This document shows, one piece after another, positions 1 to 64,000 of a stretch of DNA of 64,000 bases. Source of the stretch: an uncultured Gammaproteobacteria bacterium (lineage in GTDB: Bacteria; Patescibacteriota; Patescibacteriia; Magasanikbacterales; GWA2-37-8); the NCBI GenBank assembly GCA_964496095.1, contig CAZBWU010000001.1:121474-185473 (forward strand), given 5' to 3'. How positions within the stretch are numbered: position 1 is the stretch's first letter; every line of letters starts with the position of its first letter. The notes beneath the pieces are model-generated. The model searched no databases. It was not told the DNA's origin and worked only from the letters and a program-made list of their open reading frames with translations. The translations under genes were made by a program, and so were the position numbers.

Positions 1-3000
1 ATTCTAATGAAATTAGCGGTGTGTTCACTAATATCGCCCTGCGTAAGTCCACCGACAGCGGCGCTACCTGGGGCGCGCGAGTAGATGTGACGGCAAGTGT
101 GACGGCAGGTTCATTTAATCCGATGATTGCTCTGGGTGCTGCTAATAATTTGTATGTAACTTACTATTCTAATGAATTTAACTCCGCGTATACCAACATT
201 GCCTTCCGTACCTCCACCGACAGCGGCGCTACCTGGGGCGCGCGAGTAGATGTGACCGCAAGTGTGACGAGATCTTCACAGAGTCCCCTGATTGCCATGA
301 ATTCTGCTAACGGCAATTTGTATACGGCCTATAGTTCTAGGGAATATAGTAGTGGGACTAATAATATTTCGATCAGGAGCGCAAGCATAGGTAACTACGC
401 TGCTACGGGCAATCTTGTTTCTTCTCCCTTTGACACTCTTGATAATAGAAATATTATAGGTGAGCTAAGCTGGGACGAAGCAGCTTCTTTGCCGGCCAAT
501 ACTGCGGTTACCGTGTCTCTGCGCACTGCTTCTACTTCGGCTTTATTATCTTCGGCTAGCTGGAGTGACTTTACTAACGCCACCGCTAACTGCAGTAAAT
601 CCGACATCACCGTAACTTGTCCGTTATCAGCTTTGCCAGTGGGGATGACTGACGGGTTAAACGATGAGTGGTGGCAATATAAAGTAGCCTTAACCGGAGG
701 GTTTAATACTCCCAATGTTTCTCGCGTGTCGGTAAAATATATAATTAATGCCACTCCGCAAATTCAAGGCGTTACCGCCATCCAAAGTTCATCCACAAAT
801 GACGTTATTATCACTTACGCTGTTCTTGATCCGGACACTTTCAGTGGTACTGAATCTGTCGGTTTCGTCTCTTCCACTTTTCAATACTGCAATAGCGATG
901 GTTCTAATTGCCAGAATATTAGTTCGCAAATGGCAGTAGGTAATTCATCTGTGAGTATCAATAGTTCCACTTTCACCACCACCACTGCTACATGGACTCC
1001 GGCTGGCGCATTTTTAAATATCAACAATGCCAATGCCATGATTAAAGTGACGGTCAACGATAATCAATCGGCAAACAATATTGCTTTAGCTACATCTTCT
1101 CCATTTGTTTTGGATACAGCCGCCCCTTCGGGAGGGTCTATTCTTGTGGACGCGTCTTCAACTCCGGCATTTTTAACAATTTTTGCCACCGACAGCTCTA
1201 CTATGGAAATGAAAATATCTTTAAATAACGATTTAGCCGGGGCTGACTGGCAACCGTATGCAACCACATCCACTGTCGCTCTGGCCACAGACCCAGACAC
1301 TGTTTATATTCAATTTAGAGATGTGCATAACAATACTTCCTCAATTTATTCTGCTACTACTCCCGAGACACCAACCCGAGCTATGATTCAGGATATTTCT
1401 AATGTTAAGGATGGCGCTACTGACTATCGACTTTTCTTTGCTTGGAAAGTCGTTGCCAATCCTAACCCCGGTTTTGCGTCATACCAAATTTATCGATCGA
1501 CCGACCAGGTAGATTGGACTTTGGTAAAAACAGAAACCACTAGAACATCTAATTTTTATACTGACAGCACTATATCTACTGGTGTATTGTATTATTATCG
1601 AGTAATCACATTAGATAGTGCTGGGAATATTTCGCGTTACTCATCTGTTCTTAGGGGTAATCCTAATGGTACACAAGATGGAGATGAAGGTGGAGGAGCA
1701 TCAGCCGTTGCTGCCGTTCCCACTATTACCAACGTTGCTACTTCTTCTGTTAGCCAAAATTCAGTTCTCATTACATGGGATACAGATGTGCTATCTGACT
1801 CCGCGATAATGTACGGTACTGATTCCAGTTCTTTGTCCAACACTGTTACTGTTTCGACAATGTTAGATAACAACACCTCCGTCGGCAACCATCAAGTTGC
1901 TATTATGGGACTTTCTCCAAATACTGACTATTTCTTTAAAGTTATATCAACAAATGTAGATGGTATCGTGGTCAGTTCTACAAATGATGGCCTTGGCTTT
2001 TCTTTTTCCACTCTCAATGGCACCTCTATTTCCAATGTCGCTAACCCCCAAGTCAATAACAACTCCGCCATTATTAGTTGGGAAACAAACGACAGCGCAT
2101 CCGAATATGTCGTCTATTCCACCAGTTCTAACTTTGCATCGTCTCTCACTGTCGGCTCTCCTGGACCTTATACTTTCCACTCCGTTTCTCTTTCCGGTTT
2201 GACTGCTGCCACTAACTATTTCTACTATGTTTATTCCGTTTATAACGACGTCACTTCTACTGATAAAAACATTATCAACGGCAATATTGAGTATTATCGC
2301 TTCAAAACCACCAATGACATTACATTACCCACTGTCACTAGCATTTCTGAATCAACTCTGGTAAACACTACTACTATCACTTGGGTAACCAACAAACAAG
2401 CGGATTCACAAATTATTTACGGCACTTCCACTAATTTTGGTTCTACCACCACTTTGGATTCCGTTCTCACTGTCCAACACTCTGTTACTATCACCGACTT
2501 ATTACCGAACACCCTCTATTATTACAAGATCAGATCCACCGATGCCAATGGTTTGCTCGGTCAATCAGCTGGAGATAGAACATTTACTACCCTCGCTGGC
2601 AATGATGTTACCGCTCCCGTTATTTCCGATATTGCCACTTCAAGCATATTTCTAACTGGGGCTACTGTTACCTGGAATACTGACGAAGTTGCCAATTATT
2701 TAGTTGATTATGGCACCTCCGGTTCTTATGGCTATCTGGCCGGCAACCCTTCAGATTTCTCTGGGACTTCTCATTCTGTCGATCTTGCCAATCTTACCGG
2801 TAACACAGTTTATTACTTTAGAGTAAGATCACAAGATGCAACCGGTAATACAGCCACCAGTTCACAATTATCTTTTACCACTGTTCCAGACATCTCTGAC
2901 CCTATTATTACCAACGTTACCACCGCCGTAGTGAATCAAGATTCCGCTGTGATCACCTGGAACACTAATGAATTGGCTACTTCAGAGATAGATTATAGCA

Positions 3001-4679
3001 CCGATACCACTTCGTTATCTTTTGTTTATACGACATCTACTCTCGACACTACTCATTCTGTTACCATCACTGGTCTCACCAAAGACACAACTTATTATTA
3101 CCTAGTAAAATCTGCTGATGCATCAAACAATATTGCTTCTAGCGACAACAGCGGAAATTATTATACTTTTATTACTCTAAAAACCCCAGGCGACACTACT
3201 ATTGTTATCGGTGGAGGCGGAAGTGGGTCGACGGTGGATAGGACAGCGCCGATTCTAAGTAGTGTAACAGTAAATGATGTAGGGCCAAATGAGACGACAG
3301 TTAAATGGGTTACTGACGAGGAGTCAAGTTCTTTAGTGCGATATGGCACTGCAACAAGTTATGGATATATTGCCGGGAATGACCAAGAGAAAGTTACCAA
3401 TCATTCAGTAGTGTTAAATAATTTGGGCCCAGCTTCAAATTATCATTTCAAAGCGGTATCTTATGATGCATCTGGGAATATGGGTGAATCAGTAGATACA
3501 ATTTTTACTACCCTCAACGAAAATGGAACTGTGGCCACTTCAACACAAACTGCAATAGAACCGTCGGACAGTTTCTTTGTTGCTAAAATAAAAAACGCCT
3601 CTAAAGATACAATAAATACAATTTTGGAAGCCCTAAACAGCAACCCTTCACTGAAGGATGTTTCCGAATCTTCTTTCGTCAAAGCGCTCACCGAAATGAC
3701 CGACAAAGTAGTGTTAGCGCCGTCTATTGTTGGTATCAAACCGCAAGTGGAAGTAAAAGGCACTACCGCAATAATTACTTGGTCCACTGACAAGAAATCA
3801 ACCACGGCGGTTAATTATGCTAAGGAATGGGAGTACAAAGCTTCGGATCCGACCCCTTACGCCAATACGGCTGTTAACGCGGATGAATTTAGTACTACTC
3901 ATCATATTGAATTGGACGGCCTGGATCCGGGCATTACCTATCATTATCAAGTGTCATCCAAAGGCACTATTGGTCCAGAAGCAAGAAGTCAAGATTATAC
4001 CTTCCAAACTACTTCTGAACTTCCAATTATTTCTGACGTTAGAGTGCAAAAGGCAAAAGAATCAGTCGTTACCATTAGTTGGAAAACCAATGTTCCTACT
4101 GCCGCTATTTTGGAATATACCAACCAACGAACTAAGACGACTCTTTCTCAAGGTGACGCCACTCTTCTCATTAACCATGAATTCACTGTCAAAAACTTGG
4201 AAGGAGCTACTACTTACAGTTTGTTAATAAAAGCAACCGATGAATTTAAAAACCAAGCAGTATCTTTGCCTATCAAATTTTCCACCGTCATAGATCAAAT
4301 ACCTCCTGTCATCTCCAAACTTTCTTCCGAATCCACTCTTTATCCAGGTAAAAATTCAAAAGTTCAAACAATTATATCGTGGGAAACAGATGAACCGGCC
4401 ACTTCGCAGTTATTTTATCAAGAAGGGGTCCAAGCCAATGGCACGGTAATCCCTGTGCCTGTTGATACTTCACTCAATACCCGACATATTATTGTGGTCA
4501 CTAAATTCTCGCCTGGGGCCGTTTATAAATACTGGGTGGAATCAAAAGATTTCTCCGGGAACACTTCCAAATCTGAAATATTCTCGCTTCTCGCGCCACA
4601 AGCAAAAGAAACTATAGTTGATATTATTATTAAGAACTTTGAATCTGTGTTTGGATGGACGAAGAATGTAGGAATTTAG
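1..4679 (+). CDS. Giant secreted/surface protein, 5'-truncated at window edge; N-terminal BNR/Asp-box repeats (STDSGATWG) followed by many fibronectin type III-like modules and a Gly-rich linker
   Basis: Reading frame is open back to position 3 and the upstream residues repeat the internal 58-aa unit; SxDxGxTW Asp-box repeats occur twice; a recurring YGT...T...H.V.L..L...T.Y.Y.V pattern is typical of Fn3/PAP-N domains; 174-nt DNA tandem repeat at 40-110 and 214-284. Confidence 0.75.
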   Translation, partial: SNEISGVFTNIALRKSTDSGATWGARVDVTASVTAGSFNPMIALGAANNLYVTYYSNEFNSAYTNIAFRTSTDSGATWGARVDVTASVTRSSQSPLIAMNSANGNLYTAYSSREYSSGTNNISIRSASIGNYAATGNLVSSPFDTLDNRNIIGELSWDEAASLPANTAVTVSLRTASTSALLSSASWSDFTNATANCSKSDITVTCPLSALPVGMTDGLNDEWWQYKVALTGGFNTPNVSRVSVKYIINATPQIQGVTAIQSSSTNDVIITYAVLDPDTFSGTESVGFVSSTFQYCNSDGSNCQNISSQMAVGNSSVSINSSTFTTTTATWTPAGAFLNINNANAMIKVTVNDNQSANNIALATSSPFVLDTAAPSGGSILVDASSTPAFLTIFATDSSTMEMKISLNNDLAGADWQPYATTSTVALATDPDTVYIQFRDVHNNTSSIYSATTPETPTRAMIQDISNVKDGATDYRLFFAWKVVANPNPGFASYQIYRSTDQVDWTLVKTETTRTSNFYTDSTISTGVLYYYRVITLDSAGNISRYSSVLRGNPNGTQDGDEGGGASAVAAVPTITNVATSSVSQNSVLITWDTDVLSDSAIMYGTDSSSLSNTVTVSTMLDNNTSVGNHQVAIMGLSPNTDYFFKVISTNVDGIVVSSTNDGLGFSFSTLNGTSISNVANPQVNNNSAIISWETNDSASEYVVYSTSSNFASSLTVGSPGPYTFHSVSLSGLTAATNYFYYVYSVYNDVTSTDKNIINGNIEYYRFKTTNDITLPTVTSISESTLVNTTTITWVTNKQADSQIIYGTSTNFGSTTTLDSVLTVQHSVTITDLLPNTLYYYKIRSTDANGLLGQSAGDRTFTTLAGNDVTAPVISDIATSSIFLTGATVTWNTDEVANYLVDYGTSGSYGYLAGNPSDFSGTSHSVDLANLTGNTVYYFRVRSQDATGNTATSSQLSFTTVPDISDPIITNVTTAVVNQDSAVITWNTNELATSEIDYSTDTTSLSFVYTTSTLDTTHSVTITGLTKDTTYYYLVKSADASNNIASSDNSGNYYTFITLKTPGDTTIVIGGGGSGSTVDRTAPILSSVTVNDVGPNETTVKWVTDEESSSLVRYGTATSYGYIAGNDQEKVTNHSVVLNNLGPASNYHFKAVSYDASGNMGESVDTIFTTLNENGTVATSTQTAIEPSDSFFVAKIKNASKDTINTILEALNSNPSLKDVSESSFVKALTEMTDKVVLAPSIVGIKPQVEVKGTTAIITWSTDKKSTTAVNYAKEWEYKASDPTPYANTAVNADEFSTTHHIELDGLDPGITYHYQVSSKGTIGPEARSQDYTFQTTSELPIISDVRVQKAKESVVTISWKTNVPTAAILEYTNQRTKTTLSQGDATLLINHEFTVKNLEGATTYSLLIKATDEFKNQAVSLPIKFSTVIDQIPPVISKLSSESTLYPGKNSKVQTIISWETDEPATSQLFYQEGVQANGTVIPVPVDTSLNTRHIIVVTKFSPGAVYKYWVESKDFSGNTSKSEIFSLLAPQAKETIVDIIIKNFESVFGWTKNVGI

Positions 4680-4708
4680 CAATGCGTCTTAGTTTAGTAA
4701 TTTTACTT

Positions 4709-6010
4709 ATGGAACCAATAATAAAAACAGAAGGTTTGAAAGTCATATATAATAAAGGAAAGGATAATGAGTATATTGCTCTCAATGGTATTGATATTGA
4801 AGTTTATCCGGAGGAATATTTGATATTCTTTGGTCCGTCAGGTTGTGGCAAATCAACTTTGCTTTATACTATTTTGGGATTCCAAAGGGCTACTGAAGGA
4901 AAGGTTTATATTAAAGGACAAGACAGTTCTGTTTTTTCAGAAAAAGAAAAAAATAAAACATCTTCACAATTTTTTGGTATAGTTTTTCAAAATTTTAACC
5001 TGATAAATTCCCTAAATGTAATAGATAATATTATGTTGCCACAGGTTTTTGTAAATGCTGAAAAAGAAGAACGAAAAGAAAAAGCCATGGTTCTTTTAAA
5101 GCGTTTTGGAATTGAAACTCGGGCGCACAATTTACCCTTCAATTTATCCGGCGGACAACAGCAGAGAGTGGCTATTTGTCGTGCTCTAATAAATGACCCC
5201 AGCGTTTTACTCGCGGATGAGCCTGTGGGAAATTTGGATAGTGAGTCGGCAAGAGTGGTAATGGAAACCTTGAAGGATATTAATAGAAATGAAAAAAAGA
5301 CGGTAATTTTGGTTACTCATGATGCTAGCTATTTACCTTACGCTGACAGAATTTATTATTTTAAAGATGCTAAATTGGAGCGCATGGTAAAGAATAAGCG
5401 TACGGAACAAGGTCAGTCAACAGCAAATAAGAAAGACCCATTAATAAGTGAATTAGAAAAGTTAGCGCACGTTCATAGCTTTATGACCGTTCCGCAATTA
5501 AAAGCGTGGAGCATTACTAATTATTTAACCGAAAGATTTACAGTCGATCAGACAGAAAGGCTGGAGGCAGTAATGGAACAGATGTTGGGTGGAAAAATTA
5601 GTCAGCATCATTTTTTTGAGAAGTTAAATAGCCCGTATGCAGAAGGTGGAGTTGGTATGTACAAAGCTACTGCTATAAGCTATACCCTTCGTATCGCCGA
5701 AATATTAAAGGAGGTTAAAGCTTGCCTGGTATGTTTGAAAAATAAAAGCGAAGAAGGGAAGCCTAAAATGGTTAAGTTATTACGAAAATTTTTAATTAGC
5801 GATTATCACGGGCATTTAAATAAGGAACACATCGAACGACTCGATAAGGTTATTTATAACCGAGCTTTTGGTTTGTCGAGCGAGCAAGAGTTTCGTCAGT
5901 TTCTCAATTTGCCGATTGCAGATGGTGGTGTTGGTTTACATGTCGCCACGGCGGAACGCTTAGCGGAGAGGTTAGAGATAATCTTAGCACAAATGTATGA
6001 AGCAAAATAA
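4709..6010 (+). CDS. ABC transporter ATP-binding protein (MacB/LolD-like) with ~200-aa C-terminal extension containing an internal duplicated module
   Basis: Walker A GPSGCGKST, signature LSGGQQQRVAICRAL, Walker B LLADEP; alternative in-frame starts at 4655 and 4682; the C-terminal region has two ~60-aa repeats, each ending ...P.A(E/D)GGVG..(K/V)ATA... Confidence 0.8.
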   Translation: MEPIIKTEGLKVIYNKGKDNEYIALNGIDIEVYPEEYLIFFGPSGCGKSTLLYTILGFQRATEGKVYIKGQDSSVFSEKEKNKTSSQFFGIVFQNFNLINSLNVIDNIMLPQVFVNAEKEERKEKAMVLLKRFGIETRAHNLPFNLSGGQQQRVAICRALINDPSVLLADEPVGNLDSESARVVMETLKDINRNEKKTVILVTHDASYLPYADRIYYFKDAKLERMVKNKRTEQGQSTANKKDPLISELEKLAHVHSFMTVPQLKAWSITNYLTERFTVDQTERLEAVMEQMLGGKISQHHFFEKLNSPYAEGGVGMYKATAISYTLRIAEILKEVKACLVCLKNKSEEGKPKMVKLLRKFLISDYHGHLNKEHIERLDKVIYNRAFGLSSEQEFRQFLNLPIADGGVGLHVATAERLAERLEIILAQMYEAK

Positions 6011-6016
6011 TTATAA

Positions 6017-7225
6017 GTGAACTTTGTGAAGCTAGCTGATTTATACAATCTTTCAACTAGAATGTTTAGAACCAGGCCAACCAGAACATGGTTGACCGTT
6101 CTTGGAATTGGCGTGGGAATCAGCGCGGTTTTATTTTTGGTGTCTTTGGGTTATGGGTTACAAAATGTTATTTTGCAAAAAATAGTATTCAACGAGGCGA
6201 TGTTGAGTTTAACAATTACTCCCGGTACAGATTTAATTATTTTAGACAATGAAGCAGTGGCTGATATTTTAAAAATTCAACATGTAACTGACGCATCTCC
6301 TTTAACAAAATTTACGGGTCAAATGGCACTCGGAGATTTAAATGGTACCATGGCGATAAGAGGTGTTAACGCTAATTTTTTTGGTTATTCCGGAACGGTT
6401 GCCAAAGCCGGCGATGTTTTTCTTGAAAACGAATCAGGCCAGATCGTGGTTTCCGAGGCTGTTTTAAAACTTTTCGGCGTGCAAGATCCGAAAGATATAA
6501 TTGGCAAGGAAGTTAGTTTAAAAATATTCATAACCAGCAGTAGTGTCAGTCAATCGCAATTGGAAATTGTCGATGTGCCAACCAATTATATTGTCAAAGG
6601 TGTGGTTGAAGATTCGCAAGATAGTTATATCTACATGCCGCTTAAGGAATTGGCAAGTTATGTGAAAGTAAATAGTTATGAACAAGCCAGGGTAAAAGTT
6701 GATGAAATTAACAATTTACAGTCGGTAAAGGATGCTATGCTTATAAAAGGATACCAGACACAATCACTATCTGAAATAATTGAACAGGCAAATAAAATTT
6801 TTCAAGTTATTCAAATAGTGCTCGGCTTATTTGGAGCTATTGCTTTAGTCGTTTCCGCGATCGGCATGTTTAACACCATGACGGTTACGTTGTTGGAAAG
6901 AACGAATGAAATCGGTATTATGAGATCTTTGGGAGCTAGTAAAGGAAATTTACGAAACTTATTTTTGAGCGAATCGATTGTGATTGGTTTTCTTGGTGGT
7001 GTAGTTGGTATTATAATCGGAATTTTGGGAGGGCAATTTACTAATTTAGTAGTCAATAGCCTGGCGGCAAAATTTGGTGGGACATCTGCAAACCTGTTTG
7101 CTTACCCGGCGTGGTTTATAATGGTAATTCTTTTTTTATCAGTAATTATCGGTTTTTTTTCAGGACTTTTTCCAGCTCGTCGCGCCGCGTCAATGGATCC
7201 GCTTGAAGCATTGAGATATAAGTAA
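6017..7225 (+). CDS. ABC transporter permease, FtsX/MacB-like
   Basis: N-terminal TM segment, large periplasmic-like domain, then a C-terminal cluster of four TM segments (ALVVSAIGMFNTMTVTLLERTNEIGIMRSLGASK is the typical FtsX-family core); GTG start, alternative ATG at 6062. Confidence 0.75.
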   Translation: MNFVKLADLYNLSTRMFRTRPTRTWLTVLGIGVGISAVLFLVSLGYGLQNVILQKIVFNEAMLSLTITPGTDLIILDNEAVADILKIQHVTDASPLTKFTGQMALGDLNGTMAIRGVNANFFGYSGTVAKAGDVFLENESGQIVVSEAVLKLFGVQDPKDIIGKEVSLKIFITSSSVSQSQLEIVDVPTNYIVKGVVEDSQDSYIYMPLKELASYVKVNSYEQARVKVDEINNLQSVKDAMLIKGYQTQSLSEIIEQANKIFQVIQIVLGLFGAIALVVSAIGMFNTMTVTLLERTNEIGIMRSLGASKGNLRNLFLSESIVIGFLGGVVGIIIGILGGQFTNLVVNSLAAKFGGTSANLFAYPAWFIMVILFLSVIIGFFSGLFPARRAASMDPLEALRYK

Positions 7226-7289
7226 TTTGACTTAAAATTCTGTAATGGTAAAATACGAAACAGTTTAAAAAGGAGCAAGTAAATTTTTT

Positions 7290-7736
7290 ATGCAAAATTC
7301 ACAAATTAACCGAGTTATTAAGTTGGTCAGGCGGACAGGGGACAAGGCAGTCATTATGGATAACGAATCAGACTCAGTTATGATGCTTATGGACTTGGAT
7401 GCTTATGAAAAAATGTTAGAAAATTCTGGAAGAGTGGAAACTTTAACCGAAGAAGAGTTGATGGATAGAATAAATAGAGATGTAGCTGTTTGGAGGGCTT
7501 ATAATGACAAAGAACGCTCAGAAAAGTTGGTTGATGAGGAGGTTGTAGAACAAAAACCTATGGCAAAATCAGCGCCAGTTATGGAAGAAAAAAGGCCAAT
7601 ATTAGCCAAAAATAACAGTTTTATTCCGACAGAAGATGCAGATCTAGGTCATACCCCCATCCTTCCTGAAGAATCTGCTGGCGATATCGTGGCCGAAGAG
7701 GAAGAAGAGAAGTTTTATCTTGAGCCCGTAGAATAG
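7290..7736 (+). CDS. Hypothetical acidic protein with Phd/YefM antitoxin-like N-terminal domain
   Basis: AAGGAG Shine-Dalgarno 8 nt upstream; the N-terminal ~45 aa (RVIKLVRRTGDKAVIMDNESDSVMMLMDLDAYEKMLE) resemble the Phd/YefM fold pattern; long Glu/Asp-rich tail; no toxin partner adjacent. Confidence 0.5.
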   Translation: MQNSQINRVIKLVRRTGDKAVIMDNESDSVMMLMDLDAYEKMLENSGRVETLTEEELMDRINRDVAVWRAYNDKERSEKLVDEEVVEQKPMAKSAPVMEEKRPILAKNNSFIPTEDADLGHTPILPEESAGDIVAEEEEEKFYLEPVE

Positions 7737-7782
7737 GCATTATATCCACAGGTTATCCCGTATTTTCTCAAGGCTAGGGGTC

Positions 7783-7811
7783 TTGCAAAGTTTTTAGATA
7801 TCTGTTATAGT
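7783..7811 (+). promoter_or_regulatory. Candidate sigma70-type promoter upstream of tuf (TTGCAA-N17-TATAGT)
   Basis: Hexamers with 17-nt spacing; a 14-bp palindrome CTCAAAATTTTGAG follows at 7821-7834. Confidence 0.4.
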
Positions 7812-7944
7812 GGCTACGTTGCTCAAAATTTTGAGTAATTATACTAATAATTAACGCAATTTTAGTTTTTTTTAAAAAAATATAACGGCTGGACAAAAAT
7901 CTATTCCGACCACTCGGTAATAGTGCCGTGTAAGGATTAAACTT

Positions 7945-9135
7945 ATGGCTGAGTTTATTAGAAACAAGCCACACATCAACATTGGTACTATCGGTCACGT
8001 TGACCATGGTAAGACCACTTTAACTGCTGCTATTTTGGCAGTTTTGCGTAGTCGCGGCGGAGCCGCTTCCAATAAGGGCGTAGATGATTTGGATAAATCA
8101 CCAGAGTCAAAAGCTCGTGGTATTACCATTTCTACCGCTCACGTAGAATATGAAACAGAAAACAGACATTATGCTCACGTTGATTGTCCAGGTCACGCTG
8201 ACTATGTCAAAAACATGATTACTGGTGCTGCTCAAATGGACGGCGCTATCCTTGTTGTTTCTGCTGCTGACGGTCCTATGCCTCAGACCAGAGAACATAT
8301 CTTACTTGCTCGTCAGGTAGGTGTGCCTTATATCGTTGTTTTCTTGAACAAAGTTGACCAAGTAAGTGATCCAGAATTGATTGACTTGGTTGAAGATGAA
8401 GTTCGTGATTTATTAAAGAAATACGGATTCCCTGGTGATACTACTCCAGTTATCCGTGGTTCTGCTTTACAAGCTTTACAAAACCCAACTGACGAAACTG
8501 CTTCTAAGTCTGTTTTAGACTTAATGAAGGCTGTTGACGAATATATTCCTCAACCTCAACGTGATGTAGATAAGCCATTTTTGATGCCTATCGAAGACGT
8601 ATTCTCCATTGAAGGCCGTGGTACTGTTGTAACCGGTCGTTTGGAAAGAGGCGTTATTCACTTGAATGATGAAGCTGAAATCGTTGGTATGCGTGAAGCT
8701 ACCTCCAAGACTGTTATTACTGGTATTGAAATGTTTAATAAACAGTTGAAAGAAGGTCAAGCTGGCGATAACGTTGGTTTATTGCTTCGCGGTACTAAGA
8801 AAGAAGAAGTAGAACGCGGTATGGTTATTGCCAAAGGCGGTTCTATTACTCCTCACACTGAATTTGAAGGTCAAGTTTATATCTTAACAAAAGAAGAAGG
8901 TGGAAGACACAAACCATTCTTCAAAGGCTATAAACCACAATTCTATATCCGTACTACCGATGTGACTGGTGAAGTTGAATTACCAGCTGGCACTGAAATG
9001 GTTATGCCAGGCGATACTATCGGATTTACTGTTAAATTAATCACTCCAGTAGCTATGGAAGAAAAGATGAACTTTGCTATCCGCGAAGGTGGCAAGACCG
9101 TAGGCTCTGGTGTTGTAACTAAGATTTTAAAATAA
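7945..9135 (+). CDS. tuf: Elongation factor Tu
   Basis: [26 protein letters not shown] GTPase motifs; 396 aa. Confidence 0.98.
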
Positions 9136-9145
9136 TTAATAATGA

Positions 9146-9184
9146 CCCCGAGCCGCAGCTGCGGCTCGGGGCATTTTGCTCTTT
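9146..9184 (+). terminator. Rho-independent terminator after tuf
   Basis: Perfect 13-bp palindrome CCCCGAGCCGCAG/CTGCGGCTCGGGG followed by cattttgctcttt. Confidence 0.75.
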
Positions 9185-9538
9185 ATGAAAGATACTCAAA
9201 CAACTAAAAAAACAGTTACCGCCACCGAAGAAGTAAGCACTCGCATCAGAATCAAGGTTCGTGCTTATGATAATAAAATTATCGATCAAGCCGTTAAGAA
9301 CATAATTGAAACTGCTGAAAGACATGGTGCTACTATCGTTGGTCCGATTCCATTGCCAACTGAAAAGACCAAGTTTACTGTTAATCGTTCTACTTTCGTT
9401 CACAAAGATGCTCGTGAACAATTTGAAATGAGAGTCCACAAACGTTTGATTGATATTGTCAATCCTAATGCCAAAACTGTAGACGCTTTGATGAGCCTTC
9501 AAGTGCCAGCAGGTGTAGACATAGAAATCAAAATGTAG
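9185..9538 (+). CDS. rpsJ: 30S ribosomal protein S10
   Basis: [10 protein letters not shown]...VGPIPLPT...HKRLIDI signature; TTG at 9176 is an alternative start. Confidence 0.95.
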
Positions 9539-9540
9539 TT

Positions 9541-9606
9541 TGTCCCGATTTTGCTTCGAGCAAAATTGAGGATCCGCGATTCCGCGACAAAGGGGAATCG
9601 GGACAG
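9541..9606. repeat. Nested-hairpin palindromic intergenic element (outer stem GTCCCGATT/AATCGGGAC with inner hairpins)
   Basis: Inverted repeats read directly; inner hairpin ATTTTGCTtcgaGCAAAAT. Confidence 0.5.
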
Positions 9607-9642
9607 GTCCCAGCTGGCGTTGACATTGAGATAAAGATGTAA
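9607..9642 (+). pseudogene. Second copy of the rpsJ 3' end: encodes [11 protein letters not shown]-stop, identical at amino-acid level to the S10 C-terminus but with ~10 synonymous substitutions; different frame, no start codon
   Basis: gtcccagctggcgttgacattgagataaagatgtaa versus rpsJ gtgccagcaggtgtagacatagaaatcaaaatgtag. Confidence 0.55.
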
Positions 9643-9653
9643 ACCCTTGACAG

Positions 9654-9682
9654 GTAATAAAAATTGTAGTAAAATCTAGATA
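9654..9682 (+). promoter_or_regulatory. Candidate promoter TTGACA-N17-TAAAAT driving the rplC leader
   Basis: Consensus -35, 17-nt spacer, AT-rich -10. Confidence 0.5.
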
Positions 9683-9790
9683 AATAAAAAAGTTTGTTCA
9701 GACTGAGTAAATAAGATCTAAAAGCCCTGATATTACTGAATATTTAAGACGGGCGAAGAAAACATTTACAAGGTCAGAAAAAACTGGAGG

Positions 9791-9884
9791 AAAAATATTT
9801 AACAATTCACCCAGTGAAATAATTCCGATAAAATCGGAATTGCCACAAAGTGGCATTTCACAGGGTAAACAAATTAAGCCATTC
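9791..9884 (+). ncRNA. Conserved structured leader RNA motif, copy 1 (three-way junction: 10-bp closing stem CCAGTGAAAT/ATTTCACAGG, hairpin AATTCCGATaaaATCGGAATT, hairpin GCCACaaaGTGGC, tail GGGTAAACAAATTAAGCC)
   Basis: Second copy at 55486-55574 shows compensatory changes (GAT/ATC to GAC/GTC; GTGGC to GTGGT); preceded by a TTTAACAAT boxA-like string. Confidence 0.6.
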
Positions 9885-9945
9885 TAAAATTCCTTAAAGT
9901 AAGGATGTTCGCTTAGATATAAATTTGAGCGAACAAGCAAGAAGG

Positions 9946-10002
9946 CTAGAAACGAAATCGTGATTAAGTAAGATTAATTTCGCTGTCGTTTCTAGTTTTT
10001 TA
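9946..10002 (+). terminator. Leader terminator/attenuator upstream of rplC
   Basis: Stem CTAGAAACGAAAT...ATTTCGctgTCGTTTCTAG followed by TTTTTT; additional hairpin GTTCGCT...AGCGAAC at 9907-9934. Confidence 0.6.
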
Positions 10003-10038
10003 ATTAAGACTTATCTCGTATATCTGGATATTACTAGT

Positions 10039-10752
10039 ATGAAATTTATTCTAGGCAAAAAAATAGGAATGACTCAGGTATTTTTGGCAAACGGTGTCGT
10101 TGTGCCTGTTACTAAAGTGCAAGCAGGTCCTTGCCAAATCGTTGAAGTACGAGAAAATAAAAAAGCTGGCACCAAAGCTGTGCAAATTGGTTTTGAAGAA
10201 ACAAAAGAAAGCCGATTAAGTAAGCCAGAGCTTGGTCATTTGAAAGATTTGGATAAGGTAAGAAATTTAAGAGATTTCAAAGTTGATAATAATGCTGAAG
10301 TAAAAAGAGGTGACGCAATCACAGTTGAAACTTTTACAGTTGGTGACAAGATAAATGTAGTTGGTGAATCCAAAGGTAAAGGTTTTGCCGGTGTAGTTAA
10401 GCGTCATCATTTCCGCGGTGGTCCTGCTTCTCACGGTCATAAAGATAACTTGCGTATGCCTGGTTCTATCGGAGCTGGTGGTGTGCAGAGAGTCTTCAAA
10501 GGCATGAGAATGGGCGGACACATGGGTACTGATCGTGTGACAATTAAAAATCTTGAAATTGTACAAGTTCACCCTGAAACAAATATTTTATATATCAAAG
10601 GCGCAGTTCCGGGCGGAAGAAATGGCTTATTGCTTATTAGTGGTGAAGGCGAGTTGAAATTAAATGTTTCAAATCAAATTGTTCCTGCTCAAGCAGAATT
10701 AGCTGTTGAAGCCGTTGTTGAAAATCAATCAAGTAATGAAGTTCAAGTATAA
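10039..10752 (+). CDS. rplC: 50S ribosomal protein L3
   Basis: GKKIGMTQVF...KGKGFAGVVKRHHF motifs. Confidence 0.95.
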   Translation: MKFILGKKIGMTQVFLANGVVVPVTKVQAGPCQIVEVRENKKAGTKAVQIGFEETKESRLSKPELGHLKDLDKVRNLRDFKVDNNAEVKRGDAITVETFTVGDKINVVGESKGKGFAGVVKRHHFRGGPASHGHKDNLRMPGSIGAGGVQRVFKGMRMGGHMGTDRVTIKNLEIVQVHPETNILYIKGAVPGGRNGLLLISGEGELKLNVSNQIVPAQAELAVEAVVENQSSNEVQV

Positions 10753-10757
10753 TCCAT

Positions 10758-11390
10758 ATGAAGACTAAAGTCTACAATTTAGAAGGTAAAGAAACCGGAG
10801 AAATGAATCTTTCCGAAGAAATTTTTGGAATTAAAATCAAGCCGGAAGTTGTGCATGAAGTTTTTGTAGCTTTAACCAACAACCAAAGAGAACCATGGGC
10901 TGACACCAAAGGTAAAGGTGAAGTTCGTGGTGGTGGTAAGAAACCTTGGCAACAAAAAGGTACTGGTCGCGCTAGACACGGTTCTATTCGTTCTCCAATC
11001 TGGAAGGGCGGCGGTGTCACTTTTGGTCCATTATCTATCCGTAATTATAAAACTAAAATTAATAAAAAAATTAAAAAGTTGGCTACCAAAATGTGTTTGG
11101 CAGATCGCGCTCAAAATAATTCCTTCTTGGTAGTTGAAGATTTTAATTTCTCTGAACCAAAGACAAAATTATTTGTAAAATTTATCGCCGCTTTACCAAA
11201 AAAATTCAAATCATTTTTAGTGCTTACTCCTGGTAAGAATGATAACTTGATCAGAATGACTAGAAATTTGAAATCAATCCAAACTACCAGAATCGAAGAT
11301 GTGAATGTGATGGATTTACTATCAAATACAGCTGTGATTATCAATAAGTCAGGCGTAGAAAAATTAGAAACCGCTTTTAGTAAAATTTAG
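10758..11390 (+). CDS. rplD: 50S ribosomal protein L4
   Basis: KGTGRARHGSIRSPIWKGGGVTFGP motif. Confidence 0.95.
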   Translation: MKTKVYNLEGKETGEMNLSEEIFGIKIKPEVVHEVFVALTNNQREPWADTKGKGEVRGGGKKPWQQKGTGRARHGSIRSPIWKGGGVTFGPLSIRNYKTKINKKIKKLATKMCLADRAQNNSFLVVEDFNFSEPKTKLFVKFIAALPKKFKSFLVLTPGKNDNLIRMTRNLKSIQTTRIEDVNVMDLLSNTAVIINKSGVEKLETAFSKI

Positions 11391-11398
11391 TTTATTAT

Positions 11399-11905
11399 AT
11401 GGGTTTGATTAACAACTGGTTAAACAAGAAAGAAAAAGATCAATTAAAAGATGCAAGTGAGAAAAAAACTCCGAAAGTTTTGGTTGCTAAAGAAAAAGTG
11501 GTTAAAGCCAAAGCAGTTGCAAAACATGTTGGCCACGACCACAGTGAAGAAAAAGTTGTTAAATCAAAAAAAGCAAAAGAAGCAGAACCAGTTAAAAGTA
11601 AATTGAAATTATCAAATCATAGCACTGCTTATAGAGTTTTGGTAAAACCACTTGTTACTGAAAAGAGCGCTATTGCCGAAAGTAAAAATAAATATAGTTT
11701 TGTAGTTAGTCGCAATGCTAACAAGAATCAAGTAAGAGAAGCTGTTTCTGAGATTTATGGAGTAAAGGCAGTTAAAGTAAATATTATAAATACAGACGGA
11801 CGACCAATGCGTTTTGGTAGATCAATGGGAAGACGCAGTGATTATAAAAAAGCAATTGTAACTTTGCCTGTTGGCTCTACAATTGATATTCATGCAGGAG
11901 TTTAA
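11399..11905 (+). CDS. rplW: 50S ribosomal protein L23 with ~68-aa Lys/Ala-rich N-terminal extension (or a separate small K-rich ORF plus L23 starting at TTG 11603)
   Basis: C-terminal 100 aa (YRVLVKPLVTEK...GRSMGRRSDYKKAIVTL) are canonical L23; no internal ATG before the domain. Confidence 0.85.
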   Translation: MGLINNWLNKKEKDQLKDASEKKTPKVLVAKEKVVKAKAVAKHVGHDHSEEKVVKSKKAKEAEPVKSKLKLSNHSTAYRVLVKPLVTEKSAIAESKNKYSFVVSRNANKNQVREAVSEIYGVKAVKVNIINTDGRPMRFGRSMGRRSDYKKAIVTLPVGSTIDIHAGV

Positions 11906-11913
11906 TATTATTT

Positions 11914-12759
11914 ATGCCAATTAAGATTTATAAACCAACCAGTGACGGCAGAAGACATTCAAGTGTTGATACTTTTTCTGATATTACAAAAAATAAACCG
12001 GAGAAATCTTTAATTGTTCGTTTGAAATCTCATTCCGGTCGCAACAACCAAGGTGTTATTACCGTTAGACACCAAGGTGGAGGTGTTAAACAATTTTATC
12101 GTTTAGTTGATTTTAAATTACAAAAATTTGATATCGAAGCTACTGTTTCCTCTATCGAGTATGATCCAAATCGTGGTCCTCGTATTGCTTTGGTGCAATA
12201 TACTGATGGTGTGAAGGCTTATGTTTTGGCTCCGGAAGGACTCAAAGTTGGAGACAAGATTATTTCATCCAAAAATGCAATTGAAGCTAAGCTTGGCGCT
12301 CGCATGCCTCTTGGATTTATTCCAGTCGGTATGTTTGTCCACAATTTAGAGCTTACTCCAGGCAAGGGCGGACAATTGGTTCGTGGTGCTGGTCTAGGCG
12401 CTCAAATTTTGGGAGTAGAAGATGATTATGTTTTGGTAAAATTGCCATCTGGAGAAGTAAGAAAAGTTTTGAAAGAATGTACTGCTTCAGTAGGAACTAT
12501 GGGAAATGCAGATTACGCTTTGATTCGTTGGGGTAAAGCCGGAAGAAACCGAATGCGAGGTATTCGTCCTCGTGTAAACGGTAAGAATATGAACCCTGTT
12601 GATCACCCACACGGTGGTGGTGAGGGCCATAACCCAATCGGTCAAAAGAGAGGTCCACAAACTGTCTACGGTAAGCCTGCTAGAGGTGTTAAGACTCGTA
12701 AGCCTAGCAAGTGGAGTGATAAATTTGTGGTTAAGTCTCGCAAGGTAAAATCTAAATAA
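11914..12759 (+). CDS. rplB: 50S ribosomal protein L2
   Basis: GRNNQGVITVRHQGGG...HPHGGGEG motifs. Confidence 0.97.
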   Translation: MPIKIYKPTSDGRRHSSVDTFSDITKNKPEKSLIVRLKSHSGRNNQGVITVRHQGGGVKQFYRLVDFKLQKFDIEATVSSIEYDPNRGPRIALVQYTDGVKAYVLAPEGLKVGDKIISSKNAIEAKLGARMPLGFIPVGMFVHNLELTPGKGGQLVRGAGLGAQILGVEDDYVLVKLPSGEVRKVLKECTASVGTMGNADYALIRWGKAGRNRMRGIRPRVNGKNMNPVDHPHGGGEGHNPIGQKRGPQTVYGKPARGVKTRKPSKWSDKFVVKSRKVKSK

Positions 12760-12793
12760 TCCCAAATAAAAAAATAATAAGTTAATCATAAAT

Positions 12794-13138
12794 ATGTCTA
12801 GAAGTTTAAAAAAAGGTCCTTACGTTGATCCTAGAGTTCTAAGCAAAGTTTTGAAAATGAAAGCTAGTGGCAAAAGAATGCCAATCAAAACTTGGTCAAG
12901 AGCTTGTGTTATTTCTCCGGAAATGGTTGCAACAACCTTTTTAGTGCACAACGGTAAAGATTTTTTGACTGTTTTGATTGATGAAAATATGGTAGGTCAT
13001 CGTTTGGGTGAATTTGCGCCAACCAAGAAGTTTATTCGTCATGGTGGTAAGATGGCTAAAGATCAAGAAGGATCAGCTGCCGCTACTGCCGCTGCCGGTG
13101 CAAAACCTGCTCCAGCCGCTGCCGCAAAAAAGAAATAG
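12794..13138 (+). CDS. rpsS: 30S ribosomal protein S19 with ~22-aa Ala-rich C-terminal tail
   Basis: SLKKGPYVD...HNGK...[12 protein letters not shown] core; tail [20 protein letters not shown]. Confidence 0.95.
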
Positions 13139-13171
13139 ATTTTAAAGAATAAAGCATAGTGATACATTAAT

Positions 13172-13543
13172 ATGACAGAAGTAACAGCAAAATTGAGATT
13201 TCTAAGAATGGGGCCACGCAAGGTTAGACTTGTGGTAGATATGATTCGCGGAAAAAAAGTTACAAGAGCCCTAGATATTTTATCAGTTTTGCCAAAAAGA
13301 GCAGCTTTACCAATTTTAAAATTACTAAATTCTGCAATTGCCAATGCTAAACACAATCATTCCTTGGCAGTTGAAGATTTAAAAGTGGCTCAGATTTATG
13401 TAGATGGCGGACCGGTACTGAAAAGATCCATGCCCAAAGCTCATGGCCGCGCTACCCCAATCCGAGAAAGAACGAGTCATATCAATTTAGTGTTAACAAA
13501 GTTTGAAACAAAAGCAAAGGCGGAAAAAAAGGAAACTAAATAA
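13172..13543 (+). CDS. rplV: 50S ribosomal protein L22
   Basis: Position in operon; RMGPRKVRLVVDMIRG motif. Confidence 0.93.
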   Translation: MTEVTAKLRFLRMGPRKVRLVVDMIRGKKVTRALDILSVLPKRAALPILKLLNSAIANAKHNHSLAVEDLKVAQIYVDGGPVLKRSMPKAHGRATPIRERTSHINLVLTKFETKAKAEKKETK

Positions 13544-13573
13544 TAATTTAATTACTGCTCACTCATTTCGAAT

Positions 13574-14269
13574 ATGGGACATAAAGTACATCCGAAAATT
13601 CACAGAATACCAACTATTTATACTTGGGATTCAAAATGGTTTGCAAAGAACAAGCAGATGCCTTTGTTTTTAGAACAAGAAACCGCTATTAGAAAATTGT
13701 TAACCAAAAAATTGAAAGATTCTTTACTTGATGGTATTAGTATTGAGAGAACTCCAAAGGATCTAACAGTTTATATTCTTTCTGCAAAACCAGGTACTAT
13801 TATCGGCCGAGGCGGACAAGGTTTGGAAGGTTTATGCAGACAAATTGAAAAAGAAATTTTACAACAAAAATTAAAAGTTAAAATTAATGTTTTAGAAGTA
13901 CGCCAACCATCTTTGTCAGCTCAGATTATGGCGCAAAATGCAGCGACCGATATTGAAAAACGTTTTCCTTTCCGCAGAGTTATGAAACAATTGATTGAAA
14001 GAGTAATGACTGCTGGCGGACAGGGTGTTAAGATTTGTATGAGTGGACGCTTAAATGGCGTAGAAATTGCTAGAACTGAAAAACTAAGCGCTGGTAAAAT
14101 GTCACTTATTACTGTTCGTAGTGATGTTGACTATGCTTTGGCTGAAGCTCAAACTTTATATGGAAAAATTGGTATTAAGGTTTGGATTTATAAAGGTGAA
14201 GCATTTAGTCGTCGAGATAAATTTGCTAAAAAAGACGATGAGCCAAAGGTAGAAGGGAAAAGAAAATAA
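13574..14269 (+). CDS. rpsC: 30S ribosomal protein S3
   Basis: MGHKVHPKIHR... KH and S3-C domains; conserved CTCACTCATTTCGAATATG motif at the start. Confidence 0.96.
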   Translation: MGHKVHPKIHRIPTIYTWDSKWFAKNKQMPLFLEQETAIRKLLTKKLKDSLLDGISIERTPKDLTVYILSAKPGTIIGRGGQGLEGLCRQIEKEILQQKLKVKINVLEVRQPSLSAQIMAQNAATDIEKRFPFRRVMKQLIERVMTAGGQGVKICMSGRLNGVEIARTEKLSAGKMSLITVRSDVDYALAEAQTLYGKIGIKVWIYKGEAFSRRDKFAKKDDEPKVEGKRK

Positions 14270-14278
14270 TTTGAGTCT

Positions 14279-14692
14279 ATGTTATTACCAAAAAAAGTAT
14301 TACACAGAAAATGGCACAAGGGCCGACGTAGAAATTTGGGTGTAGCTACCCGTACTAATTTTGTAGCCTTTGGTGAATATGGTATTAAAAGTTTAGAACA
14401 CGGCTGGATAAATAGCAGACAAATTGAAGCTATCCGTCGTGTGCTTACTCGCTATGTGAAAAAAGGTGGAAAGATTTGGATTAGAGTTTTTCCAGACAAG
14501 CCAATTACTAAAAAAGGTAATGAAACCCCGATGGGTGGAGGTAAAGGTGCTCCAGATCACTATGTTGCTGTTGTAAAGCCTGGAACTGTTATGTTTGAAA
14601 TGGGTGGCGTGTTAGAGAAAGACGCTAAAGAAGCTATTGAGTTAGCCTCATATAAAATCAGTGTTAAAACTAAATTTGTCACTAAACACTAA
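14279..14692 (+). CDS. rplP: 50S ribosomal protein L16
   Basis: [19 protein letters not shown]...[14 protein letters not shown]. Confidence 0.96.
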
Positions 14693-14695
14693 GAT

Positions 14696-14890
14696 ATGTC
14701 ATGGGAAGATTTAAAAAATAAAAATGAAAAAGAGCTGGCTGAATTGTTGTCTGAAAACAGAAACGAATTAAGAAGTTTAGAGTTTCAGGCTCATAGTCGC
14801 CAATTAAAACAAGTTAATAAAATTAACTTAGTTAAAAAAACCATCGCTCGTATCAGTATGTTGCTGGCCGGTTTTTCTAAAAAGAAATAA
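14696..14890 (+). CDS. rpmC: 50S ribosomal protein L29
   Basis: Size and position; ELRSLEFQ coiled-coil. Confidence 0.85.
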   Translation: MSWEDLKNKNEKELAELLSENRNELRSLEFQAHSRQLKQVNKINLVKKTIARISMLLAGFSKKK

Positions 14891-14895
14891 TTTAT

Positions 14896-15156
14896 ATGAC
14901 AGAGAAACAAACACAATTAGCCAATACCAGAAAATTTGAAGGTGAAGTCGTGTCCACAGCCATGAACAAAACTATTATAGTTAGAGTTGATGCAATGGTT
15001 TTAAATACAAAATATAATAAAAACTATAAAGTAAGTAGAAGATACGCTGTGCATGATGAAAAAGCGATTGCTAAAAAAGGCGACAGAGTCCAAATCGTGG
15101 AATGCAGACCTATTTCAAAAACAAAAAAATGGAGATTGTTAGAAGTTTTAAAGTAA
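14896..15156 (+). CDS. rpsQ: 30S ribosomal protein S17
   Basis: GEVVSTAMNKTIIVRVD...YAVHDE OB fold. Confidence 0.93.
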   Translation: MTEKQTQLANTRKFEGEVVSTAMNKTIIVRVDAMVLNTKYNKNYKVSRRYAVHDEKAIAKKGDRVQIVECRPISKTKKWRLLEVLK

Positions 15157-15179
15157 TATAAAGTTGAAAGAAGAAGTAT

Positions 15180-15551
15180 ATGATACAACATCGCACAATG
15201 CTAAAAGTAGCCGATAACAGTGGAGCAAAAAAATTGCAATGCATCCGTGTTTTGGGTGGCTATAAAAAAAGATATGGCATCATTGGCGATATCGTGACTT
15301 GTTCTGTCAAAGAAGCTGCTCCGCATGGTTTGGTAAAAAAAGGTGAAGTAGTCCATATTGTAATTGCTAGACAAAGACAAGCTACTCGCCGAGCAGATGG
15401 AACTTATATTCGTTTTGATGATAATGCTGGTATTATTATAGATCGCAAGAGTAAAGAACCAAAAGGAACTCGTATTTTGGGTCCGGTAGCCAGAGAATTA
15501 CGCAGTAAAGGTTTTCAAAAAATTATTTCCTTAGCTCCGGAAGTTTTATAA
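15180..15551 (+). CDS. rplN: 50S ribosomal protein L14
   Basis: [17 protein letters not shown]... Confidence 0.97.
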
Positions 15552-15563
15552 TAAGTATTTGTT

Positions 15564-15872
15564 ATGAAAATAAAAACAAACGACAATGTTAAAGTGATGA
15601 GCGGAAAAGATGCTGGCAAAACCGGTAAAGTTATTCAGGTTTTTCCAAAAGAAGAAAGAGCAGTTGTTGAGGGGGTTCACACCATGAAGAAAAAAATGAA
15701 GGCCAATAAGAGTGGAGAAAAAGGACAGATGATTGAATTATCAGCTCCTTTACACATGAGTAAGTTGATGTTGGTTTGTCCAAAATGCAGTAAAGAAACC
15801 AGAGTTGGTTATAAGGTAGAAGCTGGAGATAAGAAAAGAATTTGTCGCAAATGCAAAGAATTAATTGACTAA
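15564..15872 (+). CDS. rplX: 50S ribosomal protein L24 with C-terminal C4 zinc-ribbon (CPKC...CRKC)
   Basis: KOW domain KVMSGKDAGKTGKV; C-terminal CxxC-x17-CxxC. Confidence 0.9.
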   Translation: MKIKTNDNVKVMSGKDAGKTGKVIQVFPKEERAVVEGVHTMKKKMKANKSGEKGQMIELSAPLHMSKLMLVCPKCSKETRVGYKVEAGDKKRICRKCKELID

Positions 15873-16422
15873 CCAAAATATGAAAGTAAATTTATACGAA
15901 AAATATAAAAAAGAAATTGTACCTGCAATGCAGAAAGAGTTTGGTTTTAAGAATGTGATGCAAGTGCCAAAACTTAAAAAATTAGTTCTTAATGCTGGTA
16001 TTGGTCGTTTTGTAAAAGAACCTCGTTTTATTGAAAATGTGGAAGCGACTTTAAGTAAGATTTCTGGTCAAAAACCAATCCGCACTAAAGCCAAGAAATC
16101 TATTTCTAACTTTAAAACACGTGAAGGTATGGAAATTGGTGTGGCTGTCACATTGCGCGGTGTTAAGATGTATCAATTTTTAGAAAAATTAGTTTCCATT
16201 ACTTTGCCTCGTGTTCGCGACTTCCGCGGATTATCTGAAAAGAGTTTTGATAAGAACGGAAATTACACAATCGGTTTTAAAGAAAATTTAGCTTTTCCTG
16301 AAATTAAAGCTGATGAAATTGAAAAGATTCACGGTTTGCAAATTATTATCAATACTAATGTAAAAAACAAAGCAGAAGGTAAAGCCCTGTTAACTCACCT
16401 GGGATTGCCCTTTGTAAAATAA
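15865..16422 (+). CDS. rplE: 50S ribosomal protein L5
   Basis: Order and size; GMEIGVAVTLRG motif. Confidence 0.95.
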   Translation: MTNQNMKVNLYEKYKKEIVPAMQKEFGFKNVMQVPKLKKLVLNAGIGRFVKEPRFIENVEATLSKISGQKPIRTKAKKSISNFKTREGMEIGVAVTLRGVKMYQFLEKLVSITLPRVRDFRGLSEKSFDKNGNYTIGFKENLAFPEIKADEIEKIHGLQIIINTNVKNKAEGKALLTHLGLPFVK

Positions 16423-16428
16423 TTAAAT

Positions 16429-16614
16429 ATGGCAACACAATCACAAATTGCAAAATCAAACAGAAAACCAAAATTTTCCACCAGAATCGTAAGACGTTGT
16501 TGGAAATGCGGAAGAAATCGTAGTTTTATGGGTGCGTTTGGTTTGTGCAGAATTTGTTTTCGTGAATTGGCAAACCAGGGCAAGATCTCCGGTGTGCGCA
16601 AGTCAAGTTGGTAA
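16429..16614 (+). CDS. rpsZ: 30S ribosomal protein S14 type Z (zinc-binding)
   Basis: 61 aa; CWKCGR...CRIC. Confidence 0.95.
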   Translation: MATQSQIAKSNRKPKFSTRIVRRCWKCGRNRSFMGAFGLCRICFRELANQGKISGVRKSSW

Positions 16615-16678
16615 ATATTTATTAAAACATTTAATTTTAAATAATAAAAATCTACAAAGTTAATAAGAAATATATATG

Positions 16679-17065
16679 ATGACGGATCCTATCGCTGATA
16701 TGTTAACCCGCATACGCAATGCCTCTCTAGTTAATAAAAAAGAGGTAGTTTTGCCATACTCCAAAATCAAGCTTGCTATTGCTAATATTTTGGTTAAAGA
16801 GGGTTATCTAAAAAAAGCAGAGGAAAAGAAAGATGTGCATCCTTATATTTTGTTGACCTTACAATATAATAATGGCGCTCCAGCGGTCAATTTTATCAAA
16901 AGAGTAAGTAAGCCAGGACACCGCAGGTATGTAAAGAAAGATGATATTGAAAAAGTATTGAGCGGTTTCGGGGTTGCAATTTTATCTACTCCAAAAGGTT
17001 TGCTTACCAACAGTGAAGCCAGACAAGAGCAAGTTGGCGGAGAATTGATTTGTGAAATATACTAA
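16679..17065 (+). CDS. rpsH: 30S ribosomal protein S8
   Basis: DPIADMLTRIRNA motif; ATG at 16676 is an alternative start. Confidence 0.96.
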   Translation: MTDPIADMLTRIRNASLVNKKEVVLPYSKIKLAIANILVKEGYLKKAEEKKDVHPYILLTLQYNNGAPAVNFIKRVSKPGHRRYVKKDDIEKVLSGFGVAILSTPKGLLTNSEARQEQVGGELICEIY

Positions 17066-17119
17066 TTAAAAGCGCCGCGTCTCAAATGACGTTACGCGGC
17101 ATGATTTCGTTAAACCAAT

Positions 17120-17665
17120 ATGTCCAGAATAGGTAAACAAAAAATTTCCTTGCCAAACGGCGTCACAGCTGGAATTGAAAAAAACCAGATTTTTGTGAAA
17201 GGTCCAAAAGGCGAATTGCGTCAAGCTGTTCACCCTCGTGTTATTGTGGCTGTAGATGGGAATGAAGTTTCTGTTTCAGTAGTAGATGAAAACAACAAAC
17301 AAGACCGTTCGTTGTGGGGAACTTTTTCTAGCCTAGTCCAGAATATGGTAGAAGGAGTAACTAGTGGATTTAAAAAACAACTTGAAATTAATGGTGTGGG
17401 CTATAAAGTAGCTATGAAAGGCGCTAACTTGGCTCTTGAAGTCGGGTTTTCTCACCCAGTAGAAATCAAACCATTACCAGGATTAAAATTTTCCGTAGAA
17501 AAAAACATGATTACAATTGAAGGATCTGATAAACAAATGGTTGGTGAGATGTCAGCTCAGATTAGAAAGATCAAGAAACCAGAACCATATAAGGGTAAAG
17601 GTATTAAATATTCAACTGAAACTATTCGTCGCAAGGCTGGTAAGACAGCTGCTAAAGGCGCTTAA
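17120..17665 (+). CDS. rplF: 50S ribosomal protein L6
   Basis: MSRIGKQKISLPNGV... Confidence 0.95.
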   Translation: MSRIGKQKISLPNGVTAGIEKNQIFVKGPKGELRQAVHPRVIVAVDGNEVSVSVVDENNKQDRSLWGTFSSLVQNMVEGVTSGFKKQLEINGVGYKVAMKGANLALEVGFSHPVEIKPLPGLKFSVEKNMITIEGSDKQMVGEMSAQIRKIKKPEPYKGKGIKYSTETIRRKAGKTAAKGA

Positions 17666-17691
17666 GTAGATTAATTAAAAAACAAACTAGT

Positions 17692-18066
17692 ATGAAGCGA
17701 TTATTTATTAAAAACAAAAGCAAACTACGCGAAATTCGCCATCTCAGAGTGCGTAAGGGTATTAGTGGTATTGCGTCTGAGCCACGTCTTTCTGTTTTTC
17801 GTAGTAATCGAGGCATGACTGTTCAGCTTATTGATGATACAGCTGGAAAAACACTGTGCTATGCAGATGCTAAGGAAGTAAAAGAAAAATCAAGTAAAGA
17901 CAGATCAGGAAAAGTAGCTATTAGCTTTAATTTGGGAAAAATTTTAGCAGAAAAAGCAAAAGCTAAAGGTGTTAGTAAGGCCAGATTTGATAGAGGTGGT
18001 TATAAGTACCATGGCCGCGTGCAAGCTTTGGCTGACGGAGCCAGAGAAGGTGGATTAATTTTCTAA
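17692..18066 (+). CDS. rplR: 50S ribosomal protein L18
   Basis: RLSVFRSNRGMTVQLIDD motif. Confidence 0.93.
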   Translation: MKRLFIKNKSKLREIRHLRVRKGISGIASEPRLSVFRSNRGMTVQLIDDTAGKTLCYADAKEVKEKSSKDRSGKVAISFNLGKILAEKAKAKGVSKARFDRGGYKYHGRVQALADGAREGGLIF

Positions 18067-18087
18067 CAAGATAAATAAGCTAAAAAT

Positions 18088-18579
18088 ATGAGCAAACCAA
18101 TGGGTAGAAAAGGCGATAGACAGAAAGAAAAACCTGAATTTGATCAGTATATTTTAGATTTGGCCAGAGTAACTCGTGTTACCAAAGGTGGTAAGCATAT
18201 GAGTTTTCGCGCTGGTGTTATTTTGGGTGATCGCCACGGTAAAGTTGGTTTTGGTTTAGCTAAAGGAAAAGACGTTCAGCTCGGCGTAGACAAAGCCATG
18301 CATCAAGCTAAGAAAAATATGATTGTGGTACCGATTGTTAATGAAACTATTCCTCACGCTGTTGTTTGTAAATTTAAAGCGGCAACTGTATTTTTAAAAC
18401 CAGCTCCAAAAGGTTCTGGAATTATTGCTGGTGGCGCTACTCGCGCGATGCTTGAACTTGCCGGTATTCCGAATGTATCTTCCAAGATTTTAGGTAAAAC
18501 AAAAAATAAAGTGACTATCGTTAAGGCGACCTTTAATGCTTTGCAGATGTTTAAAAAAACCACACCTAAAGAAATTTAA
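18088..18579 (+). CDS. rpsE: 30S ribosomal protein S5
   Basis: RVTRVTKGGKHMSFRAGVILGD motif. Confidence 0.96.
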   Translation: MSKPMGRKGDRQKEKPEFDQYILDLARVTRVTKGGKHMSFRAGVILGDRHGKVGFGLAKGKDVQLGVDKAMHQAKKNMIVVPIVNETIPHAVVCKFKAATVFLKPAPKGSGIIAGGATRAMLELAGIPNVSSKILGKTKNKVTIVKATFNALQMFKKTTPKEI

Positions 18580-18590
18580 AACCCGAAATT

Positions 18591-19040
18591 ATGTCTTTAC
18601 ACATTCATACAATTGGACCTGCTAAAGGAGCAAAATCTGCCAGAAAATTACTTGGTAGAGGTAGTGCTTCCGGACGTGGTACAACCGCTGGCCGTGGTGG
18701 AAAAGGACAAACTGCCAGATCTGGTGGTAGTCATGGCACTGTGCGCCGTGGTTTTAAGTTTCAATTACAATCAACTCCAAAACTTCGTGGTTTCAATAGT
18801 TTCCGAAACAAACCAGCTGAAGTGTATTTGTCTGATTTAGAAAATAAATTTGCCGAAGGTGAAGTTGTAAATATTGCTTCTTTGAAAGAAAAAGATCTGA
18901 TTAATACTCAAGTCAAAACTGCTAAGGTTTTGTCTACTGGAGAAATCACCAAAAAATTAGTTATAGAAGGCCTCTTATTCACTAAAGCTGCAGCTGAGAA
19001 AATTAAAGCTGTTGGCGGTGAAATTCACCCTGTTAAATAA
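18591..19040 (+). CDS. rplO: 50S ribosomal protein L15 (no rpmD/L30 between S5 and L15)
   Basis: GRGSASGRGTTAGRGGKGQ motif. Confidence 0.95.
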   Translation: MSLHIHTIGPAKGAKSARKLLGRGSASGRGTTAGRGGKGQTARSGGSHGTVRRGFKFQLQSTPKLRGFNSFRNKPAEVYLSDLENKFAEGEVVNIASLKEKDLINTQVKTAKVLSTGEITKKLVIEGLLFTKAAAEKIKAVGGEIHPVK

Positions 19041-19127
19041 TTTCAAATTCCATAATATTTTGTTATACTTAATGTATTAAGAATAGGTAGGTAAAAGAAA
19101 TTACACGGGGTTTATTAATAATTTGAA

Positions 19128-19160
19128 ATTAAGATTTAAGCGTACCGCTTAAATCTTATT
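19128..19160 (+). promoter_or_regulatory. Perfect 14-bp hairpin TTAAGATTTAAGCG-tac-CGCTTAAATCTTAT immediately upstream of the secY start; extended -10 TGTTATACT at 19063-19071
   Basis: Inverted repeat read directly, 13 nt before ATG. Confidence 0.45.
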
Positions 19161-19173
19161 TAACAGGGTAAAT

Positions 19174-20448
19174 ATGTGGGAAAAAATACAGCAAATTTGG
19201 AAGATTAAAGATATTAGAAATAAGATCTTGTTTGTGGTTGGTATGCTCGTAGTTTTTAGATTGGTTGCTCATATCCCAGTGCCGGGTGTAAATATCGCAA
19301 ACTTACGTCAATTTTTAGCAGGTAACCAAATCTTTGGTTTGTTAGATGTTTTCTCTGGTGGTACCATGAAAAACTTTTCTATTGTCATGTTAGGTGTTGG
19401 CCCTTATATCACTTCTTCTATTATTTTCCAATTACTTACGATGATTTCTCCAAAGTTGGAAGAACTTTCTAAAGAAGGGGAAGCTGGACAACAAAAAATT
19501 AACATGTACACCAGATTGCTTACTGTGCCTTTGGCCTTTTTGCAATCTTATGCCATGATCAAAGTGCTTAACCGCTCTTCTTTGCCGATCATTACAGATT
19601 TGAGCTTTTTCCGTTTGGTCACAATTATGATGACCATTACCGCCGGTACTATGTTTTTGATGTGGATTGGCGAGCTTATTTCTGAGAAGAAAATTGGTAA
19701 TGGTGTATCATTTCTCATCTTTGCGGGTATCGTTTCCGGTTTTCCAGGCGCGATTCGTAATTTTTCTATCAACTATAACTCAGCTGATTTTTATACTTTG
19801 ATTTTGTTTGGTGCTATTGCTATCCTCACTGTGGTTGGCGTGGTATTTATCAATGAAGGTCAACGCAATATCCCTGTCAGTTATGCCAAGCAAGTGCGTG
19901 GTAATAATATGTATGGTGGTAATAGTTCTCACTTGCCACTACGCGTCAACATGTCTGGCGTGATTCCAATTATCTTTGCAATTTCCTTGGTTTTGTTCCC
20001 ATCTCTAATTGCTCAGTTTTTTGTCCAAGCCCAAACTGCTTGGTTGGCTAATTTGGCTGCCGGCACAATTAGATTATTCCAGAATCAATTATTCTACGGT
20101 ATTATCTATTTCTTGTTAGTATTTGGTTTTACCTATTTCTATACCGCTATTATCTTCCATCCGCAAAAAATGGCTGAGAATTTACAAAAACAAGGCGGGT
20201 TTATTCCTGGTATTCGTCCTGGCACAGAAACAGAAAAGTATTTGGGTCAGACCATGAACAGAATCAATCTTACCGGTGCTTTATTCCTTGGTGTGATTGC
20301 TATTTTGCCACTCTTGGCTCAATATTTTATGGGTACTCAAAATTTGGCTTTAGGTGGTACAAGTTTACTAATCGTAGTATCAGTCGCTATTGAAATTTCA
20401 AAACAAATCAGCGCTCAACTTACAATGCATGCTTACGATAATGTTTAA
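19174..20448 (+). CDS. secY: Preprotein translocase SecY
   Basis: 10 TM helices; LGVGPYITSSIIFQLL signature. Confidence 0.97.
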   Translation: MWEKIQQIWKIKDIRNKILFVVGMLVVFRLVAHIPVPGVNIANLRQFLAGNQIFGLLDVFSGGTMKNFSIVMLGVGPYITSSIIFQLLTMISPKLEELSKEGEAGQQKINMYTRLLTVPLAFLQSYAMIKVLNRSSLPIITDLSFFRLVTIMMTITAGTMFLMWIGELISEKKIGNGVSFLIFAGIVSGFPGAIRNFSINYNSADFYTLILFGAIAILTVVGVVFINEGQRNIPVSYAKQVRGNNMYGGNSSHLPLRVNMSGVIPIIFAISLVLFPSLIAQFFVQAQTAWLANLAAGTIRLFQNQLFYGIIYFLLVFGFTYFYTAIIFHPQKMAENLQKQGGFIPGIRPGTETEKYLGQTMNRINLTGALFLGVIAILPLLAQYFMGTQNLALGGTSLLIVVSVAIEISKQISAQLTMHAYDNV

Positions 20449-20544
20449 AGAATAGTTATAGGTGTAGGGTTGAAAATAAACAGATAAAATGATAAACTGA
20501 AAGGGCTGATGAAGCCTTTTTTGTTTAGATTATTCCTATTTTGT

Positions 20545-21201
20545 ATGAATAAAATTATTATCATGATGGGCCCGCCAGGATCTGGTAAGGGGACACAGGC
20601 CAAAAAAATTGCCCAAAAGTACGATTATTTGCATCTCTCCACCGGAGACTTGCTTCGCGCTTTGGCCAATAAAACAGATCTAAATGCCGATGAGGCCGAG
20701 GCGTTAGAGCAAATCAAAGTCGGTACTTTGGTTTCAGACAATCTGATTTTTAAATTGGTGTTTGGTAAAATAGAAAGCGAAATTAATTCTGGACGAGGAG
20801 TAGTGCTTGATGGCGCTATTCGTACTCTCAACCAAGCCAAAGAATATCAGAATTTTTTTACAGAGAAGAATTGGTTGGATGAAATTTTGGTTTTAGAAAT
20901 CGCGCTCAGTGATGAAGAGTCTTTGAATAGATTGGCTAGTCGTCGGGTTTGTAGTAGGTGTGGAGAAATTATTCCCGCCAGTGCCCACCTAGTTGGCTCA
21001 GCTTGTCCAAAATGCAAGGGTGAATTGATGGTAAGAGAAGACGATGATGTAGAGATTGTAAAGCAACGCATTGTAAAGCAAGGCAACAAAGCGATGGAGC
21101 CAATTATAAATTTTTATAAAGAACTTGGAATTTTAAAAACTGTTGATGGTAGTCAAACGATTGAGAATGTGGAAAATGATATTGCTAACATTTTAATTTA
21201 G
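20545..21201 (+). CDS. adk: Adenylate kinase (zinc-binding lid)
   Basis: GPPGSGKGTQA P-loop; lid CSRCGE...CPKCKGE; ORF-track start at 20509 includes a weak hairpin and is unlikely. Confidence 0.93.
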   Translation: MNKIIIMMGPPGSGKGTQAKKIAQKYDYLHLSTGDLLRALANKTDLNADEAEALEQIKVGTLVSDNLIFKLVFGKIESEINSGRGVVLDGAIRTLNQAKEYQNFFTEKNWLDEILVLEIALSDEESLNRLASRRVCSRCGEIIPASAHLVGSACPKCKGELMVREDDDVEIVKQRIVKQGNKAMEPIINFYKELGILKTVDGSQTIENVENDIANILI

Positions 21202-21204
21202 TTT

Positions 21205-22023
21205 ATGTTAATCAAAACCCCTGAAGAAATAAAATTACTCAAAGAAAACGGAGAGCTCATCGGGCAAATTTTGGAAGATTTGGCCAAGATGTGTAAACCC
21301 GGCGTAACTCCATTTGAGATAGACCAAGAAGCCGAAAAAAGAATTATTGCCGTTGGAGGCAAGCCGGCTTTTAAAGGGTATAAAACTAGAGTGGCTGATA
21401 TTCCTTTTCCAGCTACTATTTGTGCTTCTAGAAATGAAGAACTTGTGCATGGGATTCCTACCAAAGTTCCTTTGAAAGATGGAGATATTTTTACGATTGA
21501 TATTGGGATGGAATATCCAGCTCCAGGTAAAGGAGCAAAAGGAAAGGGTTTAAATAGAGGGTTTTTTTCAGACACAGCTCTTACTATTCCCATTGGTAAG
21601 ATTTCACCAAAAAACAGAGAGCTTATCCGTGTTACTCAGGAGTCTCTAGAGGCTGGAATTCGGGCTGTGAAGCCTGGTAATTCCGTAGCTGATATTGGTA
21701 AGGCTGTGGAAGATTATGTGAAGTCTCAGGGCAAATATGGCATTGTGCGTGATTTGGTTGGCCATGGGGTGGGGCATGAAGTGCATGAAGAGCCGAGAAT
21801 TCCAAATTATTATGATCGTAACTTGGATTATATAATTTTGAAACCTGGCATGGTGATAGCGGTGGAACCAATGTTGTCTTTGGGTGGGTGGAGAGTAGTG
21901 ACAGCTGACGATGGTTGGACAATCAATATGGCTGATGGGTCCATGAGTGCTCATTTTGAACATACAATTATTATTACCAAAAGTGGAAATATTGTGGCTA
22001 CCAGAAGACCAAGTGAAAAATAG
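21205..22023 (+). CDS. map: Methionine aminopeptidase type I
   Basis: pita-bread fold motifs GHGVGHEVHEEP, EPML. Confidence 0.95.
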   Translation: MLIKTPEEIKLLKENGELIGQILEDLAKMCKPGVTPFEIDQEAEKRIIAVGGKPAFKGYKTRVADIPFPATICASRNEELVHGIPTKVPLKDGDIFTIDIGMEYPAPGKGAKGKGLNRGFFSDTALTIPIGKISPKNRELIRVTQESLEAGIRAVKPGNSVADIGKAVEDYVKSQGKYGIVRDLVGHGVGHEVHEEPRIPNYYDRNLDYIILKPGMVIAVEPMLSLGGWRVVTADDGWTINMADGSMSAHFEHTIIITKSGNIVATRRPSEK

Positions 22024-22025
22024 AT

Positions 22026-22133
22026 TATCCTAAAATCTTAATGATTATTTTTCGCTTTCCTCGCCGCGAGGCTCAGGGATGGTCGCCTCGGGCGACCATA
22101 ACCCGCTTAAAAATAATCATTAAGATTAAAATA
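22026..22133. repeat. Nested-hairpin palindromic element (18-bp AT-rich outer stem TAATGATTATTTTTCGC/GCTTAAAAATAATCATTA, inner GC hairpins CCTCGCcgCGAGG and GGTCGCCtcGGGCGACC)
   Basis: Read directly; replaces the usual infA-rpmJ-rpsM-rpsK-rpoA continuation. Confidence 0.55.
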
Positions 22134-22137
22134 CTGT

Positions 22138-22557
22138 ATGAATTTTCTGGCAATTGATTATGGCACAAAAAATATTGGCCTAGCTCGGGCTAGTAGTAAT
22201 ATAGATTTGGTGTTGCCTTTTGGTAGTGTAGAAAATTCTGATCATCAAATAGCTATTAAAAAATTAGTAGAAATTATAACATCAGAAAAAATAGATAAAG
22301 TTATAGTTGGTTTACCGGCAGGTCTAGATGGAAGTGAAAATAAAAATACAATTAAGGTACGGGCTTTTGTTAAAGATTTAGAAAAAGAAATTGCCGTCAA
22401 AATTGAATTTATGACTGAGGTTTTTTCTTCGCAAGCTGGTGATAGAATGGGCACGGGAGTAAGCCGTGATGAGAAAGCCGCAATGGTAATTTTAGAAGGT
22501 TATTTATCCACCGCCGGCGGGCGGGGTGCCGCCTCGGGGCGGCAAAAAACTCAATAA
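22138..22557 (+). CDS. ruvX: Holliday-junction resolvase-like nuclease RuvX/YqgF
   Basis: LAIDYGTKNIGLA, KIDKVIVGLP motifs. Confidence 0.85.
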   Translation: MNFLAIDYGTKNIGLARASSNIDLVLPFGSVENSDHQIAIKKLVEIITSEKIDKVIVGLPAGLDGSENKNTIKVRAFVKDLEKEIAVKIEFMTEVFSSQAGDRMGTGVSRDEKAAMVILEGYLSTAGGRGAASGRQKTQ

Positions 22558-22567
22558 TTTAAATTGT

Positions 22568-23776
22568 ATGTTATTTTTTAGTACTATTTTGGGAGGTGAT
22601 ATTAAAGATCAGGCCGATGTCGTAGTGGGTAAGGTGGAAGATGTGGTAATAAAAATAACTGAAAGCGGTTTTCCGCGTGTTTTTGGGGTAATGATTACAG
22701 ATAAACAAAAGAACAAAAAAATGATTCCGGTTGTCCATATTGAGACTTTTGGTAAGGATTATCTAACTTTAAAAAATACTTTAGAAGAATTGGTTTTATC
22801 TGTGCCAGAGGATAAAAATTTAGTGCCATTAAGAGAGGTGGTTTTAGATAGGCAGATTGTTGATATGGCTGGTATCCGTGTAGTGCGAGTAAATGATTTG
22901 CAGTTTGGCATGGTACAAGGTCAGATGTCTTTGGTGGCTTTAGATATCGGTAAATTGGGATTACTCAGACGCCTTGGTTTGGGCGGTTTAAACTTTTTAA
23001 ATTTTTTACAGCCAGAATTATTGGAGTGGAAAAATGTGCGTCTGTTGGGGGATAAGCTCCAGCTATCTATGAACAGTAAAGAGATGATCAAACTTCATCC
23101 CGCCGACATTGCTAATATTATTGAAAAATTAAATTTGAACCAAGGTAGTGAATTGCTCCAATCTTTGGATAAAAAAACGGCAGCGCAAGTATTGGAAGAG
23201 TTAGAACCGGAATTACAAAAGATTTTGGTGCAAAATTTGGGAGCCGACCGCGCGGCTAGTGTTATGCAAAAAATGTCTATTGATGAGTTAGTAGATCTTT
23301 TGCAGATGCTTCCGGATTATAAATCAAAAGAAATCATGCAAAGTTTGCCGTCTGATAGTACGCAAAAAGTAAAAAACATTTTAGAATTTGATGAAAATAC
23401 TGGCGGTGGACTTATGACAACAGAATATGTTTCTGCTTTCCTTGGCAATACAGTCAAAGAAGTAGTAGAAAAAATAAAAAATTCTTACCAACTACATAGT
23501 AGTGTCTATTTTGTGTACATTACTGATGAAGAAGGGATTTTTAAAGGAGTAGTATCGGTAAGAAAATTATTGGTTGCCGAATCTGTTCAGACTATGAAAG
23601 AATTGGTTAGTGGGGAAAACAAAGCAACAGCAACGCCGGATCAAGATATTTTGGAAATCGCCGCTTTGATGACAAAGTATAATCTGACATCGATAGCGGT
23701 TTTGGATGAGAATAAAAAAATGTTAGGGGTAATTACTGTTGATGATGTGATGAGGCACTTTGTGCCCAATGCATAA
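22568..23776 (+). CDS. Soluble MgtE-N-terminal domain + CBS-pair protein (Mg2+-sensing module without membrane domain)
   Basis: Acidic helical MgtE-N-like region (ELEPELQKILVQNLGADRAASVMQKMSIDELVDLLQMLP) followed by two CBS motifs; ends before any TM segment. Confidence 0.7.
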   Translation: MLFFSTILGGDIKDQADVVVGKVEDVVIKITESGFPRVFGVMITDKQKNKKMIPVVHIETFGKDYLTLKNTLEELVLSVPEDKNLVPLREVVLDRQIVDMAGIRVVRVNDLQFGMVQGQMSLVALDIGKLGLLRRLGLGGLNFLNFLQPELLEWKNVRLLGDKLQLSMNSKEMIKLHPADIANIIEKLNLNQGSELLQSLDKKTAAQVLEELEPELQKILVQNLGADRAASVMQKMSIDELVDLLQMLPDYKSKEIMQSLPSDSTQKVKNILEFDENTGGGLMTTEYVSAFLGNTVKEVVEKIKNSYQLHSSVYFVYITDEEGIFKGVVSVRKLLVAESVQTMKELVSGENKATATPDQDILEIAALMTKYNLTSIAVLDENKKMLGVITVDDVMRHFVPNA

Positions 23777-23778
23777 CT

Positions 23779-23878
23779 TGTATTTGTTCTGGTAAAATTT
23801 TTGTGGTAGCCAGACTTATCCCGACAAAGTCGGGATTGCCCCTGTGGGGGTGCGATGGCTACAACAAAAATTTTACCA
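23779..23878. repeat. Nested-hairpin palindromic element (outer stem TTCTGGTAAAATTTTTGTGGTAGCC/GGCTACAACAAAAATTTTACCAGAA; inner ATCCCGACaaaGTCGGGAT and CCCCtgtGGGGG)
   Basis: Read directly; lies between the MgtE-N/CBS gene and the NRAMP gene. Confidence 0.55.
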
Positions 23879-23901
23879 GAACATGGTTTGAATTTTTAAT
23901 T

Positions 23902-25140
23902 ATGTTAGTAAAATCAAAGCATTTTTGGCCAAAGCTAATTTTCTTTTTTAGTGTAATTGGCCCTGGAATTATTGCTGCTAACGCAGACAATGACGCAGGC
24001 GGAATAACCACCTATTCTTTGGTGGGCGCTGATTTTGGCATGAAGATGCTATGGGTTTTATTTTTGATTACTTTTTCTTTAGCTATTACCCAGGAGATGG
24101 GTGTGCGTATTGGGTTGGTCACTCGCCAAGGTTTGGGCGGTGTTATTCGTGAAAATTTTGGTTTAAGATGGACCGCATTTGCGATGCTAGCCATGCTTGT
24201 TGCAAACCTCGGTACAATTACAGCTGAGTTTGCGGGTATTGCCTCATCTTTTGAAATATTTGATATTAGTAAGTATCTATCCGTGCCAATCGCGGCTTTA
24301 GTGGTGTGGCTTATTTTATTTAAGGGTTCTTTTAAGACAGCGCAAAAAGTCTTTTTAATTTTTTCGGCTTTTTATATTGTTTATATTATTAACGGTTTCA
24401 TTGTTCGTCCAGATTTTGGTCAGGCATTCAAAAGTTTGATTCATCCAACAATGGAATTTTCCAGTCCATTTTTGTTGGCCATGATAGCGCTTATTGGGAC
24501 GACTATTACTCCTTGGGGTCAGTTTTTTATTCAGTCATATGTGGTGGACAAAGGGCTTGATCTAAAACATTACAAGATAGAAAAGGCGGAAGTTTTTTTG
24601 GGTGCTTTTATTACCAATATTGTTAGTTTTTTTATTATCATCAGTACGGCTACCATCTTCTTTAATCATGGGCTAAAAATTTCTGATGCCAAAGACGCGG
24701 CTATGGGACTAGCACCAATCGCGGGTCATTTTGCGCAAGGCTTATTTGCTTTCGGATTGTTTAGTGCTTCTATGCTTGGCGCTTTTATTTTGCCGGTTGC
24801 GACTGCCTATGCTGTTTGTGAAGCGTTTGGTTGGGAGTATGGTTTTAATACTAACTGGCAAACTGGGAAGATTTTTTATAGTATAATTTTGATTTCAATT
24901 TTCTTGCCGGCATTACTAGTTTTAATACCAGGATTATCATTGTTAAAAATTATGATTTTGTCTCAGGATGTAAACGGCATTTTGTTGCCATTTATTTTAA
25001 TCTTTGTGATGAAAATAATTAATAATAAAAAAATAATGGGTGAACATGTTAATCATCGGGTAGGCAATACGGTCGCTTGGCTGACAATTGCGGGTATCAT
25101 TTTGGCCACAGTTGTTTTGGTGGCTTCAACTTTTATATAA
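23902..25140 (+). CDS. NRAMP-family divalent cation transporter (MntH/NRMT-like)
   Basis: 11-12 TM helices; NRAMP signature GPGIIAANADNDAGG in TM1. Confidence 0.75.
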   Translation: MLVKSKHFWPKLIFFFSVIGPGIIAANADNDAGGITTYSLVGADFGMKMLWVLFLITFSLAITQEMGVRIGLVTRQGLGGVIRENFGLRWTAFAMLAMLVANLGTITAEFAGIASSFEIFDISKYLSVPIAALVVWLILFKGSFKTAQKVFLIFSAFYIVYIINGFIVRPDFGQAFKSLIHPTMEFSSPFLLAMIALIGTTITPWGQFFIQSYVVDKGLDLKHYKIEKAEVFLGAFITNIVSFFIIISTATIFFNHGLKISDAKDAAMGLAPIAGHFAQGLFAFGLFSASMLGAFILPVATAYAVCEAFGWEYGFNTNWQTGKIFYSIILISIFLPALLVLIPGLSLLKIMILSQDVNGILLPFILIFVMKIINNKKIMGEHVNHRVGNTVAWLTIAGIILATVVLVASTFI

Positions 25141-25144
25141 AATT

Positions 25145-25750
25145 ATGTTGGCGATAGTTTTGGCTAGAAAAAATATTCGTGAATTTGACCAGACCGTTTC
25201 TTTATATACGCATGAAGTCGGTAAGGTAGAAGTTTTAGCCAAGGGTATTAAAAAAATTGTCAGTAAAAACTCTTCAAATTTGGAAGTTTTGTCGGTAGTG
25301 GATGTGGAGATTATTCAAGGTAAAGACATTGATTATTTAGGTAGAGTCCAGCCTATAAAAATTTTTAAAAATATTTATTCTGACTTAGATAGGATTTCCT
25401 TGGCAGCGTATGTGGTTAAAATTACCGATATCAATATTTTGGTAGGGGAGAAGGATGAAGATGTTTTTAAGCTAATTTTTAGCTTTTTAGAGTTTTTAGA
25501 TTCTAGTGAGTTAGTTCGATCTTCTCAGTTGGCCACTTCTTTTATCTTTAAGCTTTGGCATTGCCTGGGTTTTAGTGAGTCAGAAACCACATCCGATAGA
25601 TGGGTAGAGAAGAGTTGGGAGTCTGTTAATAGTCTGGATTTGAGCAGGGCAGAGATTGTTCAGAGTTATGATCTCGCTCATAAGTTTGCCCAGCGCCATA
25701 TTGGTGTAAAACTTGCCAAATTCATAGAAAATGATAGGATTACAGTGTAA
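25145..25750 (+). CDS. recO: DNA repair protein RecO (short form)
   Basis: N-terminal OB-fold pattern resembling RecO; weak. Confidence 0.5.
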   Translation: MLAIVLARKNIREFDQTVSLYTHEVGKVEVLAKGIKKIVSKNSSNLEVLSVVDVEIIQGKDIDYLGRVQPIKIFKNIYSDLDRISLAAYVVKITDINILVGEKDEDVFKLIFSFLEFLDSSELVRSSQLATSFIFKLWHCLGFSESETTSDRWVEKSWESVNSLDLSRAEIVQSYDLAHKFAQRHIGVKLAKFIENDRITV

Positions 25751-25768
25751 TTTTCTTATATTATAAAT

Positions 25769-27064
25769 ATGAAACAAGCGTTTATCAAAGACCTGGCAGG
25801 ACTAGTTGATCAAGAAGTAGAAATCAAAGGTTGGCTATACAACCGCCGTTCTTCAGGGCCGATTGCTTTTTTGGAATTACGTGATGGTTCTGGTTGGATT
25901 CAGGCAGTGGCAGTCAAAGCTGATTTGGATCTGGCGATTTGGGAAGAAATAGAAAAATCTACCCAAGAGTCTTCTGTGTTAGTAGTTGGTAACATTGCTA
26001 AGCATCCAAAAAAAGAAAATGTTTTTGAATTGCAAGTTAAAGATTTTAAAATTTTACAATTATCTCAAGAATATCCAATCGCGCTCAAAGATCATGGACC
26101 AGATTTTTTGATGGATAATCGTCATTTGTGGTTACGTAGTAAAAGGCAGTGGGCAATTTTACGCATACGCGATGCGGTCAAAACTGCTATTCATCAATAT
26201 TTACACCAAGAGAATTTTATCAGTGTTGATTCTCCGGTATTTACGCCTAACGCTTGTGAAGGTACTACGACACTTTTTCCTGTGCCTTATTTTGATTTAG
26301 GCGAAGCGTATCTTTCTCAGTCAGGACAGCTTTATATAGAAGCAGCGATTGCCTCAGTTGGTAAGTGTTATGATTTTGGGCCAGTGTTTCGCGCGGAGAA
26401 AAGCAAAACCAAACGTCACCTGACCGAATTTTGGATGATGGATGCGGAAGCAGCTTTTGCAGAGCATGAAGACAATATCAAGACCCAAGAAGGTTTACTT
26501 CGTTTTATTATTCGTCACTGTCTCAATAATTGCCAAGAAGAATTAAAAGTTTTAGAAAGAAATACTGAGCCCCTTGAAAAAGCTGACCAGCCATTTACTC
26601 GTTATACCTATGACCAAGCTATAAAAAAATTAAACGAGATGGGTTCAGATATTAAGTACGGCGAAGATTTGGGTAATGATGATGAAGGATTGCTTACCAA
26701 AGATTCAGCCGTGCCGGTCTTTATCGAAAAATGGCCAAAGAGTATCAAGCCATTCTACATGAAGCAAGACCCTGAAAATCCAGATTTGGTTTTGAATGAT
26801 GATTTGATTGCGACTGAAGGCGCAGGTGAAATTAGCGGTGGTAGTCAGCGTGAAGATAATTTTGAATTGTTGCTAGCAAAAATAAAAGCTGAAGGTTTGC
26901 CTCAGGCAGATTATGATTGGTATTTGGATCTGCGGAAATATGGCAGTGTACCACATTCTGGTTTTGGTATTGGTTTAGAGCGTATTGTGCGTTGGATTAC
27001 CGGCGTAGAGCATATCCGTGAGTGTATTCCTTTCCCTCGAACTATTAGTCGGTTGAGACCATAA
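25769..27064 (+). CDS. asnS: Asparaginyl-tRNA synthetase (class IIb; AspRS-type not excluded)
   Basis: Class II motifs FRAEKSKTKRHLTEFWMMDAE, GGSQRE, GFGIGLERIV. Confidence 0.75.
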   Translation: MKQAFIKDLAGLVDQEVEIKGWLYNRRSSGPIAFLELRDGSGWIQAVAVKADLDLAIWEEIEKSTQESSVLVVGNIAKHPKKENVFELQVKDFKILQLSQEYPIALKDHGPDFLMDNRHLWLRSKRQWAILRIRDAVKTAIHQYLHQENFISVDSPVFTPNACEGTTTLFPVPYFDLGEAYLSQSGQLYIEAAIASVGKCYDFGPVFRAEKSKTKRHLTEFWMMDAEAAFAEHEDNIKTQEGLLRFIIRHCLNNCQEELKVLERNTEPLEKADQPFTRYTYDQAIKKLNEMGSDIKYGEDLGNDDEGLLTKDSAVPVFIEKWPKSIKPFYMKQDPENPDLVLNDDLIATEGAGEISGGSQREDNFELLLAKIKAEGLPQADYDWYLDLRKYGSVPHSGFGIGLERIVRWITGVEHIRECIPFPRTISRLRP

Positions 27065-27156
27065 AATTAATTTATTTGCTATAAATATAGGGGTTTTTGT
27101 TCTTCATTAATATTGACAAAAACCCCTTATTAAACTATAATCTTACATAAGTATTA

Positions 27157-27238
27157 GCCGAAGTGGCGGAATTGGTAGACGCACACGACTCAAAATCGTG
27201 CGGAGAAATCCATGAGAGTTCGATTCTCTCCTTCGGCA
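27157..27238 (+). tRNA. tRNA-Leu (anticodon CAA), long variable arm, CCA not encoded
   Basis: Acceptor GCCGAAG/CTTCGGC, anticodon stem CACGA/TCGTG, loop CTCAAAA, T-arm GAGAGTTCGATTCTCTC. Confidence 0.9.
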
Positions 27239-27325
27239 CATTAAAAATTTGACATGAGTATGGCTACATGATACAGTTTTAATAGTATGATAATGACTGT
27301 CCAACAAAACTTTGCTTACTATTTT

Positions 27326-27400
27326 AGACGCTCTGGCTAGGGACGTGTTATTTTGTTAGTGCAAACAATAACGTCGCTCTAGCCAGAGCGTCTTTTTTTA
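27326..27400 (+). terminator. Long hairpin terminator (15-bp stem AGACGCTCTGGCTAG/CTAGCCAGAGCGTCT + T7)
   Basis: Read directly; preceded by TTGACA-N18-TACAGT near 27250. Confidence 0.65.
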
Positions 27401-27426
27401 TTTTACACAGTTTGTTCTTTACAAAA

Positions 27427-27770
27427 GGTCAGGGCGGTCGCCGGCAAGAGTAGAAAAAGTTTTTCTTTTCTTGCTGGCGACCTCCCTGCCAATGAGTGGG
27501 AGGAGAAAGGGTGGGGCATATGCCCTCCGTTGATCCGACTGTCACTCCTCCGATTGCTGAGCAGCCGGAGGGGCCTACTCCCTCCACGTCTGCTTCTAGT
27601 CCTTCTGGCAGCGACCCCCAGAGAGAGGCTGTGTCTTCGCCTCCGCAAGCTGACAAGCTCGCGGGCGGTAACTGGGGCAAGAAGCCTAGCCTAGGTTGGT
27701 AGAGATGACCAGGCAGGCGCGAGGGCCGCCCTGACCGAGATTCGGTTGGGGCGGCCGCTTTTATTTTAAA
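27427..27770. other. GC-rich (~62%) island bounded by 11-bp inverted repeats GGTCAGGGCGG/CCGCCCTGACC, with terminal GC hairpin + T-run; contains a 60-codon Pro/Ser-rich ORF with Shine-Dalgarno
   Basis: Composition shift versus AT-rich flanks; inverted repeats at 27427-27437 and 27727-27737. Confidence 0.5.
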
Positions 27771-27851
27771 TCTGTCAGAGTATAAGTTTTTTTATATTGT
27801 TATCTTATAGTATAGTATTCCAACGTAATTTTAGAATTTGGGATTTAGTAT

Positions 27852-28604
27852 TTAAGATTTTGCCGTTACAAGTGACCAAGTAAAGTTAAAAAATTGTTGT
27901 AACATTTTTGCTAGCACGGGGGAATCAATAATGATTGAGTTTAACTCGTTTTCTTTTAGGGCAAATAATGCAATTTTATTTCCATAGATATTCATGGTGC
28001 CATCAAATTCAAAATTAGCAGGTAGAAATTTTGTTTCTCTTAAGTCCAGTTCGTTCATCTGAAAGTGGGTGTCGCTTTTAGCATCATATCTCAAAAATGT
28101 TTTAGCGGAAACGCCTAGTTTTTTTCTTTCCTCAATCCAGTTCGGAAAATATTTAGGAAATAAATTAAAGTCCATTGGTGAAGATATAACAAGAATATGC
28201 TTGATTTTGTTTTTCTTAAAATTTTCCAACATTTCATTTCTGGCTCGGATGTAGCCTTCCTTGCCTTTATATAATTTTACTGTTGGCAAAACTTTTGCCG
28301 TATTTATTAGATTAGATAAGTCAGGCAAGATCTCCGTTATTTCTTTCTTTTTTTCTTCTAATACATCAAGCAAAATCTTTGGGTTTTCGGGGGTGTAATA
28401 GCGAACATTATTTCGTAGGCTTGAGTTAACTAGGCCTTTGTTTTTAAGTGTCTCTAAGGCTGTGTAGGTGCTTGTTCGGGGTAAATCTGCATTCTCAGCT
28501 GTTGTATAAGCAGAAGCCTCAACTAGTCTAAGGAGAGCAATATAGACCTTTGTTTCATGGTCTGACAGGCCGTATTTTTTTAGTACTTTAGTGACTTCTT
28601 GCAT
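27852..28604 (-). CDS. TrmB-family transcriptional regulator (wHTH + effector domain)
   Basis: N-terminal LSDHETKVYIALLRLVEASAYTTAENADLPRTSTYTALETLKNKGLV wHTH. Confidence 0.7.
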   Translation of the reverse strand: MQEVTKVLKKYGLSDHETKVYIALLRLVEASAYTTAENADLPRTSTYTALETLKNKGLVNSSLRNNVRYYTPENPKILLDVLEEKKKEITEILPDLSNLINTAKVLPTVKLYKGKEGYIRARNEMLENFKKNKIKHILVISSPMDFNLFPKYFPNWIEERKKLGVSAKTFLRYDAKSDTHFQMNELDLRETKFLPANFEFDGTMNIYGNKIALFALKENELNSIIIDSPVLAKMLQQFFNFTWSLVTAKS

Positions 28605-28753
28605 ATAGTCCAGTTTTTAGACGTCAATGTGTGAGTTGTTTATTGGCTTATAATAACAGAAATTAAGTAGTTTGTCAAGATTTTTATCCTAAAATAGGAC
28701 AATAAAATGCTCTCTTGGTATGCTAATGGTGTTCATTTATTGATTGTTTATCT

Positions 28754-29713
28754 ATGAAAAATACAAAGTTTATAGTGATAGGTATAGTTTTTATTGGATT
28801 AATTATTTTTGGTAAAGCCATATGGCCAAAACCAACAGAAATAAAAAAAATAAAAATGAGTTATCTTCCGGCTACTTGTGATCTGGTAAACTTTATTGCC
28901 TATGAGCAGGGATATTATAAGGATGAAGGACTAAATGTTGAGTTAACCAAATTTGAAACGAGTAATCAAGTTTCTGATGCCTTACTTGCGGGCAGAATTG
29001 ATGTCTCAGGTTGTTTTTCTTATCCTGTAGCTTTTTCTGTAGAGGCAAATCAACCTGATACATTTAGATCTATACGCTCAGTTATTACTTCTTCAGACTA
29101 TCCTTTTTTATGGATAGTAGCTCGTGCTAATGACCAGACAATAAAATCCATAAAGGATTTGGTGGGCAAGAAGGTCGGGCGTTTTCCAGGCACAACCACT
29201 GAGGCTCAGCTTAAGCATGCACTAAAATCAGTTGGAGTTGATCCAAACGCCGTTACTATGCAAGCGATTGCTCCGTCACAACAAATCAATGCTTTAGTAT
29301 CTGGTGTGGTTGATGCTCTGTATGTTTTAGAACCAATTCCGACAATAGCTGAGGAACAAGGTATTGGCAGAAAAGTTGAAGATATTGAAAAATATTTGGT
29401 AGAGCCAAATTATAATGCTTTGTTTGCGGTCACAAAAAATTATTATAAAAATAATAAGGGAATTGTTGGTAGAGTTATAAAAGCGCAAGATAGGGCCGTT
29501 GATTTTCTTAGAAAATATCCTACGGAAGCTAAACAAATTATGACAAAATATACTCCATTAAGTTCTGGTCAAGCTGCAAAGGTTGGTGTTGGTTATCCTC
29601 TAAAGAGCACTGAAACTATTGAGTATGCAAAGGTGCAAGAATATGCGGATTTACTCTTTAATGAAGGAGACCTAAAGATTAAAGTGGATATAGGAAAATT
29701 GTTTAGTAATTAA
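28754..29713 (+). CDS. ABC transporter substrate-binding protein, NitT/TauT (SsuA/NMT1/ThiY-like) family
   Basis: Signal anchor, periplasmic binding fold pattern; operon with matching ATPase and permease. Confidence 0.7.
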   Translation: MKNTKFIVIGIVFIGLIIFGKAIWPKPTEIKKIKMSYLPATCDLVNFIAYEQGYYKDEGLNVELTKFETSNQVSDALLAGRIDVSGCFSYPVAFSVEANQPDTFRSIRSVITSSDYPFLWIVARANDQTIKSIKDLVGKKVGRFPGTTTEAQLKHALKSVGVDPNAVTMQAIAPSQQINALVSGVVDALYVLEPIPTIAEEQGIGRKVEDIEKYLVEPNYNALFAVTKNYYKNNKGIVGRVIKAQDRAVDFLRKYPTEAKQIMTKYTPLSSGQAAKVGVGYPLKSTETIEYAKVQEYADLLFNEGDLKIKVDIGKLFSN

Positions 29714-29717
29714 AAGT

Positions 29718-30467
29718 ATGGTCAAGGAGTTGATTAAAATAGATCGCCTGAGCAAAGTATTTACTGATTCAAGCGGGCGCGAAACAAGAGTTATAAATGA
29801 AATCACCTTCAATATAAATGAAGGTGATTTCATAACTATATTTGGGCCTAACGGTTCAGGTAAGACCACATTACTGAATATTATTGCTAAGTTGGAAACG
29901 TTCACAGGTGGCGATATGGTTTATAGTAAATCCAATTTTAAGATTGGGTATGTCTTTCAAAATTATGATGAGTCGTTACTTCCTTGGAGAACGGTTGAAG
30001 AAAATATTGAGCTTCCTTTGGAAAAAGGTTTATACTCCGAACAGGAAATTACCGAACAAGTAAATAGAGTTATTAATCTTTTGAATTTAGAAAAATATAG
30101 GCAAAAGTATCCTTATATGCTTTCAGGGGGGAAAAAACAATTGACTGCGTTAGCTCGTACATTAGTGATCGAACCCGACCTTTTATTAATGGATGAACCG
30201 TTTTCTTCTTTGGATTTTGATACGACTGTAGAAATGGAACAGTTACTGTTGGATATTTGGGCGAAATTAAATATGACTATTCTATTTGTGTCTCACAACA
30301 TTGATGAAGCAATACTTTTAGCTGACAGAGTGTTAATCTTGTCACATAAATCTTCTATAGAAAATGTTGAAGTAAAACTTGATAGGCCGAGGAATCACGA
30401 TATGTTAGTTTCACAAAATTTTGTGGATATAAAAAAAGAAGTCATAGTCAAATATGGTAGAAGATAA
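29718..30467 (+). CDS. ABC transporter ATP-binding protein, NitT/TauT family
   Basis: GPNGSGKTTLL, LSGGKKQ, LLLMDEP. Confidence 0.85.
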   Translation: MVKELIKIDRLSKVFTDSSGRETRVINEITFNINEGDFITIFGPNGSGKTTLLNIIAKLETFTGGDMVYSKSNFKIGYVFQNYDESLLPWRTVEENIELPLEKGLYSEQEITEQVNRVINLLNLEKYRQKYPYMLSGGKKQLTALARTLVIEPDLLLMDEPFSSLDFDTTVEMEQLLLDIWAKLNMTILFVSHNIDEAILLADRVLILSHKSSIENVEVKLDRPRNHDMLVSQNFVDIKKEVIVKYGRR

Positions 30468-31212
30468 TCATAAACAATCCTTAGCTGAAGGCCCATTACT
30501 GATATTGGTAGTTTGGATTATTATTACAAATTTTGGGTTGATAAACCCTCTTTTTTTACCAACCCCACAAAAGGTTGCTGTTTCTCTAATTGATTCTATA
30601 TCTAATATCGATATTTGGCGTGACTTGGGCCTTACTCTTTATAGGGCTTTTATGGCTTTGGCTTTAGGTGGGATTGTGGGGGTGCCACTTGGTTTATTAA
30701 TGGGTTATTTTGATCGCTTTTATAAATTTTCTGAGTTTATCATTGAGTTTTTTAGGGCCACACCAGCCACAGCATTATTTCCGTTATTTTTATTGTTATT
30801 TGGTATTGGTGATTTGGCAAAAATAGCGCTTGTGTTCTGGGCTGTTGTTTTTATAATAATTATTCATTCTATTTATGGGGTGCGTTTAGGCAAACGCTCA
30901 CGTTACCGCGTAGCGAAAATAATGAGGTTCTCAGGCTTTCTGCTTTTTAAAAAGTTTATTTTTCCTGAAGCCCTACCTCAGATTTTAGTTGGTCTGCGAA
31001 TTGCCATGTCTAATTCTTTAGTAATTGTGGTGGTGATGGAAATGTTTATCGGTACCAAATTTGGCCTGGGTAAAAGAATTATTGATTCGCAAATGGTCTA
31101 TAGAATACCAGACATGTATGCGACTATACTACTGGTGGGTAGTGTCGGTTATCTTTTGAATCAGTTATTCAGTAAAGTAGAGAAAAGAATTGTCCATTGG
31201 TCGGGTAGGTAA
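30454..31212 (+). CDS. ABC transporter permease, NitT/TauT family (BPD_transp_1)
   Basis: 6 TM; EAA-like loop. Confidence 0.8.
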   Translation: MVEDNHKQSLAEGPLLILVVWIIITNFGLINPLFLPTPQKVAVSLIDSISNIDIWRDLGLTLYRAFMALALGGIVGVPLGLLMGYFDRFYKFSEFIIEFFRATPATALFPLFLLLFGIGDLAKIALVFWAVVFIIIIHSIYGVRLGKRSRYRVAKIMRFSGFLLFKKFIFPEALPQILVGLRIAMSNSLVIVVVMEMFIGTKFGLGKRIIDSQMVYRIPDMYATILLVGSVGYLLNQLFSKVEKRIVHWSGR

Positions 31213-31246
31213 ACAATTTAACTCTCTATAGAATAGGTGATTAATC

Positions 31247-31300
31247 CTCATTGATGCAATTTTCAATGAGTTTTTTTATTTTTCAGCTTGTGGTATAATA
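31247..31300 (+). promoter_or_regulatory. Terminator hairpin CTCATTGA...TCAATGAG + T-run, then extended -10 promoter TGgTATAAT for parA
   Basis: Read directly; identical TTGTGGTATAAT promoter string recurs at 44551-44564. Confidence 0.55.
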
Positions 31301-31358
31301 TTCTCGTCTAGATTTATTCTGATGAAGATTTATTTTATAGTTAGAATTTTCAAAGTTT

Positions 31359-32126
31359 ATGGCTGAAATAATCGCCGTGGTAAACCAAAAAGGCGGGGTA
31401 GGGAAGACTACCACCGCCGTCAATCTAGCCGCAGCTTTGGCTGAAAGCGGTAAGTTTGTGTTACTTGTTGATTTGGATCCTCAAGGTAATGCTACTTCTG
31501 GATTGGGAATAAAGTATCAAGAATTAGAACAAGGTTTGTATCATAGTTTGTCTGGACAGGTTAGACTTCACGATGTCGTACTTAATACCGCCCATGCGGG
31601 TCTGCGCGTGGCACCAGCAACACCTGATTTGGCAGGGGCTAATGTAGAGCTGGTGAGTGTTGAAAATCGTGAGCGAAAACTACATGGGATTTTGTCTGAA
31701 GTAGCCCATGCTTATGATTATATTATTATAGATTGTCCGCCGTCCCTTGGAATTCTTACTCTCAACGGGCTGATTGCTGCTGACCATATTCTTATTCCCG
31801 TGCAGGCCGAATATTATGCTTTGGAAGGGTTGGGGCAACTGCTCAAAACCATAGAGATGATTCGAGTAAATTTAAAACCAGAATTAAAAATTTTGGGAGC
31901 AGTGCTGACTATGTATGATTCACGTAATAGCTTATCAGCTGAAGTTATGGATGAGCTTTATAAATTTTTCCCTGACAGTATCTTTCGATCAGTTATTCCT
32001 CGCACTGTACGATTGGCAGAGGCGCCAAGTTTTGGGAAAAGTATTTTTCATTATGACGCTAGTGGTAAAGCCGCTAAGGCATATGAGAGGCTGGGCCGAG
32101 AATTTTTGGATAGGTTTGAACAATAA
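31359..32126 (+). CDS. parA: Chromosome partitioning ATPase ParA/Soj
   Basis: KGGVGKTTT deviant Walker A. Confidence 0.93.
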   Translation: MAEIIAVVNQKGGVGKTTTAVNLAAALAESGKFVLLVDLDPQGNATSGLGIKYQELEQGLYHSLSGQVRLHDVVLNTAHAGLRVAPATPDLAGANVELVSVENRERKLHGILSEVAHAYDYIIIDCPPSLGILTLNGLIAADHILIPVQAEYYALEGLGQLLKTIEMIRVNLKPELKILGAVLTMYDSRNSLSAEVMDELYKFFPDSIFRSVIPRTVRLAEAPSFGKSIFHYDASGKAAKAYERLGREFLDRFEQ

Positions 32127-32127
32127 T

Positions 32128-32221
32128 CAATTGTCATCGCGAGGCCAAAGGCCGTGGCGATCCCATAGTATGGTAGTGGAACCATGAGATTGCTTCGTCG
32201 CTAGCTCCTCGCAATGACACA
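32128..32221. repeat. Palindromic element with TGTCAT-type terminal inverted repeats (AATTGTCATCGCGAGG...CCTCGCAATGACACAATT)
   Basis: Read directly. Confidence 0.5.
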
Positions 32222-32246
32222 ATTTTTAAACTTGTAACTTATTAAT

Positions 32247-33092
32247 ATGGCTTTAGGTAAAGGACTCGGCGCCTTGATAGCAGGTGCGCCAAAACAATAC
32301 AGATCAGAAACTCCAGCTTCTAACGATGGTCAAGAGCGAATTTGGCATATTCCGGTAACAGCTATATCTCCTGGTGCCAATCAGCCCCGTAAAAGTTTCA
32401 CTACTCCCGAGCTAGATGATTTGGCTGCTTCCATAAAAGAACACGGCATCCTGCAGCCGTTAATTGTGACCGAAAGCATTGATGGTGGTTATGAGCTTAT
32501 TGCCGGTGAAAGGCGATGGCGAGCGGCGCAACAAGTAGGCCTGGCGACAGTGCCAGCGATTATAAAAAAATTAGCTGATCGTCAAAAGTTAGAGATAGCT
32601 TTGATAGAAAATATTCAACGAGAAAATTTAACTCCGATCGAAGAAGCGTTTGCCTACCAGCGTTTGATGGAAGAATTTTCTTTGACTCAACAAGAAGTGT
32701 CAGAGAAGGTTGGCAAGAGTCGTCCGGCTGTAGCCAACACTATTCGATTGCTCAGTTTACCAGCAGAAGTACAAGCCGCTCTGACAGATAAAAGAATTAA
32801 TATGAGTCAGGCACGCGCTTTATTGTCTTTAGAAAATCAAAAACAGCAACTGGATATGCTGTCTTCGATGCTAGGGCAACGCATTACCGTGCGAGAGCTT
32901 GAGAGAAATGTTAGTATTAAAAATCCTGCCAAGAGTCATCGCGATCCAAACCTGGCTTATCTAGAAGACGAACTTCGTACAGCTTTAGGGACCAAAGTTT
33001 CAATTACCAAAAAAGGGGAGAGGGGTACAATTCTTATTGATTTTTATTCAGGAGAAGAATTGAATAGACTGATTAAAAAAATTACTGAATAA
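32247..33092 (+). CDS. parB: Chromosome partitioning protein ParB/Spo0J
   Basis: GERRWRAAQ motif, HTH. Confidence 0.93.
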   Translation: MALGKGLGALIAGAPKQYRSETPASNDGQERIWHIPVTAISPGANQPRKSFTTPELDDLAASIKEHGILQPLIVTESIDGGYELIAGERRWRAAQQVGLATVPAIIKKLADRQKLEIALIENIQRENLTPIEEAFAYQRLMEEFSLTQQEVSEKVGKSRPAVANTIRLLSLPAEVQAALTDKRINMSQARALLSLENQKQQLDMLSSMLGQRITVRELERNVSIKNPAKSHRDPNLAYLEDELRTALGTKVSITKKGERGTILIDFYSGEELNRLIKKITE

Positions 33093-33102
33093 ATAAAATT
33101 GT

Positions 33103-33168
33103 CATGCTGAATTTATTTCAGCATCCCACAGAATTCTAGAGATCCTGAAACAAGTTCAGGATGACACC
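33103..33168. repeat. TGTCAT...ATGACA palindromic element with two inner hairpins (ATGCTGAAatttaTTTCAGCAT; ATCCTGAAacaagTTCAGGAT) between convergent parB and relA
   Basis: Read directly; probable bidirectional terminator. Confidence 0.55.
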
Positions 33169-33173
33169 ACCTT

Positions 33174-34676
33174 TTATTTTTTTGATCTCGGAAGAATAAT
33201 GCTAAGCCATTTATTTTTTTGAGTCTTTAATTTTTCTTTTATTTTTGATTTTGCCTGATGAGTTTTGGCATATTTAATCCAATCCTGACTTGGACCCTTG
33301 CGGTTTTTATCGGTAGTAATTTCCACGACGTCGCCGTTTTTTAAGGGTGTATTAAGGCTGACCAATTGGTCGTTAATTTTGGCACCGTTGCATTGGTTGC
33401 CAATGTCCGTATGAATATGATAAGCAAAATCAATCGGGGTAGCGTCTTCCGGCAAATCAATGACGTCCCCTTGGGGGGTAAAGACAAAAATTCGGTTTTT
33501 GAAAAAATCTACTTTTAATTCATCAATGTCTGATAATTTTCCGAGCAAATTTTTTTGAATTTCAGCGAGTTCTTTGGCCCAGAAAATATCGCGCGAAGGC
33601 AAGCGGGAACCTTTTTCATCGTAATGCCAATGAGCAGCAATACCATACTCAGCTTCATCGTGCATAGACTTGTCGCGAATCTGAAATTCCACAATTTGAC
33701 CCTCGTTGCAAAATACGGTGGTATGTAGTGACTGATAGCCATTGGGCTTTGGTTGGGAAATATAATCTTTGATGCGCCCTTTTAAGGGTTTCCAAAGTTT
33801 ATGGATAATGCCTAGCGTCGCGTAGCAGTCAGCCATATTTTTGACAATAATGCGAACAGCGATGACATCATAAATTTGGGCGGTATTTTCCCAGCCGCCT
33901 TTGCTGAGAATTTTTTGGTATAAACTATATAATGTTTTGACGCGGCCATGCACGCTGACTGCTTCAATTTCAGCGGTTACTAATTCTTTTTTTAACGTAT
34001 CCATGACAGTTTCCAAATAAGCACTCCGTTGGGTGACCAAGGCTTCTCGCAGGGTTTTTGTTTTTTCGTATTCTTTTGGAAAAATATAAGGAAACGACAG
34101 GTCTTCCAACAAGCTTTTGAATTCACCAATGCCCAAGCGTCCGGCAATCGGCGCATAGATTTCTAAGCTTTCCAGAGCAATACGGTGTTGCTTTTTGGGA
34201 GGGAGAGAATTAAGGGTAGATAAATTATGAACTCGGTCGGCAAATTTGATAATCATTACTCTGATGTCTTCGGCCATAGCCACAAACATTTTGCGAAGGT
34301 TTTCGATATAGCGCTCAACGCCCCGATATTTTAATTTTCCAAGCTTGGTAATACGTCTAATCATGCCGGCGATGTCTGGGCCGAAATTTTTTTCAATTTC
34401 TTCAAGGGTAACATTGGTGTCTTCGGGTACGTCATGGAGAAGGGCAGCGACAATAATATTTGGATCAATACGCATGCGCGCCAAAATCATTGCCGTAGCC
34501 ACTGGGTGAACTATGTATGGTTCGCCGGATTGGCGGAATTGACCACGATGGGCTTTTTCCGCGAATTCATAAGCGAGCTGAACCATATCAGTGTCTTCTT
34601 GGCGGTAATATTTTTTTATTTGCGCCATCAAGTCCTCGATATTTGGTTTTGTAGGAATGATATCTTTGTAAGGCAT
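33174..34676 (-). CDS. (p)ppGpp synthetase/hydrolase RelA/SpoT homolog (HD + synthetase + TGS; short, no ACT)
   Basis: HD motif HDVPEDT; synthetase domain; TGS near C-terminus. Confidence 0.9.
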   Translation of the reverse strand: MPYKDIIPTKPNIEDLMAQIKKYYRQEDTDMVQLAYEFAEKAHRGQFRQSGEPYIVHPVATAMILARMRIDPNIIVAALLHDVPEDTNVTLEEIEKNFGPDIAGMIRRITKLGKLKYRGVERYIENLRKMFVAMAEDIRVMIIKFADRVHNLSTLNSLPPKKQHRIALESLEIYAPIAGRLGIGEFKSLLEDLSFPYIFPKEYEKTKTLREALVTQRSAYLETVMDTLKKELVTAEIEAVSVHGRVKTLYSLYQKILSKGGWENTAQIYDVIAVRIIVKNMADCYATLGIIHKLWKPLKGRIKDYISQPKPNGYQSLHTTVFCNEGQIVEFQIRDKSMHDEAEYGIAAHWHYDEKGSRLPSRDIFWAKELAEIQKNLLGKLSDIDELKVDFFKNRIFVFTPQGDVIDLPEDATPIDFAYHIHTDIGNQCNGAKINDQLVSLNTPLKNGDVVEITTDKNRKGPSQDWIKYAKTHQAKSKIKEKLKTQKNKWLSIILPRSKK

Positions 34677-34830
34677 AGTAATTAAATTTTATCCTATTTT
34701 TTTGATTAAGGCAATTACCATTGACATTCTGTCTCCTTTGTGGTAAGGTGCGCCCCGACCCATCTAGCCCGGCATATCGCTGGAGGATGAGGGGTCATCT
34801 CACCAGTTCCGTTACTCGTCGGAGGATTCC

Positions 34831-35187
34831 ATGAACCGCTTCGGTGGTCTCTCGTTCGTCACCCTCGTCACCCTCGCCATCACCGCCTGCACCGAGTCCG
34901 CCGACATCGAGTCGGCGCCGGTCATCACCGATCCGCACGGCCGCGAGGCGGCCGTCGTGGACATCAGCGAGCTGGACCTCGACATGCGGGCGATCGCGAC
35001 CGATCTGGTCGATGAGGTCAGCACGACGCCGCCGCCCAGCGGCGGCGTCATCGAGAAGGGGTGCCGCTGGCTGGAGCTCGATTTCCTCGGTTGCGCGGTG
35101 TCGGTCGGCGCCTGCTTCATCCCGAGCTCCTTCGAGCCGGGCTGGTCGGTGGCGGTGCTCGTCACCGAGCCCTACTGCGAGCCCTAG
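34831..35187 (+). CDS. Putative lipoprotein of foreign (high-GC, actinobacterial-like) codon usage inside a ~560-bp ~68% GC island
   Basis: GGAGG 7 nt upstream; lipobox LAITAC; GC3 near 90% versus ~25% in neighbours; GGGCttcGCCC hairpin after stop; overlapping ORFs in other frames are composition artefacts. Confidence 0.55.
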   Translation: MNRFGGLSFVTLVTLAITACTESADIESAPVITDPHGREAAVVDISELDLDMRAIATDLVDEVSTTPPPSGGVIEKGCRWLELDFLGCAVSVGACFIPSSFEPGWSVAVLVTEPYCEP

Positions 35188-35412
35188 CGGGCTTCGGCCC
35201 CTGGGAGGTCACCGGCGGGTGCCTCGACCGGTCCCCTGCCCGCGGACGTAGAGCCGCGGAGAGGCGCAGCCGTTCACGCGCTGCCGCCTGGTCGTTCGTT
35301 GTCGCGTAATGTTTATAAATTATTTGTAGATATTACCCGAACGATCAGGATTTTTTTAAAAAACACTGCTTAGTAATAGGCGGTGTTTTTAATATGTATG
35401 AATTAATAAATA

Positions 35413-35445
35413 AAAATCCTAGATTTTAATCTAGGATTTTTATAG
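35413..35445 (-). terminator. gyrA terminator: perfect hairpin AAAATCCTAGAT-ttta-ATCTAGGATTTT
   Basis: Read directly; second hairpin at 35358-35390. Confidence 0.6.
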
Positions 35446-35459
35446 TTTTTTTGATTATA

Positions 35460-37922
35460 TTATATGAGCGTCACACTTGCCACCTTGTCACCTTCTTCCT
35501 TAAATCTCATCAGGCGCACGCCTTGAGTAGCTCGGCCAGAAGTGGAGATAGAGGTAAATGGTAAGCGGATGACTTGGCCTTTGGCAGACATCAAGAGCAA
35601 ATCTTTTTCCTTCATTTCTACCGCGTCTACGACTTTGGCAAAAGTCAGGTTGCCGGTCTTGGCGGTAATTTCCGCGGTTTTAATACCGCTACCACCACGT
35701 CCCTGCACTTTATATTCATCAAGTTCAGTACGTTTACCGACACCATTTTCACCAACGGTTAGAAAAGCTAAGCTCTTATTTTTTGGATCAACGATGTCCA
35801 TACCAATTACTTCGTCACCACTCTTGAGGCGCATACCGCGAACACCGCTAGCTGTGCGTCCCATTTCGCGGACATCTTTTTCTTTGAAACGGATTGCCTG
35901 GCCTTGTTTGGTAGCTACCATGACTTCGTCGTTGCCAGTTGTTGGTTTGACCCATTCCAAGTTATCGTCTGGTTTGAGCTTGATAGCAATGAGGCCGCTA
36001 CGGCGAACATTGGCAAAGTCTGATAAGTTGGTTTTTTTGATATTGCCCCTGGTGGTAGTCATCATCAAGTATTTTATATTTGTCAGATCGCTCATACCAA
36101 GGAGGGCTGTTACTTTTTCATTTGGCGCTAATTGCAAGAAGTTAATGAGTGCTTGCCCTTTGGCAGTACGACTAGCTTGAGGAATGTCATAGGCCATAAG
36201 TTGGAAGACACGTCCACGATTGGTAAAGAAGAGCATGTTGTCGTGGGTGTTGGTTGAGACCAAATTCTGCACGCTTTCTTCTTCTTTGGTATTGGTACCA
36301 ATCACGCCCTTGCCACCACGAGATTGTTGGTGGAAAGTATCTGGAGGTAGGCGTTTGATATAGCCATCGGAAGTGACCATGACAATGGTCGCTTCATTGG
36401 GGATAAGATCTTCGGTGGTAAATTCTTTAATACCATGAGAAATAATCTGGGTGCGTCTTGGTTGGCCGTATTTTTCTTTGATAGCCAAAGTTTCATCTTT
36501 GATAATTTTTAGTATTCTAGCTTTGGAAGCGAGGATTGATTCAAGTTCTTTGATAAGCGCTCTTTTTTCTTTTAATTCATCTTCAATTTTTTGTCTTTCC
36601 AAATTGGCGAGTTGTTGTAATTTCATTTCCAAGATGGCAGTAGCTTGTCTGTCGGAAAATTTAAATTTAGAAATCAAATTTGCTTTGGCTTCTTCTTTGT
36701 CTTTGGAAGCGCGAATAGTTTTGATAATTAAATCAATTTTATCAAGCGCCATACTCAAGCCTTCCAAGATATGAGCGCGGTCCTGAGCTTTGGCTAAATC
36801 ATATTCAGTACGACGGCGAATGATAACTTGGCGATGTTTGATAAACTCTTCTAAAATATTTTTGATGGTCAGTACGCGTGGTTGGATACCATCAACAAGC
36901 GCCAACATGTTGAAGTGGAAAGTAGTTTGGAGTTCGGTCATCTGGAACAATTTGTTCAGCACTTTCTTTGGGTAAGCATCTTTTTTGAGATCAATTACAA
37001 CACGCACGCCGTCTTTGTTGGATTCGTCGCGCAAGTCTTTGATGCCTTCGATTTTTTTCTCTTGCACCAAGTCCGCGATTTTTTCTATAAGAGTGGCTTT
37101 ATTGGTATTATATGGAACTTCAGTAATAATAATTTTAAATTGATCAGCTTTGCCTTCTTGGATTTCGGCTTTGGCGCGCATGACAATACCGCCACGTCCA
37201 GTGGAGTAGGCAGTGAGAATGTCTTTTTTATTATAAATAATACCGCCGGTAGGGAAGTCTGGGCCTTGGATAAGGGTAGCCAGTTCTTCAATAGAGGTTT
37301 CAGGGTCATCAATTATCTTGGCCAAACCATTACATAACTCAGTAAGGTTGTGAGGGGCAATAGAAGTAGCCATACCAACCGCAATACCCATGGTACCGTT
37401 GAGGAGTAGGTTAGGAAGTTTGGCTGGCAAGATGGCTGGTTCGGTATGGGAACCGTCGTAGTTGGGGGTAAAAGCCACAGTGTCCTTATCAATATCAAAT
37501 AACATTTCTTCAGCCACAGCCGTTAGTTTGGCTTCGGTATAACGCATAGCAGCGGCGTTGTCGCCATCCATAGAACCAAAGTTTCCTTGACCATGCACCA
37601 GAGGATAGCGCATAGAAAAATCTTGCGCCATACGTACCATGGCATCATAGATAGAAGCATCGCCGTGAGGGTGGTACTTGGCCATCACTTCACCGACTAC
37701 GTGCGCGGATTTGCGGAATCTGGCAGTGTGTCGTAAACCAATATCCCACATGGCATAGAGAACACGACGGTGAACAGGTTTGAGACCATCACGGACATCT
37801 GGTAAAGCGCGAGAGACAATAACACTCATCGCATATTCCAAATACGAGGTCTGCATTTCTTGTACAAGTGAGGCTGGGGTGATGATGCCAATTTCTTGAG
37901 GGGGGATTAGTTTTTCTTGCAT
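35460..37922 (-). CDS. gyrA: DNA gyrase subunit A
   Basis: EMQTSYLEYAMSVIVSRALPDVRDGLKPVHRR; active-site region; C-terminal beta-pinwheel repeats. Confidence 0.97.
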   Translation of the reverse strand: MQEKLIPPQEIGIITPASLVQEMQTSYLEYAMSVIVSRALPDVRDGLKPVHRRVLYAMWDIGLRHTARFRKSAHVVGEVMAKYHPHGDASIYDAMVRMAQDFSMRYPLVHGQGNFGSMDGDNAAAMRYTEAKLTAVAEEMLFDIDKDTVAFTPNYDGSHTEPAILPAKLPNLLLNGTMGIAVGMATSIAPHNLTELCNGLAKIIDDPETSIEELATLIQGPDFPTGGIIYNKKDILTAYSTGRGGIVMRAKAEIQEGKADQFKIIITEVPYNTNKATLIEKIADLVQEKKIEGIKDLRDESNKDGVRVVIDLKKDAYPKKVLNKLFQMTELQTTFHFNMLALVDGIQPRVLTIKNILEEFIKHRQVIIRRRTEYDLAKAQDRAHILEGLSMALDKIDLIIKTIRASKDKEEAKANLISKFKFSDRQATAILEMKLQQLANLERQKIEDELKEKRALIKELESILASKARILKIIKDETLAIKEKYGQPRRTQIISHGIKEFTTEDLIPNEATIVMVTSDGYIKRLPPDTFHQQSRGGKGVIGTNTKEEESVQNLVSTNTHDNMLFFTNRGRVFQLMAYDIPQASRTAKGQALINFLQLAPNEKVTALLGMSDLTNIKYLMMTTTRGNIKKTNLSDFANVRRSGLIAIKLKPDDNLEWVKPTTGNDEVMVATKQGQAIRFKEKDVREMGRTASGVRGMRLKSGDEVIGMDIVDPKNKSLAFLTVGENGVGKRTELDEYKVQGRGGSGIKTAEITAKTGNLTFAKVVDAVEMKEKDLLLMSAKGQVIRLPFTSISTSGRATQGVRLMRFKEEGDKVASVTLI

Positions 37923-37924
37923 AT

Positions 37925-38176
37925 TTTATTAGCTTACCACCGCCATGAGGCGGGGTCCCGCTGTAGCGGGATTAGGTTGTAGCTTTTTAGCATGTTAGTG
38001 ATCAATGGTTTTCGTCTGTCATCCTGAATGAAATGAAGTATCCCTGTTAGTTTCGTTCGTTGTCATTCCCAACTTGATTGGGAATCCAGGGTGCGTTCGA
38101 ATTGTCTGGATTCCCGCTTTGGCGGGAATGACATTGTGCGGACAGAGATTCTTCGCTCTGCTCAGAATGACAGTTT
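37925..38176. repeat. Cluster of hairpins and TGTCAT(T/C)CC repeats (direct at 38016 and 38061; inverted GGGAATGACA at 38124) in the gyrA upstream region
   Basis: Hairpins CCGCCatgaGGCGG, TCCCGCTgtAGCGGGA, ATTCCCaacttgatTGGGAAT, GGGAATCCAG...CTGGATTCCC. Confidence 0.55.
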
Positions 38177-38521
38177 TTATAATGTTGAGGTGGTAGAACT
38201 ATTAGTTGTTGGCACGGTCGTGGTAGTAGAAATTGTAGTAGTTGGCGTGCTCGTGGTCGTCGCTTCAGTGACAATTTTATTTAAGACAGTTTTTAACTGA
38301 TTTTTTATTCTTTCATTTTTGATGCGGTCGGTTTCATTATTAAAAAGTTTATCCCAATCATCTTGTCTACTATCAATTATTTTTTTCTCAGGGGTTTCAT
38401 TCCAACGAAATGAGCCCAAGCTGATTTTGGTTGCCCACCCCCAGAGTGCGAGAATAATAATAGTAAAAAAACTTACCCATATCCAGAGCCATCGTTTGGC
38501 CGCGGCATTTGGTGTTGGCAT
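38177..38521 (-). CDS. Hypothetical membrane-anchored protein with Thr-rich C-terminal tail
   Basis: ORF with N-terminal TM; operon with upstream gene. Confidence 0.45.
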   Translation of the reverse strand: MPTPNAAAKRWLWIWVSFFTIIILALWGWATKISLGSFRWNETPEKKIIDSRQDDWDKLFNNETDRIKNERIKNQLKTVLNKIVTEATTTSTPTTTISTTTTVPTTNSSTTSTL

Positions 38522-38525
38522 ATTT

Positions 38526-39140
38526 TTATTCTTTTTCTAAAACCATTAATTTTGTTTCTTCTTGTGGTAGATCTTTTTTCTTGATAATAAATTTCTTTTC
38601 CGTCGCTTCCGGTTTTAACCCTAATTCTTTAATAAAAGCAGTGATTGGAGCTGCGTCAGGATCAGTATCACAATTATAGGCAATAGGAATAATAATTCTC
38701 GCTTCTAGGGTATTAGCTAGCTGGGCAGCTGTTTTGGCATCCAAGTAACTTTCGCCCCCTCCGACGGGTATAAATAAGATGTCAGGGCTCATGATTTTTT
38801 CCATTTCAGAGTTTTCTAGAGGTTTTTTGAGTCTGCCCAAATGTACCATGTTTAGGTTTTCGGCATTGAGCTTGTAGATAACACTACTTTCAAAACCTGG
38901 AAGAGAGTAAATCATGACATTTTTGACTTCCATTTCTCCTAAAGAATCAACGACAAAAGTGTCAGGGGAGATAGTAGAGGAATTGTCTTGTCCTTGAGAA
39001 AAGAGAGCAATGTCAGGACTGAAATTGCGTGGAAAGTCTCCCTTTTTAGGCTTGTAGGCATCAATTAAAATAATAACATCCTTATCTTGGTTTTTGGTCT
39101 GAAGTTTGATACAAGTTTGTCCGAGCCAGCTAATATGCAT
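38526..39140 (-). CDS. Hypothetical protein (weak resemblance to MBL-fold hydrolases; HxHxDH motif absent)
   Basis: 204-aa ORF; 4-nt spacing to the downstream gene. Confidence 0.4.
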   Translation of the reverse strand: MHISWLGQTCIKLQTKNQDKDVIILIDAYKPKKGDFPRNFSPDIALFSQGQDNSSTISPDTFVVDSLGEMEVKNVMIYSLPGFESSVIYKLNAENLNMVHLGRLKKPLENSEMEKIMSPDILFIPVGGGESYLDAKTAAQLANTLEARIIIPIAYNCDTDPDAAPITAFIKELGLKPEATEKKFIIKKKDLPQEETKLMVLEKE

Positions 39141-39353
39141 AAGAGTATTTTTTAGAAATAATATAAGGGTCAGAGCCTTGACTAAAGGGTCAAGTAATGA
39201 TAAAGTGAGATGACGATTGAGACTAGTTTAACATATCATTTATAGGGATACAAGGGTAGGCGACAAGGTCTGAGTATAACCCTTGACAAAACCCGAAAAA
39301 TAGTGTATATTAAGACGTTACTTAAATTAATAAAAATCATTAATAATATAGAT

Positions 39354-42300
39354 ATGCAAAAGCAAAACCTCGGGAAGTTTAAATCAGTGGCTAGTTTAGC
39401 CATTTTTGGCGTTATGGCTGTCGTTGGTATTTTAGGGACAAGTTTGGGCGCGAAGGCTGCGTTGATAAATGCAGACCAGGTATTAGGGCAATTAGATGAA
39501 ACTGGTCAGCCAAACTTTAATCAAGGTTTGACCAACAGTTCGTTTGTAAATAATTATGGCTTTAGTAGTCCATATGGGATAGCGATGGATAAAGTTGGTC
39601 ACCGCCTATTTGTGGCTGATAATCCTAATCATCGTGTCTTGGTATTTAGTCTTGGTAATGATAATAATTTATTAGATTTTCATGCAGACCATGTTTTAGG
39701 TCAAAATAATTTTAGTGATAGTACGTATAACAATGGTGGTAATCCAGGTATAGACGGTGACGGAGATGTAATAATTGTGCCAGGCGCAGGATCTTTGTAT
39801 TCTCCAACAGCTCTTTTATTTAATCCAGCTAGCAATACTCTGTATGTTGCTGATTCTGGCAATAATCGCGTTCTTGTCTTTGACGTTGCCGTTATCGATA
39901 ACGGTGAAGATGCGGGTAGTGTTTTAGGTCAGAATGATTTTATAAGTTTTTTCTCAAATAAGGGTGGTCTTATAGGTGTCAGTACTTTAAAAAATCCTTC
40001 TGGTTTGGCTTTCGATTCAACTAGTAAAATTTTGTATGTTTCTGATTCTGGCAATCACCGTGTCTTAGCTTTTGATGCCACCACTATTGTTAATGGTGAG
40101 GACGCAGTTAATGTCATAGGACAGGCTGATTTTTTAGGTGGTTCTTCTAATCAAGCTAGTATTGTTGGTACCTCCACTTTAAATAATCCTATTGGAATTT
40201 CTTTAAATCCTGCTAGTCATATATTATATGTTGCCGATTCTGGCAATCACCGTGTCTTAGCTTTTGATGCCACTACTATTGTTAACGGTGAGGATGCGGT
40301 CAGTGTATTAGGACAGGCTGATTTTTTAAGTGGCACACCAAATGGGGGTACTTTTGTAGGAGCGGGGACTATGTTCTCCCCTCAGTATGTTTCTTTTAAT
40401 TCAGTTAGTAATTATTTATTAGTTTCAGATTCTGTTAATAATCGTGTCTTAGCTTTTGATGCCACTACTATTGTTAACGGTGAGGATGCGGTCAATGTAT
40501 TAGGACAGGCTAATTTTGTTGGCCATACAGCCAACCGTGGTGGGGCTGTTGGAGCTGGGACAATGAGTTACCCTTCAGGTTTTTTTTATAATTCTGATAA
40601 CAGTAAGTTGTATGTGCTTGATGTAAATAATCACCGTGTGCTAATTTTTGATGTATCTATTCCTGCCGCTATTGATAATGGTGAAAATGCAATTTCAGTT
40701 TTAGGCCAATTGGACTCATTGGGCCTTCCAAGCTATAATCAAAAGCTTGCTAACAGTACTCTAGTAAGTGATTTTGGTTTTGATCCAAATTATACATATG
40801 GAGCCTCAGTTAGTGTGGACTCTGCTGGTCATAGATTGTTTGTTTCAGACACAGGGAATAATCGTGTCTTAGTTTTTAATTTGGATAATGATAATAAGCT
40901 AGTAGATTATCACGCTGATTATGTTTTGGGTCAGGCTGATTTTGTTAGTAATTATTCTAATCGAAATGGCGTGTTGGGAGCCGGAACTTTAAGTAATCCA
41001 ACAAGTATTTTTTTTAGTGCTAGTAATAATACCTTGTATGTAGCTGACAATGATAATTATCGTGTCCTTGCCTTTGATGTTGCTACCATTGCTAATGGTG
41101 AAAATGCTGTTAACGTTTTAGGTCAAACAGATTTTACAAGATTAGACAGAGAGTTGGGACCTGCAACTTTTAATTATCCAGGAGGCATTTCACTGGATAC
41201 TATTAAACATATTTTATATGTAGTTGACCCAGGTAATAATCGTGTCCTTGCCTTTGATGTAACTACTATTGATAATGGTGAAAACGCAGTAAATGTTTTA
41301 GGCCAAGCAGATTTTGTGAGCGGGGCTCCTAATCGTGATGGTGCTATTGGTGCCAATACATTGCGTCAACCCAACGAAATTTCATTAGATTCTACTAGAA
41401 ATATTTTGTATGTAGCGGACACTTTCAACAATCGTATCCTTGCCTTTGATGTAACTACTATTGATAATGGTGAAAACGCAGAAAATGTTTTAGGCCAAGC
41501 AGATTTTGTGAGTGGCGGCCTTGCTATTGGCGCCGGAAGAATGAATTGGCCTGTGGGTGTTTCTTACGACCCTGGTAGTAATGGATTATTTGTAACAGAT
41601 TTCTTTAACAAACGGGTTCTTGTCTTTGATGTCTCTACCATTGATAATGGTGAAAATGCGATTAATGTCTTAGGTCAAGCTGATTTTAATTCTGCTACAA
41701 ATGGTTTAGAAGTTAATAAAGATAAATTTAATGGGCCTGCTAGTTTAACCTTTAATACAGTTAATAATAATCTTTACGTGTTTGATAGGAATAATAATCG
41801 CATTTTAGCTTTTGACATTCTTAGTTTGCCTAGCGTTGCCTTATCTAAAGGTTCAGTCTTCGTAGCGTATAACCAAACATTAAATTCAGCTATAAACGGT
41901 AGGGGTGAAGTTACATATAGTGTGACTGCTGGAGCTTTGCCTACTGGATTAAGCCTAGTTGGTCGAGTAATTAGTGGTACTCCTACTGTAGCTGGAACAT
42001 TTAATTTTACAGTTACTGCTCTTGATACATTTACTAATGGTACTACCTATAATGATGCAAAAGCATTTACTATTATTGTTGACCCAGCTCAAGGTGGTAA
42101 CGGTGGTGGAGGCGGAGGGGGCGGCGGTGGAGGTGGTGCTGGTGGTGGAGGATCTCCTGTATTTAACGCTCCAGTTGGAGGATTTAGTGTGGCCGTACAA
42201 AGTGTAGTTGCTGGCACAAATCCTGCTCAAGTTAACCTAGTATTAAATGGTGGTACAGCTACTCGTATGGTTATTGCCAATACTCCAGATTTTGCTGGAG

Positions 42301-42860
42301 CTAGTCAAGTAGTATACAGAACAAGTACTGTACATACTTTGACTGCTGGAAATGGAATAAAAACTATCTACGCCAGATTCTTTGACTCTTCTGGTACTGC
42401 TTCGGTGGTTGTGACTGCAACTACTTCTATTACCAGTACTCCAGTTAGTGTTGCACCTGCGCCTATCACTCCGGAAGTTTTGGGTGTGAAAATTACTAGA
42501 CTTGATGAGTTGGTCGCCAAGCTTAAAGCTGGTCAAACAAATAGTGAAGTAATGGAAATGCAAAACGAACTGAAGAAAGCCGGTTATTTTGCTAAGACCT
42601 TCAAAGCCACCAAATACTATGGCGCTATGACTAAAACTGCTGTCCAGAAATATTTAGCTGATAAGAATAAAAAGCCAGTGGTTGCAAAGACTCTGGATGA
42701 ATTAGTCGCTACTCTCAAACTTGGTCAAAAGAGTGATTTGGTAAAACAATTGCAAACTGAACTCAAGAAATTGAAATTCTTCCCTGCTAATATAGTTGCT
42801 ACTGGTTATTATGGTCCAGCTACCAAAACAGCGGTAAATAAATATTTAGCTTCCAAGTAA
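39354..42860 (+). CDS. Secreted NHL-repeat protein (~15 NNRVL(A/V)FD repeats) with Gly-rich linker and two C-terminal peptidoglycan-binding-like (PG_binding_1-type) modules
   Basis: Signal peptide MQKQN...FGVMAVVGILG; repeat unit about 63 aa; C-terminal L..G..S..V..LQ.ELKK.G...G.YG..T..AV.KY modules; GTG at 39303 is an alternative start. Confidence 0.8.
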   Translation: MQKQNLGKFKSVASLAIFGVMAVVGILGTSLGAKAALINADQVLGQLDETGQPNFNQGLTNSSFVNNYGFSSPYGIAMDKVGHRLFVADNPNHRVLVFSLGNDNNLLDFHADHVLGQNNFSDSTYNNGGNPGIDGDGDVIIVPGAGSLYSPTALLFNPASNTLYVADSGNNRVLVFDVAVIDNGEDAGSVLGQNDFISFFSNKGGLIGVSTLKNPSGLAFDSTSKILYVSDSGNHRVLAFDATTIVNGEDAVNVIGQADFLGGSSNQASIVGTSTLNNPIGISLNPASHILYVADSGNHRVLAFDATTIVNGEDAVSVLGQADFLSGTPNGGTFVGAGTMFSPQYVSFNSVSNYLLVSDSVNNRVLAFDATTIVNGEDAVNVLGQANFVGHTANRGGAVGAGTMSYPSGFFYNSDNSKLYVLDVNNHRVLIFDVSIPAAIDNGENAISVLGQLDSLGLPSYNQKLANSTLVSDFGFDPNYTYGASVSVDSAGHRLFVSDTGNNRVLVFNLDNDNKLVDYHADYVLGQADFVSNYSNRNGVLGAGTLSNPTSIFFSASNNTLYVADNDNYRVLAFDVATIANGENAVNVLGQTDFTRLDRELGPATFNYPGGISLDTIKHILYVVDPGNNRVLAFDVTTIDNGENAVNVLGQADFVSGAPNRDGAIGANTLRQPNEISLDSTRNILYVADTFNNRILAFDVTTIDNGENAENVLGQADFVSGGLAIGAGRMNWPVGVSYDPGSNGLFVTDFFNKRVLVFDVSTIDNGENAINVLGQADFNSATNGLEVNKDKFNGPASLTFNTVNNNLYVFDRNNNRILAFDILSLPSVALSKGSVFVAYNQTLNSAINGRGEVTYSVTAGALPTGLSLVGRVISGTPTVAGTFNFTVTALDTFTNGTTYNDAKAFTIIVDPAQGGNGGGGGGGGGGGGAGGGGSPVFNAPVGGFSVAVQSVVAGTNPAQVNLVLNGGTATRMVIANTPDFAGASQVVYRTSTVHTLTAGNGIKTIYARFFDSSGTASVVVTATTSITSTPVSVAPAPITPEVLGVKITRLDELVAKLKAGQTNSEVMEMQNELKKAGYFAKTFKATKYYGAMTKTAVQKYLADKNKKPVVAKTLDELVATLKLGQKSDLVKQLQTELKKLKFFPANIVATGYYGPATKTAVNKYLASK

Positions 42861-42865
42861 TAAAA

Positions 42866-42897
42866 TAAAAAATCCATCCAAATTTGGGTGGATTTTT
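42866..42897 (+). terminator. Rho-independent terminator AAAAAATCCATCC...GGGTGGATTTTTT
   Basis: Same architecture as terminators at 44514 and 47942. Confidence 0.75.
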
Positions 42898-42914
42898 TGT
42901 TAGCATTTATAATT

Positions 42915-44498
42915 ATGCAAAAACAAAATCAGACAAGTTTAAAACAATTTATAAGAATAGCACTTTTTGGTGTTATGGTTATAATTGGTTTATTTGATTT
43001 TGGCAAATATTCGCAAGCGGTGTCTGCGCCGATTTATGTACAGTTTAGATCTATTATAAGCTCTGCTCAAGAAAATGTTAGTATTGTGCCGGTGCAGCTT
43101 ACATTTATTGGTTCTAACTCCAAAAGTGTTTATCATGACAAAATGGATGTTTATTACCAAATATATGGAACTGCCAGTTCTTTGGATTATTCTTTCAATG
43201 GGCAGGCTAATATTGGATCTGGAGTAATTCATATTCCGGCTGGTTCTGGTGATTACACTGTAAATCTTAGACAAACAAATGATTCGTTAGTTGAAAATGA
43301 TGAGCAAATAGTGATTAAAATTAGTTCTGTTGTTAGTAGAAACTTATCTATCTTTGCAACCCCGGTCAGAGTAGGAACAAATAATGTTTTTACTCACACT
43401 ATTATCAATGATGATTTGCCAACTAGTTTGGATATTACCAACGTCAATGATAATTCGACAGCCTCAAGAATATATTCTCCGGATTTAACATTTGTGCAAT
43501 TGGGTAAATGGAATTTTTTTGCATCTAATAATAATGTCATATTAAGCAAATTAACATTGCAGAGTATAAATCCAAACGGGGGAGCGGTTTTGACTAACTT
43601 AGCTAGTTTTAGTTCGTTAGCTTTGTATGATGACTCTAATTTCCTTGGGCTCGGTAGTTTTACTAATGGTGATCTTGTTTTTAGAAATTTTAGTTCTGTA
43701 ATTCAAGCCAATAGTTCGAAAGTTTATACTCTTAGAGGCTATATCAACGCTTCTGGTACAATGACCAGAAACACGCCTGTGGCTTTTGCAATAAAAAGTG
43801 ACAGTAGCGCTGATATATTAGCGACAGCTAGCACAGGGGCTTTGTTGGGTGTAGCTGATATTAATTATGATTCTGTAAGTAATGTCGGCCTAGCTGAGTC
43901 TAGATTTGCCAGATCCACAGTGTATATATTTCATGATGCTTATCCGGCTGTGTCTGCCATGTCGTTAGGAGAAAGTTTATCTTGGGATGTTCAAGCTAAG
44001 ATTTTTAAGTTTAGAGTTGCAAATGTCGGAACAGTAGATTTACGTATTTATGAAATCATACCCTCCTTTGATATATCGGGTTTAGTTTTTGGAAGTATTA
44101 GTGATTTTAGATTATATGAAGATGATGGTGTGGGAGGTCTAGGAACATACTTTGGCCAAAATAATATAACGGTGCAGGCCAATACCGCCAATTCAGTTTC
44201 TACTTTGTTTGATTATAGTAACGATCAAAATAATTCATTTGAAACTTTGACTATTGCTCCTGGTACCACTAAGACATTTATTATTACCGCGAACACCGCT
44301 AATATGATGGCTGGCAAAAGTACAGGCTCCATAAGGGTGTCTTCTAAGATTGTTGGCTCTACCGGTTGGAACGGAACTGCTTGGAATGTAGGTAATATTA
44401 GATATGGTTATACTCCCACCGATTGGTTTCCACAGGGTGTTTTTTCAGCCTCTGATTCTTATGATGTAGATGGGGGAGATTTGGTTTATACTTTGTAA
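42915..44498 (+). CDS. Secreted Calx-beta domain protein
   Basis: Signal peptide MQKQN...FGVMVIIGLF shared with the upstream gene; Calx-beta-like DY..F.G.......G...V...D...E.DE.I segment. Confidence 0.65.
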   Translation: MQKQNQTSLKQFIRIALFGVMVIIGLFDFGKYSQAVSAPIYVQFRSIISSAQENVSIVPVQLTFIGSNSKSVYHDKMDVYYQIYGTASSLDYSFNGQANIGSGVIHIPAGSGDYTVNLRQTNDSLVENDEQIVIKISSVVSRNLSIFATPVRVGTNNVFTHTIINDDLPTSLDITNVNDNSTASRIYSPDLTFVQLGKWNFFASNNNVILSKLTLQSINPNGGAVLTNLASFSSLALYDDSNFLGLGSFTNGDLVFRNFSSVIQANSSKVYTLRGYINASGTMTRNTPVAFAIKSDSSADILATASTGALLGVADINYDSVSNVGLAESRFARSTVYIFHDAYPAVSAMSLGESLSWDVQAKIFKFRVANVGTVDLRIYEIIPSFDISGLVFGSISDFRLYEDDGVGGLGTYFGQNNITVQANTANSVSTLFDYSNDQNNSFETLTIAPGTTKTFIITANTANMMAGKSTGSIRVSSKIVGSTGWNGTAWNVGNIRYGYTPTDWFPQGVFSASDSYDVDGGDLVYTL

Positions 44499-44513
44499 TT
44501 AGATAAAATAAAT

Positions 44514-44546
44514 AAAAATCCAGCCCCAAAAGGGCTGGATTTTTTG
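44514..44546 (+). terminator. Rho-independent terminator AAAAATCCAGCCC-caaaa-GGGCTGGATTTTTT
   Basis: Perfect 9-bp stem + T6. Confidence 0.8.
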
Positions 44547-44555
44547 TTCATTTTG

Positions 44556-44592
44556 TGGTATAATACAATTATATGAATTAAAAATTCATATA
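44556..44592 (+). promoter_or_regulatory. Extended -10 promoter TGgTATAAT followed by perfect palindrome ATATGAATT-aaa-AATTCATAT (operator-like) upstream of the CAP-domain gene
   Basis: Read directly. Confidence 0.5.
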
Positions 44593-44684
44593 AACTCATT
44601 CGCTCGGAAATACTCAGTTCAATATTTATAATTCGTAATCGATTATAAATATCTCACCGACTATTTCACTCGCTCATTTCGATT

Positions 44685-45641
44685 ATGAAAAAAATACTAA
44701 AAAAGTACTTTATTTCTCATAAAGAAAATAATTTTCATGCCCACCTACTTCACACGAAGCGGGCAGTTTTTTATGGCTTGGTTTTTTTATTGACCAAGAT
44801 TATTTTGGTTACTTTTGTTTTGTTTTTACCCGTTGGCGTATTTGTCTTGCCTGATGTCTTGGCCGAAGAACAAAAACAAATTTTGGCTTTGACCAATCAG
44901 CTTAGACACAATAAAAAACTAGCAGTATTATCCGAGATGGACAAGTTAAACCTATCAGCTCAAAACAAAGCAGAGGATATGGCCAATAATAATTATTTTG
45001 CTCATTCTATTGATGATAAGAGTTTGTCTACCTGGCTACAAGGAGCAGGTTATAAGTATGAAGTAGCGGGGGAGAATCTGGCAGTTGGTTTTAGTAGTGC
45101 CCAAGATATATTAACTGCTTGGGAAAAAAGCCCAACCCATTATGCAAATTTAATTGACCCAGACTTCAAAGATTTGGGGATTGGTTTGGCTGGAGGAGTA
45201 TATAAAGACCAACCCACGGTTTTTATTGTTCAACATTTTGCTACGCCAGTTGCAGTAGTCAAAGAGGAGCCGGCTAAAAAAATAATTGGCAAAAAATCTT
45301 CGGTGGTGGAAATAAAAGTTGAAAAAGATCTTATTCCAGAGCCTGATGCGCAAGAACCACAGTTGGTTTTGGGAGGAAAAATAAAAAACGAAGAATCTCA
45401 AAATCCCATAGTTAGTCAAAATCAATCTTCACCTGTTGAAAAATATATCCAAGCTAAGAATGTTTTATCACCGCTGACAAATATTTTTGCTGTATCACAA
45501 AATATTTATTTTGGAGCTATGCTTTTTTTTGCTTTTGTGTTACTTTTAAACATAGTCATTCATTTGCGCAAACAGCACTACCATATTATAGCTCAAACTA
45601 GTGGCTTAATTGCTTTGCTGTTTATTTTTTGGAAATTTTAA
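44685..45641 (+). CDS. CAP/SCP (YkwD-like) domain protein with N- and C-terminal TM anchors
   Basis: CAP motifs ...NNNYFAHS...GENLA...AWEKSPTHYANL. Confidence 0.75.
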   Translation: MKKILKKYFISHKENNFHAHLLHTKRAVFYGLVFLLTKIILVTFVLFLPVGVFVLPDVLAEEQKQILALTNQLRHNKKLAVLSEMDKLNLSAQNKAEDMANNNYFAHSIDDKSLSTWLQGAGYKYEVAGENLAVGFSSAQDILTAWEKSPTHYANLIDPDFKDLGIGLAGGVYKDQPTVFIVQHFATPVAVVKEEPAKKIIGKKSSVVEIKVEKDLIPEPDAQEPQLVLGGKIKNEESQNPIVSQNQSSPVEKYIQAKNVLSPLTNIFAVSQNIYFGAMLFFAFVLLLNIVIHLRKQHYHIIAQTSGLIALLFIFWKF

Positions 45642-45659
45642 TTATATAATTGTATACAT

Positions 45660-47561
45660 ATGCGAAAAAAAATATTAGCGATCATTTCAATTTTGAGTCT
45701 GCTGTTGACGTTAGTGCCGGGTATAAAAACCATTCAGGCTGCCCCGGGGGGGCAGATAGTTGGATTTGATGGTATAAGCAGTCAGGCTGTTGAAGGTGAA
45801 ATAAGATATGTTAAATTTAAACCAGAAGTCACGATGAGCCCTTCTGATTATATTGATGTTCATTATACAATAAGTGGTACGGCTTCAGATTCAGATTATT
45901 ATTTTAATGATGGTACCGGTATAGCTAGAATTAAAAAGGATCAATTATCATTTCCTTTATATTCTGTTGATGAAGGCGGGCTTGAGAACGACGAAAAGGT
46001 AATTATTACTATTACGAGCGCTACTGATCAAAGTGGGCAAGCAGTAGATTTAAAGCCATTTAGTAAGGTATATACGCATACTATTTGGGATTATAACGGA
46101 CCTCCAAAATTGAGTTTTTTGTATGATACTGCCAGTTCAAACGAGAACGGCAATCCCGGCGTTTTTACTGTCTATCTTTCTCGAGCCACAAACGCTAATG
46201 TTACATTCAAGTGGGGGTTTATTGGGCTTCCTTTTTTTACAGCTACTAATGAGTCAACGGTTATTAATGGCCACACCTTTCCTCCAGATTTAACAACCCC
46301 ACCCACAGGTGTTTTTCAGGATGCAGTCATACCGGCGGGGCAGACTTCAATATCTATACCCTTAAATATTCAGGATGATAATCTTATTGAAGATAATGAA
46401 ACATTTCAACTTTCATTAGGAGCAGCTGCGACTATACATAATGCCGTTGCCGGTTCAGTGTTGAGTCAGACTTATACGATTATAGATAATGAAGGAATAC
46501 CTACTATTTCTTTCCAATCAGGCAATGCCTCTGGTTCAGAAAATCTTACTACTATTAATACAACCGTAGTACTTTCAGAAGCTTTATTATCTGATACTAC
46601 TTTTTCTCTAGTGGTAGATCAAGCCCATAGTACGGCAATAGCGGGTGGTCAGGATTGGAATTTGCCCTTAGCAGTGGCTCCACTTACTATTCCGGCTGGT
46701 GCTACCTCGGCTAATGTTGCCTTTACTGTCGTTAATGACAATATTCAAGAGGGGGATGAAACTGCCACGATTTCTATTACAAATATCCTTAATGCAGGAG
46801 TTGACGTATCTGCAGGCCAGAACATGTCTTTTACTTATACAATTTTAGATAATGATACGCCAGCGCCAGTTGTGCCACCGGTCGTTGTACCTCCAGGAGG
46901 AGGTAATGGAGGGGGCGGAGGTTCGACATTACCGAACAACGGCGTTTGTCCTGTCCTAAATCCCGGAGATATGATTAAAGTTGCAGGTAATCCAGCTATC
47001 TATGTAGTCAATCGATTTAATAAAATCATGTATTTCCCTTCGGGAGACGAATATAAGAGTTGGAATGAAGGCGAAGGTTATGGTGGGTATATTACTGTTA
47101 CTCAAAATTGTTTTGATAATGGTTTGCAAGTGCCGAGCGGTCCACCAGCTGGAGTGAATTATCGTTCAGGCTCATATATAATTCAAAAAGAAAATACCAG
47201 CCAATTGTATGCGGTATTACCAAATAACACTATCGCAAAAATTAGCACAGCTGATGCGCAAGCTTTGTATGGTACAAATTATAAAGTAATGACTGTGAAG
47301 TTTATTTTCTGGTCAAATTATATTAACACGGCTTCAGAAATTTCTGGTAAAGCTCATAGTGGAATGTTGGTAAGAAAAGATAATAAAGTTTGGTATGTGG
47401 ATGGAAATAATTTACGAGAAGTGCCAGTCAATCAAATGTCTGTCAATCGTTTCAAATCCGTTTTTGTGCATACTGTGCCAGCTTCTTATCTGACAGGTTT
47501 TGGTACAGGCGCGCCGATTGATGGTGAAGTCACAAGTCTTACTAACAGAACACAATTATAA
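45660..47561 (+). CDS. Secreted multi-Calx-beta domain protein with Gly-rich linker and C-terminal repeat domain
   Basis: Signal peptide; at least 3 Calx-beta-like modules (DY..F...G......DE...I.I). Confidence 0.65.
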   Translation: MRKKILAIISILSLLLTLVPGIKTIQAAPGGQIVGFDGISSQAVEGEIRYVKFKPEVTMSPSDYIDVHYTISGTASDSDYYFNDGTGIARIKKDQLSFPLYSVDEGGLENDEKVIITITSATDQSGQAVDLKPFSKVYTHTIWDYNGPPKLSFLYDTASSNENGNPGVFTVYLSRATNANVTFKWGFIGLPFFTATNESTVINGHTFPPDLTTPPTGVFQDAVIPAGQTSISIPLNIQDDNLIEDNETFQLSLGAAATIHNAVAGSVLSQTYTIIDNEGIPTISFQSGNASGSENLTTINTTVVLSEALLSDTTFSLVVDQAHSTAIAGGQDWNLPLAVAPLTIPAGATSANVAFTVVNDNIQEGDETATISITNILNAGVDVSAGQNMSFTYTILDNDTPAPVVPPVVVPPGGGNGGGGGSTLPNNGVCPVLNPGDMIKVAGNPAIYVVNRFNKIMYFPSGDEYKSWNEGEGYGGYITVTQNCFDNGLQVPSGPPAGVNYRSGSYIIQKENTSQLYAVLPNNTIAKISTADAQALYGTNYKVMTVKFIFWSNYINTASEISGKAHSGMLVRKDNKVWYVDGNNLREVPVNQMSVNRFKSVFVHTVPASYLTGFGTGAPIDGEVTSLTNRTQL

Positions 47562-47577
47562 AATTTAGTTTTTAGGT

Positions 47578-47934
47578 ATGAATAATAAAAAAATAATTTT
47601 TATAGGTGTGGTAGTAGTGGTGGTAGTCCTTGGTATTTATATGTTAAAAAATAATCCAAAAGTAGATAAGGATGATAAATTAAGAACGTCTACATACTCT
47701 ATTCCTATGGGAGCGACCAATGCTCCAGACCCAATTGTAATGGTCAGAATTTCTAGGGAAAAAGTAGATGCCTTGCTTAAAGAAGTAAAACAAGGTCAGA
47801 CAAGTGACAAGGTGCTTGAATTACAAACAGAGTTGCAAAAACTTGGTTATATAGTAAAGAGTTGGAAGCCGACTAAATTTTATGGAACTGTGACAGCCGG
47901 CGCTGTGACCAAATATCAAGCGTCAAATAAATAA
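47578..47934 (+). CDS. Small membrane-anchored protein with one PG_binding_1-like module
   Basis: TM at N-terminus; the module matches the C-terminal repeats of the NHL protein. Confidence 0.6.
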   Translation: MNNKKIIFIGVVVVVVVLGIYMLKNNPKVDKDDKLRTSTYSIPMGATNAPDPIVMVRISREKVDALLKEVKQGQTSDKVLELQTELQKLGYIVKSWKPTKFYGTVTAGAVTKYQASNK

Positions 47935-47941
47935 AAAAAGT

Positions 47942-47976
47942 AAAAAATCCACCTTTAAATCAGGGTGGATTTTTTG
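47942..47976 (+). terminator. Rho-independent terminator AAAAAATCCACC...GGGTGGATTTTTT
   Basis: Read directly. Confidence 0.75.
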
Positions 47977-48054
47977 TTTCTAGCATTGACAAAATGACTT
48001 AGAGTGGCTATTATACCTCTATAAGAACCGAGAAATCGGCGATTTTGCGTATTT

Positions 48055-48107
48055 ACCCTGTTAAATGTCGCTTTGCGACACCCGACCTTGTCGGGATTTA
48101 ACAGGGT
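48055..48107. repeat. Nested-hairpin palindromic element (outer ACCCTGTTAAAT/ATTTAACAGGGT; inner GTCGCtttGCGAC and CCCGACcttGTCGGG)
   Basis: Read directly; shares a CCCGAC...GTCGGG hairpin with the element at 23779. Confidence 0.55.
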
Positions 48108-48124
48108 AAACCTATTAATAAATT

Positions 48125-50023
48125 ATGTCGTTATTTCAATTAAAATCTAAATTTCAACCCGCGGGGGATCAGCCCGAAGCTATCAAGAAATTGATGGCTA
48201 GTTTGGATAAAGGAAATAGGTACCAAACATTGCTGGGCGTGACTGGGTCTGGTAAAACTTTTACTGTGGCCAATGTAATTAAAGATTTTGATCGGCCCGT
48301 TCTGATTATGGCGCCAAATAAAGCCTTAGCGGCGCAGTTGTATCGTGAATACAAAAATTTCTTTCCGGAAAATTCGGTAAATTATTTTGTGTCATACTAT
48401 GATTACTATCAACCTGAGGCATACATGCCAACCAGTGACACCTACATTGAAAAAGAATCAATGATCAATGAAGAGATAGATAGGTTGCGTCACCAGGCCA
48501 CCAGCGCCTTAATGTCTCGCAAAGATGTGATTGTCGTGGCGTCTGTGTCTTGTATTTATAATCTCGGCGTGCCGATAAATTATTTTGATTCAGCTTTACA
48601 TTTGGAAGTTGGTCAGCCTATGGTGCGAGCGGACTTGATGCGACAACTTATAAAAATTCAGTTTGCGCGTACGCCTGGATTATTAGAAAGAGGTAAATTT
48701 CGTGTGCGAGGCGAGGTTTTTGAGATTGCGCCAGCCTCTGAGAAGTTTGTTTATCGAATAGAAATAGTAAATCAAAAAATTGCGGAGATTGGCGTGGTAG
48801 ATGCGTTGACCAAAACTATCAAAGAACAAATGAAAGAGGCAATAATTTTTCCGGTAAAACATTTTGTCTCTTCTGAACCACAGATGAAAGAAGCTTTGAA
48901 AGAAATAAAAACAGAACTTAAAGAACGCTTGGCCTATTTTAAGAAAAAAGAATTATATCTAGAAGCTGAGCGACTAGAGCGTCGCACTCGTTATGATTTA
49001 GAGATGTTAAAAACTTTGGGTTTTTGTCATGGGATTGAAAATTATTCTAGGCATTTGGCAGGTAAGTTGGTAGGCGAGGCGCCAGATACTTTACTTTCAT
49101 ATTTTCCTTGGAAAAAAGATAAAGACGGTAAAAATATTCCTGATTTCCTTACGATTATGGATGAGTCGCACATTGGTCTGCCTCAGGTGCGAGGTATGTA
49201 CGCGGGGGATAGAAGTCGTAAAGATACTCTAGTTCAGTATGGCTGGAGATTGCCTTCGGCTCTTGATAATCGCCCGCTTAAGTTTGATGAATTTGAAAAA
49301 AGAGTAGGACAAGTTGTTTTTACTTCGGCAACTCCGGGAGATTTTGAGATGAGCCATTCGGCAGTAGTGGCTGAGCAGGTCATTCGTCCGACAGGTCTCA
49401 TTGATCCGCCGATAGAAGTGCGTCCAGTATTTAATAAACAAACAAACAGAGGCCAGGTGGATGATATTATTAGCGAGATTGAAACAATTATTAAAAACAA
49501 AGAAAGAGTGATTATTAATGTCCTGACCAAAAAAATGGCCGAGGAATTATCTGAATTTTTGAAACAAAAAAATTATCCAGCCAATTATTTGCATTCAGAT
49601 GTAAAAACTTTGGAACGTACAGAAATTCTTATGGCTTTTCGTGAAGGTAAGTTCAATGTGCTAATTGGTGTTAATCTTTTGCGTGAAGGTTTGGATTTAC
49701 CAGAGGTGACTCTTGTTGCCATTATGGATGCTGATAGGGAAGGGTTTTTACGCAGTGAAGAATCCTTGATGCAGACCATGGGTAGAGCTGCCAGAAATGT
49801 AAAAGGCAAAGTTATTTTGTACGCCGACAGTATTACAAGATCTATGAAAGCGGCGATGAAAGAAGTGGATAGGCGCCGTAAGGTGCAGATAGCCTATAAT
49901 ACCAAACATGGTATTACGCCACAGACAACAAATAAAGATATAGAACAGTTTTTGGATATGGCTACTGTGGATTTGAATTTGCCGGTACGGGAGAAGCGGT
50001 CTGGGAGAAAAAGTAAAAAATAA
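48125..50023 (+). CDS. uvrB: Excinuclease ABC subunit B
   Basis: GVTGSGKTFT; helicase motifs; beta-hairpin region. Confidence 0.95.
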   Translation: MSLFQLKSKFQPAGDQPEAIKKLMASLDKGNRYQTLLGVTGSGKTFTVANVIKDFDRPVLIMAPNKALAAQLYREYKNFFPENSVNYFVSYYDYYQPEAYMPTSDTYIEKESMINEEIDRLRHQATSALMSRKDVIVVASVSCIYNLGVPINYFDSALHLEVGQPMVRADLMRQLIKIQFARTPGLLERGKFRVRGEVFEIAPASEKFVYRIEIVNQKIAEIGVVDALTKTIKEQMKEAIIFPVKHFVSSEPQMKEALKEIKTELKERLAYFKKKELYLEAERLERRTRYDLEMLKTLGFCHGIENYSRHLAGKLVGEAPDTLLSYFPWKKDKDGKNIPDFLTIMDESHIGLPQVRGMYAGDRSRKDTLVQYGWRLPSALDNRPLKFDEFEKRVGQVVFTSATPGDFEMSHSAVVAEQVIRPTGLIDPPIEVRPVFNKQTNRGQVDDIISEIETIIKNKERVIINVLTKKMAEELSEFLKQKNYPANYLHSDVKTLERTEILMAFREGKFNVLIGVNLLREGLDLPEVTLVAIMDADREGFLRSEESLMQTMGRAARNVKGKVILYADSITRSMKAAMKEVDRRRKVQIAYNTKHGITPQTTNKDIEQFLDMATVDLNLPVREKRSGRKSKK

Positions 50024-50063
50024 ACTACTTATACTTTTTGTCACCAAAAAGTATCAAAAATTG

Positions 50064-50136
50064 TTGGGGGTGACAGAACTCACCTTGCTACAAGGTTGGT
50101 TCTGTAAATATGTTAGTTCGAACAGCTGTCACCCCA
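50064..50136. repeat. Nested-hairpin palindromic element (outer TTGGGGGTGACAG/CTGTCACCCCAA; inner CCTTGctaCAAGG) between uvrB and uvrA
   Basis: Read directly; preceded by hairpin TACTTTTTG-tcac-CAAAAAGTA at 50027-50051. Confidence 0.5.
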
Positions 50137-50212
50137 AACCCCTTTGTACAAGTAGCTTATTTATTAAGAAAACTTTTAAACTATTCAACCAGTTAACAAA
50201 TAAACTAATTCT

Positions 50213-52711
50213 ATGGAAGACAAAATCATAATTAAAAAAGCTCGGGTACATAATCTCAAAAATGTATCTTTGGAAATTCCGAAAAACAAACTGATTGTTT
50301 TTACGGGTGTGTCTGGGAGCGGTAAATCCTCCCTTGCTTTTGATACTATTTTTGCGGAAGGACAGCGTCGGTATATAGAATCTTTATCACCTTATGCTCG
50401 CCAGTTTTTGGGGCAGATGGAGCGAGCTGATGTGGATGAAATTACCGGTTTGTCACCAGCCATTGCTATTGGTCAAAAGGCGCTGAGCCATAATCCAAGA
50501 TCTATTGTTGGGACGCTCACAGAAATCTATGACTATTTGCGCGTGCTTTATGCCAGACTGGGAGAAGTATTTTGTCCAACTTGTGGCACAAAAATAGAAA
50601 AATTATCTCCAGAAGAAATGATTGATATTATTTTGGGGATGGCCAAAGAGCTAAATCAAAAAACGGTGACGATTTTATCTCCCGTGGTGCGTGGTCGCAA
50701 GGGTGAGTACTATCAATTATTGTATGATTTTTTGAACGAAGGTTTTGAGCAGGCGCGTGTGGATGGCAAAATGCATTCATTGCATGATCGCATAGAATTA
50801 TCTAGAAATAAAATACACAACATAGAAGTATTGGTAGATAGAGTGATGATTAGCGACGAGAGCCGTTTGTTTGAGGCTGTAGAAGGCGCCTTACAACACA
50901 GTAAAGGGCTAGTGACGGTTTTGTTTGGTGAAAATACCAAGAATCCAATTGAAAGATTGTTATCTAGCCACTGGTCTTGTCCGGAAGATGGTTTTTCTTT
51001 TCCTGAGATTGAACCTCGTCTTTTTTCTTTTAACTCTCCAGCAGGAGCTTGTGTGGCCTGTGGCGGTTTGGGCAAAGCCGAAGTTTTTAGTAAAGAAATT
51101 TGTCCCGAATGTGTTGGTAAAAGACTCAAGCCCGAAGCCTTATCTGTACGGATTAAAAATAAAAATATTTATGAAGTTTCAGCCATGACCATAGAAGAAG
51201 GTTTTGATTTTTTCAAAGAGTATGGCAAGAAACTAAACGAACGCCAGACCATGATTGCTCACAATATTATTAAAGAAATAAACGACCGGTTTAAATTCTT
51301 ACTTGAAGTGGGCTTGGATTATATTACTCTTAATCGCGAGGCACATACCTTGTCTGGTGGGGAAGCGCAACGTATCCGCTTGGCCTCGCAGATTGGTTCG
51401 CATCTTTCTAATACGTTATATGTGTTAGATGAGCCAACCATTGGTTTGCATGAGAGAGATACAGAAAGATTGGTTAATACCTTGAAGGCGCTTCGTGATG
51501 AAAATAATACAGTGATTATTGTGGAACATGATGAGCGAACCATAAAAGAGTCTGATTATTTGGTTGATCTTGGTCCGATGGCTGGTGAGCTCGGCGGAGA
51601 AGTGGTTTATAGCGGACCAACCAAAAGTATAAAAGATGAAAAAAATAAATCTCTGACTTTGAAATATTTAACTGAAGAAGTAAAAATAGAAGTGCCAAAA
51701 AAACGTCGCTGGAAAGAAACTGAAGAAATTTCGATTGTCGGCGCACGCGCCAATAATCTCAAAAATATAAATGTGAAAATTCCGTTGCGAAAGTTTGTTT
51801 GTATTTCCGGTGTTTCCGGCGGTGGCAAGTCGTCTCTTCTATATGATGTGCTCTACGAAAATGTGGCCAGAATAAAAAGTCGATTTAAGAAGTTAGAAGA
51901 TGTCAGTAAAATTACTGGCACTGAGTATGTAGATAAAGCCGTGATTGTCGATCAAGCGCCAATTGGCCGCACGCCGAGGTCAAATCCCGCCACCTATACT
52001 GGCATCTTTACCCCGATTCGTGATTTTTATACCAGCTTAGAAGAGGCAAGAGTGCGCGGTTATACTCATTCCCGGTTTTCTTTTAACGTACCCGGTGGTC
52101 GTTGTGAATCTTGCCAAGGAGCTGGTTTTAATACGATTGAGATGCACTTCATGCCTGAGGTAGAAGTGCCTTGCGAAGTCTGTCATGGCAAGCGCTTTAG
52201 CCGTGAGACGTTGCAAGTTAAGCATAAAAATAAAAACATCAGTGATGTCCTCGAGATGACCGTTAACGAGGCGGTCAAATTTTTCGAGCATATTTATCAA
52301 ATTACTGATAAACTAAAGGTATTGCAAGAAGTTGGTTTGGGCTATTTGCGTTTGGGGCAAAGTGCCACAACCCTTTCTGGTGGAGAAGCACAGAGAATAA
52401 AATTGGCTCGCGAATTAGCGGCGCCACTAGGCAAGAAAAATTTGTATCTGCTAGACGAACCGTCAGTTGGGTTGCACTATCACGATATTGAGATGTTATT
52501 GGCAGTGTTGAACAAATTAGTTGATAAAGGAAATTCAGTCGTGGTGATTGAACATAACTTGCATATTATCAAGTGCGCGGATTATATTATAGATATGGGT
52601 CCTGAGGGTGGAGCTAAAGGTGGAATAGTCGTAGCCAAAGGCACGCCTGAAGAAGTCGGCGATAATCCAAATTCTTATACGGGAATGTATTTGAGACCGT
52701 ATTTGGATTAG
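50213..52711 (+). CDS. uvrA: Excinuclease ABC subunit A (compact, 832 aa)
   Basis: Two ABC cassettes ([10 protein letters not shown]; [10 protein letters not shown]), LSGGE signatures, zinc modules CxxC. Confidence 0.95.
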
Positions 52712-52815
52712 AATTTGTTTAGTTTTATTTACTGTAAACTTGTAATGAGTTTGTTAACTGTCATTCGCTCAAAAATATTTTAGCTAGCTAAATATTTTAT
52801 TCACTCATTTCGTAT

Positions 52816-53652
52816 ATGAAAAAAATAATTGCCCTGTTCGCAGTCATCGCAGTCTTAGGTGTTATAGTTGTTTTTTATAATTCCAGAAAACCAATCTCGC
52901 AAACTGATGAATATAATAATGGGATAGAAGATTTGGCTGGTTTAATTATAGAAAATGTAGAATCGGGTAGTATTATTTTATCGCCCTTGAAAATTATAGG
53001 GCGTATTACTGGTGATGGTTGGATCGGTTTTGAAGGTCAGGTAGGTAATGTTAGTTTAGTAGATAGAGAAGGTAATGTATTAGATACTAAGCCACTGACT
53101 GCTACTTCCGATTGGATGACTTCGACCGTCCGTTTTGAAGCTAATATAGAATTTTTTACCACTGCTACGTCGGGTAAACTTGTCTTTAGAAATGAAAACC
53201 CGAGTGGGGAGCCATCAAGAGACAGATCTGTTTCTCGGAATATAAAATTCGCTCCAGCTGGAGAAGTGGTGAATTTAAAAGCGTATTTTAGTAATAGTAA
53301 TCTTGATCCAAAGATTACTTGCAAAGAAGTTTTTCCTGTGGCTAGGACTGTGGCCAAGACTGCAGGAGTAGCCAGAGCCGCGCTTGAAGAAATGCTCAAA
53401 GGTCCAACTTCGCAAGAACAGGCCGGCGGGTTTGCTAGTATGATTAACCTTGGTGTAAAGATTAATAGTCTCACTATAGATAAAGGCGTAGCCAAAGTTG
53501 ATTTTGATGGGACAATTCAGCAAGGCGTAGGTGGGTCATGTCGGGTAAGTATGATGAGATTGCAAATAGAGCAAACTTTAAAACAATTTCCAACTGTACA
53601 GAGTGTGATTATTTCTGTTGATGGTAAGACAGAAGATGTTTTACAACCATGA
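52816..53652 (+). CDS. Membrane-anchored GerMN/Gmad2-like domain protein
   Basis: N-terminal TM; C-terminal GerMN-like region; 4-nt overlap with uvrC; conserved CACTCATTTCGTATATG start motif and 26-bp perfect palindrome AAAATATTTAGCTAGCTAAATATTTT upstream. Confidence 0.55.
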   Translation: MKKIIALFAVIAVLGVIVVFYNSRKPISQTDEYNNGIEDLAGLIIENVESGSIILSPLKIIGRITGDGWIGFEGQVGNVSLVDREGNVLDTKPLTATSDWMTSTVRFEANIEFFTTATSGKLVFRNENPSGEPSRDRSVSRNIKFAPAGEVVNLKAYFSNSNLDPKITCKEVFPVARTVAKTAGVARAALEEMLKGPTSQEQAGGFASMINLGVKINSLTIDKGVAKVDFDGTIQQGVGGSCRVSMMRLQIEQTLKQFPTVQSVIISVDGKTEDVLQP

Positions 53653-54824
53653 ACATTGTAGACCAAGCCAAACAATTTCCTCTCAGTCCGGGAGTATACA
53701 TATACAAAGATAACAGTGGTAAGCCTCTCTATGTTGGCCGAGCCACTTCTTTGCGTCGGCGGGTTTTACAGTACTTCCGTAAAGATATTGACCCGCGCAT
53801 TGGCGAGATGGTGGCTTTGGCTTACAAGGTTGACTATATACAAACAGAGACGGTTTTGGAAGCGATTATTTTGGAAGCCAACCTGATCAAAAAATATTGG
53901 CCAAAGTACAATGTCAAAGACAAAGACAATCGTTCGTTTATTTTTTTGGTTTTTCCCAAAAGTGATTTTCCGAAGCCGATTATTGTGCGGGGGAGAGAGT
54001 TAGAAAGTTTTCCAACTTCGCAAGCCAAAATTTTTGGCCCCTATCAGAGTCTAACAGTTGTCCGCAATGCCTTGCAAATTATTCGTCGGATTTTTCCATA
54101 TAGTCTATGTAAGACTGTGGGAAAACCATGTTTTGATTATCAGATTGGCTTATGCCCGGGAGTTTGTGTGGGAGCGATTACGAAAAAAGATTATCAGAAA
54201 AATATTAACAATATTGTTTTACTACTCAAAGGCGAAAAGAAAAAATTATTAAAAAAACTGTCTAAAGAAAATCCGCAGGCCGCAATTTATCTCAAACATA
54301 TTCAGGATGTGACGCTGGTTTCGCGGGATGAATATGGGGTAGAAGCAGGCTCGGAGAATTTTAATAGGATTGAGGGCTATGACATATCGCATTTTGCCGG
54401 TAAAGAAACCTATGGCTCAATGGTAGTTTTTACCGACGGCAAGCCGGACAAAGCTCAGTATAGGTTGTTTAAAATAAAAGACGCGCCTGCTAATAATGAT
54501 TTGGAATCGCTCAAAGAAATGCTAGAGAGAAGGCTCAAGCACACCGAATGGCCAAAACCAGATTTGATTCTCATTGATGGTGGTAGACCGCAGATAGATT
54601 ATTTGGCCAAAACTATGGAGCAATTTCAAGTAAAAAGTCCGTGGTTGGGATTATCAAAATTAAATGGTGATCATTTGGTATTTGCCCCAGGAACAAAAAA
54701 TGTGTTCAAGGATTTGGCTGAAACTATTAAAAGAACTTTACAGCAAGTGCGTGATGAGGCGCATCGATTTGCGAATAGAGGACGAAGTAGAAGGTATTTT
54801 AATGATAACCTTGGCAGTAGGTAA
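53649..54824 (+). CDS. uvrC: Excinuclease ABC subunit C, short form (GIY-YIG + RNase H-like endonuclease domain; no C-terminal HhH)
   Basis: GIY-YIG PGVYIYKD...LYVGRA; IEGYDISH motif. Confidence 0.85.
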   Translation: MNIVDQAKQFPLSPGVYIYKDNSGKPLYVGRATSLRRRVLQYFRKDIDPRIGEMVALAYKVDYIQTETVLEAIILEANLIKKYWPKYNVKDKDNRSFIFLVFPKSDFPKPIIVRGRELESFPTSQAKIFGPYQSLTVVRNALQIIRRIFPYSLCKTVGKPCFDYQIGLCPGVCVGAITKKDYQKNINNIVLLLKGEKKKLLKKLSKENPQAAIYLKHIQDVTLVSRDEYGVEAGSENFNRIEGYDISHFAGKETYGSMVVFTDGKPDKAQYRLFKIKDAPANNDLESLKEMLERRLKHTEWPKPDLILIDGGRPQIDYLAKTMEQFQVKSPWLGLSKLNGDHLVFAPGTKNVFKDLAETIKRTLQQVRDEAHRFANRGRSRRYFNDNLGSR

Positions 54825-54897
54825 AATTGACAAAAAGCCATTTTTGGCATATAAACAAGCGATAAGTCGTTCTTTAAAAAGACATCATACGTAACAT

Positions 54898-54954
54898 AAC
54901 AAACTAGGATTTTAAATTATCTATAGATTAGGTAATTTAAAATCCTAGTTTGTT
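54898..54954. repeat. Perfect 21-bp inverted repeat AACAAACTAGGATTTTAAATT / AATTTAAAATCCTAGTTTGTT with 15-nt loop
   Basis: Read directly; sits at the left edge of a GC-rich island. Confidence 0.7.
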
Positions 54955-55022
54955 CCGAACGTTCATCACCAATGCCCCTGTTGGAGGGGAAGAAAGAAAA
55001 AAGGGAGGGGGTGATATATCAA

Positions 55023-55340
55023 ATGAGCAAAGACGAAAAGCTGGACTATCCGGCCGAATTCGTCGCGGCAGTCGCGGCTGAGTGGCCGCCACCCAACGAC
55101 AAGGTGATACCTGGGAGGTTGGCTGAAGGAGACCCGAAGATCGGGGCGCTTCTTGCCCAAGCTTCAGAGGATCCTTTCACGCCCCAAGAGGTCGTCAAGT
55201 TCTTGGAGGCAGGTCAGGGGGCAGATCTCCTGAGTCAAGCTCAGCGGAGAATCCGGCTGGGCAAGCTCTTCGAGCAGTGGTTGAAGATCGTTCAGCCATC
55301 AACACCATCACCTCGTCGGTCTCGTCGTCGCGCTCGGTAG
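55023..55340 (+). CDS. Hypothetical 105-aa protein with Arg-rich C-terminus, in a ~58% GC island (54955-55430) of atypical codon usage
   Basis: GGAGGGGG Shine-Dalgarno before ATG; composition shift; GTCAGCggagcgatGCTGAC hairpin after stop. Confidence 0.45.
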   Translation: MSKDEKLDYPAEFVAAVAAEWPPPNDKVIPGRLAEGDPKIGALLAQASEDPFTPQEVVKFLEAGQGADLLSQAQRRIRLGKLFEQWLKIVQPSTPSPRRSRRRAR

Positions 55341-55452
55341 GATGATGTCAGCGGAGCGATGCTGACGGCCAGGCACAAAGCCCAGGGCGCCGTCGCTCCG
55401 GCCCCGCATTATCCTTATCAATACTGGTAATGATAATCTAGGGCCTAAATTT

Positions 55453-55481
55453 GACAGTTTTGTCCATATATAGTATAATTT
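55453..55481 (+). promoter_or_regulatory. Consensus sigma70 promoter TTGACA-N17-TATAAT for the rpsA leader
   Basis: Exact hexamers, 17-nt spacer. Confidence 0.7.
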
Positions 55482-55485
55482 AGGT

Positions 55486-55574
55486 ATTAAAAATATTGAC
55501 CCAGTGAAATAATTCCGACCAAGTCGGAATTGCCACAGAGTGGTATTTCACGGGGTAAACCAATTAAGCCCTTC
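55486..55574 (+). ncRNA. Conserved structured leader RNA motif, copy 2 (upstream of rpsA)
   Basis: About 85% identical to 9791-9884 with compensatory base-pair changes in two helices. Confidence 0.6.
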
Positions 55575-55641
55575 CAATTTAGAGAAGAGCACCCGTAGCC
55601 AATTTATTGGCAGGGATAAGGAGTATTTTTTTGTTAAATAT

Positions 55642-56805
55642 ATGTCAGAAGAAAAAAACCAAAAAGAAGTTCAGGACTTCAAAACCCTGCTCGCGTCTTA
55701 TCAACTTACCATTCCAAAAGAAGGGGATGTTGTTAAGTGTAAAATAATTTCTATCGACAAAGGTGAAGTGCATGTAGACATCGAGGGTTTGACTGTGGGT
55801 GTGGTTCGTGGACGAGAATTGTTTGCCGAGTCCAAGGAATACATGAGTCTAAAAGTGGGCGACGAAGTAGAGGCCACTGTTTTGGATCTAGAAAATGAAA
55901 ATGGCGAAATGGAATTATCATTCCGCATTGCCGGTTATCAACGCGCTTGGGGTAATGTCAAGAAATGGATGCAAGACAATATTACTATCAAAGGAAAAGT
56001 GTTGGCTGCTAATAAAGGTGGTTTGATGATGCAGGTAGAAGGCTTGGCTGGTTTTATGCCAGTTTCTCAGCTTAACCCTGATCACTACCCAAGAGTTACA
56101 GGTGGCGACAAAAATCGTATTTTAGAAAAATTACGAGAATTGATGAATAAAGAATTAGAAGTGAAAGTAATTGATGTTAATGAGAAAGAAGAAAAATTAA
56201 TCGTTTCTGAAAAAGCCGTTTGGGAAGATGCTCAAAAGACTGTTTTGGAATCATACAAAGTTGGCGACGCAGTAGAAGGAGAGATCTCTGCTTTAACTTC
56301 CTTTGGCGCCTTTGTGAAATTTGGTCAAGACTTAGAAGGTTTGGTTCATATTTCCGAAATCGCTTGGCAGCGTATTGATCATCCTAAGGATATTCTCAAA
56401 GTGGGTGATAAGGTTAAAGCTCAAATTATCCAACTCGACAGATCCAAGATTTATTTGTCTATCAAACGTTTGGTAGATGATCCATGGAAGACTGTAAAGG
56501 ATAAATATAAAGTTGGCGACAAGGTTGAAGGTAAGATTTTGAAGATTGAACCGTTTGGTTTGATGGTTGCCTTGGACAAAGACATTCACGGCTTGGCTCA
56601 CATCTCTGAGTTAGCTGATGAAGGTATTACCAATATCTCCGAGAAGTTCAAGATCGGTCAAACTACTGACTTTGAAGTTGTTTCCTTAGAACCACCAGAG
56701 CACCGATTAGGTTTGAGATTATATGGTGTTAAAGGAAAAGCCAAAAAAGTAGAAGAAAAGCCAGTCGACGAAGCCAAGAAACCAGCTGAGGAGAAAAAGG
56801 CTTAA
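55642..56805 (+). CDS. rpsA: 30S ribosomal protein S1 (four S1 domains)
   Basis: Repeated S1 OB-fold motifs (G..V.G.V......G.FV); the ORF-track start at 55540 overlaps the leader motif and is unlikely. Confidence 0.9.
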   Translation: MSEEKNQKEVQDFKTLLASYQLTIPKEGDVVKCKIISIDKGEVHVDIEGLTVGVVRGRELFAESKEYMSLKVGDEVEATVLDLENENGEMELSFRIAGYQRAWGNVKKWMQDNITIKGKVLAANKGGLMMQVEGLAGFMPVSQLNPDHYPRVTGGDKNRILEKLRELMNKELEVKVIDVNEKEEKLIVSEKAVWEDAQKTVLESYKVGDAVEGEISALTSFGAFVKFGQDLEGLVHISEIAWQRIDHPKDILKVGDKVKAQIIQLDRSKIYLSIKRLVDDPWKTVKDKYKVGDKVEGKILKIEPFGLMVALDKDIHGLAHISELADEGITNISEKFKIGQTTDFEVVSLEPPEHRLGLRLYGVKGKAKKVEEKPVDEAKKPAEEKKA

Positions 56806-56919
56806 TAAAGTTTAAAAAAACATAAAAATTACAAACCCTTCGTCAAAAACGAGGGGTTTGTTTATCCCTTGCCTTTTTGGTTGAAAAAAGGTAATATTTA
56901 TTAACAATTTAAAACAAAT

Positions 56920-57001
56920 ACATAATAATTTTTTAGCGTCCAAATGCCCTGCGGGCACCCCTGCGGGGGTTGGTGATGGACGCTGTAAAAAATTATTATG
57001 T
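56920..57001. repeat. Nested-hairpin element with conserved core GCGTCCAAA...GGTTGGTGATGGACGC (22-bp AT-rich outer stem, inner TGCCCtgcGGGCA and CCCCtgcGGGGG)
   Basis: Read directly; paralog at 61690-61790. Confidence 0.6.
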
Positions 57002-57032
57002 ATTCTTAAATCCTTATAAATAAAAAATCCTT

Positions 57033-58865
57033 ATGCGCAACTTTATCAAAAATTTCCTTATCGTTTTTATCGCACTTTTTCTGTTTGCCGGTGTTTGGGG
57101 TTATTTTAAATCTCAACAAAGTAAAAGTCCTGAGGTTGTCAGTATTAGTAAGATGGTAGAGGAGATTAAGTCAGGCCAAATTAAGCAAGTAATTGTAAAA
57201 GGTGATACGCTTAACATTACATTGAAAGATGAAAACGCCAAACCACAACAAGTAACTAAGGAAGCAAGCGCTACTTTTGATGAGCTTGCTAAAAATTATG
57301 GCATCAGCGCTGAGCAGTTGACTGCTTTGGGAGTAGAAGTAAAAGAGGATGCTTCTTGGAAATTCTGGGTAGGAAATTTGTTGCCGATTTTGTTGCCTTT
57401 AGCTATTTTTATATTATTCTTTTATTTCATGACTCGTGGAGTACAAGGAATGAATAACAAAGCGATGGGTTTTGGTCAGAGCAATCCTCGTCAGACTAAT
57501 CCTGATGATAAAAACAAAAAAACTTTTGCTGATGTCGCTGGTGCTAAAGAAGCCAAGCAAGAGTTGGTTGAAATAGTGGATTTCTTAAAAGATCCAAAAA
57601 AGTTTACTGACATGGGCGCTAAGATTCCTAAGGGTGTGTTATTGGTTGGTACTCCTGGTACTGGTAAAACATTGCTCGCTAAGGCGGTAGCCGGTGAAGC
57701 TAATGTGCCTTTCTTCAATATGTCTGGTTCAGAATTTGTCGAGATGTTTGTTGGTGTGGGCGCTTCTCGTGTGCGTGATTTATTTTCTAAAGCCAAAAAA
57801 GATGCCCCGGCAATTGTGTTTATCGATGAAATTGATGCGGTTGGCAGACGTCGTGGTGCCGGTCTTGGCGGTGGTCATGATGAAAGAGAGCAAACTCTCA
57901 ATCAAATTTTGGTTGAGATGGATGGTTTTGATCCAAACTTGGGAGTAATTGTGATGGCCGCGACCAATCGTCCAGATGTACTTGACCCGGCTCTTCTTCG
58001 TCCAGGTCGTTTTGATAGACGTGTGACACTTGATTTACCTGATATTAATGATCGCACCGAAATTTTGGGTATTCATGCCAAGAACAAACCTTTGGAAGAA
58101 GGCGTGTCTTTGCGTAAGGTAGCTGAACGTACTCCCGGATTTTCCGGAGCTGATTTGGCAAATCTTCTTAATGAAGCTGCTATCTTGGCTGTACGCCAAG
58201 GCAAGAAAAGAGTAAGTGAACTTAACATTTTAGAAAGTATTGAAAAAGTTCTGCTTGGACCTGAGAGAAAAAATCGTATTATTAGTGATCAAGAGAAAAA
58301 GATGACAGCTTATCATGAAGCTGGTCATGCGGTAGTTGGCCATTTCTTGCCAAACGGTGATCCTGTTAGAAAGGTCTCTGTGATTTCTCGCGGTCAAGCC
58401 GGCGGTTATACTCTCAAGATGCCAACTGAAGATAAACACTATCATACTCTTGCTCAATTCAAAGATGAATTAGCAATGATGATGGGTGGTTATGTAGTAG
58501 AGAAGTTAATCTTTGGCGACCAGATGCTTTCAACCGGCCCTTCTTCTGATTTAACCAACGCTACCAAGGTGGCTTATGATATGGTAGTGCGTTATGGTAT
58601 GAGCGCTATGGGTCCTAGAACTTTTGGCGATCAGCAAGAAATGGTTTTCTTGGGTAGAGAAATCTCTGAACAAAGAAATTATAGCGAGAAGACAGCCGAA
58701 GGCATTGACAGAGAAGTAGGTGAGCTGCTAGCAGAAGCTGAGAAGCGCGCCAAGCAGGTGGTAGAAAGTCATCGTCCACAAATGGAAGAAATGGTAAAGG
58801 AATTAATGGAAAAAGAAACAATAGAGCAAGATGATATAAATAGAATTCTCGGGCCAAGACAATAA
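57033..58865 (+). CDS. ftsH: ATP-dependent zinc metalloprotease FtsH
   Basis: AAA+ GPPGTGKT; SRH; HEAGHAVV zinc site. Confidence 0.97.
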
Positions 58866-58881
58866 AATTAGCTAGTAGTAC

Positions 58882-58934
58882 AAAAAACGTCCTTATTGTA
58901 AGGGCGTTTTTGTTTGTCTAAAGTTGTGTTATAA
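58882..58934 (+). promoter_or_regulatory. ftsH terminator hairpin (AACGTCCTT...AAGGGCGTT + T-run) followed by extended -10 TGtTATAAT
   Basis: Read directly. Confidence 0.55.
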
Positions 58935-58972
58935 TATAGCAAGCTTAATTATTTCGCTCACTCATTTTGTAT

Positions 58973-59941
58973 ATGAAAGAACCAACATATCGTCAAACTC
59001 TTGGGTATGCCTGGGAAGCGGTTTGGCATAATAAAATTTTATGGGTATTTGGTCTGTTGTCTGTATTTTTAGGGCAATTAGGTTTTAGCGATATTTTTGG
59101 TAAAATTTGGTCCGTGCTTGATGCGAGCAGTTTGGCTGAGGATAATATTAGTATCTTGTCAACCTTTAATATTAGTATTCCGGTAGGTGTTTGGAATATT
59201 TTGGGTATAGTTTGGTTAACAATAATTTGTGTATCAATAGCGGTGACGGTTGTTTTTTTGGCAGTCACTTCTCAGGGAGCTTTGATTTCGTATTCAGCCG
59301 ATTGGTTCAAAACTCGTAAGCATAAAGAAATAGATAAATCTTGGCATAATAGTGTTAAGCATTTTTGGAATATTTTATTAATAAATTTGGTCCGCCAAGC
59401 AATCCTTCTGGGTTTGCTTGTTGGTTTTGTGTTTGTTGCTAAATATTTTTTTAGTTCACAATCTTGGTCGCAAGGATTATTGTTTGCTTTAGCCTCGTTT
59501 TTAGCCTTATTTATTTCTTTATTCTTATCTGTTTTTTCAGTTTATACTTTATGTTATGTAGTTTTAGATGGTAAAGGTTTAGTAAAATCTGTCAAAAAAG
59601 CTTGGCTCTTACTTTCTGATCACTTTTTAGTTTCTTTGGAAGTTGGCGTTGTCTTAATGCTCTTGAATTTACTTTTGGTGGCGGTTATTATTGGGGGGTC
59701 ATTTTTTGCCTTTTTACCAACTGCCTTTATTTGGATAGCTGCCGGTATTAGTAATTCTGTTTCCTTGGCAGTTTTAGGATTAATTTTCGGTATATTTTTA
59801 GTCTTGTTATTTATTGTTTTGGTTGCAGGGTTGTTTAACGCATTTACAACTAGCGCTTGGGTTTTCTTGTTTATTAAAATGCATAAAGAAGGTATTTCTA
59901 GTCGCTTAGTTCATTATGTAAAGCACATGTTTTCTAGATAA
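58973..59941 (+). CDS. Hypothetical polytopic membrane protein
   Basis: 7-8 TM helices; conserved CTCACTCATTTTGTATATG start motif; TTG at 58967 is an alternative start. Confidence 0.55.
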   Translation: MKEPTYRQTLGYAWEAVWHNKILWVFGLLSVFLGQLGFSDIFGKIWSVLDASSLAEDNISILSTFNISIPVGVWNILGIVWLTIICVSIAVTVVFLAVTSQGALISYSADWFKTRKHKEIDKSWHNSVKHFWNILLINLVRQAILLGLLVGFVFVAKYFFSSQSWSQGLLFALASFLALFISLFLSVFSVYTLCYVVLDGKGLVKSVKKAWLLLSDHFLVSLEVGVVLMLLNLLLVAVIIGGSFFAFLPTAFIWIAAGISNSVSLAVLGLIFGIFLVLLFIVLVAGLFNAFTTSAWVFLFIKMHKEGISSRLVHYVKHMFSR

Positions 59942-59949
59942 ATAATTGT

Positions 59950-61680
59950 ATGAGTGATTTTCCTTCAATTAATAATTTGCTCGGTAAGTCTGCAAAAAGT
60001 ACTGCAAATACAAATAGTACTTTGCCAAGCGTCAGCGATGGCGCTGAAGAAAAATTTGATAAAAAGATTCATCAGATGGATCTTAAAAATAAAGAGGATT
60101 TGGTTGTTCAGCAAGCCGCTTCTATTGGTTTACCTCATATTGATTTAACCTCTTTTCCTATTACTGTGGAGGCTTTAAGAACAATTCCTGAAAAAGATGC
60201 TTTATCTCAAAAAGTTATTTGTTTTTTTAATGTGCCGGAAGAAATTAGACTAGCCTGTTTAGATTTTAATGATCAAATAAAAGAGTTGGCGTATCAGTTG
60301 GGCGAAAAATATCATGCTAACACTAAAGTTTATTTAATTTCTGAAAATAGTTTTACCAAAGCCATGAAGCTGTATAAGAATTTGCCCGTCGTAAAACCAA
60401 TCAGCAAAGATATAAATATTACCGATGAAGAGTTAGAAAAGTTTAAATCAGGTGTGATTGATTTTAGAAGTCTGGAGAAGCAGTTTTTAAATGTTTCTAT
60501 TAGTGATATTTTGACGCTGATGATTGCGGCGGCTCTCAAAGTTGACTCGTCAGATGTGCATGTGGAAGCCGAGGAAAACGGTATTATGGTTCGCTATCGT
60601 ATTGACGGCGTATTACACGACGTCGCTACTTTGCCAAAAGACCAATGGAAAAAGTTTATTTCTCGTATCAAACTTTTGGCAGCTTTGAAAATAAATATTG
60701 AAGACCGCCCACAGGATGGTCGTGTGACTTTGAAGTTATCTTCGGGCAGTCTCGATGTCCGTGTTTCTACTATGCCCACTATTTATGGTGAGAGTGTGGT
60801 GATGAGAATTTTGCACAGCGGTAATAAAGGTGTTACCTTTGACGAGTTAGGGCTTCGTGGTGATGCCTACGCCAAATTAAAAAAAGAAGTGGAGCGTCCA
60901 AATGGGATGATTATTACAACCGGTCCGACTGGAAGCGGAAAGACTACTACCATGTATGCTATTCTGCGTTCTCTTAATAAACCGGGTGTAAAAATTATTA
61001 CTTTGGAAGATCCGGTAGAAATTAAAATTGACGGCATTAATCAAAGCCAGGTAGATACTAGTCATGATTATACCTTTGCTAAAGGTTTGCGTAGTTTGTT
61101 ACGTCAAGATCCAGATATTTGTCTGGTTGGTGAAATCCGTGATTTAGAAACAGCTGAGATTTCAATCCAGGCAGCTTTAACCGGGCACTTAATGCTTTCT
61201 ACTATTCATACCAACAGCGCATCGGGAACTGTGCCAAGATTTTTGTCTATGGGTGTGAAGCCGTTTTTGTTGGCGCCGGCGCTTAACTCGGTGATTGGAC
61301 AGAGATTAGTTCGTAAGGTTTGTCCGCATTGTCAGGAAGAGGATAAGCTATCTTCGGAAGACATGGAAAGAATTATGAAAAATTTGGAGACTTTACCGGA
61401 AGTAGAAAAAAAGAATGTTGATTTTAAAAATTTGAAATTTTATAAAGGCAAAGGTTGTCAGCAGTGCAGTGGTTTGGGTTATAAAGGGAGAATTGGGATT
61501 TATGAAATTTTTATCATGAATAAAGAATTGGAACAGGTGATTTTGGGTAGCCAAATTTCAGAGTATATTATTCAAGATTGGGCGGTAAAAAATGGAATGG
61601 TGACGATGGTACAGGATGGACTGCTCAAAGCTTTAGATAAAATTACAACAGTAGAGGAAGTATTTAGAGTTATTGAGTAG
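59950..61680 (+). CDS. Type IV pilus / type II secretion assembly ATPase (PilB/GspE family)
   Basis: GPTGSGKTTT Walker A; Asp and His boxes; C-terminal CxxC...CxxC. Confidence 0.9.
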   Translation: MSDFPSINNLLGKSAKSTANTNSTLPSVSDGAEEKFDKKIHQMDLKNKEDLVVQQAASIGLPHIDLTSFPITVEALRTIPEKDALSQKVICFFNVPEEIRLACLDFNDQIKELAYQLGEKYHANTKVYLISENSFTKAMKLYKNLPVVKPISKDINITDEELEKFKSGVIDFRSLEKQFLNVSISDILTLMIAAALKVDSSDVHVEAEENGIMVRYRIDGVLHDVATLPKDQWKKFISRIKLLAALKINIEDRPQDGRVTLKLSSGSLDVRVSTMPTIYGESVVMRILHSGNKGVTFDELGLRGDAYAKLKKEVERPNGMIITTGPTGSGKTTTMYAILRSLNKPGVKIITLEDPVEIKIDGINQSQVDTSHDYTFAKGLRSLLRQDPDICLVGEIRDLETAEISIQAALTGHLMLSTIHTNSASGTVPRFLSMGVKPFLLAPALNSVIGQRLVRKVCPHCQEEDKLSSEDMERIMKNLETLPEVEKKNVDFKNLKFYKGKGCQQCSGLGYKGRIGIYEIFIMNKELEQVILGSQISEYIIQDWAVKNGMVTMVQDGLLKALDKITTVEEVFRVIE

Positions 61681-61689
61681 CAATTAGCA

Positions 61690-61790
61690 AAAGACTAATT
61701 TTATTGCGTCCAAACAGCCACTCGCTTGGGCGAGCAGCTGCCTCTGCGGAGGTTGGTGATGGACGCTACCAAAATTAGTCTTTTTTTGTT
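61690..61790. repeat. Nested-hairpin element, second copy of the GCGTCCAAA...GGTTGGTGATGGACGC core; followed by T7 (probable terminator of the ATPase gene)
   Basis: Outer stem AAGACTAATTTTATTGCGTCC/GGACGC..AAAATTAGTCTT; inner hairpins of different sequence but same layout as 56920. Confidence 0.6.
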
Positions 61791-61812
61791 AAACTTTAGG
61801 TAAGTTTATTGT

Positions 61813-63894
61813 ATGGATTTAAATACAAAAATATCTGAATTGGGTAAAGTTGGCAAAAAAGTAGCCAAACTTTTTGATTCTCTTGGTGTAAAAAAAGCCA
61901 AGGATTTGTTGTATTATTTTCCTTTTAGGTATGAAGATTATAGGCAAATAGTTTCAGTCGCGGATTTAAAGGAAGGAGAGTTGGTTACTATTTGTGTGCA
62001 AGTAGAACTTGTGGCCAATAAGCGAAGTTTTAAAAGTAGAAGAATGATTACTGAGGCGTTAGTGTCAGACAAGAGTGGAAGTGTCAGAGTGAAATGGTTT
62101 AATCAGCCGTATATAATTAAAAATATAAAGACAGGGGATGTAATTTATCTTTCAGGGAAAGTAAAATCTGATATGTTGGGGCCGCAGTTGGTCAGTCCGC
62201 TTTATGAAAAGTACAAGAAAGAAACAACCCATACCGCTCGCTTAGTGCCGATATATCCGCTTACAAAAAGTTTAACTCAAAAGCAGGTAAGATTTTTGAT
62301 GAATGAAGTGGTTGGTTTGTTAGAGAAGATTGAAGATTGGTTGCCAAAAAATATCTTGGAGTTTGCTGATCTAACACCGCTTGCCAATGCTTTACGAGGA
62401 ATTCATTTCCCGACTGACGAGCATGAATTAAAATTGAGCGAGGATAGATTAAAATTTGATGAGTTATTTTTGGTGCAGATGAAAGCCGAATTGGCCAAAA
62501 AGGGTAAGGAGTTATTGCGAGCGCCAAATATTATTTTTCAAGAAGAAAAAATTAAACAGTTTGTATCGTCTCTGCCTTTTTCTCTTACTAAATCGCAGAA
62601 AGTTTCCGCTTGGGAAATTCTACAAGATATAAACAAAAATTCGCCAATGAACCGTTTGGTTTCGGGGGATGTGGGGTCTGGCAAGACAGTCGTAGCGGCC
62701 ATGGCTATGTATGATGTTTTTCTAAATGACTATCAGGCGGTGATAATGGCGCCAACTGAAATTTTGGCCTTTCAGCACTATCAATCCTTAGTAAAATTAT
62801 ATAAAGGATTAAATATTACCGTGGCTTTGCTTACGGGCAACCAGATGCAAATCAATGACCAAGTTGAACCTGAGAAGATTAGTAAAAAAGTTTTTTTAGA
62901 GCAAATAAAAAATGGGAACATAAATATTATTGTGGGTACGCATGCTTTGCTTTCAGACAATGTTATCTTTAAAAAATTGGGATTGGTGGTTGTGGACGAG
63001 CAGCACCGTTTCGGGGTAGAACAAAGAAAGTTAATAAAAACCAAAGGCACGGGGGCGCATTTTTTGAGTATGACCGCTACCCCTATTCCTCGATCGTTGG
63101 CCCTGATGATTTATGGTGATTTGGATGTTTCTATTATCAATGAATTGCCACCAGGCAGAAAAACTATTATCACTAAACTGGTAGAGCCTATTAAACGCGA
63201 CAAGGCTTACCAGTTTATTCGGGAGCAAGTAAAACAAGGCAGGCAAGTATTTGTTATTTGTCCGCTTATTGAAGTAGCTGACACTGAAGGGCAGACTTTG
63301 ATATTTGGTGCTGAGGACAAAAAAAGTGTTTTAAGCGAGTATGAAAAATTATCAAAGCAAACCTTTCCTGATTTAAGGGTTGGGTTTTTGCATGGGAAGT
63401 TAAAGCCAAAAGAAAAAGACGAGGTAATGGGGAAATTTAAAAATGGCGAAATAGATTTACTTGTTTCTACTTCGGTGGTGGAGGTAGGCGTGGATATCCC
63501 TAATGCTAGCGTGATGATGATAGAAGGGGCGCAGAGTTTTGGTTTGGCACAGTTACACCAGTTTCGTGGTCGGGTTGGGCGGTCTGTGCATCAGTCTTAC
63601 TGTTTGTTATTTACGGCTTCTAGCTCGGTCAAATCAATGGAAAGGTTAAAATTTTTTGAACAGCACAATGACGGGTTTCAACTCGCTGAAAAAGATTTGG
63701 AAGTACGTGGGCCGGGAGAAGTCTATGGTACAGAGCAGAGTGGAGAAATAGGTTTGCGTCTGGCTAAATTAACTGATAGAGAACTGATAAAAAAAGCGCG
63801 CGAGGCGGCAAAAATTGCTATGGAAAATATAAAAGACAACCCGAAATTGTTAGCAAGGGTGAAAGATTGGAAGAAGGAAACGCATTTGGAGTAA
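61813..63894 (+). CDS. recG: ATP-dependent DNA helicase RecG
   Basis: Wedge domain, helicase motifs GDVGSGKT, DEQHRFG. Confidence 0.93.
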   Translation: MDLNTKISELGKVGKKVAKLFDSLGVKKAKDLLYYFPFRYEDYRQIVSVADLKEGELVTICVQVELVANKRSFKSRRMITEALVSDKSGSVRVKWFNQPYIIKNIKTGDVIYLSGKVKSDMLGPQLVSPLYEKYKKETTHTARLVPIYPLTKSLTQKQVRFLMNEVVGLLEKIEDWLPKNILEFADLTPLANALRGIHFPTDEHELKLSEDRLKFDELFLVQMKAELAKKGKELLRAPNIIFQEEKIKQFVSSLPFSLTKSQKVSAWEILQDINKNSPMNRLVSGDVGSGKTVVAAMAMYDVFLNDYQAVIMAPTEILAFQHYQSLVKLYKGLNITVALLTGNQMQINDQVEPEKISKKVFLEQIKNGNINIIVGTHALLSDNVIFKKLGLVVVDEQHRFGVEQRKLIKTKGTGAHFLSMTATPIPRSLALMIYGDLDVSIINELPPGRKTIITKLVEPIKRDKAYQFIREQVKQGRQVFVICPLIEVADTEGQTLIFGAEDKKSVLSEYEKLSKQTFPDLRVGFLHGKLKPKEKDEVMGKFKNGEIDLLVSTSVVEVGVDIPNASVMMIEGAQSFGLAQLHQFRGRVGRSVHQSYCLLFTASSSVKSMERLKFFEQHNDGFQLAEKDLEVRGPGEVYGTEQSGEIGLRLAKLTDRELIKKAREAAKIAMENIKDNPKLLARVKDWKKETHLE

Positions 63895-63895
63895 T

Positions 63896-64000
63896 TGTGT
63901 TTTTGTCATTCCGAACCCTTTACGGGGTGAGGAATCTCTGTCCAGTTCAATCGTTGTCATCCTCGACTTGATCGGGGATCTAACGTCCAGTTGAATTGTC
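63896..64000. repeat. TGTCAT(T/C)CC palindromic repeats (two units; hairpin GATCCTCGacttgaTCGGGGATC related to 38064-38086) and direct repeat GTCCAGTTSAAT
   Basis: Read directly; truncated by window end. Confidence 0.45.

What the first reader, a model, noticed from the sequence alone, without database searches (positions are those of the whole stretch)
34745..35305. Island of ~68% GC carrying an intact actinobacterial-style lipoprotein gene
A ~560-bp block between relA/spoT and gyrA contrasts sharply with its ~35% GC surroundings. It contains a 118-codon ORF with GGAGG Shine-Dalgarno, a lipobox (LAITAC), GC3 near 90%, a TTGACA-N17-TAAGGT promoter at the junction, and a GC tetraloop hairpin after the stop. 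This is either a recent lateral transfer from a high-GC donor or a chimeric or contaminating assembly join.
Basis: partly seen in the sequence, partly recalled or inferred. Interest (0 to 1): 0.7.

Follow-up and report, generated by a model that had tools for sequence, protein, structure and literature searches.

The report
Foreign high-GC lipoprotein gene cassette
A real, strain-specific insertion of about 690 bases, not an assembly error, sits between gyrA and relA of a low-GC Candidatus Magasanikbacteria genome and carries one orphan gene for a small predicted surface lipoprotein, at a spot where related genomes hold other, unrelated high-GC genes.

Summary
Window 34750-35305 is 69% GC in a 38.8% GC window and carries a 118-codon ORF (GC by codon position 0.63/0.50/0.94) with a GGAGG ribosome-binding site and a lipoprotein signal peptide. 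It is not a chimera. An independent Logan assembly is 100% identical across both junctions. Two more assemblies from a diverged strain carry the same island at the same site (protein 92% identical). The closest species-level relatives have an empty gyrA-relA spacer of 85-113 nt, which sets the insert at about 34719-35409.

The ORF is an orphan. No donor or family was found in any protein, phage, plasmid, viral or metagenome search, so "actinobacterial" is unsupported.

Native genes here lack Shine-Dalgarno sites, but every GC-rich cassette has one. The 3' non-coding tail is 75% GC with no codon periodicity. Both points favour a foreign high-GC origin.

Between the two alleles the ORF has dS 0.023 and omega about 1.7. 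The flanking genes have dS about 0.47 and omega about 0.01. This indicates a recent allelic exchange and no detectable purifying selection on the protein.

Other Magasanikbacteria carry unrelated GC3-rich single-gene cassettes upstream of relA. One such family keeps GC3 at 0.84-0.94 inside AT-rich DNA across about 40% protein divergence. That is unexplained.

The parts
34719..35409 (+). Whole inserted unit relative to the empty gyrA-relA spacer of the closest relatives (about 690 nt)
   Evidence: Spacers of L003, L004, L007, L009, L010 and L016 are 84-98 nt. They share '...gattaaggcaa' with the window on the relA side and the gyrA terminator hairpin on the other side. Everything between is absent from them.
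34721..34749 (+). Sigma-70-like promoter: -35 TTGACA (34721-34726), 17-nt spacer with extended -10 TG, -10 TAAGGT (34744-34749), in AT-rich DNA at the left junction
   Evidence: Read from the sequence. Both hexamers and the spacing are identical in L001/L002. The consensus scan does not list it because the -10 matches only 3 of 6. Function is inferred.
34750..34830 (+). GC-rich (62%) 5' leader with Shine-Dalgarno GGAGG at 34821-34825
   Evidence: 28% mismatches plus 18 gap columns against L001, which is about as diverged as silent sites of the flanking genes. The SD and its spacing are conserved. No fold signal (z = 0.0).
34831..35187 (+). ORF of 118 codons encoding a lipoprotein precursor. 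Signal peptide is residues 1-19, the lipobox Cys20 codon is 34888-34890, and the mature part is 99 aa with pI about 4.05 and five Cys including Cys20
   Evidence: GC1/2/3 = 0.63/0.50/0.94. It is the only ORF in the window that fits a strict lipoprotein signal pattern. It is intact with no indels in the second allele, which is 92% identical at the protein level. No family, structure or donor was found.
35188..35305 (+). Non-coding GC-rich 3' tail (75% GC)
   Evidence: No codon periodicity in any of the six frames (GC 0.68-0.79 at all positions). Against L001 there are 3.9% mismatches and one 14-nt indel that removes the small GGGC-TTCG-GCCC hairpin.
35287..35357 (+). Terminator-like stem-loop that bridges the GC/AT junction: arms 35287-35298 (CCTGGTCGTTCG) and 35338-35349 (CGAACGATCAGG), then T7 at 35351-35357
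   Evidence: Inverted repeat I6, 12 nt, 92% complementary. It is present in the minimum-free-energy and centroid folds. The 3' region 35188-35400 folds with z = -6.0. Both arms are identical in L001/L002.
35359..35390 (.). Second hairpin flanked by A-run and T-run (AAAAACACTGCTTA / TAGGCGGTGTTTTT), terminator-like in both directions; part of the insert
   Evidence: Inverted repeat I5. Absent from empty-site relatives. Conserved in L001/L002.
35410..35443 (-). Native gyrA terminator hairpin, not part of the insert; marks the right edge of the insertion site
   Evidence: Called as a terminator on both strands. Empty-site relatives have a hairpin at the same position with a different stem sequence.

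Best explanation
The feature is a genuine, strain-variable, single-gene accessory cassette. It resembles a phage 'moron': a promoter, one gene and a terminator, with composition unlike the neighbours. It is inserted into the gyrA-relA intergenic spacer of a Candidatus Magasanikbacteria (Patescibacteria/CPR) chromosome.

Its 556-bp core looks like a fragment of DNA that evolved under a high-GC regime. The core carries one complete small gene with its own Shine-Dalgarno site and 118 nt of non-coding 75% GC DNA.

Inferred mechanism: transcription starts at the TTGACA-N17-TAAGGT promoter at the left junction and stops at the stem-loop plus T7 at the right junction. The strong SD recruits ribosomes to a GC-rich mRNA in a host whose own genes do without SD. 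The 118-aa product is exported by Sec. It is diacylglyceryl-modified at Cys20 and cleaved by signal peptidase II. This leaves a 10.5-kDa acidic domain on the cell surface, with four further cysteines that could form two disulfides.

The cassette was gained after this lineage split from its nearest species-level relatives and before the two sampled strains split. Its ORF and 3' part were later exchanged between strains by homologous recombination.

The function of the protein is not known. The most likely role is a dispensable, fast-evolving surface factor, for example in contact with the host cell or in exclusion of phages or competitors. That last step is inference only.

Shown: reality of the insertion, its limits, its foreign signature, orphan status, allele history. 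Inferred: transcription, export and lipidation, surface role.
For: Not an artefact:
- 100% identical Logan contig across both junctions.
- A diverged allele at the same site in two further runs.

Insertion:
- The spacer is 783 nt here and 84-113 nt in the ten closest relatives with an empty site (relA 80-89% identical).

Coding:
- GC by codon position is 0.63/0.50/0.94, against 0.50/0.32/0.41 for relA.
- SD plus ATG, and the only strict lipoprotein signal in 64 kb.
- No indel in 357 nt of ORF, against about five indel events in 199 nt of flanking GC-rich non-coding DNA.

Foreign signature:
- 37 of 38 long ORFs in the window and 402 of 423 in related loci have no SD. All three GC-rich islands in the window and 8 of 8 GC3-rich ORFs in the window and related loci (one of them this island's ORF) have one.
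- The 3' tail is 75% GC with no periodicity, so the GC-richness is not only a matter of codon choice.
- The amino-acid make-up is of the high-GC type: 1 Lys and 1 Asn in 118 residues.

Own transcription signals.

Allele history: ORF dS 0.023 against 0.46-0.48 in relA and gyrA; the 5' leader is 28% diverged.

Hotspot: L006 and L017 carry different GC-richer genes in the same gyrA-relA spacer. L026, L034, L059, L046 and L076 carry others just upstream of relA.

Context: horizontal transfer into Patescibacteria is documented (PMC12455944).
Against: No donor or homologue was found anywhere.
- Word-indexed search of 5.8 billion protein clusters.
- Full HMMER scan of 1.84 billion representatives. 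Its only extra hit, P0002, is a repeat protein at 25% identity that conserves none of the cysteines.
- JGI metagenomes, IMG/VR, phages and plasmids.

The protein shows no purifying selection between the two alleles: 10 non-synonymous against 2 synonymous changes, omega about 1.7. It may be neutral or decaying rather than functional.

If the cassette has sat in an AT-biased genome since before the two strains split (dS about 0.47), my simple two-state decay estimate predicts that GC3 should have fallen to about 0.75-0.8. It is 0.94.

The terminator stem pairs GC-block sequence with AT-rich sequence, and the promoter is AT-rich. A plain 'chunk of donor genome' does not explain either.

Whether the host has Lgt and LspA is unknown. 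Neither is in this window.

Confidence: 0.6

Rival explanations
1. The island belongs to a class of cassettes that is endogenous to Magasanikbacteria and related CPR bacteria. In this class the extreme GC3 is kept up inside low-GC genomes, or is continually re-imported from one unsampled high-GC reservoir such as the physical host. Possible in-genome causes are selection on the mRNA or on codons, or GC-biased conversion at a recombination hotspot. On this view it is not a one-off transfer that is on its way to amelioration.
For: The family of the L017 insert:
- It has 7 close relatives at 55-69% identity.
- All five close relatives' contigs examined (L095, L097-L100) hold a gene with GC3 0.88-0.94 flanked directly by 32-40% GC DNA, in at least three different gene contexts.
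- GC1 and GC2 (0.55/0.37) are host-like.
- Third positions at conserved four-fold amino acids are only 60-65% identical, against 41-46% expected by chance. Silent sites have therefore largely turned over while GC3 stayed high.
- The AT-rich promoter and leader and the 3' element travel with the gene.

The window island itself keeps GC3 at 0.94 although its junctions are as old as dS of about 0.47.

In 680 kb of Magasanikbacteria loci there are 16 GC islands, and three lie in this window.

A recent recombination tract lies exactly over the GC-rich ORF.
Against: In the window island the GC-richness extends into non-coding DNA with no periodicity (75% GC), and the protein has a high-GC amino-acid make-up. 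Both fit a donor genome better than selection at codon level.

A distant member of the L017 family (P0010, 36% identity) has native GC3 of 0.44 but still has its SD. This looks like ordinary amelioration of an old transfer.

GC-biased conversion should also raise the GC of the AT-rich leaders, and it has not.

The window ORF shares no sequence with the other cassettes.
Confidence: 0.25
2. The block is foreign DNA that was captured and is now functionless. The frame is still open only because GC-rich DNA has few stop codons and the copy is young. Nothing useful is made from it.
For: Omega is about 1.7, and substitutions are spread evenly over codon positions (4/3/5). My estimate gives about a 9% chance per frame that 118 codons stay open in 69% GC DNA, and three overlapping ORFs of 82-135 aa exist. 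The gene is an orphan. The 5' leader is decaying, at 62% GC in the window and 54% in L001, mostly through strong-to-weak base changes. The gene caller skipped the ORF on L090.
Against: The promoter hexamers, the SD with its spacing, the start codon, the lipobox and the terminator stem are all intact in both alleles, although the leader between them has 28% mismatches and four indels. There is no indel in the ORF. Only 12 substitutions separate the alleles, so the omega estimate has little power. The ORF-containing tract was kept or spread by a recent exchange between strains.
Confidence: 0.12
3. Assembly chimera or contaminant join.
For: A sharp composition change at both edges and no homologue in low-GC genomes.
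Against: Three Logan assemblies from two unrelated accession series reproduce both junctions. One is 100% identical. Two carry an allele in which island and flanks have both diverged. No match was found to any other contig.
Confidence: 0.01
4. The GC-rich block is a structured non-coding RNA, or another element that works at nucleotide level, and the ORF is incidental.
For: Sequence conservation in the ORF and 3' region is nearly uniform (about 97%) and ignores codon position. The whole 639-nt transcript folds with z = -6.2.
Against: The fold signal comes from the terminator region (z = -6.0). The GC core alone has z = -1.9 and the ORF halves -0.4 and -1.9. No Rfam family matches, even at E of 1 or less. 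The strong 3-base GC periodicity, SD and signal peptide are coding features. The one mismatch in the 11-bp internal hairpin is not compensated.
Confidence: 0.02

Closest known systems
Phage 'morons': autonomous promoter-gene-terminator units inserted between two genes, with composition unlike their neighbours (from my own knowledge; Hendrix and colleagues)
   Same: A single gene with its own promoter and its own terminator, wedged between two unrelated genes. Its nucleotide composition differs sharply from both. It is present or absent between close relatives.
   Different: It is not in a prophage. The neighbours are gyrA and relA, and no phage gene is nearby. No phage or viral match was found.
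Horizontally transferred genes and small genomic islands in Patescibacteria (PMC12455944)
   Same: Foreign-composition DNA in a streamlined CPR genome. The paper reports hundreds of islands and single-gene transfers, with an unrecovered donor named as a common limitation.
   Different: That work needs a recovered donor-recipient pair and finds mostly Patescibacteria-to-Patescibacteria transfers. Here no donor exists in any database, the unit is only about 690 nt, and it is much more GC-rich than the recipient, whereas acquired DNA is more often AT-richer.
Small phage- or plasmid-encoded surface lipoproteins that block superinfection (T5 Llp, phi80/N15 Cor, TP-J34 Ltp; recalled from memory, a lead only)
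   Same: A small lipoprotein, made from an accessory gene with its own expression signals, that varies between strains.
   Different: No sequence or fold similarity was detected. No phage context. Function untested.
Integron gene cassettes, including single cassettes outside integrons
   Same: Single-gene units with a structured 3' element. Different cargo is found at one chromosomal position.
   Different: There are no R''/R' core sites (RYYYAAC / GTTRRRY) anywhere in 34700-35460. No integrase gene lies next to it (the neighbours are relA and gyrA). The cassette has its own promoter, whereas integron cassettes normally have none.

Membership tests
Bacterial lipoprotein precursor (Lgt/LspA substrate) | N-terminal signal peptide with a positively charged n-region and a hydrophobic h-region | tested here: met
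   M-N-R then FGGLSFVTLVTLA.
Bacterial lipoprotein precursor (Lgt/LspA substrate) | Lipobox [LVI][ASTVI][GAS]C at the end of the h-region | tested here: met
   I-T-A-C at residues 17-20. It is conserved in P0001.
Bacterial lipoprotein precursor (Lgt/LspA substrate) | The host encodes Lgt and signal peptidase II | not testable with these tools
   Motif scans found neither gene in the 64-kb window. The rest of the genome was not available.
Recent horizontal transfer from a high-GC donor | Absent from the closest relatives at the same site | tested here: met
   Empty spacers of 84-113 nt in L003, L004, L007-L012, L014 and L016.
Recent horizontal transfer from a high-GC donor | Composition and expression signals unlike the recipient, in non-coding DNA as well | tested here: met
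   GC3 is 0.94 against 0.41-0.43 in the flanking genes. An SD is present, while 37 of 38 native genes have none. The 3' tail is 75% GC with no periodicity.
Recent horizontal transfer from a high-GC donor | An identifiable donor lineage or homologues in high-GC genomes | tested here: not met
   The only real hit is the same cassette in a sister strain. The 'actinobacterial' label has no support.
Recent horizontal transfer from a high-GC donor | The insertion is younger than the divergence of the strains that carry it | tested here: inconclusive
   ORF and 3' region have dS of 0.023. The leader, promoter and junctions are as diverged as flank silent sites (28% against pS of about 0.35).
Phage moron | Own promoter and own terminator around one gene | tested here: met
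   By sequence only.
Phage moron | Located in a phage or prophage genome | tested here: not met
   Housekeeping neighbours. No PHROG, phage or IMG/VR match.
Integron cassette | An attC site with R''/R' core sites, and an integrase or cassette array | tested here: not met
   No core sites. A single cassette with its own promoter.
Insertion sequence / MITE | Terminal inverted repeats, target-site duplication, multiple copies | tested here: not met
   No terminal repeats at the insert ends. The 12-nt direct repeat TTTTTTTGATTA lies outside the junctions defined by the empty sites. There is no second copy in the window or in about 100 loci.
Structured non-coding RNA | A match to a known family, or a fold clearly better than shuffled sequence with covariation | tested here: not met
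   No Rfam hit. GC core z = -1.9.

The most novel reading that the evidence does not exclude
The island may be one example of an undescribed class of single-gene cassettes in Magasanikbacteria and related CPR bacteria.

Each cassette has this layout:
- an AT-rich consensus promoter and leader;
- a strong Shine-Dalgarno site, in genomes whose own genes have none;
- an orphan, fast-evolving ORF with GC3 of 0.8-0.94;
- a structured GC-rich 3' element followed by a terminator.

The cassettes land preferentially just upstream of relA. They keep their extreme GC3 for long periods inside 35-45% GC genomes.

This would need one of two things. Either a gene-specific force favours G/C at silent sites, or there is continuous re-import from one high-GC partner organism. 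In the second case the cassettes would be a genomic trace of the unknown host of these episymbionts.
Probability: 0.3. Interest if true: 0.75.

Novelty: new member of a known kind. Interest (0 to 1): 0.5.

Why it matters
CPR bacteria are mostly uncultured and are thought to live attached to other cells. Their hosts and their surface biology are largely unknown.

This is a verified cassette of foreign composition that encodes a predicted surface lipoprotein. It sits at a site where relatives carry other such cassettes. That gives a concrete handle on gene flow into these tiny genomes, and possibly on who they live with, if a donor can be found in the same samples.

It is also a caution for annotation. 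One gene caller skipped this ORF, so protein databases under-sample such cassettes.

The wider pattern, if it holds, would challenge the usual picture in which acquired genes drift toward the composition of the recipient. That pattern is SD-bearing, GC3-extreme genes that stay GC-rich in genomes without SD sites and with low GC.

Tried and rejected
Searches for relatives or a donor of the ORF found nothing beyond the sister-strain allele P0001:
- Pfam, NCBIfam, PHROGs, PADLOC;
- PDB sequences;
- 5.8-billion-cluster word search;
- HMMER against 1.84 billion representatives;
- JGI metagenomes by peptide patterns and by a degenerate KGCRWLEL DNA pattern, which gave 7 chance hits;
- IMG/VR;
- phage and plasmid collections by blastn and tblastn.

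P0002, a 1473-aa repeat protein, matched at E = 2e-10 over 12 repeats. I set it aside as a composition and repeat artefact: 25% identity, and none of the cysteines is conserved.

The non-coding RNA idea was rejected.

The integron, IS and MITE ideas were rejected.

The TTAC next to the left junction, which could suggest an IS200/IS605-type target, is not conserved in the other allele.

The other GC-rich cassettes were checked:
- They share no sequence with this one apart from the flanking genes and generic promoter and SD motifs.
- Their proteins have no family, except a weak holin/spanin-like PHROG hit for L059.
- The L034 lipoprotein is also an orphan.
- The L017 family and the third window island have no viral relatives.

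A literature search for the SRA run numbers found nothing, so the sample types remain unknown. A search for lipoprotein processing in Patescibacteria also found nothing useful.
Full report

Yes. Window 34745-35305 is 69.0% GC. The 64-kb window is 38.8% GC, and 150-nt windows have mean 0.388 and sd 0.063. The island peaks at 0.75 and is the most extreme stretch in the window.

It holds an ORF at 34831-35187 (+) of 118 codons. GGAGG lies 5 nt upstream of the ATG. The N-terminus, MNRFGGLSFVTLVTLAITA|C, fits the lipoprotein signal pattern, and it is the only ORF in the window that does.

GC by codon position is 0.63/0.50/0.94. For relA it is 0.50/0.32/0.41 and for gyrA 0.53/0.36/0.43.

An open frame of this length is not in itself remarkable in 69% GC DNA. 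I estimate about 9% per frame, and three other ORFs of 82-135 aa overlap it. The 3-base periodicity, the SD, the start codon and the signal peptide are what identify the coding frame.

The antisense 117-aa ORF shares its third positions with the sense frame. It is the usual by-product of a sense frame that avoids codons ending in A.

The TTGACA-N17-TAAGGT promoter (34721-34749, with a TG extended -10) is present. The small GGGC-TTCG-GCCC hairpin after the stop is weak, and a deletion removes it in the other allele.

The flanking genes are gyrA and a RelA/SpoT-family gene.

**2. Artefact or real insertion?**

The organism is a Candidatus Magasanikbacteria (CPR/Patescibacteria), judged from the closest relA loci among GTDB species representatives.

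A Logan assembly of run SRR10036080 is 100% identical to window 30174-36181, including both junctions. Logan assemblies of SRR25018343 and SRR25018341 carry a diverged allele of the same island between the same relA start and gyrA end. In these the protein is 92% identical and the flanking genes are 8% diverged.

A chimera or contaminant join is therefore excluded.

In the closest relatives (relA 80-89% identical: L003, L004, L007-L012, L014, L016) gyrA and relA are separated by only 84-113 nt. Aligning these empty sites sets the insert at about 34719-35409, roughly 690 nt. It consists of:
- an AT-rich promoter segment;
- the 556-nt GC block;
- an AT-rich 3' segment with its own hairpins.

The gyrA terminator hairpin (35410-35443) is native.

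**3. Anatomy and likely expression**

The order of parts is:
- promoter, 34721-34749;
- a 62% GC leader with the SD, 34750-34830;
- the ORF;
- a 75% GC tail with no codon periodicity in any frame, hence non-coding;
- a 12-bp stem whose 5' arm lies in the GC block (35287-35298) and whose 3' arm lies in the AT-rich part (35338-35349), followed by T7;
- a second hairpin, 35359-35390.

The 3' region folds far better than shuffled sequence (z = -6.0). The GC core does not (z = -1.9). No Rfam family matches. I therefore reject a structured-RNA reading.

Both promoter hexamers, the SD and its spacing, the lipobox and both terminator arms are identical in the second allele.

**4. A foreign signature beyond GC**

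The native genes of this genome do not use Shine-Dalgarno sites. In the window, 37 of 38 long ORFs lack one, even when every start in the first 40 codons is allowed. In the related loci, 402 of 423 lack one (that scan tested only the first in-frame start, which may understate SD use).

All three GC-elevated islands of the window have a strong SD. So do 8 of 8 GC3-rich ORFs found in the window and the related loci, one of which is this island's ORF.

Three features point to a GC-rich evolutionary background for this island, not merely unusual codon choice:
- the SD;
- the 75% GC non-coding tail;
- a protein with a high-GC amino-acid make-up (1 Lys and 1 Asn in 118 residues).

**5. What is the gene?**

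It is an orphan. No family matched in Pfam, NCBIfam, PHROGs or PADLOC, and no PDB sequence matched. There is no relative other than the sister allele among 5.8 billion clusters or 1.84 billion representatives. Nothing turned up in JGI metagenomes, IMG/VR, phages or plasmids.

The one extra HMMER hit, P0002, is a repeat protein at 25% identity that conserves none of the cysteines. I treat it as spurious.

"Actinobacterial" is therefore unsupported. One caveat applies: the gene caller did not call this ORF on the identical Logan contig, so protein databases may under-sample such genes.

**6. History of the two alleles**

| Region | dS | dN or omega | Notes |
|---|---|---|---|
| Island ORF | 0.023 | dN 0.039, omega about 1.7 | 2 synonymous, 10 non-synonymous; differences by codon position 4/3/5; 3 transitions, 9 transversions |
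| relA | 0.48 | omega 0.01 | flank |
| gyrA | 0.46 | omega about 0 | flank |

The region from about 34873 to the gyrA stop is only about 2.6% diverged, including its AT-rich non-coding parts. The 5' leader has 28% mismatches and four indels, which is about the level of silent sites in the flanks.

The simplest reading has three steps:
1. The cassette was already present when the two strains split.
2. The leader then diverged freely.
3. A later homologous exchange replaced the ORF and 3' part in one strain.

There is no sign of purifying selection on the protein, but 12 substitutions give little power. The ORF has no indels, whereas the flanking GC-rich non-coding DNA has about five indel events in 199 nt.

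One thing does not fit. If the ORF had spent the whole time since the split in this AT-biased genome, a simple two-state decay (my estimate) predicts GC3 of about 0.75-0.8. The observed value is 0.94.

**7. The wider pattern**

The spacer upstream of relA carries other, unrelated genes of raised GC in other Magasanikbacteria:
- L006 (119 aa, GC3 0.72) and L017 (259 aa, GC3 0.84), in the same gyrA-relA spacer;
- L026 (GC3 0.91), L059 (0.84) and L034 (0.82, also with a lipobox), in a topA-relA context for L026 and L034;
- L046 and L076.

Across 680 kb of such loci there are 16 GC islands, and 4 of them (strict count) lie directly upstream of relA. This suggests a hotspot. It is not a formal test, because all the loci were chosen around relA.

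The window itself has two more, milder islands with SD-bearing small ORFs, at 27420-27770 and 54976-55450.

The L017 gene has a family.
- All five close relatives' contigs I examined hold a gene with GC3 0.88-0.94 embedded directly in 32-40% GC DNA, in different gene contexts.
- GC1 and GC2 are host-like.
- Silent sites have turned over about two-thirds of the way to saturation.
- The AT-rich promoter and leader and the 3' element travel with the gene.
- A distant member, P0010, has native GC3 (0.44) but keeps its SD.

So some cassettes ameliorate, while others stay GC3-extreme across about 40% protein divergence. I cannot tell whether this reflects repeated import from an unsampled high-GC reservoir or a force acting inside the CPR genomes.

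**8. Verdict**

The finding is real and the chimera option is refuted. The best explanation is a moron-like accessory cassette of foreign, high-GC origin that encodes an orphan small lipoprotein. It sits at a variable site upstream of relA and has been exchanged between strains.

As a kind of thing it is known: a horizontally acquired gene islet. Transfer into Patescibacteria is documented (PMC12455944). I therefore rate it a new member of a known kind, with moderate interest.

Three points raise it above routine and define the novel reading:
- the contrast in Shine-Dalgarno use between cassettes and native genes;
- the recurrent site upstream of relA;
- the unexplained persistence of extreme GC3 in at least one cassette family.

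Noticed in passing
window 27420-27770: A second GC-elevated island (up to 65% GC) lies just downstream of tRNA-Leu (27157-27239). It is bracketed by GC-rich inverted repeats. It holds a 60-aa Pro/Ser-rich ORF (27520-27702) behind a strong SD (GGGAGGAG). No family match.
   Followed up: partly
window 54976-55450: A third GC-elevated island (up to 63% GC) lies between uvrC and an S1-domain gene. It holds a 105-aa ORF (55023-55340, GC3 0.62) behind a TTGACA-N17-TATAAA promoter, a long hairpin-containing leader and a very strong SD (GGGAGGGGGTGAT). No Pfam, PHROG, PADLOC or IMG/VR match.
   Followed up: partly
whole window and loci L003-L082: Native genes of these Magasanikbacteria almost never have a Shine-Dalgarno motif: 37 of 38 long ORFs in the window and 402 of 423 in related loci lack one. 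GC3-rich cassette ORFs always have one. Whether the 16S rRNA keeps an anti-SD could not be checked, because no rRNA is in the window.
   Followed up: partly
L017:3096-3875; L095:1207-2034; L097:73-900; L098:637-1464; L099:336-1163; L091:6001-6852: This is a family of 259-283-aa orphan proteins. Its close members are all genes with GC3 0.84-0.94 embedded in 32-40% GC DNA. They share an AT-rich promoter and leader and a conserved 65-nt GC-rich hairpin element after the stop codon. A distant member, in L091, has native GC3 of 0.44 but still has an AGGAGG SD.
   Followed up: partly
L004:5361-5760, L005:8281-8640, L006:8621-8920, L010:8181-9280, L011:7541-7860, L014:8221-8580: A second recurrent position for GC-rich islands lies about 3.5-5.3 kb downstream of the relA start in the close relatives. 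It holds large orphan ORFs, for example 472 aa in L010. The 460-aa ORF in L005 has a glycine-zipper membrane segment, as in some pore-forming toxins. The window has no island at the corresponding place.
   Followed up: no
L003, L004, L006, L007 and many others (record titles): Many GTDB representatives that are clearly Magasanikbacteria by relA and gyrA similarity and synteny carry the record title 'uncultured Gammaproteobacteria bacterium'. This looks like a mislabel in the deposited records.
   Followed up: no
L090:723-1505 (= window 34677-35459): The gene caller used for the Logan collection called no gene in the island on the contig identical to the window, although it did call the ORF on L001 and L002. 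Orphan high-GC ORFs in low-GC contigs may be systematically missing from protein databases.
   Followed up: no
window 34697-34708 and 35446-35457: A perfect 12-nt direct repeat, TTTTTTTGATTA, lies on either side of the spacer, 749 nt apart. It lies outside the junctions defined by the empty sites, so it is probably not a target-site duplication.
   Followed up: yes

What the first reader, a model, noticed from the sequence alone, without database searches (positions are those of the whole stretch)
39354..47976. Accessory island of secreted cell-surface proteins with shared leaders and paralogous terminators
Five consecutive genes encode an NHL beta-propeller array with PG-binding modules, two Calx-beta proteins, a CAP/SCP protein and a small PG-binding protein. 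The first two share a distinctive signal peptide, MQKQN...FGVM. Three of the genes end in near-identical terminators (AAAAATCCANCC...GGNTGGATTTTTT). The PG_binding_1-like module is reused between genes. This points to cassette duplication and shuffling, as expected for host-interaction or attachment proteins of an episymbiont.
Basis: partly seen in the sequence, partly recalled or inferred. Interest (0 to 1): 0.55.

Follow-up and report, generated by a model that had tools for sequence, protein, structure and literature searches.

The report
Variable surface-protein locus with swapped heads
Between two housekeeping genes of an uncultured Magasanikbacteria (CPR) genome lies a five-gene block of exported, cell-wall-tethered proteins whose outer "head" domains have been exchanged between close relatives while leader and anchor stay the same; this is a real but familiar kind of surface-protein diversity locus.

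Summary
Window 39354-47977 carries five + strand genes. g1 has 12 NHL repeats, an Ig domain, a poly-Gly linker and two PG_binding_1 modules. g2 has a Calx-like N-domain and a 350-aa C-terminal module with no Pfam family. g3 is a membrane-anchored CAP/SCP protein. g4 is a Calx-beta protein. g5 is a small PG_binding_1 protein. The shared MQKQN leader, the reused PG_binding_1 module and three similar terminator hairpins are all present.

The organism is a Candidatus Magasanikbacteria (UvrB 81-88% identical to named MAGs). In 12 related genomes the backbone gyrA-MBL...uvrB-uvrA is conserved, but the interval between MBL and uvrB ranges from 1.4 kb to more than 10 kb. It holds CAP alone, none of the five genes, or a different order and mix of modules. 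A close relative (L082, 86-91% DNA identity) keeps g1's leader and anchor (83% and 92% aa) but carries a Calx-like head instead of the NHL head. Its g4 head is 59% identical next to a 99.5% identical C-terminal domain. Breakpoints fall at the leader or gene start and in the Gly-rich linkers.

A role in host attachment remains inference. There are no mobile-island marks. Kind: a modular wall-anchored surface-protein locus, new member of a known kind.

The parts
39283..39311 (+). sigma-70-like promoter TTGACA-17-TATATT in front of g1; it overlaps the upstream GTG at 39303, which argues for ATG 39354 as the true start
   Evidence: conserved in L082
39354..42860 (+). g1, 1168 aa: signal peptide, 12 NHL repeats (enough for two six-bladed propellers, inferred), He_PIG Ig domain, poly-Gly linker, unnamed ~105-aa domain X, two PG_binding_1 modules
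39354..39461 (+). g1 leader MQKQN...AKA|A (36 codons); 5' limit of the head swap against L082
   Evidence: 30/36 aa identical, identity ends at the predicted cleavage site
39462..42122 (+). NHL + He_PIG head cassette (2.66 kb), replaced in L082 by a 1.54-kb Calx-like head
42092..42151 (+). GGN-repeat DNA encoding the poly-Gly linker; 3' breakpoint of the g1 head swap; length differs by 18 nt from L082; similar repeat in g4
   Evidence: (family D7)
42153..42857 (+). anchor module: domain X + two PG_binding_1 repeats, 92% identical to the C-terminus of P0038 in L082; the same module ends Calx and DUF285 proteins in relatives
42867..42898 (+). terminator hairpin T1 (AAAAAATCCATCC AAATTT GGGTGGATTTTTT)
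42915..44498 (+). g2, 527 aa: MQKQN leader, Calx-like N-domain (aa ~40-175), 350-aa C-terminal module (aa 172-527) with no Pfam family
43422..44495 (+). C-terminal module of g2 ('CTD-350'): all-beta, at least two beta-sandwich domains; always C-terminal in its homologues, behind NHL, LamG, PKD or Calx-like heads
   Evidence: (pLDDT 94)
44514..44545 (+). terminator hairpin T2, reads as a terminator on both strands; orthologous copy in L002, and positional equivalents upstream of CAP in the other relatives that have CAP
44556..44564 (+). extended -10 promoter TGgTATAAT for g3-g4-g5; a TGGTATAAT/TGGTATAGT/TGGTATACT box is kept upstream of CAP in most relatives that have CAP
44566..44684 (+). 119-nt structured 5' leader inserted between the -10 box and the CAP start codon; absent in L082; member of a repeated leader family of Magasanikbacteria
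44685..45641 (+). g3, 318 aa: N-terminal membrane anchor, CAP/SCP domain (YkwD-like), C-terminal hydrophobic segment; the most conserved gene of the block (60-70% in species-level relatives, 97.5% in L082)
45660..47561 (+). g4, 633 aa: signal peptide, Calx-beta head (to ~aa 405), Pro/Gly linker, 205-aa C-terminal domain with no Pfam or PDB match
45660..46885 (+). g4 head allele: 55-75% nt and 59% aa identity to L082, between flanks that are 93-100% identical
47578..47934 (+). g5, 118 aa: N-terminal membrane anchor + one PG_binding_1 module, paralogous to the g1 C-terminus
47942..47975 (+). terminator hairpin T3; it aligns with T1 beyond the hairpin (…GGGTGGATTTTTTGT..TAGCATT), following the paralogous PG_binding modules
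47986..48014 (+). uvrB promoter TTGACA-17-TATTAT; right-hand border of the variable interval, conserved in relatives

Best explanation
This is a variable cell-envelope locus at a fixed chromosomal site (between the MBL-fold gene next to gyrA and uvrB) of a Candidatus Magasanikbacteria genome.

It encodes modular proteins that are exported by Sec leaders and then held at the cell surface in one of three ways. One is a C-terminal 'X + 2x PG_binding_1' wall-binding module (g1; g5 is a minimal version). The second is membrane anchors (g3, g5). The third is other C-terminal modules of unknown partner (the g2 CTD-350 and the g4 C-terminal domain). The outward-facing heads are beta-rich binding folds: an NHL propeller array and Calx-beta arrays here, and also DUF285/BspA-like repeats in relatives.

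Diversity arises by homologous recombination that replaces head modules. The conserved leader or gene start on one side, and the Gly-rich linker plus anchor on the other, serve as homology arms. Whole-gene gain, loss and reordering add to this.

Transcription is inferred to run from a promoter before g1, through T1 at a reduced level into g2 (no promoter of its own was found), to stop at T2, to restart at an extended -10 promoter for g3-g4-g5, and to stop at T3.

Shown: the gene and domain content, the variability between genomes, and the module-boundary breakpoints. Inferred: export, wall binding, the recombination mechanism, the operon structure, and a role in adhesion to a host cell or substrate.
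For: - Domain content.
- Taxon: UvrB is 81-88% identical to MAGs named Magasanikbacteria.
- Backbone conserved, interval variable. The MBL-to-uvrB distance is 1.4 kb (L007, CAP only), 1.9 kb (L006), 1.6-2.4 kb with none of the five genes (L009, L010), 5.9-8.6 kb with Calx-PG, DUF285-PG, g2-like and CAP genes (L003, L004, L011), and more than 10 kb with another order (L008, L050, L002).
- Island orthologues are 28-70% identical, against 75-94% for the flanking genes.
- Head swap in g1 against L082: leader 30/36 aa identical, anchor 92% over 237 aa, heads unrelated; breakpoints at the signal-peptide cleavage site and inside the poly-Gly run.
- Head swap or allele in g4: head 59% aa, C-terminal domain 99.5%, flanks 93-100% nt.
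- Combinatorial heads and tails. NHL occurs with X-PGx2 (g1), with CTD-350 (L002/P0009), or with no anchor (L008, L050). CTD-350 occurs behind NHL, LamG, PKD and Calx-like heads.
- dN/dS is 0.13-0.46 in the g1 C-terminus, g2, g4 and g5, 0.08 in CAP, and 0.01-0.02 in MBL and uvrB.
- N-terminal hydrophobic segments and AxA-type cleavage sites are present.
- Terminators and promoters.
Against: - No experiment or transcript data; export and wall binding rest on sequence motifs only.
- Only one close relative (L082) documents the swaps. Which lineage changed is not known, and no donor sequences were found.
- The leader-to-NHL junction of g1 is present only in the window assembly. The independent Logan contig L001 starts inside the NHL array.
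- All dN/dS values are below 1, so diversifying selection is not shown.
- The lifestyle of this organism (episymbiont or not) is not known from these data.
- CAP/YkwD-like and PG-binding proteins could serve wall metabolism rather than adhesion.
Confidence: 0.68

Rival explanations
1. A housekeeping cell-wall maintenance locus. The CAP/YkwD-like protein and the PG_binding_1 proteins would act in peptidoglycan remodelling or division. The NHL and Calx parts would be enzymatic or structural wall components, with no role in contacting other cells.
For: - CAP is the conserved member of the site, present in 10 of the 12 related loci at 60-70% identity in species-level relatives.
- It weakly matches YkwD and a divisome-associated lipoprotein model, both below cutoff.
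- PG_binding_1 is typical of wall hydrolases; the weak SleB matches cover only that module.
- NHL regions also score against lactonase/arylesterase-type propeller families.
Against: - No catalytic domain was found in any of the five proteins.
- Everything except CAP is dispensable in close relatives.
- Heads are exchanged between unrelated folds on the same anchor. That is hard to reconcile with a fixed enzymatic role.
Confidence: 0.15
2. A programmed antigenic-variation system. One expressed gene would be rewritten within a single cell line from silent head cassettes stored elsewhere in the genome, as with pilE/pilS or Campylobacter fetus sap.
For: Conserved 5' leader and 3' anchor around variable heads. 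Repeated Gly-linker DNA sits at the breakpoints.
Against: - No silent copies of any module lie outside the block in the 64-kb window.
- No invertase or recombinase is adjacent.
- The differences seen are between genomes that are 9-14% diverged, not within one population.
- The rest of the genome could not be searched.
Confidence: 0.07
3. A horizontally acquired mobile genomic island inserted between MBL and uvrB.
For: Presence or absence varies among relatives. NHL-array proteins occur in many phyla.
Against: - GC content is 0.34-0.42, like the flanks.
- The only tRNA is 12 kb away.
- There is no integrase or transposase ORF and no flanking direct repeat.
- Relatives carry related modules at the same site in other combinations, which points to in-place turnover.
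Confidence: 0.05
4. The apparent mosaic is an artefact of metagenome assembly or binning, with chimeric contigs from co-occurring strains.
For: The Logan contig identical to the window (L001) breaks inside the NHL repeat array of g1, and the g1 protein itself was not returned from the protein collection.
Against: - The independent assembly L001 matches the window at 100% protein identity (tblastn) from g1 residue 701 to uvrB.
- L082 is an uninterrupted contig from MBL to uvrB.
- All reading frames stay open across the breakpoints.
- The same module combinations recur in unrelated MAGs.
Confidence: 0.04

Closest known systems
S-layer cassette / cell-wall-protein (CWP) locus of Clostridioides difficile
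   Same: It is a chromosomal block of exported proteins that share a wall-binding module and carry different outer domains. It lies at a fixed site and is exchanged between lineages by homologous recombination. It is reported as a recombination hot spot encoding antigenic surface proteins (PMC7677006).
   Different: The anchor here is PG_binding_1 (x2) behind a poly-Gly linker, not CWB2 (own knowledge for CWB2). No S-layer protein or secA2 was identified. The swaps seen here replace single head modules inside genes as well as whole genes. The organism is an uncultured CPR bacterium.
Mosaic choline-binding surface proteins of Streptococcus pneumoniae (PspA/PspC type) - own knowledge, not tested here
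   Same: A conserved leader and a conserved C-terminal wall-attachment repeat region flank highly variable, recombining heads, with a Pro-rich linker at the boundary.
   Different: The anchor chemistry differs (choline on teichoic acid versus a peptidoglycan-binding module). The head folds differ (alpha-helical versus beta-propeller/Calx). There is no evidence here for immune selection.
NHL-repeat beta-propeller surface proteins of CPR and other bacteria (source names 'NHL repeat-containing protein', 'beta-propeller fold protein YncE')
   Same: The g1 head has 5488 relatives at E<=1e-10, the best at 48% identity. Many come from Magasanikbacteria, Parcubacteria, Uhrbacteria, Yanofskybacteria and Peregrinibacteria. 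Several have PG_binding_1, and others have SLH, Fn3 or T9SS tails.
   Different: No close orthologue exists (48% at most). The window version combines 12 NHL repeats, He_PIG, a Gly linker, domain X and PGx2.
Hypervariable surface-protein gene of a Gracilibacterium (PMC6851277)
   Same: It is a CPR genome with one locally hypervariable gene for an exported, membrane-anchored protein that the authors relate to attachment.
   Different: There the variation is in a short PTD repeat tract within one population. Here it is exchange of whole head domains between diverged genomes.
Bacterial CAP/SCP proteins of the YkwD type
   Same: g3 matches Pfam CAP above cutoff and PDB 4ifa, an 'extracellular protein containing a SCP domain'.
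   Different: g3 scores below the NCBIfam YkwD cutoff (79 against 171 bits). It also has an N-terminal membrane anchor and a C-terminal hydrophobic segment.

Membership tests
NHL-repeat beta-propeller proteins (Pfam PF01436) | Repeated ~40-60-aa NHL units scoring above the Pfam cutoff, in multiples that close a propeller | tested here: met
   g1 scores 171 bits against a cutoff of 20. There are 12 units with period ~64 aa. Closure into two six-bladed propellers is inferred, not modelled.
PG_binding_1 wall-binding module (Pfam PF01471) | Sequence match above the gathering score | tested here: met
   g1 has two stretches at 49.6 bits, and g5 scores 28.1 bits; the cutoff is 23.
PG_binding_1 wall-binding module (Pfam PF01471) | Actual binding to peptidoglycan | not testable with these tools
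   Needs a pull-down of the purified module with sacculi.
Calx-beta domain proteins (Pfam PF03160) | Match above the gathering score | tested here: met
   This row is for g4: 43.7 bits against a cutoff of 27, two stretches.
Calx-beta domain proteins (Pfam PF03160) | Match above the gathering score, applied to g2 | tested here: not met
   No Pfam hit for g2, even at E<=5 on the isolated N-domain. The only link is transitive similarity to g4 domains. g2 is called 'Calx-like' here and is not filed as a member.
CAP/SCP superfamily (Pfam PF00188); YkwD subfamily (TIGR02909) | Match above the curated cutoffs | tested here: inconclusive
   Pfam CAP is met (55.1 against 21.1 bits). YkwD is not met (79.1 against 171 bits).
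Sec-exported proteins with cleavable signal peptide | Basic N-region, hydrophobic core, small-x-small cleavage site | tested here: met
   By inspection and hydropathy only. Predicted sites are AKA|A in g1, SQA|V in g2 and IQA|A in g4. g3 and g5 have uncleaved-looking anchors. No dedicated predictor was available.
Rho-independent (intrinsic) terminators | GC-containing hairpin directly followed by a T-run, placed after a stop codon | tested here: met
   T1-T3 start 6-15 nt after the stops of g1, g2 and g5. Sub-threshold Rfam hits fall on the terminator parts of models. Termination activity was not tested.
Mobile genomic island | Integrase or transposase, tRNA or direct-repeat borders, deviant composition | tested here: not met
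Recombining surface-protein cassette locus (C. difficile S-layer-cassette type) | Fixed site, conserved flanks, alternative contents among relatives, mosaic divergence along the locus | tested here: met
   dS ranges from 0.04 (g5) to 0.68 (g4) within 3 kb.
Recombining surface-protein cassette locus (C. difficile S-layer-cassette type) | Products form or decorate the outermost cell layer | not testable with these tools
   Needs proteomics of envelope fractions or cryo-ET.
Diversity-generating retroelement targets | Variation confined to a short C-terminal variable region at adenine-templated sites, with a template repeat and reverse transcriptase nearby | tested here: not met
   Divergence spans the entire 1.2-2.7-kb heads and includes indels. 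No template-like repeat lies within 38000-49000. A reverse transcriptase was not searched for outside the block.

The most novel reading that the evidence does not exclude
The conserved leader and the GGN-repeat linker plus anchor may not be mere leftovers of duplication. They could be kept as built-in homology arms. Any head domain acquired from the population could then be slotted into a ready-made export-and-anchor frame. That would give CPR cells a way to change partner or substrate specificity, much as phages swap receptor-binding tips. The Pfam-less CTD-350 of g2 would be a second, alternative attachment frame.
Probability: 0.2. Interest if true: 0.6.

Novelty: new member of a known kind. 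Interest (0 to 1): 0.38.

Why it matters
How ultrasmall CPR bacteria recognise and hold on to other cells is largely unknown. Candidate surface proteins are usually listed without evidence that they vary in a meaningful way. Here the variation is mapped to module boundaries at a fixed, easily found chromosomal site (gyrA-MBL | ... | uvrB-uvrA). That gives a concrete marker locus for strain typing and for testing partner specificity in Magasanikbacteria. It also gives two defined attachment modules (X+2xPG_binding_1 and CTD-350) for biochemical tests. The general principle, modular wall-anchored proteins diversified by recombination, is well known from Firmicutes, so the conceptual gain is modest.

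Tried and rejected
- Single-sequence AlphaFold of g2 gave pLDDT 36 and was discarded.
- The word-index homologue search for g2 found only itself and one fragment. The exhaustive HMMER search was needed.
- The Foldseek PDB search of the CTD-350 model returned only generic tandem Ig-like sandwiches (pilins, integrin legs, transglutaminase C-domains, SpaP/SspB C-domains) at TM 0.2-0.37. No specific family can be named.
- The g4 C-terminal domain and domain X have no Pfam or PDB sequence match.
- The metagenome scan with CAP found no close relatives, best 51%.
- Exact-protein look-ups of g2, g3 and g5 returned only the same genome.
- Rfam gave nothing above gathering score.
- Literature searches found no description of this locus.
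- A separate promoter for g2 was looked for. The only candidate (TTGGGT-18-TATAAT, 42884-42913) would start transcription after the ATG, so it was rejected. Read-through of T1 is assumed instead.
- The mobile-island, DGR and silent-cassette readings were rejected or left at low probability (see rivals and membership tests).

Full report
**What is there**

Window 39354-47977 holds five genes on the + strand. They lie between gyrA (35460-37922, -), a small membrane-protein ORF, an MBL-fold hydrolase gene (38526-39140, -) and uvrB-uvrA (48125-52711, +).

Pfam results:
- g1 (1168 aa) matches NHL (171 bits), He_PIG and two PG_binding_1 stretches.
- g3 matches CAP.
- g4 matches Calx-beta in two stretches.
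- g5 matches PG_binding_1.
- g2 has no family at all.

g1 has 12 NHL units with a ~64-aa period. That is enough for two six-bladed propellers, which is an inference.

Hydropathy and N-terminal sequences suggest cleavable signal peptides in g1, g2 and g4, and membrane anchors in g3 and g5.

- The leaders of g1 and g2 are 44% identical over 27 aa and both begin MQKQN. No other exported protein of the window starts this way.
- The C-terminal PG_binding region of g1 is 45% identical to g5 over 81 aa.
- Three hairpins (T1 42867-42898, T2 44514-44545, T3 47942-47975) follow the stops of g1, g2 and g5. They share A-tract, TCCANCC, loop, GGNTGGA, T-tract. The repeat finder groups them as one 39-nt family.
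- The arm motif is enriched over shuffles: 9 hits against 3.6 expected, and 1 of 100 shuffles reaches 9.

Three qualifications apply to the terminators.
- The gyrA terminator (35412-35441) has the same AAAAATCC...GGATTTTT frame, so part of the likeness is a lineage habit.
- T2 has an ortholog at the same place in L002 (as well as in L082). The other CAP-bearing relatives also have a terminator-type hairpin, usually followed by a TGGTATAAT-type promoter box, upstream of CAP.
- T1 and T3 align beyond the hairpin, and each follows a paralogous PG_binding module. That fits duplication of 'module plus terminator'.

One further correction: only the first ~140 residues of mature g2 are Calx-like, and only through similarity to g4.

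**Whose genome**

The UvrB protein finds its best relatives (81-88% identity) in MAGs named Candidatus Magasanikbacteria, a CPR/Patescibacteria lineage. Other CPR groups sit near 70%.

**Is it accessory?**

I searched the five proteins and the flanking proteins against 80 uvrB loci with 10-kb flanks. I then called ORFs in the 11 Magasanikbacteria loci.

The backbone gyrA, small ORF, MBL ... uvrB, uvrA is kept wherever the contig reaches far enough. Outside this lineage no locus shows gyrA, MBL or the five genes upstream of uvrB.

The interval between MBL and uvrB differs greatly:

| Locus | Interval | Content |
|---|---|---|
| L007 | 1.4 kb | CAP only |
| L006 | 1.9 kb | CAP plus an unrelated ORF on the minus strand |
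| L009, L010 | 1.6-2.4 kb | none of the five; an ADP-ribosylglycohydrolase in L010 |
| L003, L004, L011 | 5.9-8.6 kb | Calx-X-PGx2, DUF285-PGx2 and CAP next to uvrB, plus a g2-like gene in L004 and L011 |
| L008, L050 | more than 10 kb | Calx-PG, Calx-PG, CAP, g4-like, NHL |
| L002 | more than 10 kb | window-like order, but the NHL array is fused directly to the g2-type C-terminal module, and a second NHL-PG gene lies next to uvrB |

Island orthologues are 28-70% identical, while the flanking proteins are 75-94%. The block is therefore not a conserved core unit.

It carries no marks of a mobile element either. GC content is like the flanks, the only tRNA is 12 kb away, and there is no integrase or bordering repeat.

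**Direct evidence for module exchange**

The exhaustive search with g2 returned P0038. Its leader is almost that of g1 but it continues into a Calx-like domain.

Its contig, L082, is a close relative of the window (86-91% DNA identity). Its gene order is MBL | P0038 | g2 | CAP | g4 | g5 | uvrB.

- g1 and P0038 share 30 of 36 leader residues and 92% of the last 237 residues (domain X plus two PG_binding_1).
- Between those parts lie 2.66 kb of NHL+He_PIG in the window and 1.54 kb of Calx-like sequence in L082.
- DNA identity ends at the codons for AKA|A, the predicted cleavage site, and resumes inside the GGN repeat that encodes the poly-Gly linker.

A second case lies in g4.
- The head (45660-46885) is 55-75% identical at DNA level and 59% at protein level.
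- The C-terminal 205 residues differ at one position, and the surrounding DNA is 93-100% identical.
- The left limit falls in the 18-nt spacer after CAP. The right limit falls in the Pro/Gly linker.
- The g4 linker DNA resembles that of g1 (family D7).
- The window and L082 g4 heads are almost as far apart (59%) as either is from the L002 head (53%). Their C-terminal domains are 100% against 77%.

Synonymous divergence along the locus runs from 0.04 (g5) to 0.68 (g4), which is a recombination mosaic. dN/dS is 0.13-0.46 in the g1 C-terminus, g2, g4 and g5, 0.08 in CAP, and 0.01-0.02 in MBL and uvrB. That is relaxed or diversifying pressure, but nowhere above 1.

**The unnamed C-terminal module of g2**

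- Residues 172-527 recur at the C-terminus of at least 71 representative proteins at E<=1e-10.
- It sits behind NHL+He_PIG (P0009, identical in length to the 1249-aa NHL protein of the same 128,755-bp contig as L002), two LamG domains (P0033), PKD (P0006) or Calx-like heads.
- With a 33-sequence alignment AlphaFold gave a confident all-beta model with pLDDT 94.
- Foldseek against the PDB found only generic tandem Ig-like sandwiches from pilins, integrin legs, transglutaminases and streptococcal adhesin C-domains, at low TM-scores.

I read it as a stalk or attachment module that alternates with X+PGx2. Its partner is unknown.

**How it most likely works**

- Shown: the domain make-up, the variable content at a fixed site, and breakpoints at module borders.
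- Inferred from established knowledge of Sec signal peptides and PG_binding_1 modules: the proteins are exported and held on the wall or membrane, with beta-rich binding heads facing outward.
- Inferred from the breakpoint positions: homologous recombination between conserved leaders or gene starts and conserved linker-anchor segments replaces heads, with gene gain, loss and reordering on top.
- Inferred from consensus sites: transcription starts at TTGACA-17-TATATT (39283-39311), is attenuated at T1 before g2 (no separate promoter found), stops at T2, restarts at the extended -10 box 44556-44564 for g3-g5, and stops at T3 before the uvrB promoter.

Adhesion to a host cell is the natural guess for a CPR bacterium, but nothing here tests it.

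**Comparison with known systems**

The closest analogue in logic is the S-layer cassette / cell-wall-protein locus of C. difficile. That is a recombination hot spot of surface proteins with a shared wall-binding module (PMC7677006).

NHL arrays with PG_binding_1, SLH or other tails are common in CPR and other phyla: 5488 relatives, the best at 48% identity. A hypervariable surface-protein gene is described for a Gracilibacterium (PMC6851277).

I found no paper on this locus. I file it as a new member of a known kind.

**Limits**

- Only one close relative documents the swaps.
- The leader-NHL junction is not covered by the independent contig L001.
- No donor sequences were found.
- Two structure libraries were unavailable.

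**Seen on the way**

The 119 nt between the CAP promoter and its ATG (44566-44684) are missing in L082. They belong to a family of structured leaders found only in the Magasanikbacteria loci, most of them ending at a start codon, and they lack a Shine-Dalgarno sequence. Details are under 'noticed in passing'.

Noticed in passing
window 44566-44684 and 52731-52818 (weak: 58880-58975, 13528-13576); L050 16291-16413 and 20360-20446; L007 17488-17610 (-) and 21282-21371; L008 19275-19362; L011 17672-17758; L006 6009-6096 and 6099-6168: A repeated structured 5' leader of ~88 nt, with a 120-nt form that carries an extra palindrome. Layout: hairpin 1 (TATATGGGCTAAAGCCCATATA), ACTCATTCGCTC, hairpin 2 with co-varying arms, CTCACTCATTTCG, 3-4 nt, then in most copies an ATG. 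It sits in front of unrelated genes: CAP, exported proteins, an S1-domain protein and uvrA. It has no Shine-Dalgarno sequence. 12 of 19 pairs show compensatory changes. It was found only in the Magasanikbacteria loci, with none in ~1.1 Mb of other CPR loci, and it is not in Rfam. The copy before CAP is absent in the close relative L082, so the element moves or is lost. It could be a translation-initiation leader or a small mobile insertion.
   Followed up: partly
window 47986-48124; same position in L002-L011, L050, L082: The uvrB 5' region has a conserved promoter and a conserved start of the transcript, with a small hairpin CCGAGAAATCGG (CCGGGAAACCGG in some relatives). In some genomes the ATG follows at once. 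In others, including the window (48052-48110, fold z = -6.3), a structured insertion of 60-250 nt of differing sequence lies in between. The window and L050 share the outer stem CCCTGTTAAAT...ATTTAACAGGG around different inner hairpins.
   Followed up: partly
window 43422-44495 (g2 residues 170-527): A 350-aa C-terminal module without any Pfam family, present in at least 71 cluster representatives and always at the C-terminus. Conserved positions include W321, Y328, Y330 and S344-D345-S346-Y347 (numbering of the 358-aa module, window 43422-44495). The AlphaFold model is confident and all-beta. It is a candidate for a new domain family definition.
   Followed up: partly
L002 1-3588 (= P0009, 1249 aa): In this relative the NHL array plus He_PIG is fused in one ORF to the g2-type C-terminal module. 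The window instead has 'linker, X, PGx2, stop, T1, leader, Calx-like domain' between the two parts. Either a ~1.4-kb segment was inserted in the window lineage or it was deleted in L002.
   Followed up: partly
L003 6814-8847, L004 4680-6704, L011 4644-6674: Relatives carry a DUF285 (BspA-like repeat) protein with the same two PG_binding_1 modules in this interval. It is a third head type that is absent from the window.
   Followed up: partly
L006 2893-3426 (-), L009 8620-9177 (-), L010 7727-8290 (-): Genomes with a short interval share a 177-187-aa ORF on the opposite strand, beginning with a motif of the form M..ALW/Y.xLGxIxYLNTGYWxG. It has no Pfam match (tested on the L006 copy) and was not among the window proteins compared. 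L010 also has an ADP-ribosylglycohydrolase here.
   Followed up: no
window 35412-35441: A hairpin that reads as a terminator on both strands lies just past the end of gyrA, with the same AAAAATCC...GGATTTTT frame as T1-T3.
   Followed up: no
window 39354-42860; L001: The full g1 protein was not returned by the protein-collection search with its own head. The one Logan contig of this genome that was shown (L001; two further contigs carrying the same protein were not displayed) starts inside the NHL array, about 700 residues into g1. This may reflect assembly trouble at the 192-nt repeats or strain variation at the head.
   Followed up: no
island proteins of L003, L004, L008, L011, L050, L082 (N-termini): About 15 of ~24 non-CAP exported proteins encoded in this interval across relatives start with MQ (MQKQAKK, MQKKVNR, MQKVRTK, MQKAIKN, MQDNKLS and others). 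The leader type is therefore a shared trait of the locus, not only of g1 and g2.
   Followed up: partly

What the first reader, a model, noticed from the sequence alone, without database searches (positions are those of the whole stretch)
54898..55430. Third compositional island flanked by a perfect 21-bp inverted repeat, encoding a small Arg-tailed protein
A ~58% GC segment between uvrC and the rpsA promoter starts at a flawless 21-bp-arm hairpin (54898-54954). It encodes a 105-aa protein of atypical codon usage (MSKDEKLDYPAEF...SPRRSRRRAR) with a strong Shine-Dalgarno. With the islands at 27427 and 34745, this makes three short foreign-composition inserts in 64 kb, each with a small ORF and hairpin boundaries. 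This suggests a recurring small-cargo insertion process.
Basis: partly seen in the sequence, partly recalled or inferred. Interest (0 to 1): 0.55.

Follow-up and report, generated by a model that had tools for sequence, protein, structure and literature searches.

The report
Phage-type small gene in hairpin-flanked slot
The GC-rich patch between uvrC and rpsA is a real, self-contained small gene from a phage-associated protein family, sitting in a variable slot of this ultra-small (CPR) bacterium where relatives carry different GC-rich small genes between the same two conserved RNA hairpins.

Summary
The hairpin at 54898-54954 is the strongest local inverted repeat in the 64 kb. A 58-61% GC segment follows it in a ~39% GC Candidatus Magasanikbacteria genome, and the 105-aa ORF is present. 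It is not an artefact: two independent assemblies (99.8% and 98.2% identical) carry it at the same place.

The ORF is a real gene. It has about 19 remote homologues, a confident five-helix model and no known family. Some homologues lie beside a sigma-factor gene on 59-62% GC phage-like contigs. Others are single-gene GC islets in other AT-rich genomes.

The hairpin is not an insertion scar. It is a conserved element with compensatory changes, found only in this uvrC-rpsA slot, in front of unrelated GC-rich ORFs in related species. A conserved 3' stem-loop closes each module. Two more distant relatives have an empty slot. Similarity between species covers the two hairpins, never the ORFs.

My best reading is a moron-like transcription unit in a recombination hot spot, with a coding core drawn from a GC-rich phage gene pool. 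Islands 1 and 2 do not share its boundaries, and the 30 window ORFs scanned include no recombinase. The idea of a hairpin-bounded insertion process is therefore only partly supported. Protein function is unknown.

The parts
54827..54855 (+). Promoter-like site TTGACA-N17-TATAAA, starting 3 nt after the uvrC stop codon; inferred promoter of the small-gene module
   Evidence: Read directly from the sequence. The scan tool did not list it because its rule requires T at position 6 of the -10 hexamer. Comparable TTGACA/TTGACT-N17 sites precede the hairpin in L009, L008b, L010/L007c and L014. No expression data.
54867..54876 (+). Leader motif TCGTTCTTTA (TYGTTCTTTA)
   Evidence: It has only two matches in 64 kb. 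The other is at 27412, directly upstream of island 1. Variants lie near the modules of L009, L010 and L014 and in the uvrB-uvrA slot of L004-L006. The count is not significant on its own, and its role is unknown.
54898..54954 (+). Conserved 26-bp leader hairpin (22 bp perfect)
   Evidence: strongest local inverted repeat. RNAalifold on 7 loci gives 26 pairs, 13 of them with compensatory double changes, with G-U pairs on the + strand. Model R2, built without the window, hits it at 48.1 bits, E 3.6e-12, as the only significant hit in the window. The leader 54855-55030 folds with z = -5.8.
55003..55015 (+). Shine-Dalgarno region GGGAGGGGGTGAT
   Evidence: Read directly from the sequence. It ends 7 nt before the ATG.
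55023..55340 (+). 105-aa ORF: five-helix protein of an uncharacterised, phage-associated small-protein family (YPxEF...FP...LHxAL.xGD..VG..L...PE.IV...G...EL..EA...R..LY.EW)
   Evidence: Translation. About 19 remote homologues at E 2e-7 to 9e-4 over nearly full length; alignment A1. The profile re-search scores the window protein at 1.6e-24. AF2 model has pLDDT 86 and pTM 0.70. Best viral structural match is an uncultured Caudovirales protein, TM 0.63-0.70. No Pfam, PHROGs, NCBIfam, PADLOC or PDB family.
55352..55407 (+). Conserved 3' GC-rich stem-loop (GGAGCG...CGCTCC) followed by a GGCCCCGC motif; inferred transcript end or stabiliser
   Evidence: Alignment A5. All 8 loci fold into a stem-loop with a conserved base and compensatory interior. 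blastn finds win-L009 and win-L014 similarity here but not in the ORFs. There is no U-tract, so terminator function is inferred only.
55451..55479 (+). Native rpsA promoter (TTGACA-17-TATAAT, 12/12); right-hand limit of the module
   Evidence: It is conserved in all relatives, including island-free L011 and L016.
55558..55642 (+). Native rpsA 5' leader (two hairpins, GGATAAGG, U-run); not part of the island
   Evidence: 9 of 13 pairs show compensatory changes across 9 loci. It is present where the slot is empty.

Best explanation
The segment from about 54827 to 55410 is a self-contained, moron-like transcription unit. It sits in a lineage-specific variable slot between the uvrC stop codon and the native rpsA promoter of a Candidatus Magasanikbacteria (CPR) chromosome.

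Shown:
- It is real and inherited in close strains.
- It contains a promoter-like site, a conserved 26-bp leader hairpin, a strong SD, a 105-aa ORF and a conserved 3' GC-rich stem-loop.
- The ORF encodes a folded five-helix protein of an uncharacterised family. Other members lie next to a sigma-factor gene on 59-62% GC phage-like contigs, or occur as similar single-gene GC islets in other AT-rich genomes.
- Related species carry one to three such modules in the same slot. They share the two hairpins but have different ORFs. More distant relatives have an empty slot.

Inferred:
- The coding core came by horizontal transfer from a GC-rich phage-type gene pool and is only partly ameliorated.
- Turnover in the slot happens by homologous recombination, either in the flanking core genes or in the conserved leader and trailer elements, not by a dedicated recombinase.
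- The leader hairpin acts at the RNA level, as a processing, stabilising or attenuating element. The 3' stem-loop ends or stabilises the transcript before the rpsA promoter.
- The protein acts in phage-host conflict or transcription control. This last point is the weakest step.
For: Real and inherited.

Host identity and conserved Germane-uvrC-rpsA synteny.

Empty slots of 186 and 237 bp in L011 and L016; GC-rich islands at the same place in L003, L005, L007-L010 and L014.

Coding status: remote homologues, profile re-search, AF2 pLDDT 86, coding-type GC1>GC2<GC3. The orthologous slot ORFs L008b/L009 differ 20/12/37 by codon position.

Phage link: P0019, P0024 and P0026 lie on 27-55 kb contigs with an endolysin, HNH, DSPc phosphatase, a sigma factor (phrog_351, 2e-66) and phrog_35624. 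Those contigs are 59-62% GC, as the island is. The best BFVD match is a Caudovirales protein.

The same family as promoter-plus-terminator GC islets in AT-rich cellular contigs L255, L256 and L258.

Conserved flanks and variable core.

Patchy SNP clusters in the flanking genes of the 98% strain indicate local recombination.

No recombinase among the 30 window ORFs scanned.

The moron definition (own promoter and terminator, GC content unlike the neighbours) comes from PMC3594210. Transfer of individual genes into Patescibacteria is documented in PMC12455944.
Against: - There are no expression data. The promoter, the terminator and the hairpin's RNA role rest on sequence only, and the 3' stem-loop lacks a U-tract.
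- The slot is old. Modules persist at 55-61% GC across species-level divergence (L008b/L009 are 80% identical and still about 60% GC). A single past transfer followed by amelioration would not predict this.
- hhalign links the window's family to the L014/L007m slot ORFs (probability 71%). Part of the diversity may therefore be in-place divergence and not replacement.
- The phage-like contigs show no structural genes within the +/-6 kb I could read, and they match no characterised phage closely. Their host is unknown, and the direction of transfer (phage to cell or cell to phage) is not established.
- tblastn finds nothing in 50,697 phage records or 72,556 plasmids.
Confidence: 0.6

Rival explanations
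1. Native, fast-evolving slot gene. One ancestral small gene with conserved 5' and 3' UTR hairpins has lived between uvrC and rpsA since before these species split. Its coding region diverges extremely fast, for example under an arms race. Its high GC content is maintained by selection or biased repair and is not a relic of transfer. Phages picked the gene up from such hosts.
For: The leader hairpin and 3' stem-loop are conserved in 8-9 species. hhalign gives probability 71% (E 3.6e-5, 55 columns in register) between the window family and the L014/L007m ORFs, and a weak in-register signal to the L010 group. The modules of L007c/L010 and L008b/L009 are inherited vertically. GC stays near 60% after 20% nucleotide divergence.
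Against: L008b/L009, L007a and L008a show no similarity to the family. The island's GC content and GC3 match the phage-like homologues and not the host. The same family occurs as isolated islets in unrelated genomic contexts, next to HPF, AbiEii and SemiSWEET genes. L011 and L016 lack the module entirely.
Confidence: 0.22
2. Hairpin-bounded mobile cassette system. The islands would be cargo of an integron-like, MITE-like or ssDNA-hairpin-recognising element. A recombinase encoded elsewhere would insert them repeatedly at hairpin sites.
For: There are three islets in 64 kb. L007 carries three tandem modules in this slot and L008 two. Structured hairpins flank a variable ORF. TYGTTCTTTA lies upstream of islands 1 and 3 only. 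G-T wobbles would also be tolerated in folded single-stranded DNA.
Against: The hairpin family is confined to this one slot in 252 kb searched and is absent from islands 1 and 2 and from L255/L256. The 5' and 3' ends are unrelated to each other, so there are no terminal inverted repeats. The one candidate target duplication (54800/55428, 13 of 15) lies in a 3' tail that aligns with L014 and is not seen in relatives, so it is probably chance. The hairpin ends (AACAAAC / GTTTGTT) do not fit the attC R-box consensus RYYYAAC/GTTRRRY as I recall it. Each module has its own promoter, unlike integron cassettes. The 30 window ORFs scanned include no integrase or transposase.
Confidence: 0.1
3. Structured non-coding RNA. 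GC-rich islands in AT-rich genomes often mark structural RNAs, and on this reading the ORF would be a by-product of high GC content.
For: The ORF region folds somewhat better than shuffles (z = -2.9). Conserved hairpins lie at both ends. GC-rich sequence readily produces long ORFs on both strands in the relatives.
Against: Full-length protein homologues at 27-42% identity in unrelated DNA contexts. A confident AF2 fold. A coding-type codon-position GC profile. Third-position excess in the L008b/L009 pair. No Rfam family, even with permissive thresholds; only generic miRNA-like hairpin noise. No DNA similarity between the cores of different modules.
Confidence: 0.03
4. Assembly chimera or contaminant read-through inserted into a MAG contig.
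For: Abrupt composition change; metagenome-derived genome.
Against: The identical island with both flanks occurs in an independent Logan assembly, and again in a 98%-identical strain from another project. Island 2 is likewise seen in two further runs. Syntenic GC islands exist in seven other species' MAGs.
Confidence: 0.01

Closest known systems
Phage 'morons' (independent transcription units added between two otherwise adjacent genes; HK97/HK022 paradigm, PMC3594210)
   Same: A single small gene with its own promoter-like site and a 3' hairpin. Its GC content clearly differs from both neighbours. It lies between two genes that are directly adjacent in some relatives (L011, L016). Its protein family is shared with phage-like genomes.
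   Different: It sits in a bacterial core chromosome between uvrC and rpsA, not in a phage or prophage. The window shows no prophage genes. The 3' hairpin lacks the U-tract of a classical factor-independent terminator. Conserved leader and trailer hairpins shared by modules with different ORFs are not a described moron feature.
Chromosomal HGT hot spots (accessory genes turning over between conserved core genes by homologous recombination in the flanks). This comparison rests on general knowledge, not on a tool result.
   Same: The slot between conserved core genes has variable content in every species examined, and is sometimes empty. Patchy SNP clusters in the flanks indicate recombination. 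No local recombinase was found.
   Different: The scale is very small, with single genes of 75-180 aa. The composition bias is consistent (GC-rich cargo in an AT-rich host). Conserved RNA-like hairpins lie inside the slot, flanking the variable ORF.
Integron gene cassettes (ORF plus a structured attC recombination site)
   Same: Small ORFs of unknown function, each associated with an imperfect-palindrome hairpin. They can be stacked in tandem (L007, L008). Cargo is variable and the structured element is conserved.
   Different: No intI gene and no attI. The hairpin ends do not fit the attC core sites. The hairpin is upstream of the ORF and downstream of a promoter. Cassettes here carry their own promoters. 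The hairpin family is confined to one locus.
RNase III processing hairpins between phage T7 early genes (analogy for the leader hairpin only; from general knowledge)
   Same: A long (about 26 bp), nearly perfect double-stranded RNA stem between transcription units. Structure is conserved with compensatory changes.
   Different: No cleavage data. T7 sites have characteristic internal loops. The element here could equally be a 5' stabiliser, an attenuator or a protein-binding site.

Membership tests
Moron (sensu Hendrix/Cumby; PMC3594210) | [quoted passage not shown] | tested here: met
   Island 0.575-0.615 GC against 0.33-0.44 in the flanks. ORF GC3 is 0.62 against 0.33-0.39 in host genes.
Moron (sensu Hendrix/Cumby; PMC3594210) | Own promoter | tested here: inconclusive
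   TTGACA-N17-TATAAA at 54827-54855, read from the sequence, with analogous sites in relatives. This is a consensus match only. The tool's stricter rule did not list it, and there are no transcript data.
Moron (sensu Hendrix/Cumby; PMC3594210) | Own terminator | tested here: inconclusive
   A conserved GC-rich 3' stem-loop at 55352-55400, but with no U-tract. The scan did not call it a terminator.
Moron (sensu Hendrix/Cumby; PMC3594210) | An addition between two genes that are adjacent in related genomes | tested here: met
   In L011 and L016, uvrC is followed directly by the rpsA promoter and leader, with spacers of 186 and 237 bp.
Moron (sensu Hendrix/Cumby; PMC3594210) | Resides in a phage or prophage genome | tested here: not met
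   The neighbours are uvrA, a Germane-domain protein, uvrC, rpsA and ftsH. The 30 window ORFs scanned include no phage or integrase genes. The unit is therefore moron-like and not a moron in the strict sense.
Integron gene cassette | attC site with R''/R' core sites (RYYYAAC ... GTTRRRY) | tested here: not met
   By inspection, the hairpin ends are AACAAAC ... GTTTGTT (window) and GAACTTGG ... CCAAGTTC (relatives). The consensus is recalled from memory; no attC model was run.
Integron gene cassette | Linked intI tyrosine recombinase and attI | tested here: not met
   No Phage_integrase or other recombinase domain in the 30 window ORFs scanned or in the called genes of L001/L002. The rest of the genome could not be tested.
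Integron gene cassette | Cassettes are generally promoterless | tested here: not met
   Each module has its own TTGACA-N17 promoter-like site.
MITE / small non-autonomous transposon | Terminal inverted repeats and target-site duplication | tested here: not met
   The 5' and 3' ends are unrelated. The only flanking direct repeat (13 of 15 nt, 54800/55428) lies in a conserved 3' tail and is absent from relatives.
MITE / small non-autonomous transposon | Multiple dispersed copies in the genome | tested here: not met
   Models R1 and R2 hit only the uvrC-rpsA slot in the window and in 252 kb of related loci. The whole genome was not available.
Uncharacterised YPxEF small-protein family (alignment A1, defined here) | Full-length similarity to family members, about 85-120 aa, shared motifs | tested here: met
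   phmmer E 2e-7 to 9e-4 over residues ~5-95. Invariant Y9, F13, L44, A73 and W86. Profile score 1.6e-24.
Any Rfam RNA family | Score at or above the family gathering threshold | tested here: not met
   tRNA-Leu is the only match in the window. A permissive scan of 54780-55660 gives only miRNA-precursor-like matches far below threshold.

The most novel reading that the evidence does not exclude
Magasanikbacteria may keep a dedicated expression slot. It would consist of a promoter, a conserved 26-bp leader hairpin and a conserved 3' stem-loop between uvrC and rpsA. Small GC-rich genes from phages, possibly phages of the high-GC organisms these episymbionts live on, would be swapped into it by recombination at the two structured elements. 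That would be an integrase-free cassette-exchange system. The GC islets scattered through these genomes would then record the CPR cell's phage and host contacts, and could be used to infer the unknown hosts of CPR lineages.
Probability: 0.15. Interest if true: 0.7.

Novelty: new variant of a known kind. Interest (0 to 1): 0.42.

Why it matters
CPR/Patescibacteria genomes are tiny and streamlined, and their hosts and phages are mostly unknown. This window shows that they still hold small, independently expressed genes of foreign composition in hot spots between core genes. At least one of these genes belongs to a protein family shared with GC-rich phage-like elements.

If the pattern is general (three islets in 64 kb here), such islets are a cheap marker, visible from sequence alone. 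They could be used to trace who exchanges DNA with CPR bacteria.

The pair of conserved hairpins framing interchangeable ORFs also gives two new candidate regulatory RNA elements and a defined locus for studying gene turnover. The five-helix protein next to phage sigma-factor genes is an uncharacterised family that merits a structure and a binding-partner screen.

Tried and rejected
- Exact-pattern scans for the conserved hairpin arm (CTTGGAATTTWAGARTA). None forms the hairpin, so all are chance hits to an AT-rich 17-mer. This used the single metagenome scan.
- tblastn against phage records (window protein, an L085 homologue, the L009 ORF, the island 2 ORF) and of the window protein against plasmids. 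Nothing was found except a marginal hit to Arthrobacter phage Inked gp86 (E 0.05).
- RuvB-like neighbour gene against phages. Only generic RuvB similarity, so the phage group was not identified.
- The 15-nt direct repeat TAATGATAAYCTWGG bracketing the module was considered as a target duplication. I rejected it as probable chance: the right copy aligns with the L014 3' tail, and no equivalent exists in other loci.
- Look-ups of the 122-aa form and of UvrC on their long NCBI contigs found no record.
- The profile search of relatives' slot ORFs with A1 was not significant. Only hhalign gave a signal, for L014/L007m.
- The exact sequences of the island 1 and island 2 ORFs are not in the protein collection. 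Island 2 has one 92% relative and nothing else.
Full report
**Observation**

The region is as described, with small corrections. The inverted repeat has 22-nt perfect arms (54898-54919 / 54933-54954). It extends to 26-nt arms at 96% with a 5-nt loop, and it is the strongest local inverted repeat in the whole 64-kb window. Directly after it, GC content rises to 0.575-0.615 in 200-nt windows, against 0.33-0.44 in the flanks. The ORF 55023-55340 translates to the reported 105-aa protein. It follows a GGGAGGGGGTGAT Shine-Dalgarno region. Its GC1/2/3 is 0.68/0.47/0.62, while host genes have GC3 of 0.33-0.39. uvrC ends at 54824, and a 12/12 sigma-70-type promoter for rpsA lies at 55451-55479.

**Not an artefact**

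The exact protein is encoded on an independent Logan assembly (SRR10036082; 2295 bp, 99.8% identical, spanning both flanks). It is also on a contig of GCA_020049755.1 that is 98.2% identical. In that second strain the 51 differences fall in dense patches inside the Germane-domain gene and uvrC. None falls between 54513 and 55641. This looks like recombination tracts in the flanks.

**Host and synteny**

UvrC finds its closest relatives (73-86% amino-acid identity) in Candidatus Magasanikbacteria MAGs of the CPR/Patescibacteria. The order Germane-uvrC-rpsA is conserved in these genomes. Pfam scans of 30 window ORFs show core chromosome only: EF-Tu, the ribosomal-protein/secY/adk/map cluster, parAB, gyrA, relA, uvrA/B/C, recO, recG, ruvX, ftsH, a type IV pilus ATPase, transporters and large surface proteins. 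None of the 30 ORFs scanned is an integrase, transposase or phage gene.

**The key comparison**

In L011 and L016, uvrC is followed almost directly by the rpsA promoter and leader, with spacers of 186 and 237 bp. In L003, L005, L007, L008, L009, L010 and L014 the spacer is 0.7-2 kb and contains one to three GC-rich islands of 53-67% GC in 38-44% GC genomes. Each island carries an ORF of 75-180 aa on the same strand, with an SD-like site and usually its own TTGACA-N17 promoter-like site.

The ORFs fall into at least four groups with no detectable similarity by BLAST: {L005, L007b, L010, possibly L003}, {L007m, L014}, {L008b, L009}, and the window's own. L007a and L008a are additional singletons. 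In L006, L012 and L015 the same position holds other small genes with their own promoters that are not GC-rich. The position is thus a variable slot for small accessory genes in this clade.

**Conserved flanks, variable core**

Upstream of most GC-rich ORFs lies a long AT-rich hairpin whose arm sequence is conserved (GAACTTGGAATTTTAGAATA and variants). RNAalifold on seven loci predicts 26 pairs. Thirteen of them have compensatory double changes, and several are G-U pairs on the + strand. A covariance model built only from the relatives hits the window's hairpin at 48.1 bits (E about 4e-12). That is the only significant match in 64 kb, and the + strand scores higher than the - strand.

A model search over 252 kb (window, Magasanikbacteria loci, phage-like contigs, other islets) finds this hairpin family only in the uvrC-rpsA slot. 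New copies appear in L004, directly after uvrC at the contig end, and before L007's middle module. There is none at islands 1 or 2.

At the 3' end, all eight modules fold into a GC-rich stem-loop. Its base is conserved (GGGAG...CUCCC) and followed by GCCCC(G), while the interior pairs differ in a compensatory way. Pairwise blastn between modules of different species finds similarity only in the hairpin, the 3' stem-loop and the native rpsA promoter and leader. It never finds similarity in the ORFs. The rpsA leader itself is a conserved two-hairpin element present even where the slot is empty. This places the island's right edge upstream of 55451.

**The protein**

The word-indexed search found only the protein itself. 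The exhaustive HMMER search found about 19 proteins of 85-123 aa that are 27-42% identical over nearly the full length (E 2e-7 to 9e-4). They align well and share the motifs YPxEF, FP...LHxAL.xGD..VG..L and PE.IV..I..G...EL..EA...R..LY.EW. The family matches nothing in Pfam, PHROGs, NCBIfam, PADLOC or PDB sequences.

AlphaFold2 with this alignment gives a confident five-helix domain (pLDDT 86, pTM 0.70). It has no PDB neighbour. The best viral match is an uncharacterised 94-aa protein of an uncultured Caudovirales phage (TM 0.63-0.70, probability 1.0). The Arg-rich tail is specific to this member, although basic tails recur in the family.

**Where the family lives**

Three members lie on 27-55 kb contigs that are 59-62% GC. 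These contigs carry an endolysin (PG_binding_1 + Peptidase_M15_4), an HNH endonuclease, a dual-specificity phosphatase, a sigma factor (phrog_351, 2e-66) and a RuvB-like ATPase, nearly all on one strand. The family gene lies one or two genes downstream of the sigma-factor gene each time. These contigs are phage-like, but I saw no structural genes in the stretches available. These contigs appear to belong to one related lineage.

Three other members (L255, L256, L258) are single-gene islets of 51-59% GC inside 31-43% GC cellular contigs. Each has its own TTGACA-N17 promoter-like site, SD and terminator hairpin. Their neighbours are unrelated: a ribosome hibernation factor, an AbiEii toxin and a SemiSWEET. 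The window's island is thus one of several independent examples of this gene sitting as a foreign-composition unit in an AT-rich genome.

**Replacement or divergence?**

hhalign links the family profile to the L014/L007m slot ORFs (probability 71%, E 3.6e-5, 55 columns in register). The link to the L010 group is only weak (probability 15%). Some of the slot's diversity is therefore very fast divergence of one family. L008b/L009, L007a and L008a look unrelated.

Modules are inherited vertically within sub-clades. L007c/L010 ORFs are 91% identical. L008b/L009 ORFs are 80% identical against 93% for uvrC, with differences of 20/12/37 by codon position, which shows coding constraint. GC content stays near 60% over that divergence. 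Simple amelioration after one old transfer does not predict this, and it remains unexplained.

**Mechanism proposed**

I read the segment from about 54827 to 55410 as a moron-like transcription unit. Its parts are a promoter-like site (54827-54855), a leader with the conserved hairpin, the SD, the ORF and a 3' stem-loop. It lies in a recombination hot spot between core genes, and its coding core comes from a GC-rich phage-type gene pool. The definition of morons (own promoter and terminator, GC content unlike the neighbours, an addition between otherwise adjacent genes) fits, except that this is a chromosome and not a phage (PMC3594210). Transfer of individual genes into Patescibacteria is documented (PMC12455944).

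I infer, but have not shown, the following:
- The hairpin acts in the RNA, as a processing, stabilising or attenuating element.
- The 3' stem-loop ends or stabilises the transcript.
- Exchange occurs by homologous recombination in the flanks or at the two conserved elements.
- The protein takes part in transcription control or phage-host conflict.

**Rivals**

- A native fast-evolving gene with selected high GC content is the main alternative (about 0.2).
- A hairpin-recognising mobile cassette system is unlikely (about 0.1). The hairpin is confined to one locus, the two ends are unrelated, there is no convincing target duplication, and no recombinase was found.
- A structured non-coding RNA is largely excluded by protein-level conservation. 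The ORF region folds at z = -2.9 only, and no Rfam family matches.
- An assembly artefact is excluded.

**The three-island claim**

Island 2 (ORF 34831-35187, GC3 0.94, lipoprotein-like N-terminus) is also real. It is syntenic in a ~91%-identical relative from two further runs. Its ORF is 96.6% identical there, against 92-93% for the flanks, and shows 9 nonsynonymous against 2 synonymous codon changes.

Island 1 follows tRNA-Leu and has two long hairpins. Its ORF has a flat codon-position GC profile and is Pro/Ser-rich, so its coding status is doubtful.

The three islands share foreign composition and an intergenic position between core genes. They do not share boundary sequences, apart from a 10-mer upstream of islands 1 and 3.

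**Verdict**

This is a new variant of a known kind: a horizontally acquired single-gene unit in a hot spot. Three features deserve follow-up. One is the pair of conserved hairpins framing interchangeable GC-rich ORFs. Another is the persistent GC-richness. The third is the link to an uncharacterised, phage-associated five-helix protein family.

Noticed in passing
window 55558-55642 (also L003, L005, L007-L011, L014, L016): Conserved rpsA 5' leader: two hairpins (loop CCCAAUUUAG), then GGAUAAGG and a U-run before the start codon. 9 of 13 predicted pairs show compensatory changes across 9 species. No Rfam family reaches threshold. Candidate S1 autoregulatory leader specific to this CPR clade.
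   Followed up: partly
window 34745-35300 (ORF 34831-35187): Island 2 reaches 69% GC. Its ORF has GC3 of 0.94, a lipoprotein-like N-terminus and its own TTGACA-N17-TAAGGT site. It is syntenic (relA-gyrA) in a ~91%-identical relative from two runs. There the ORF is more conserved than the flanks (96.6% against 92-93%) but shows 9 nonsynonymous against 2 synonymous codon changes.
   Followed up: partly
window 27240-27770: Island 1 lies directly after tRNA-Leu(CAA) at 27157-27239. It has two long hairpins (27324-27395, 27426-27492) and a terminator-like 3' hairpin. The 60-aa Pro/Ser-rich ORF has a flat GC1/2/3 of 0.61/0.66/0.59, so it may not be coding. No Rfam match.
   Followed up: partly
L004 980-1460, L005 2265-2610, L006 2300-2810: A second variable slot, upstream of uvrA in relatives. 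It has a conserved TTTGTTCTTTAAAAAAA motif and a hairpin CGCTGTC...GACAGCG, followed by a GC-rich island. By my reading of the sequence (no domain search was run), the minus strand of that island encodes a CheY-like receiver. The window has no island at the equivalent place.
   Followed up: no
L007 7200-8960; L008 7190-8600: Tandem stacking of three (L007) and two (L008) independent small-gene modules between uvrC and rpsA. The upstream modules (L007a, L008a) lack the conserved hairpin and end in classical U-tract terminators. L008a is a lipoprotein-like protein matching phrog_10397 (2.8e-5).
   Followed up: partly
window 52839-54056 compared with L001: Differences from the 98% strain cluster in dense patches (52839-52905, 53309-53341, 53948-54056), with long identical stretches between them. 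This is typical of recombination tracts.
   Followed up: no
window 38140-38175 and L001 783-818: A 36-nt stretch is identical, in opposite orientation, between the uvrA-Germane spacer of the related strain and a different place in the window. It may be a small repeated element or a shared terminator.
   Followed up: no
window 35410-35443: A perfect 16-bp hairpin downstream of gyrA shares CTAGGATTTT with the arm of the 54898 hairpin, but the hairpin model does not recognise it. It is probably a terminator and the resemblance is probably chance.
   Followed up: partly
window 53649-54824: UvrC is only 391 aa here and in all the CPR relatives (about 375-391 residues matched). The on-record hits are GIY-YIG (faint), UvrC_M and the RNase H-like domain, with no C-terminal extension.
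   Followed up: no
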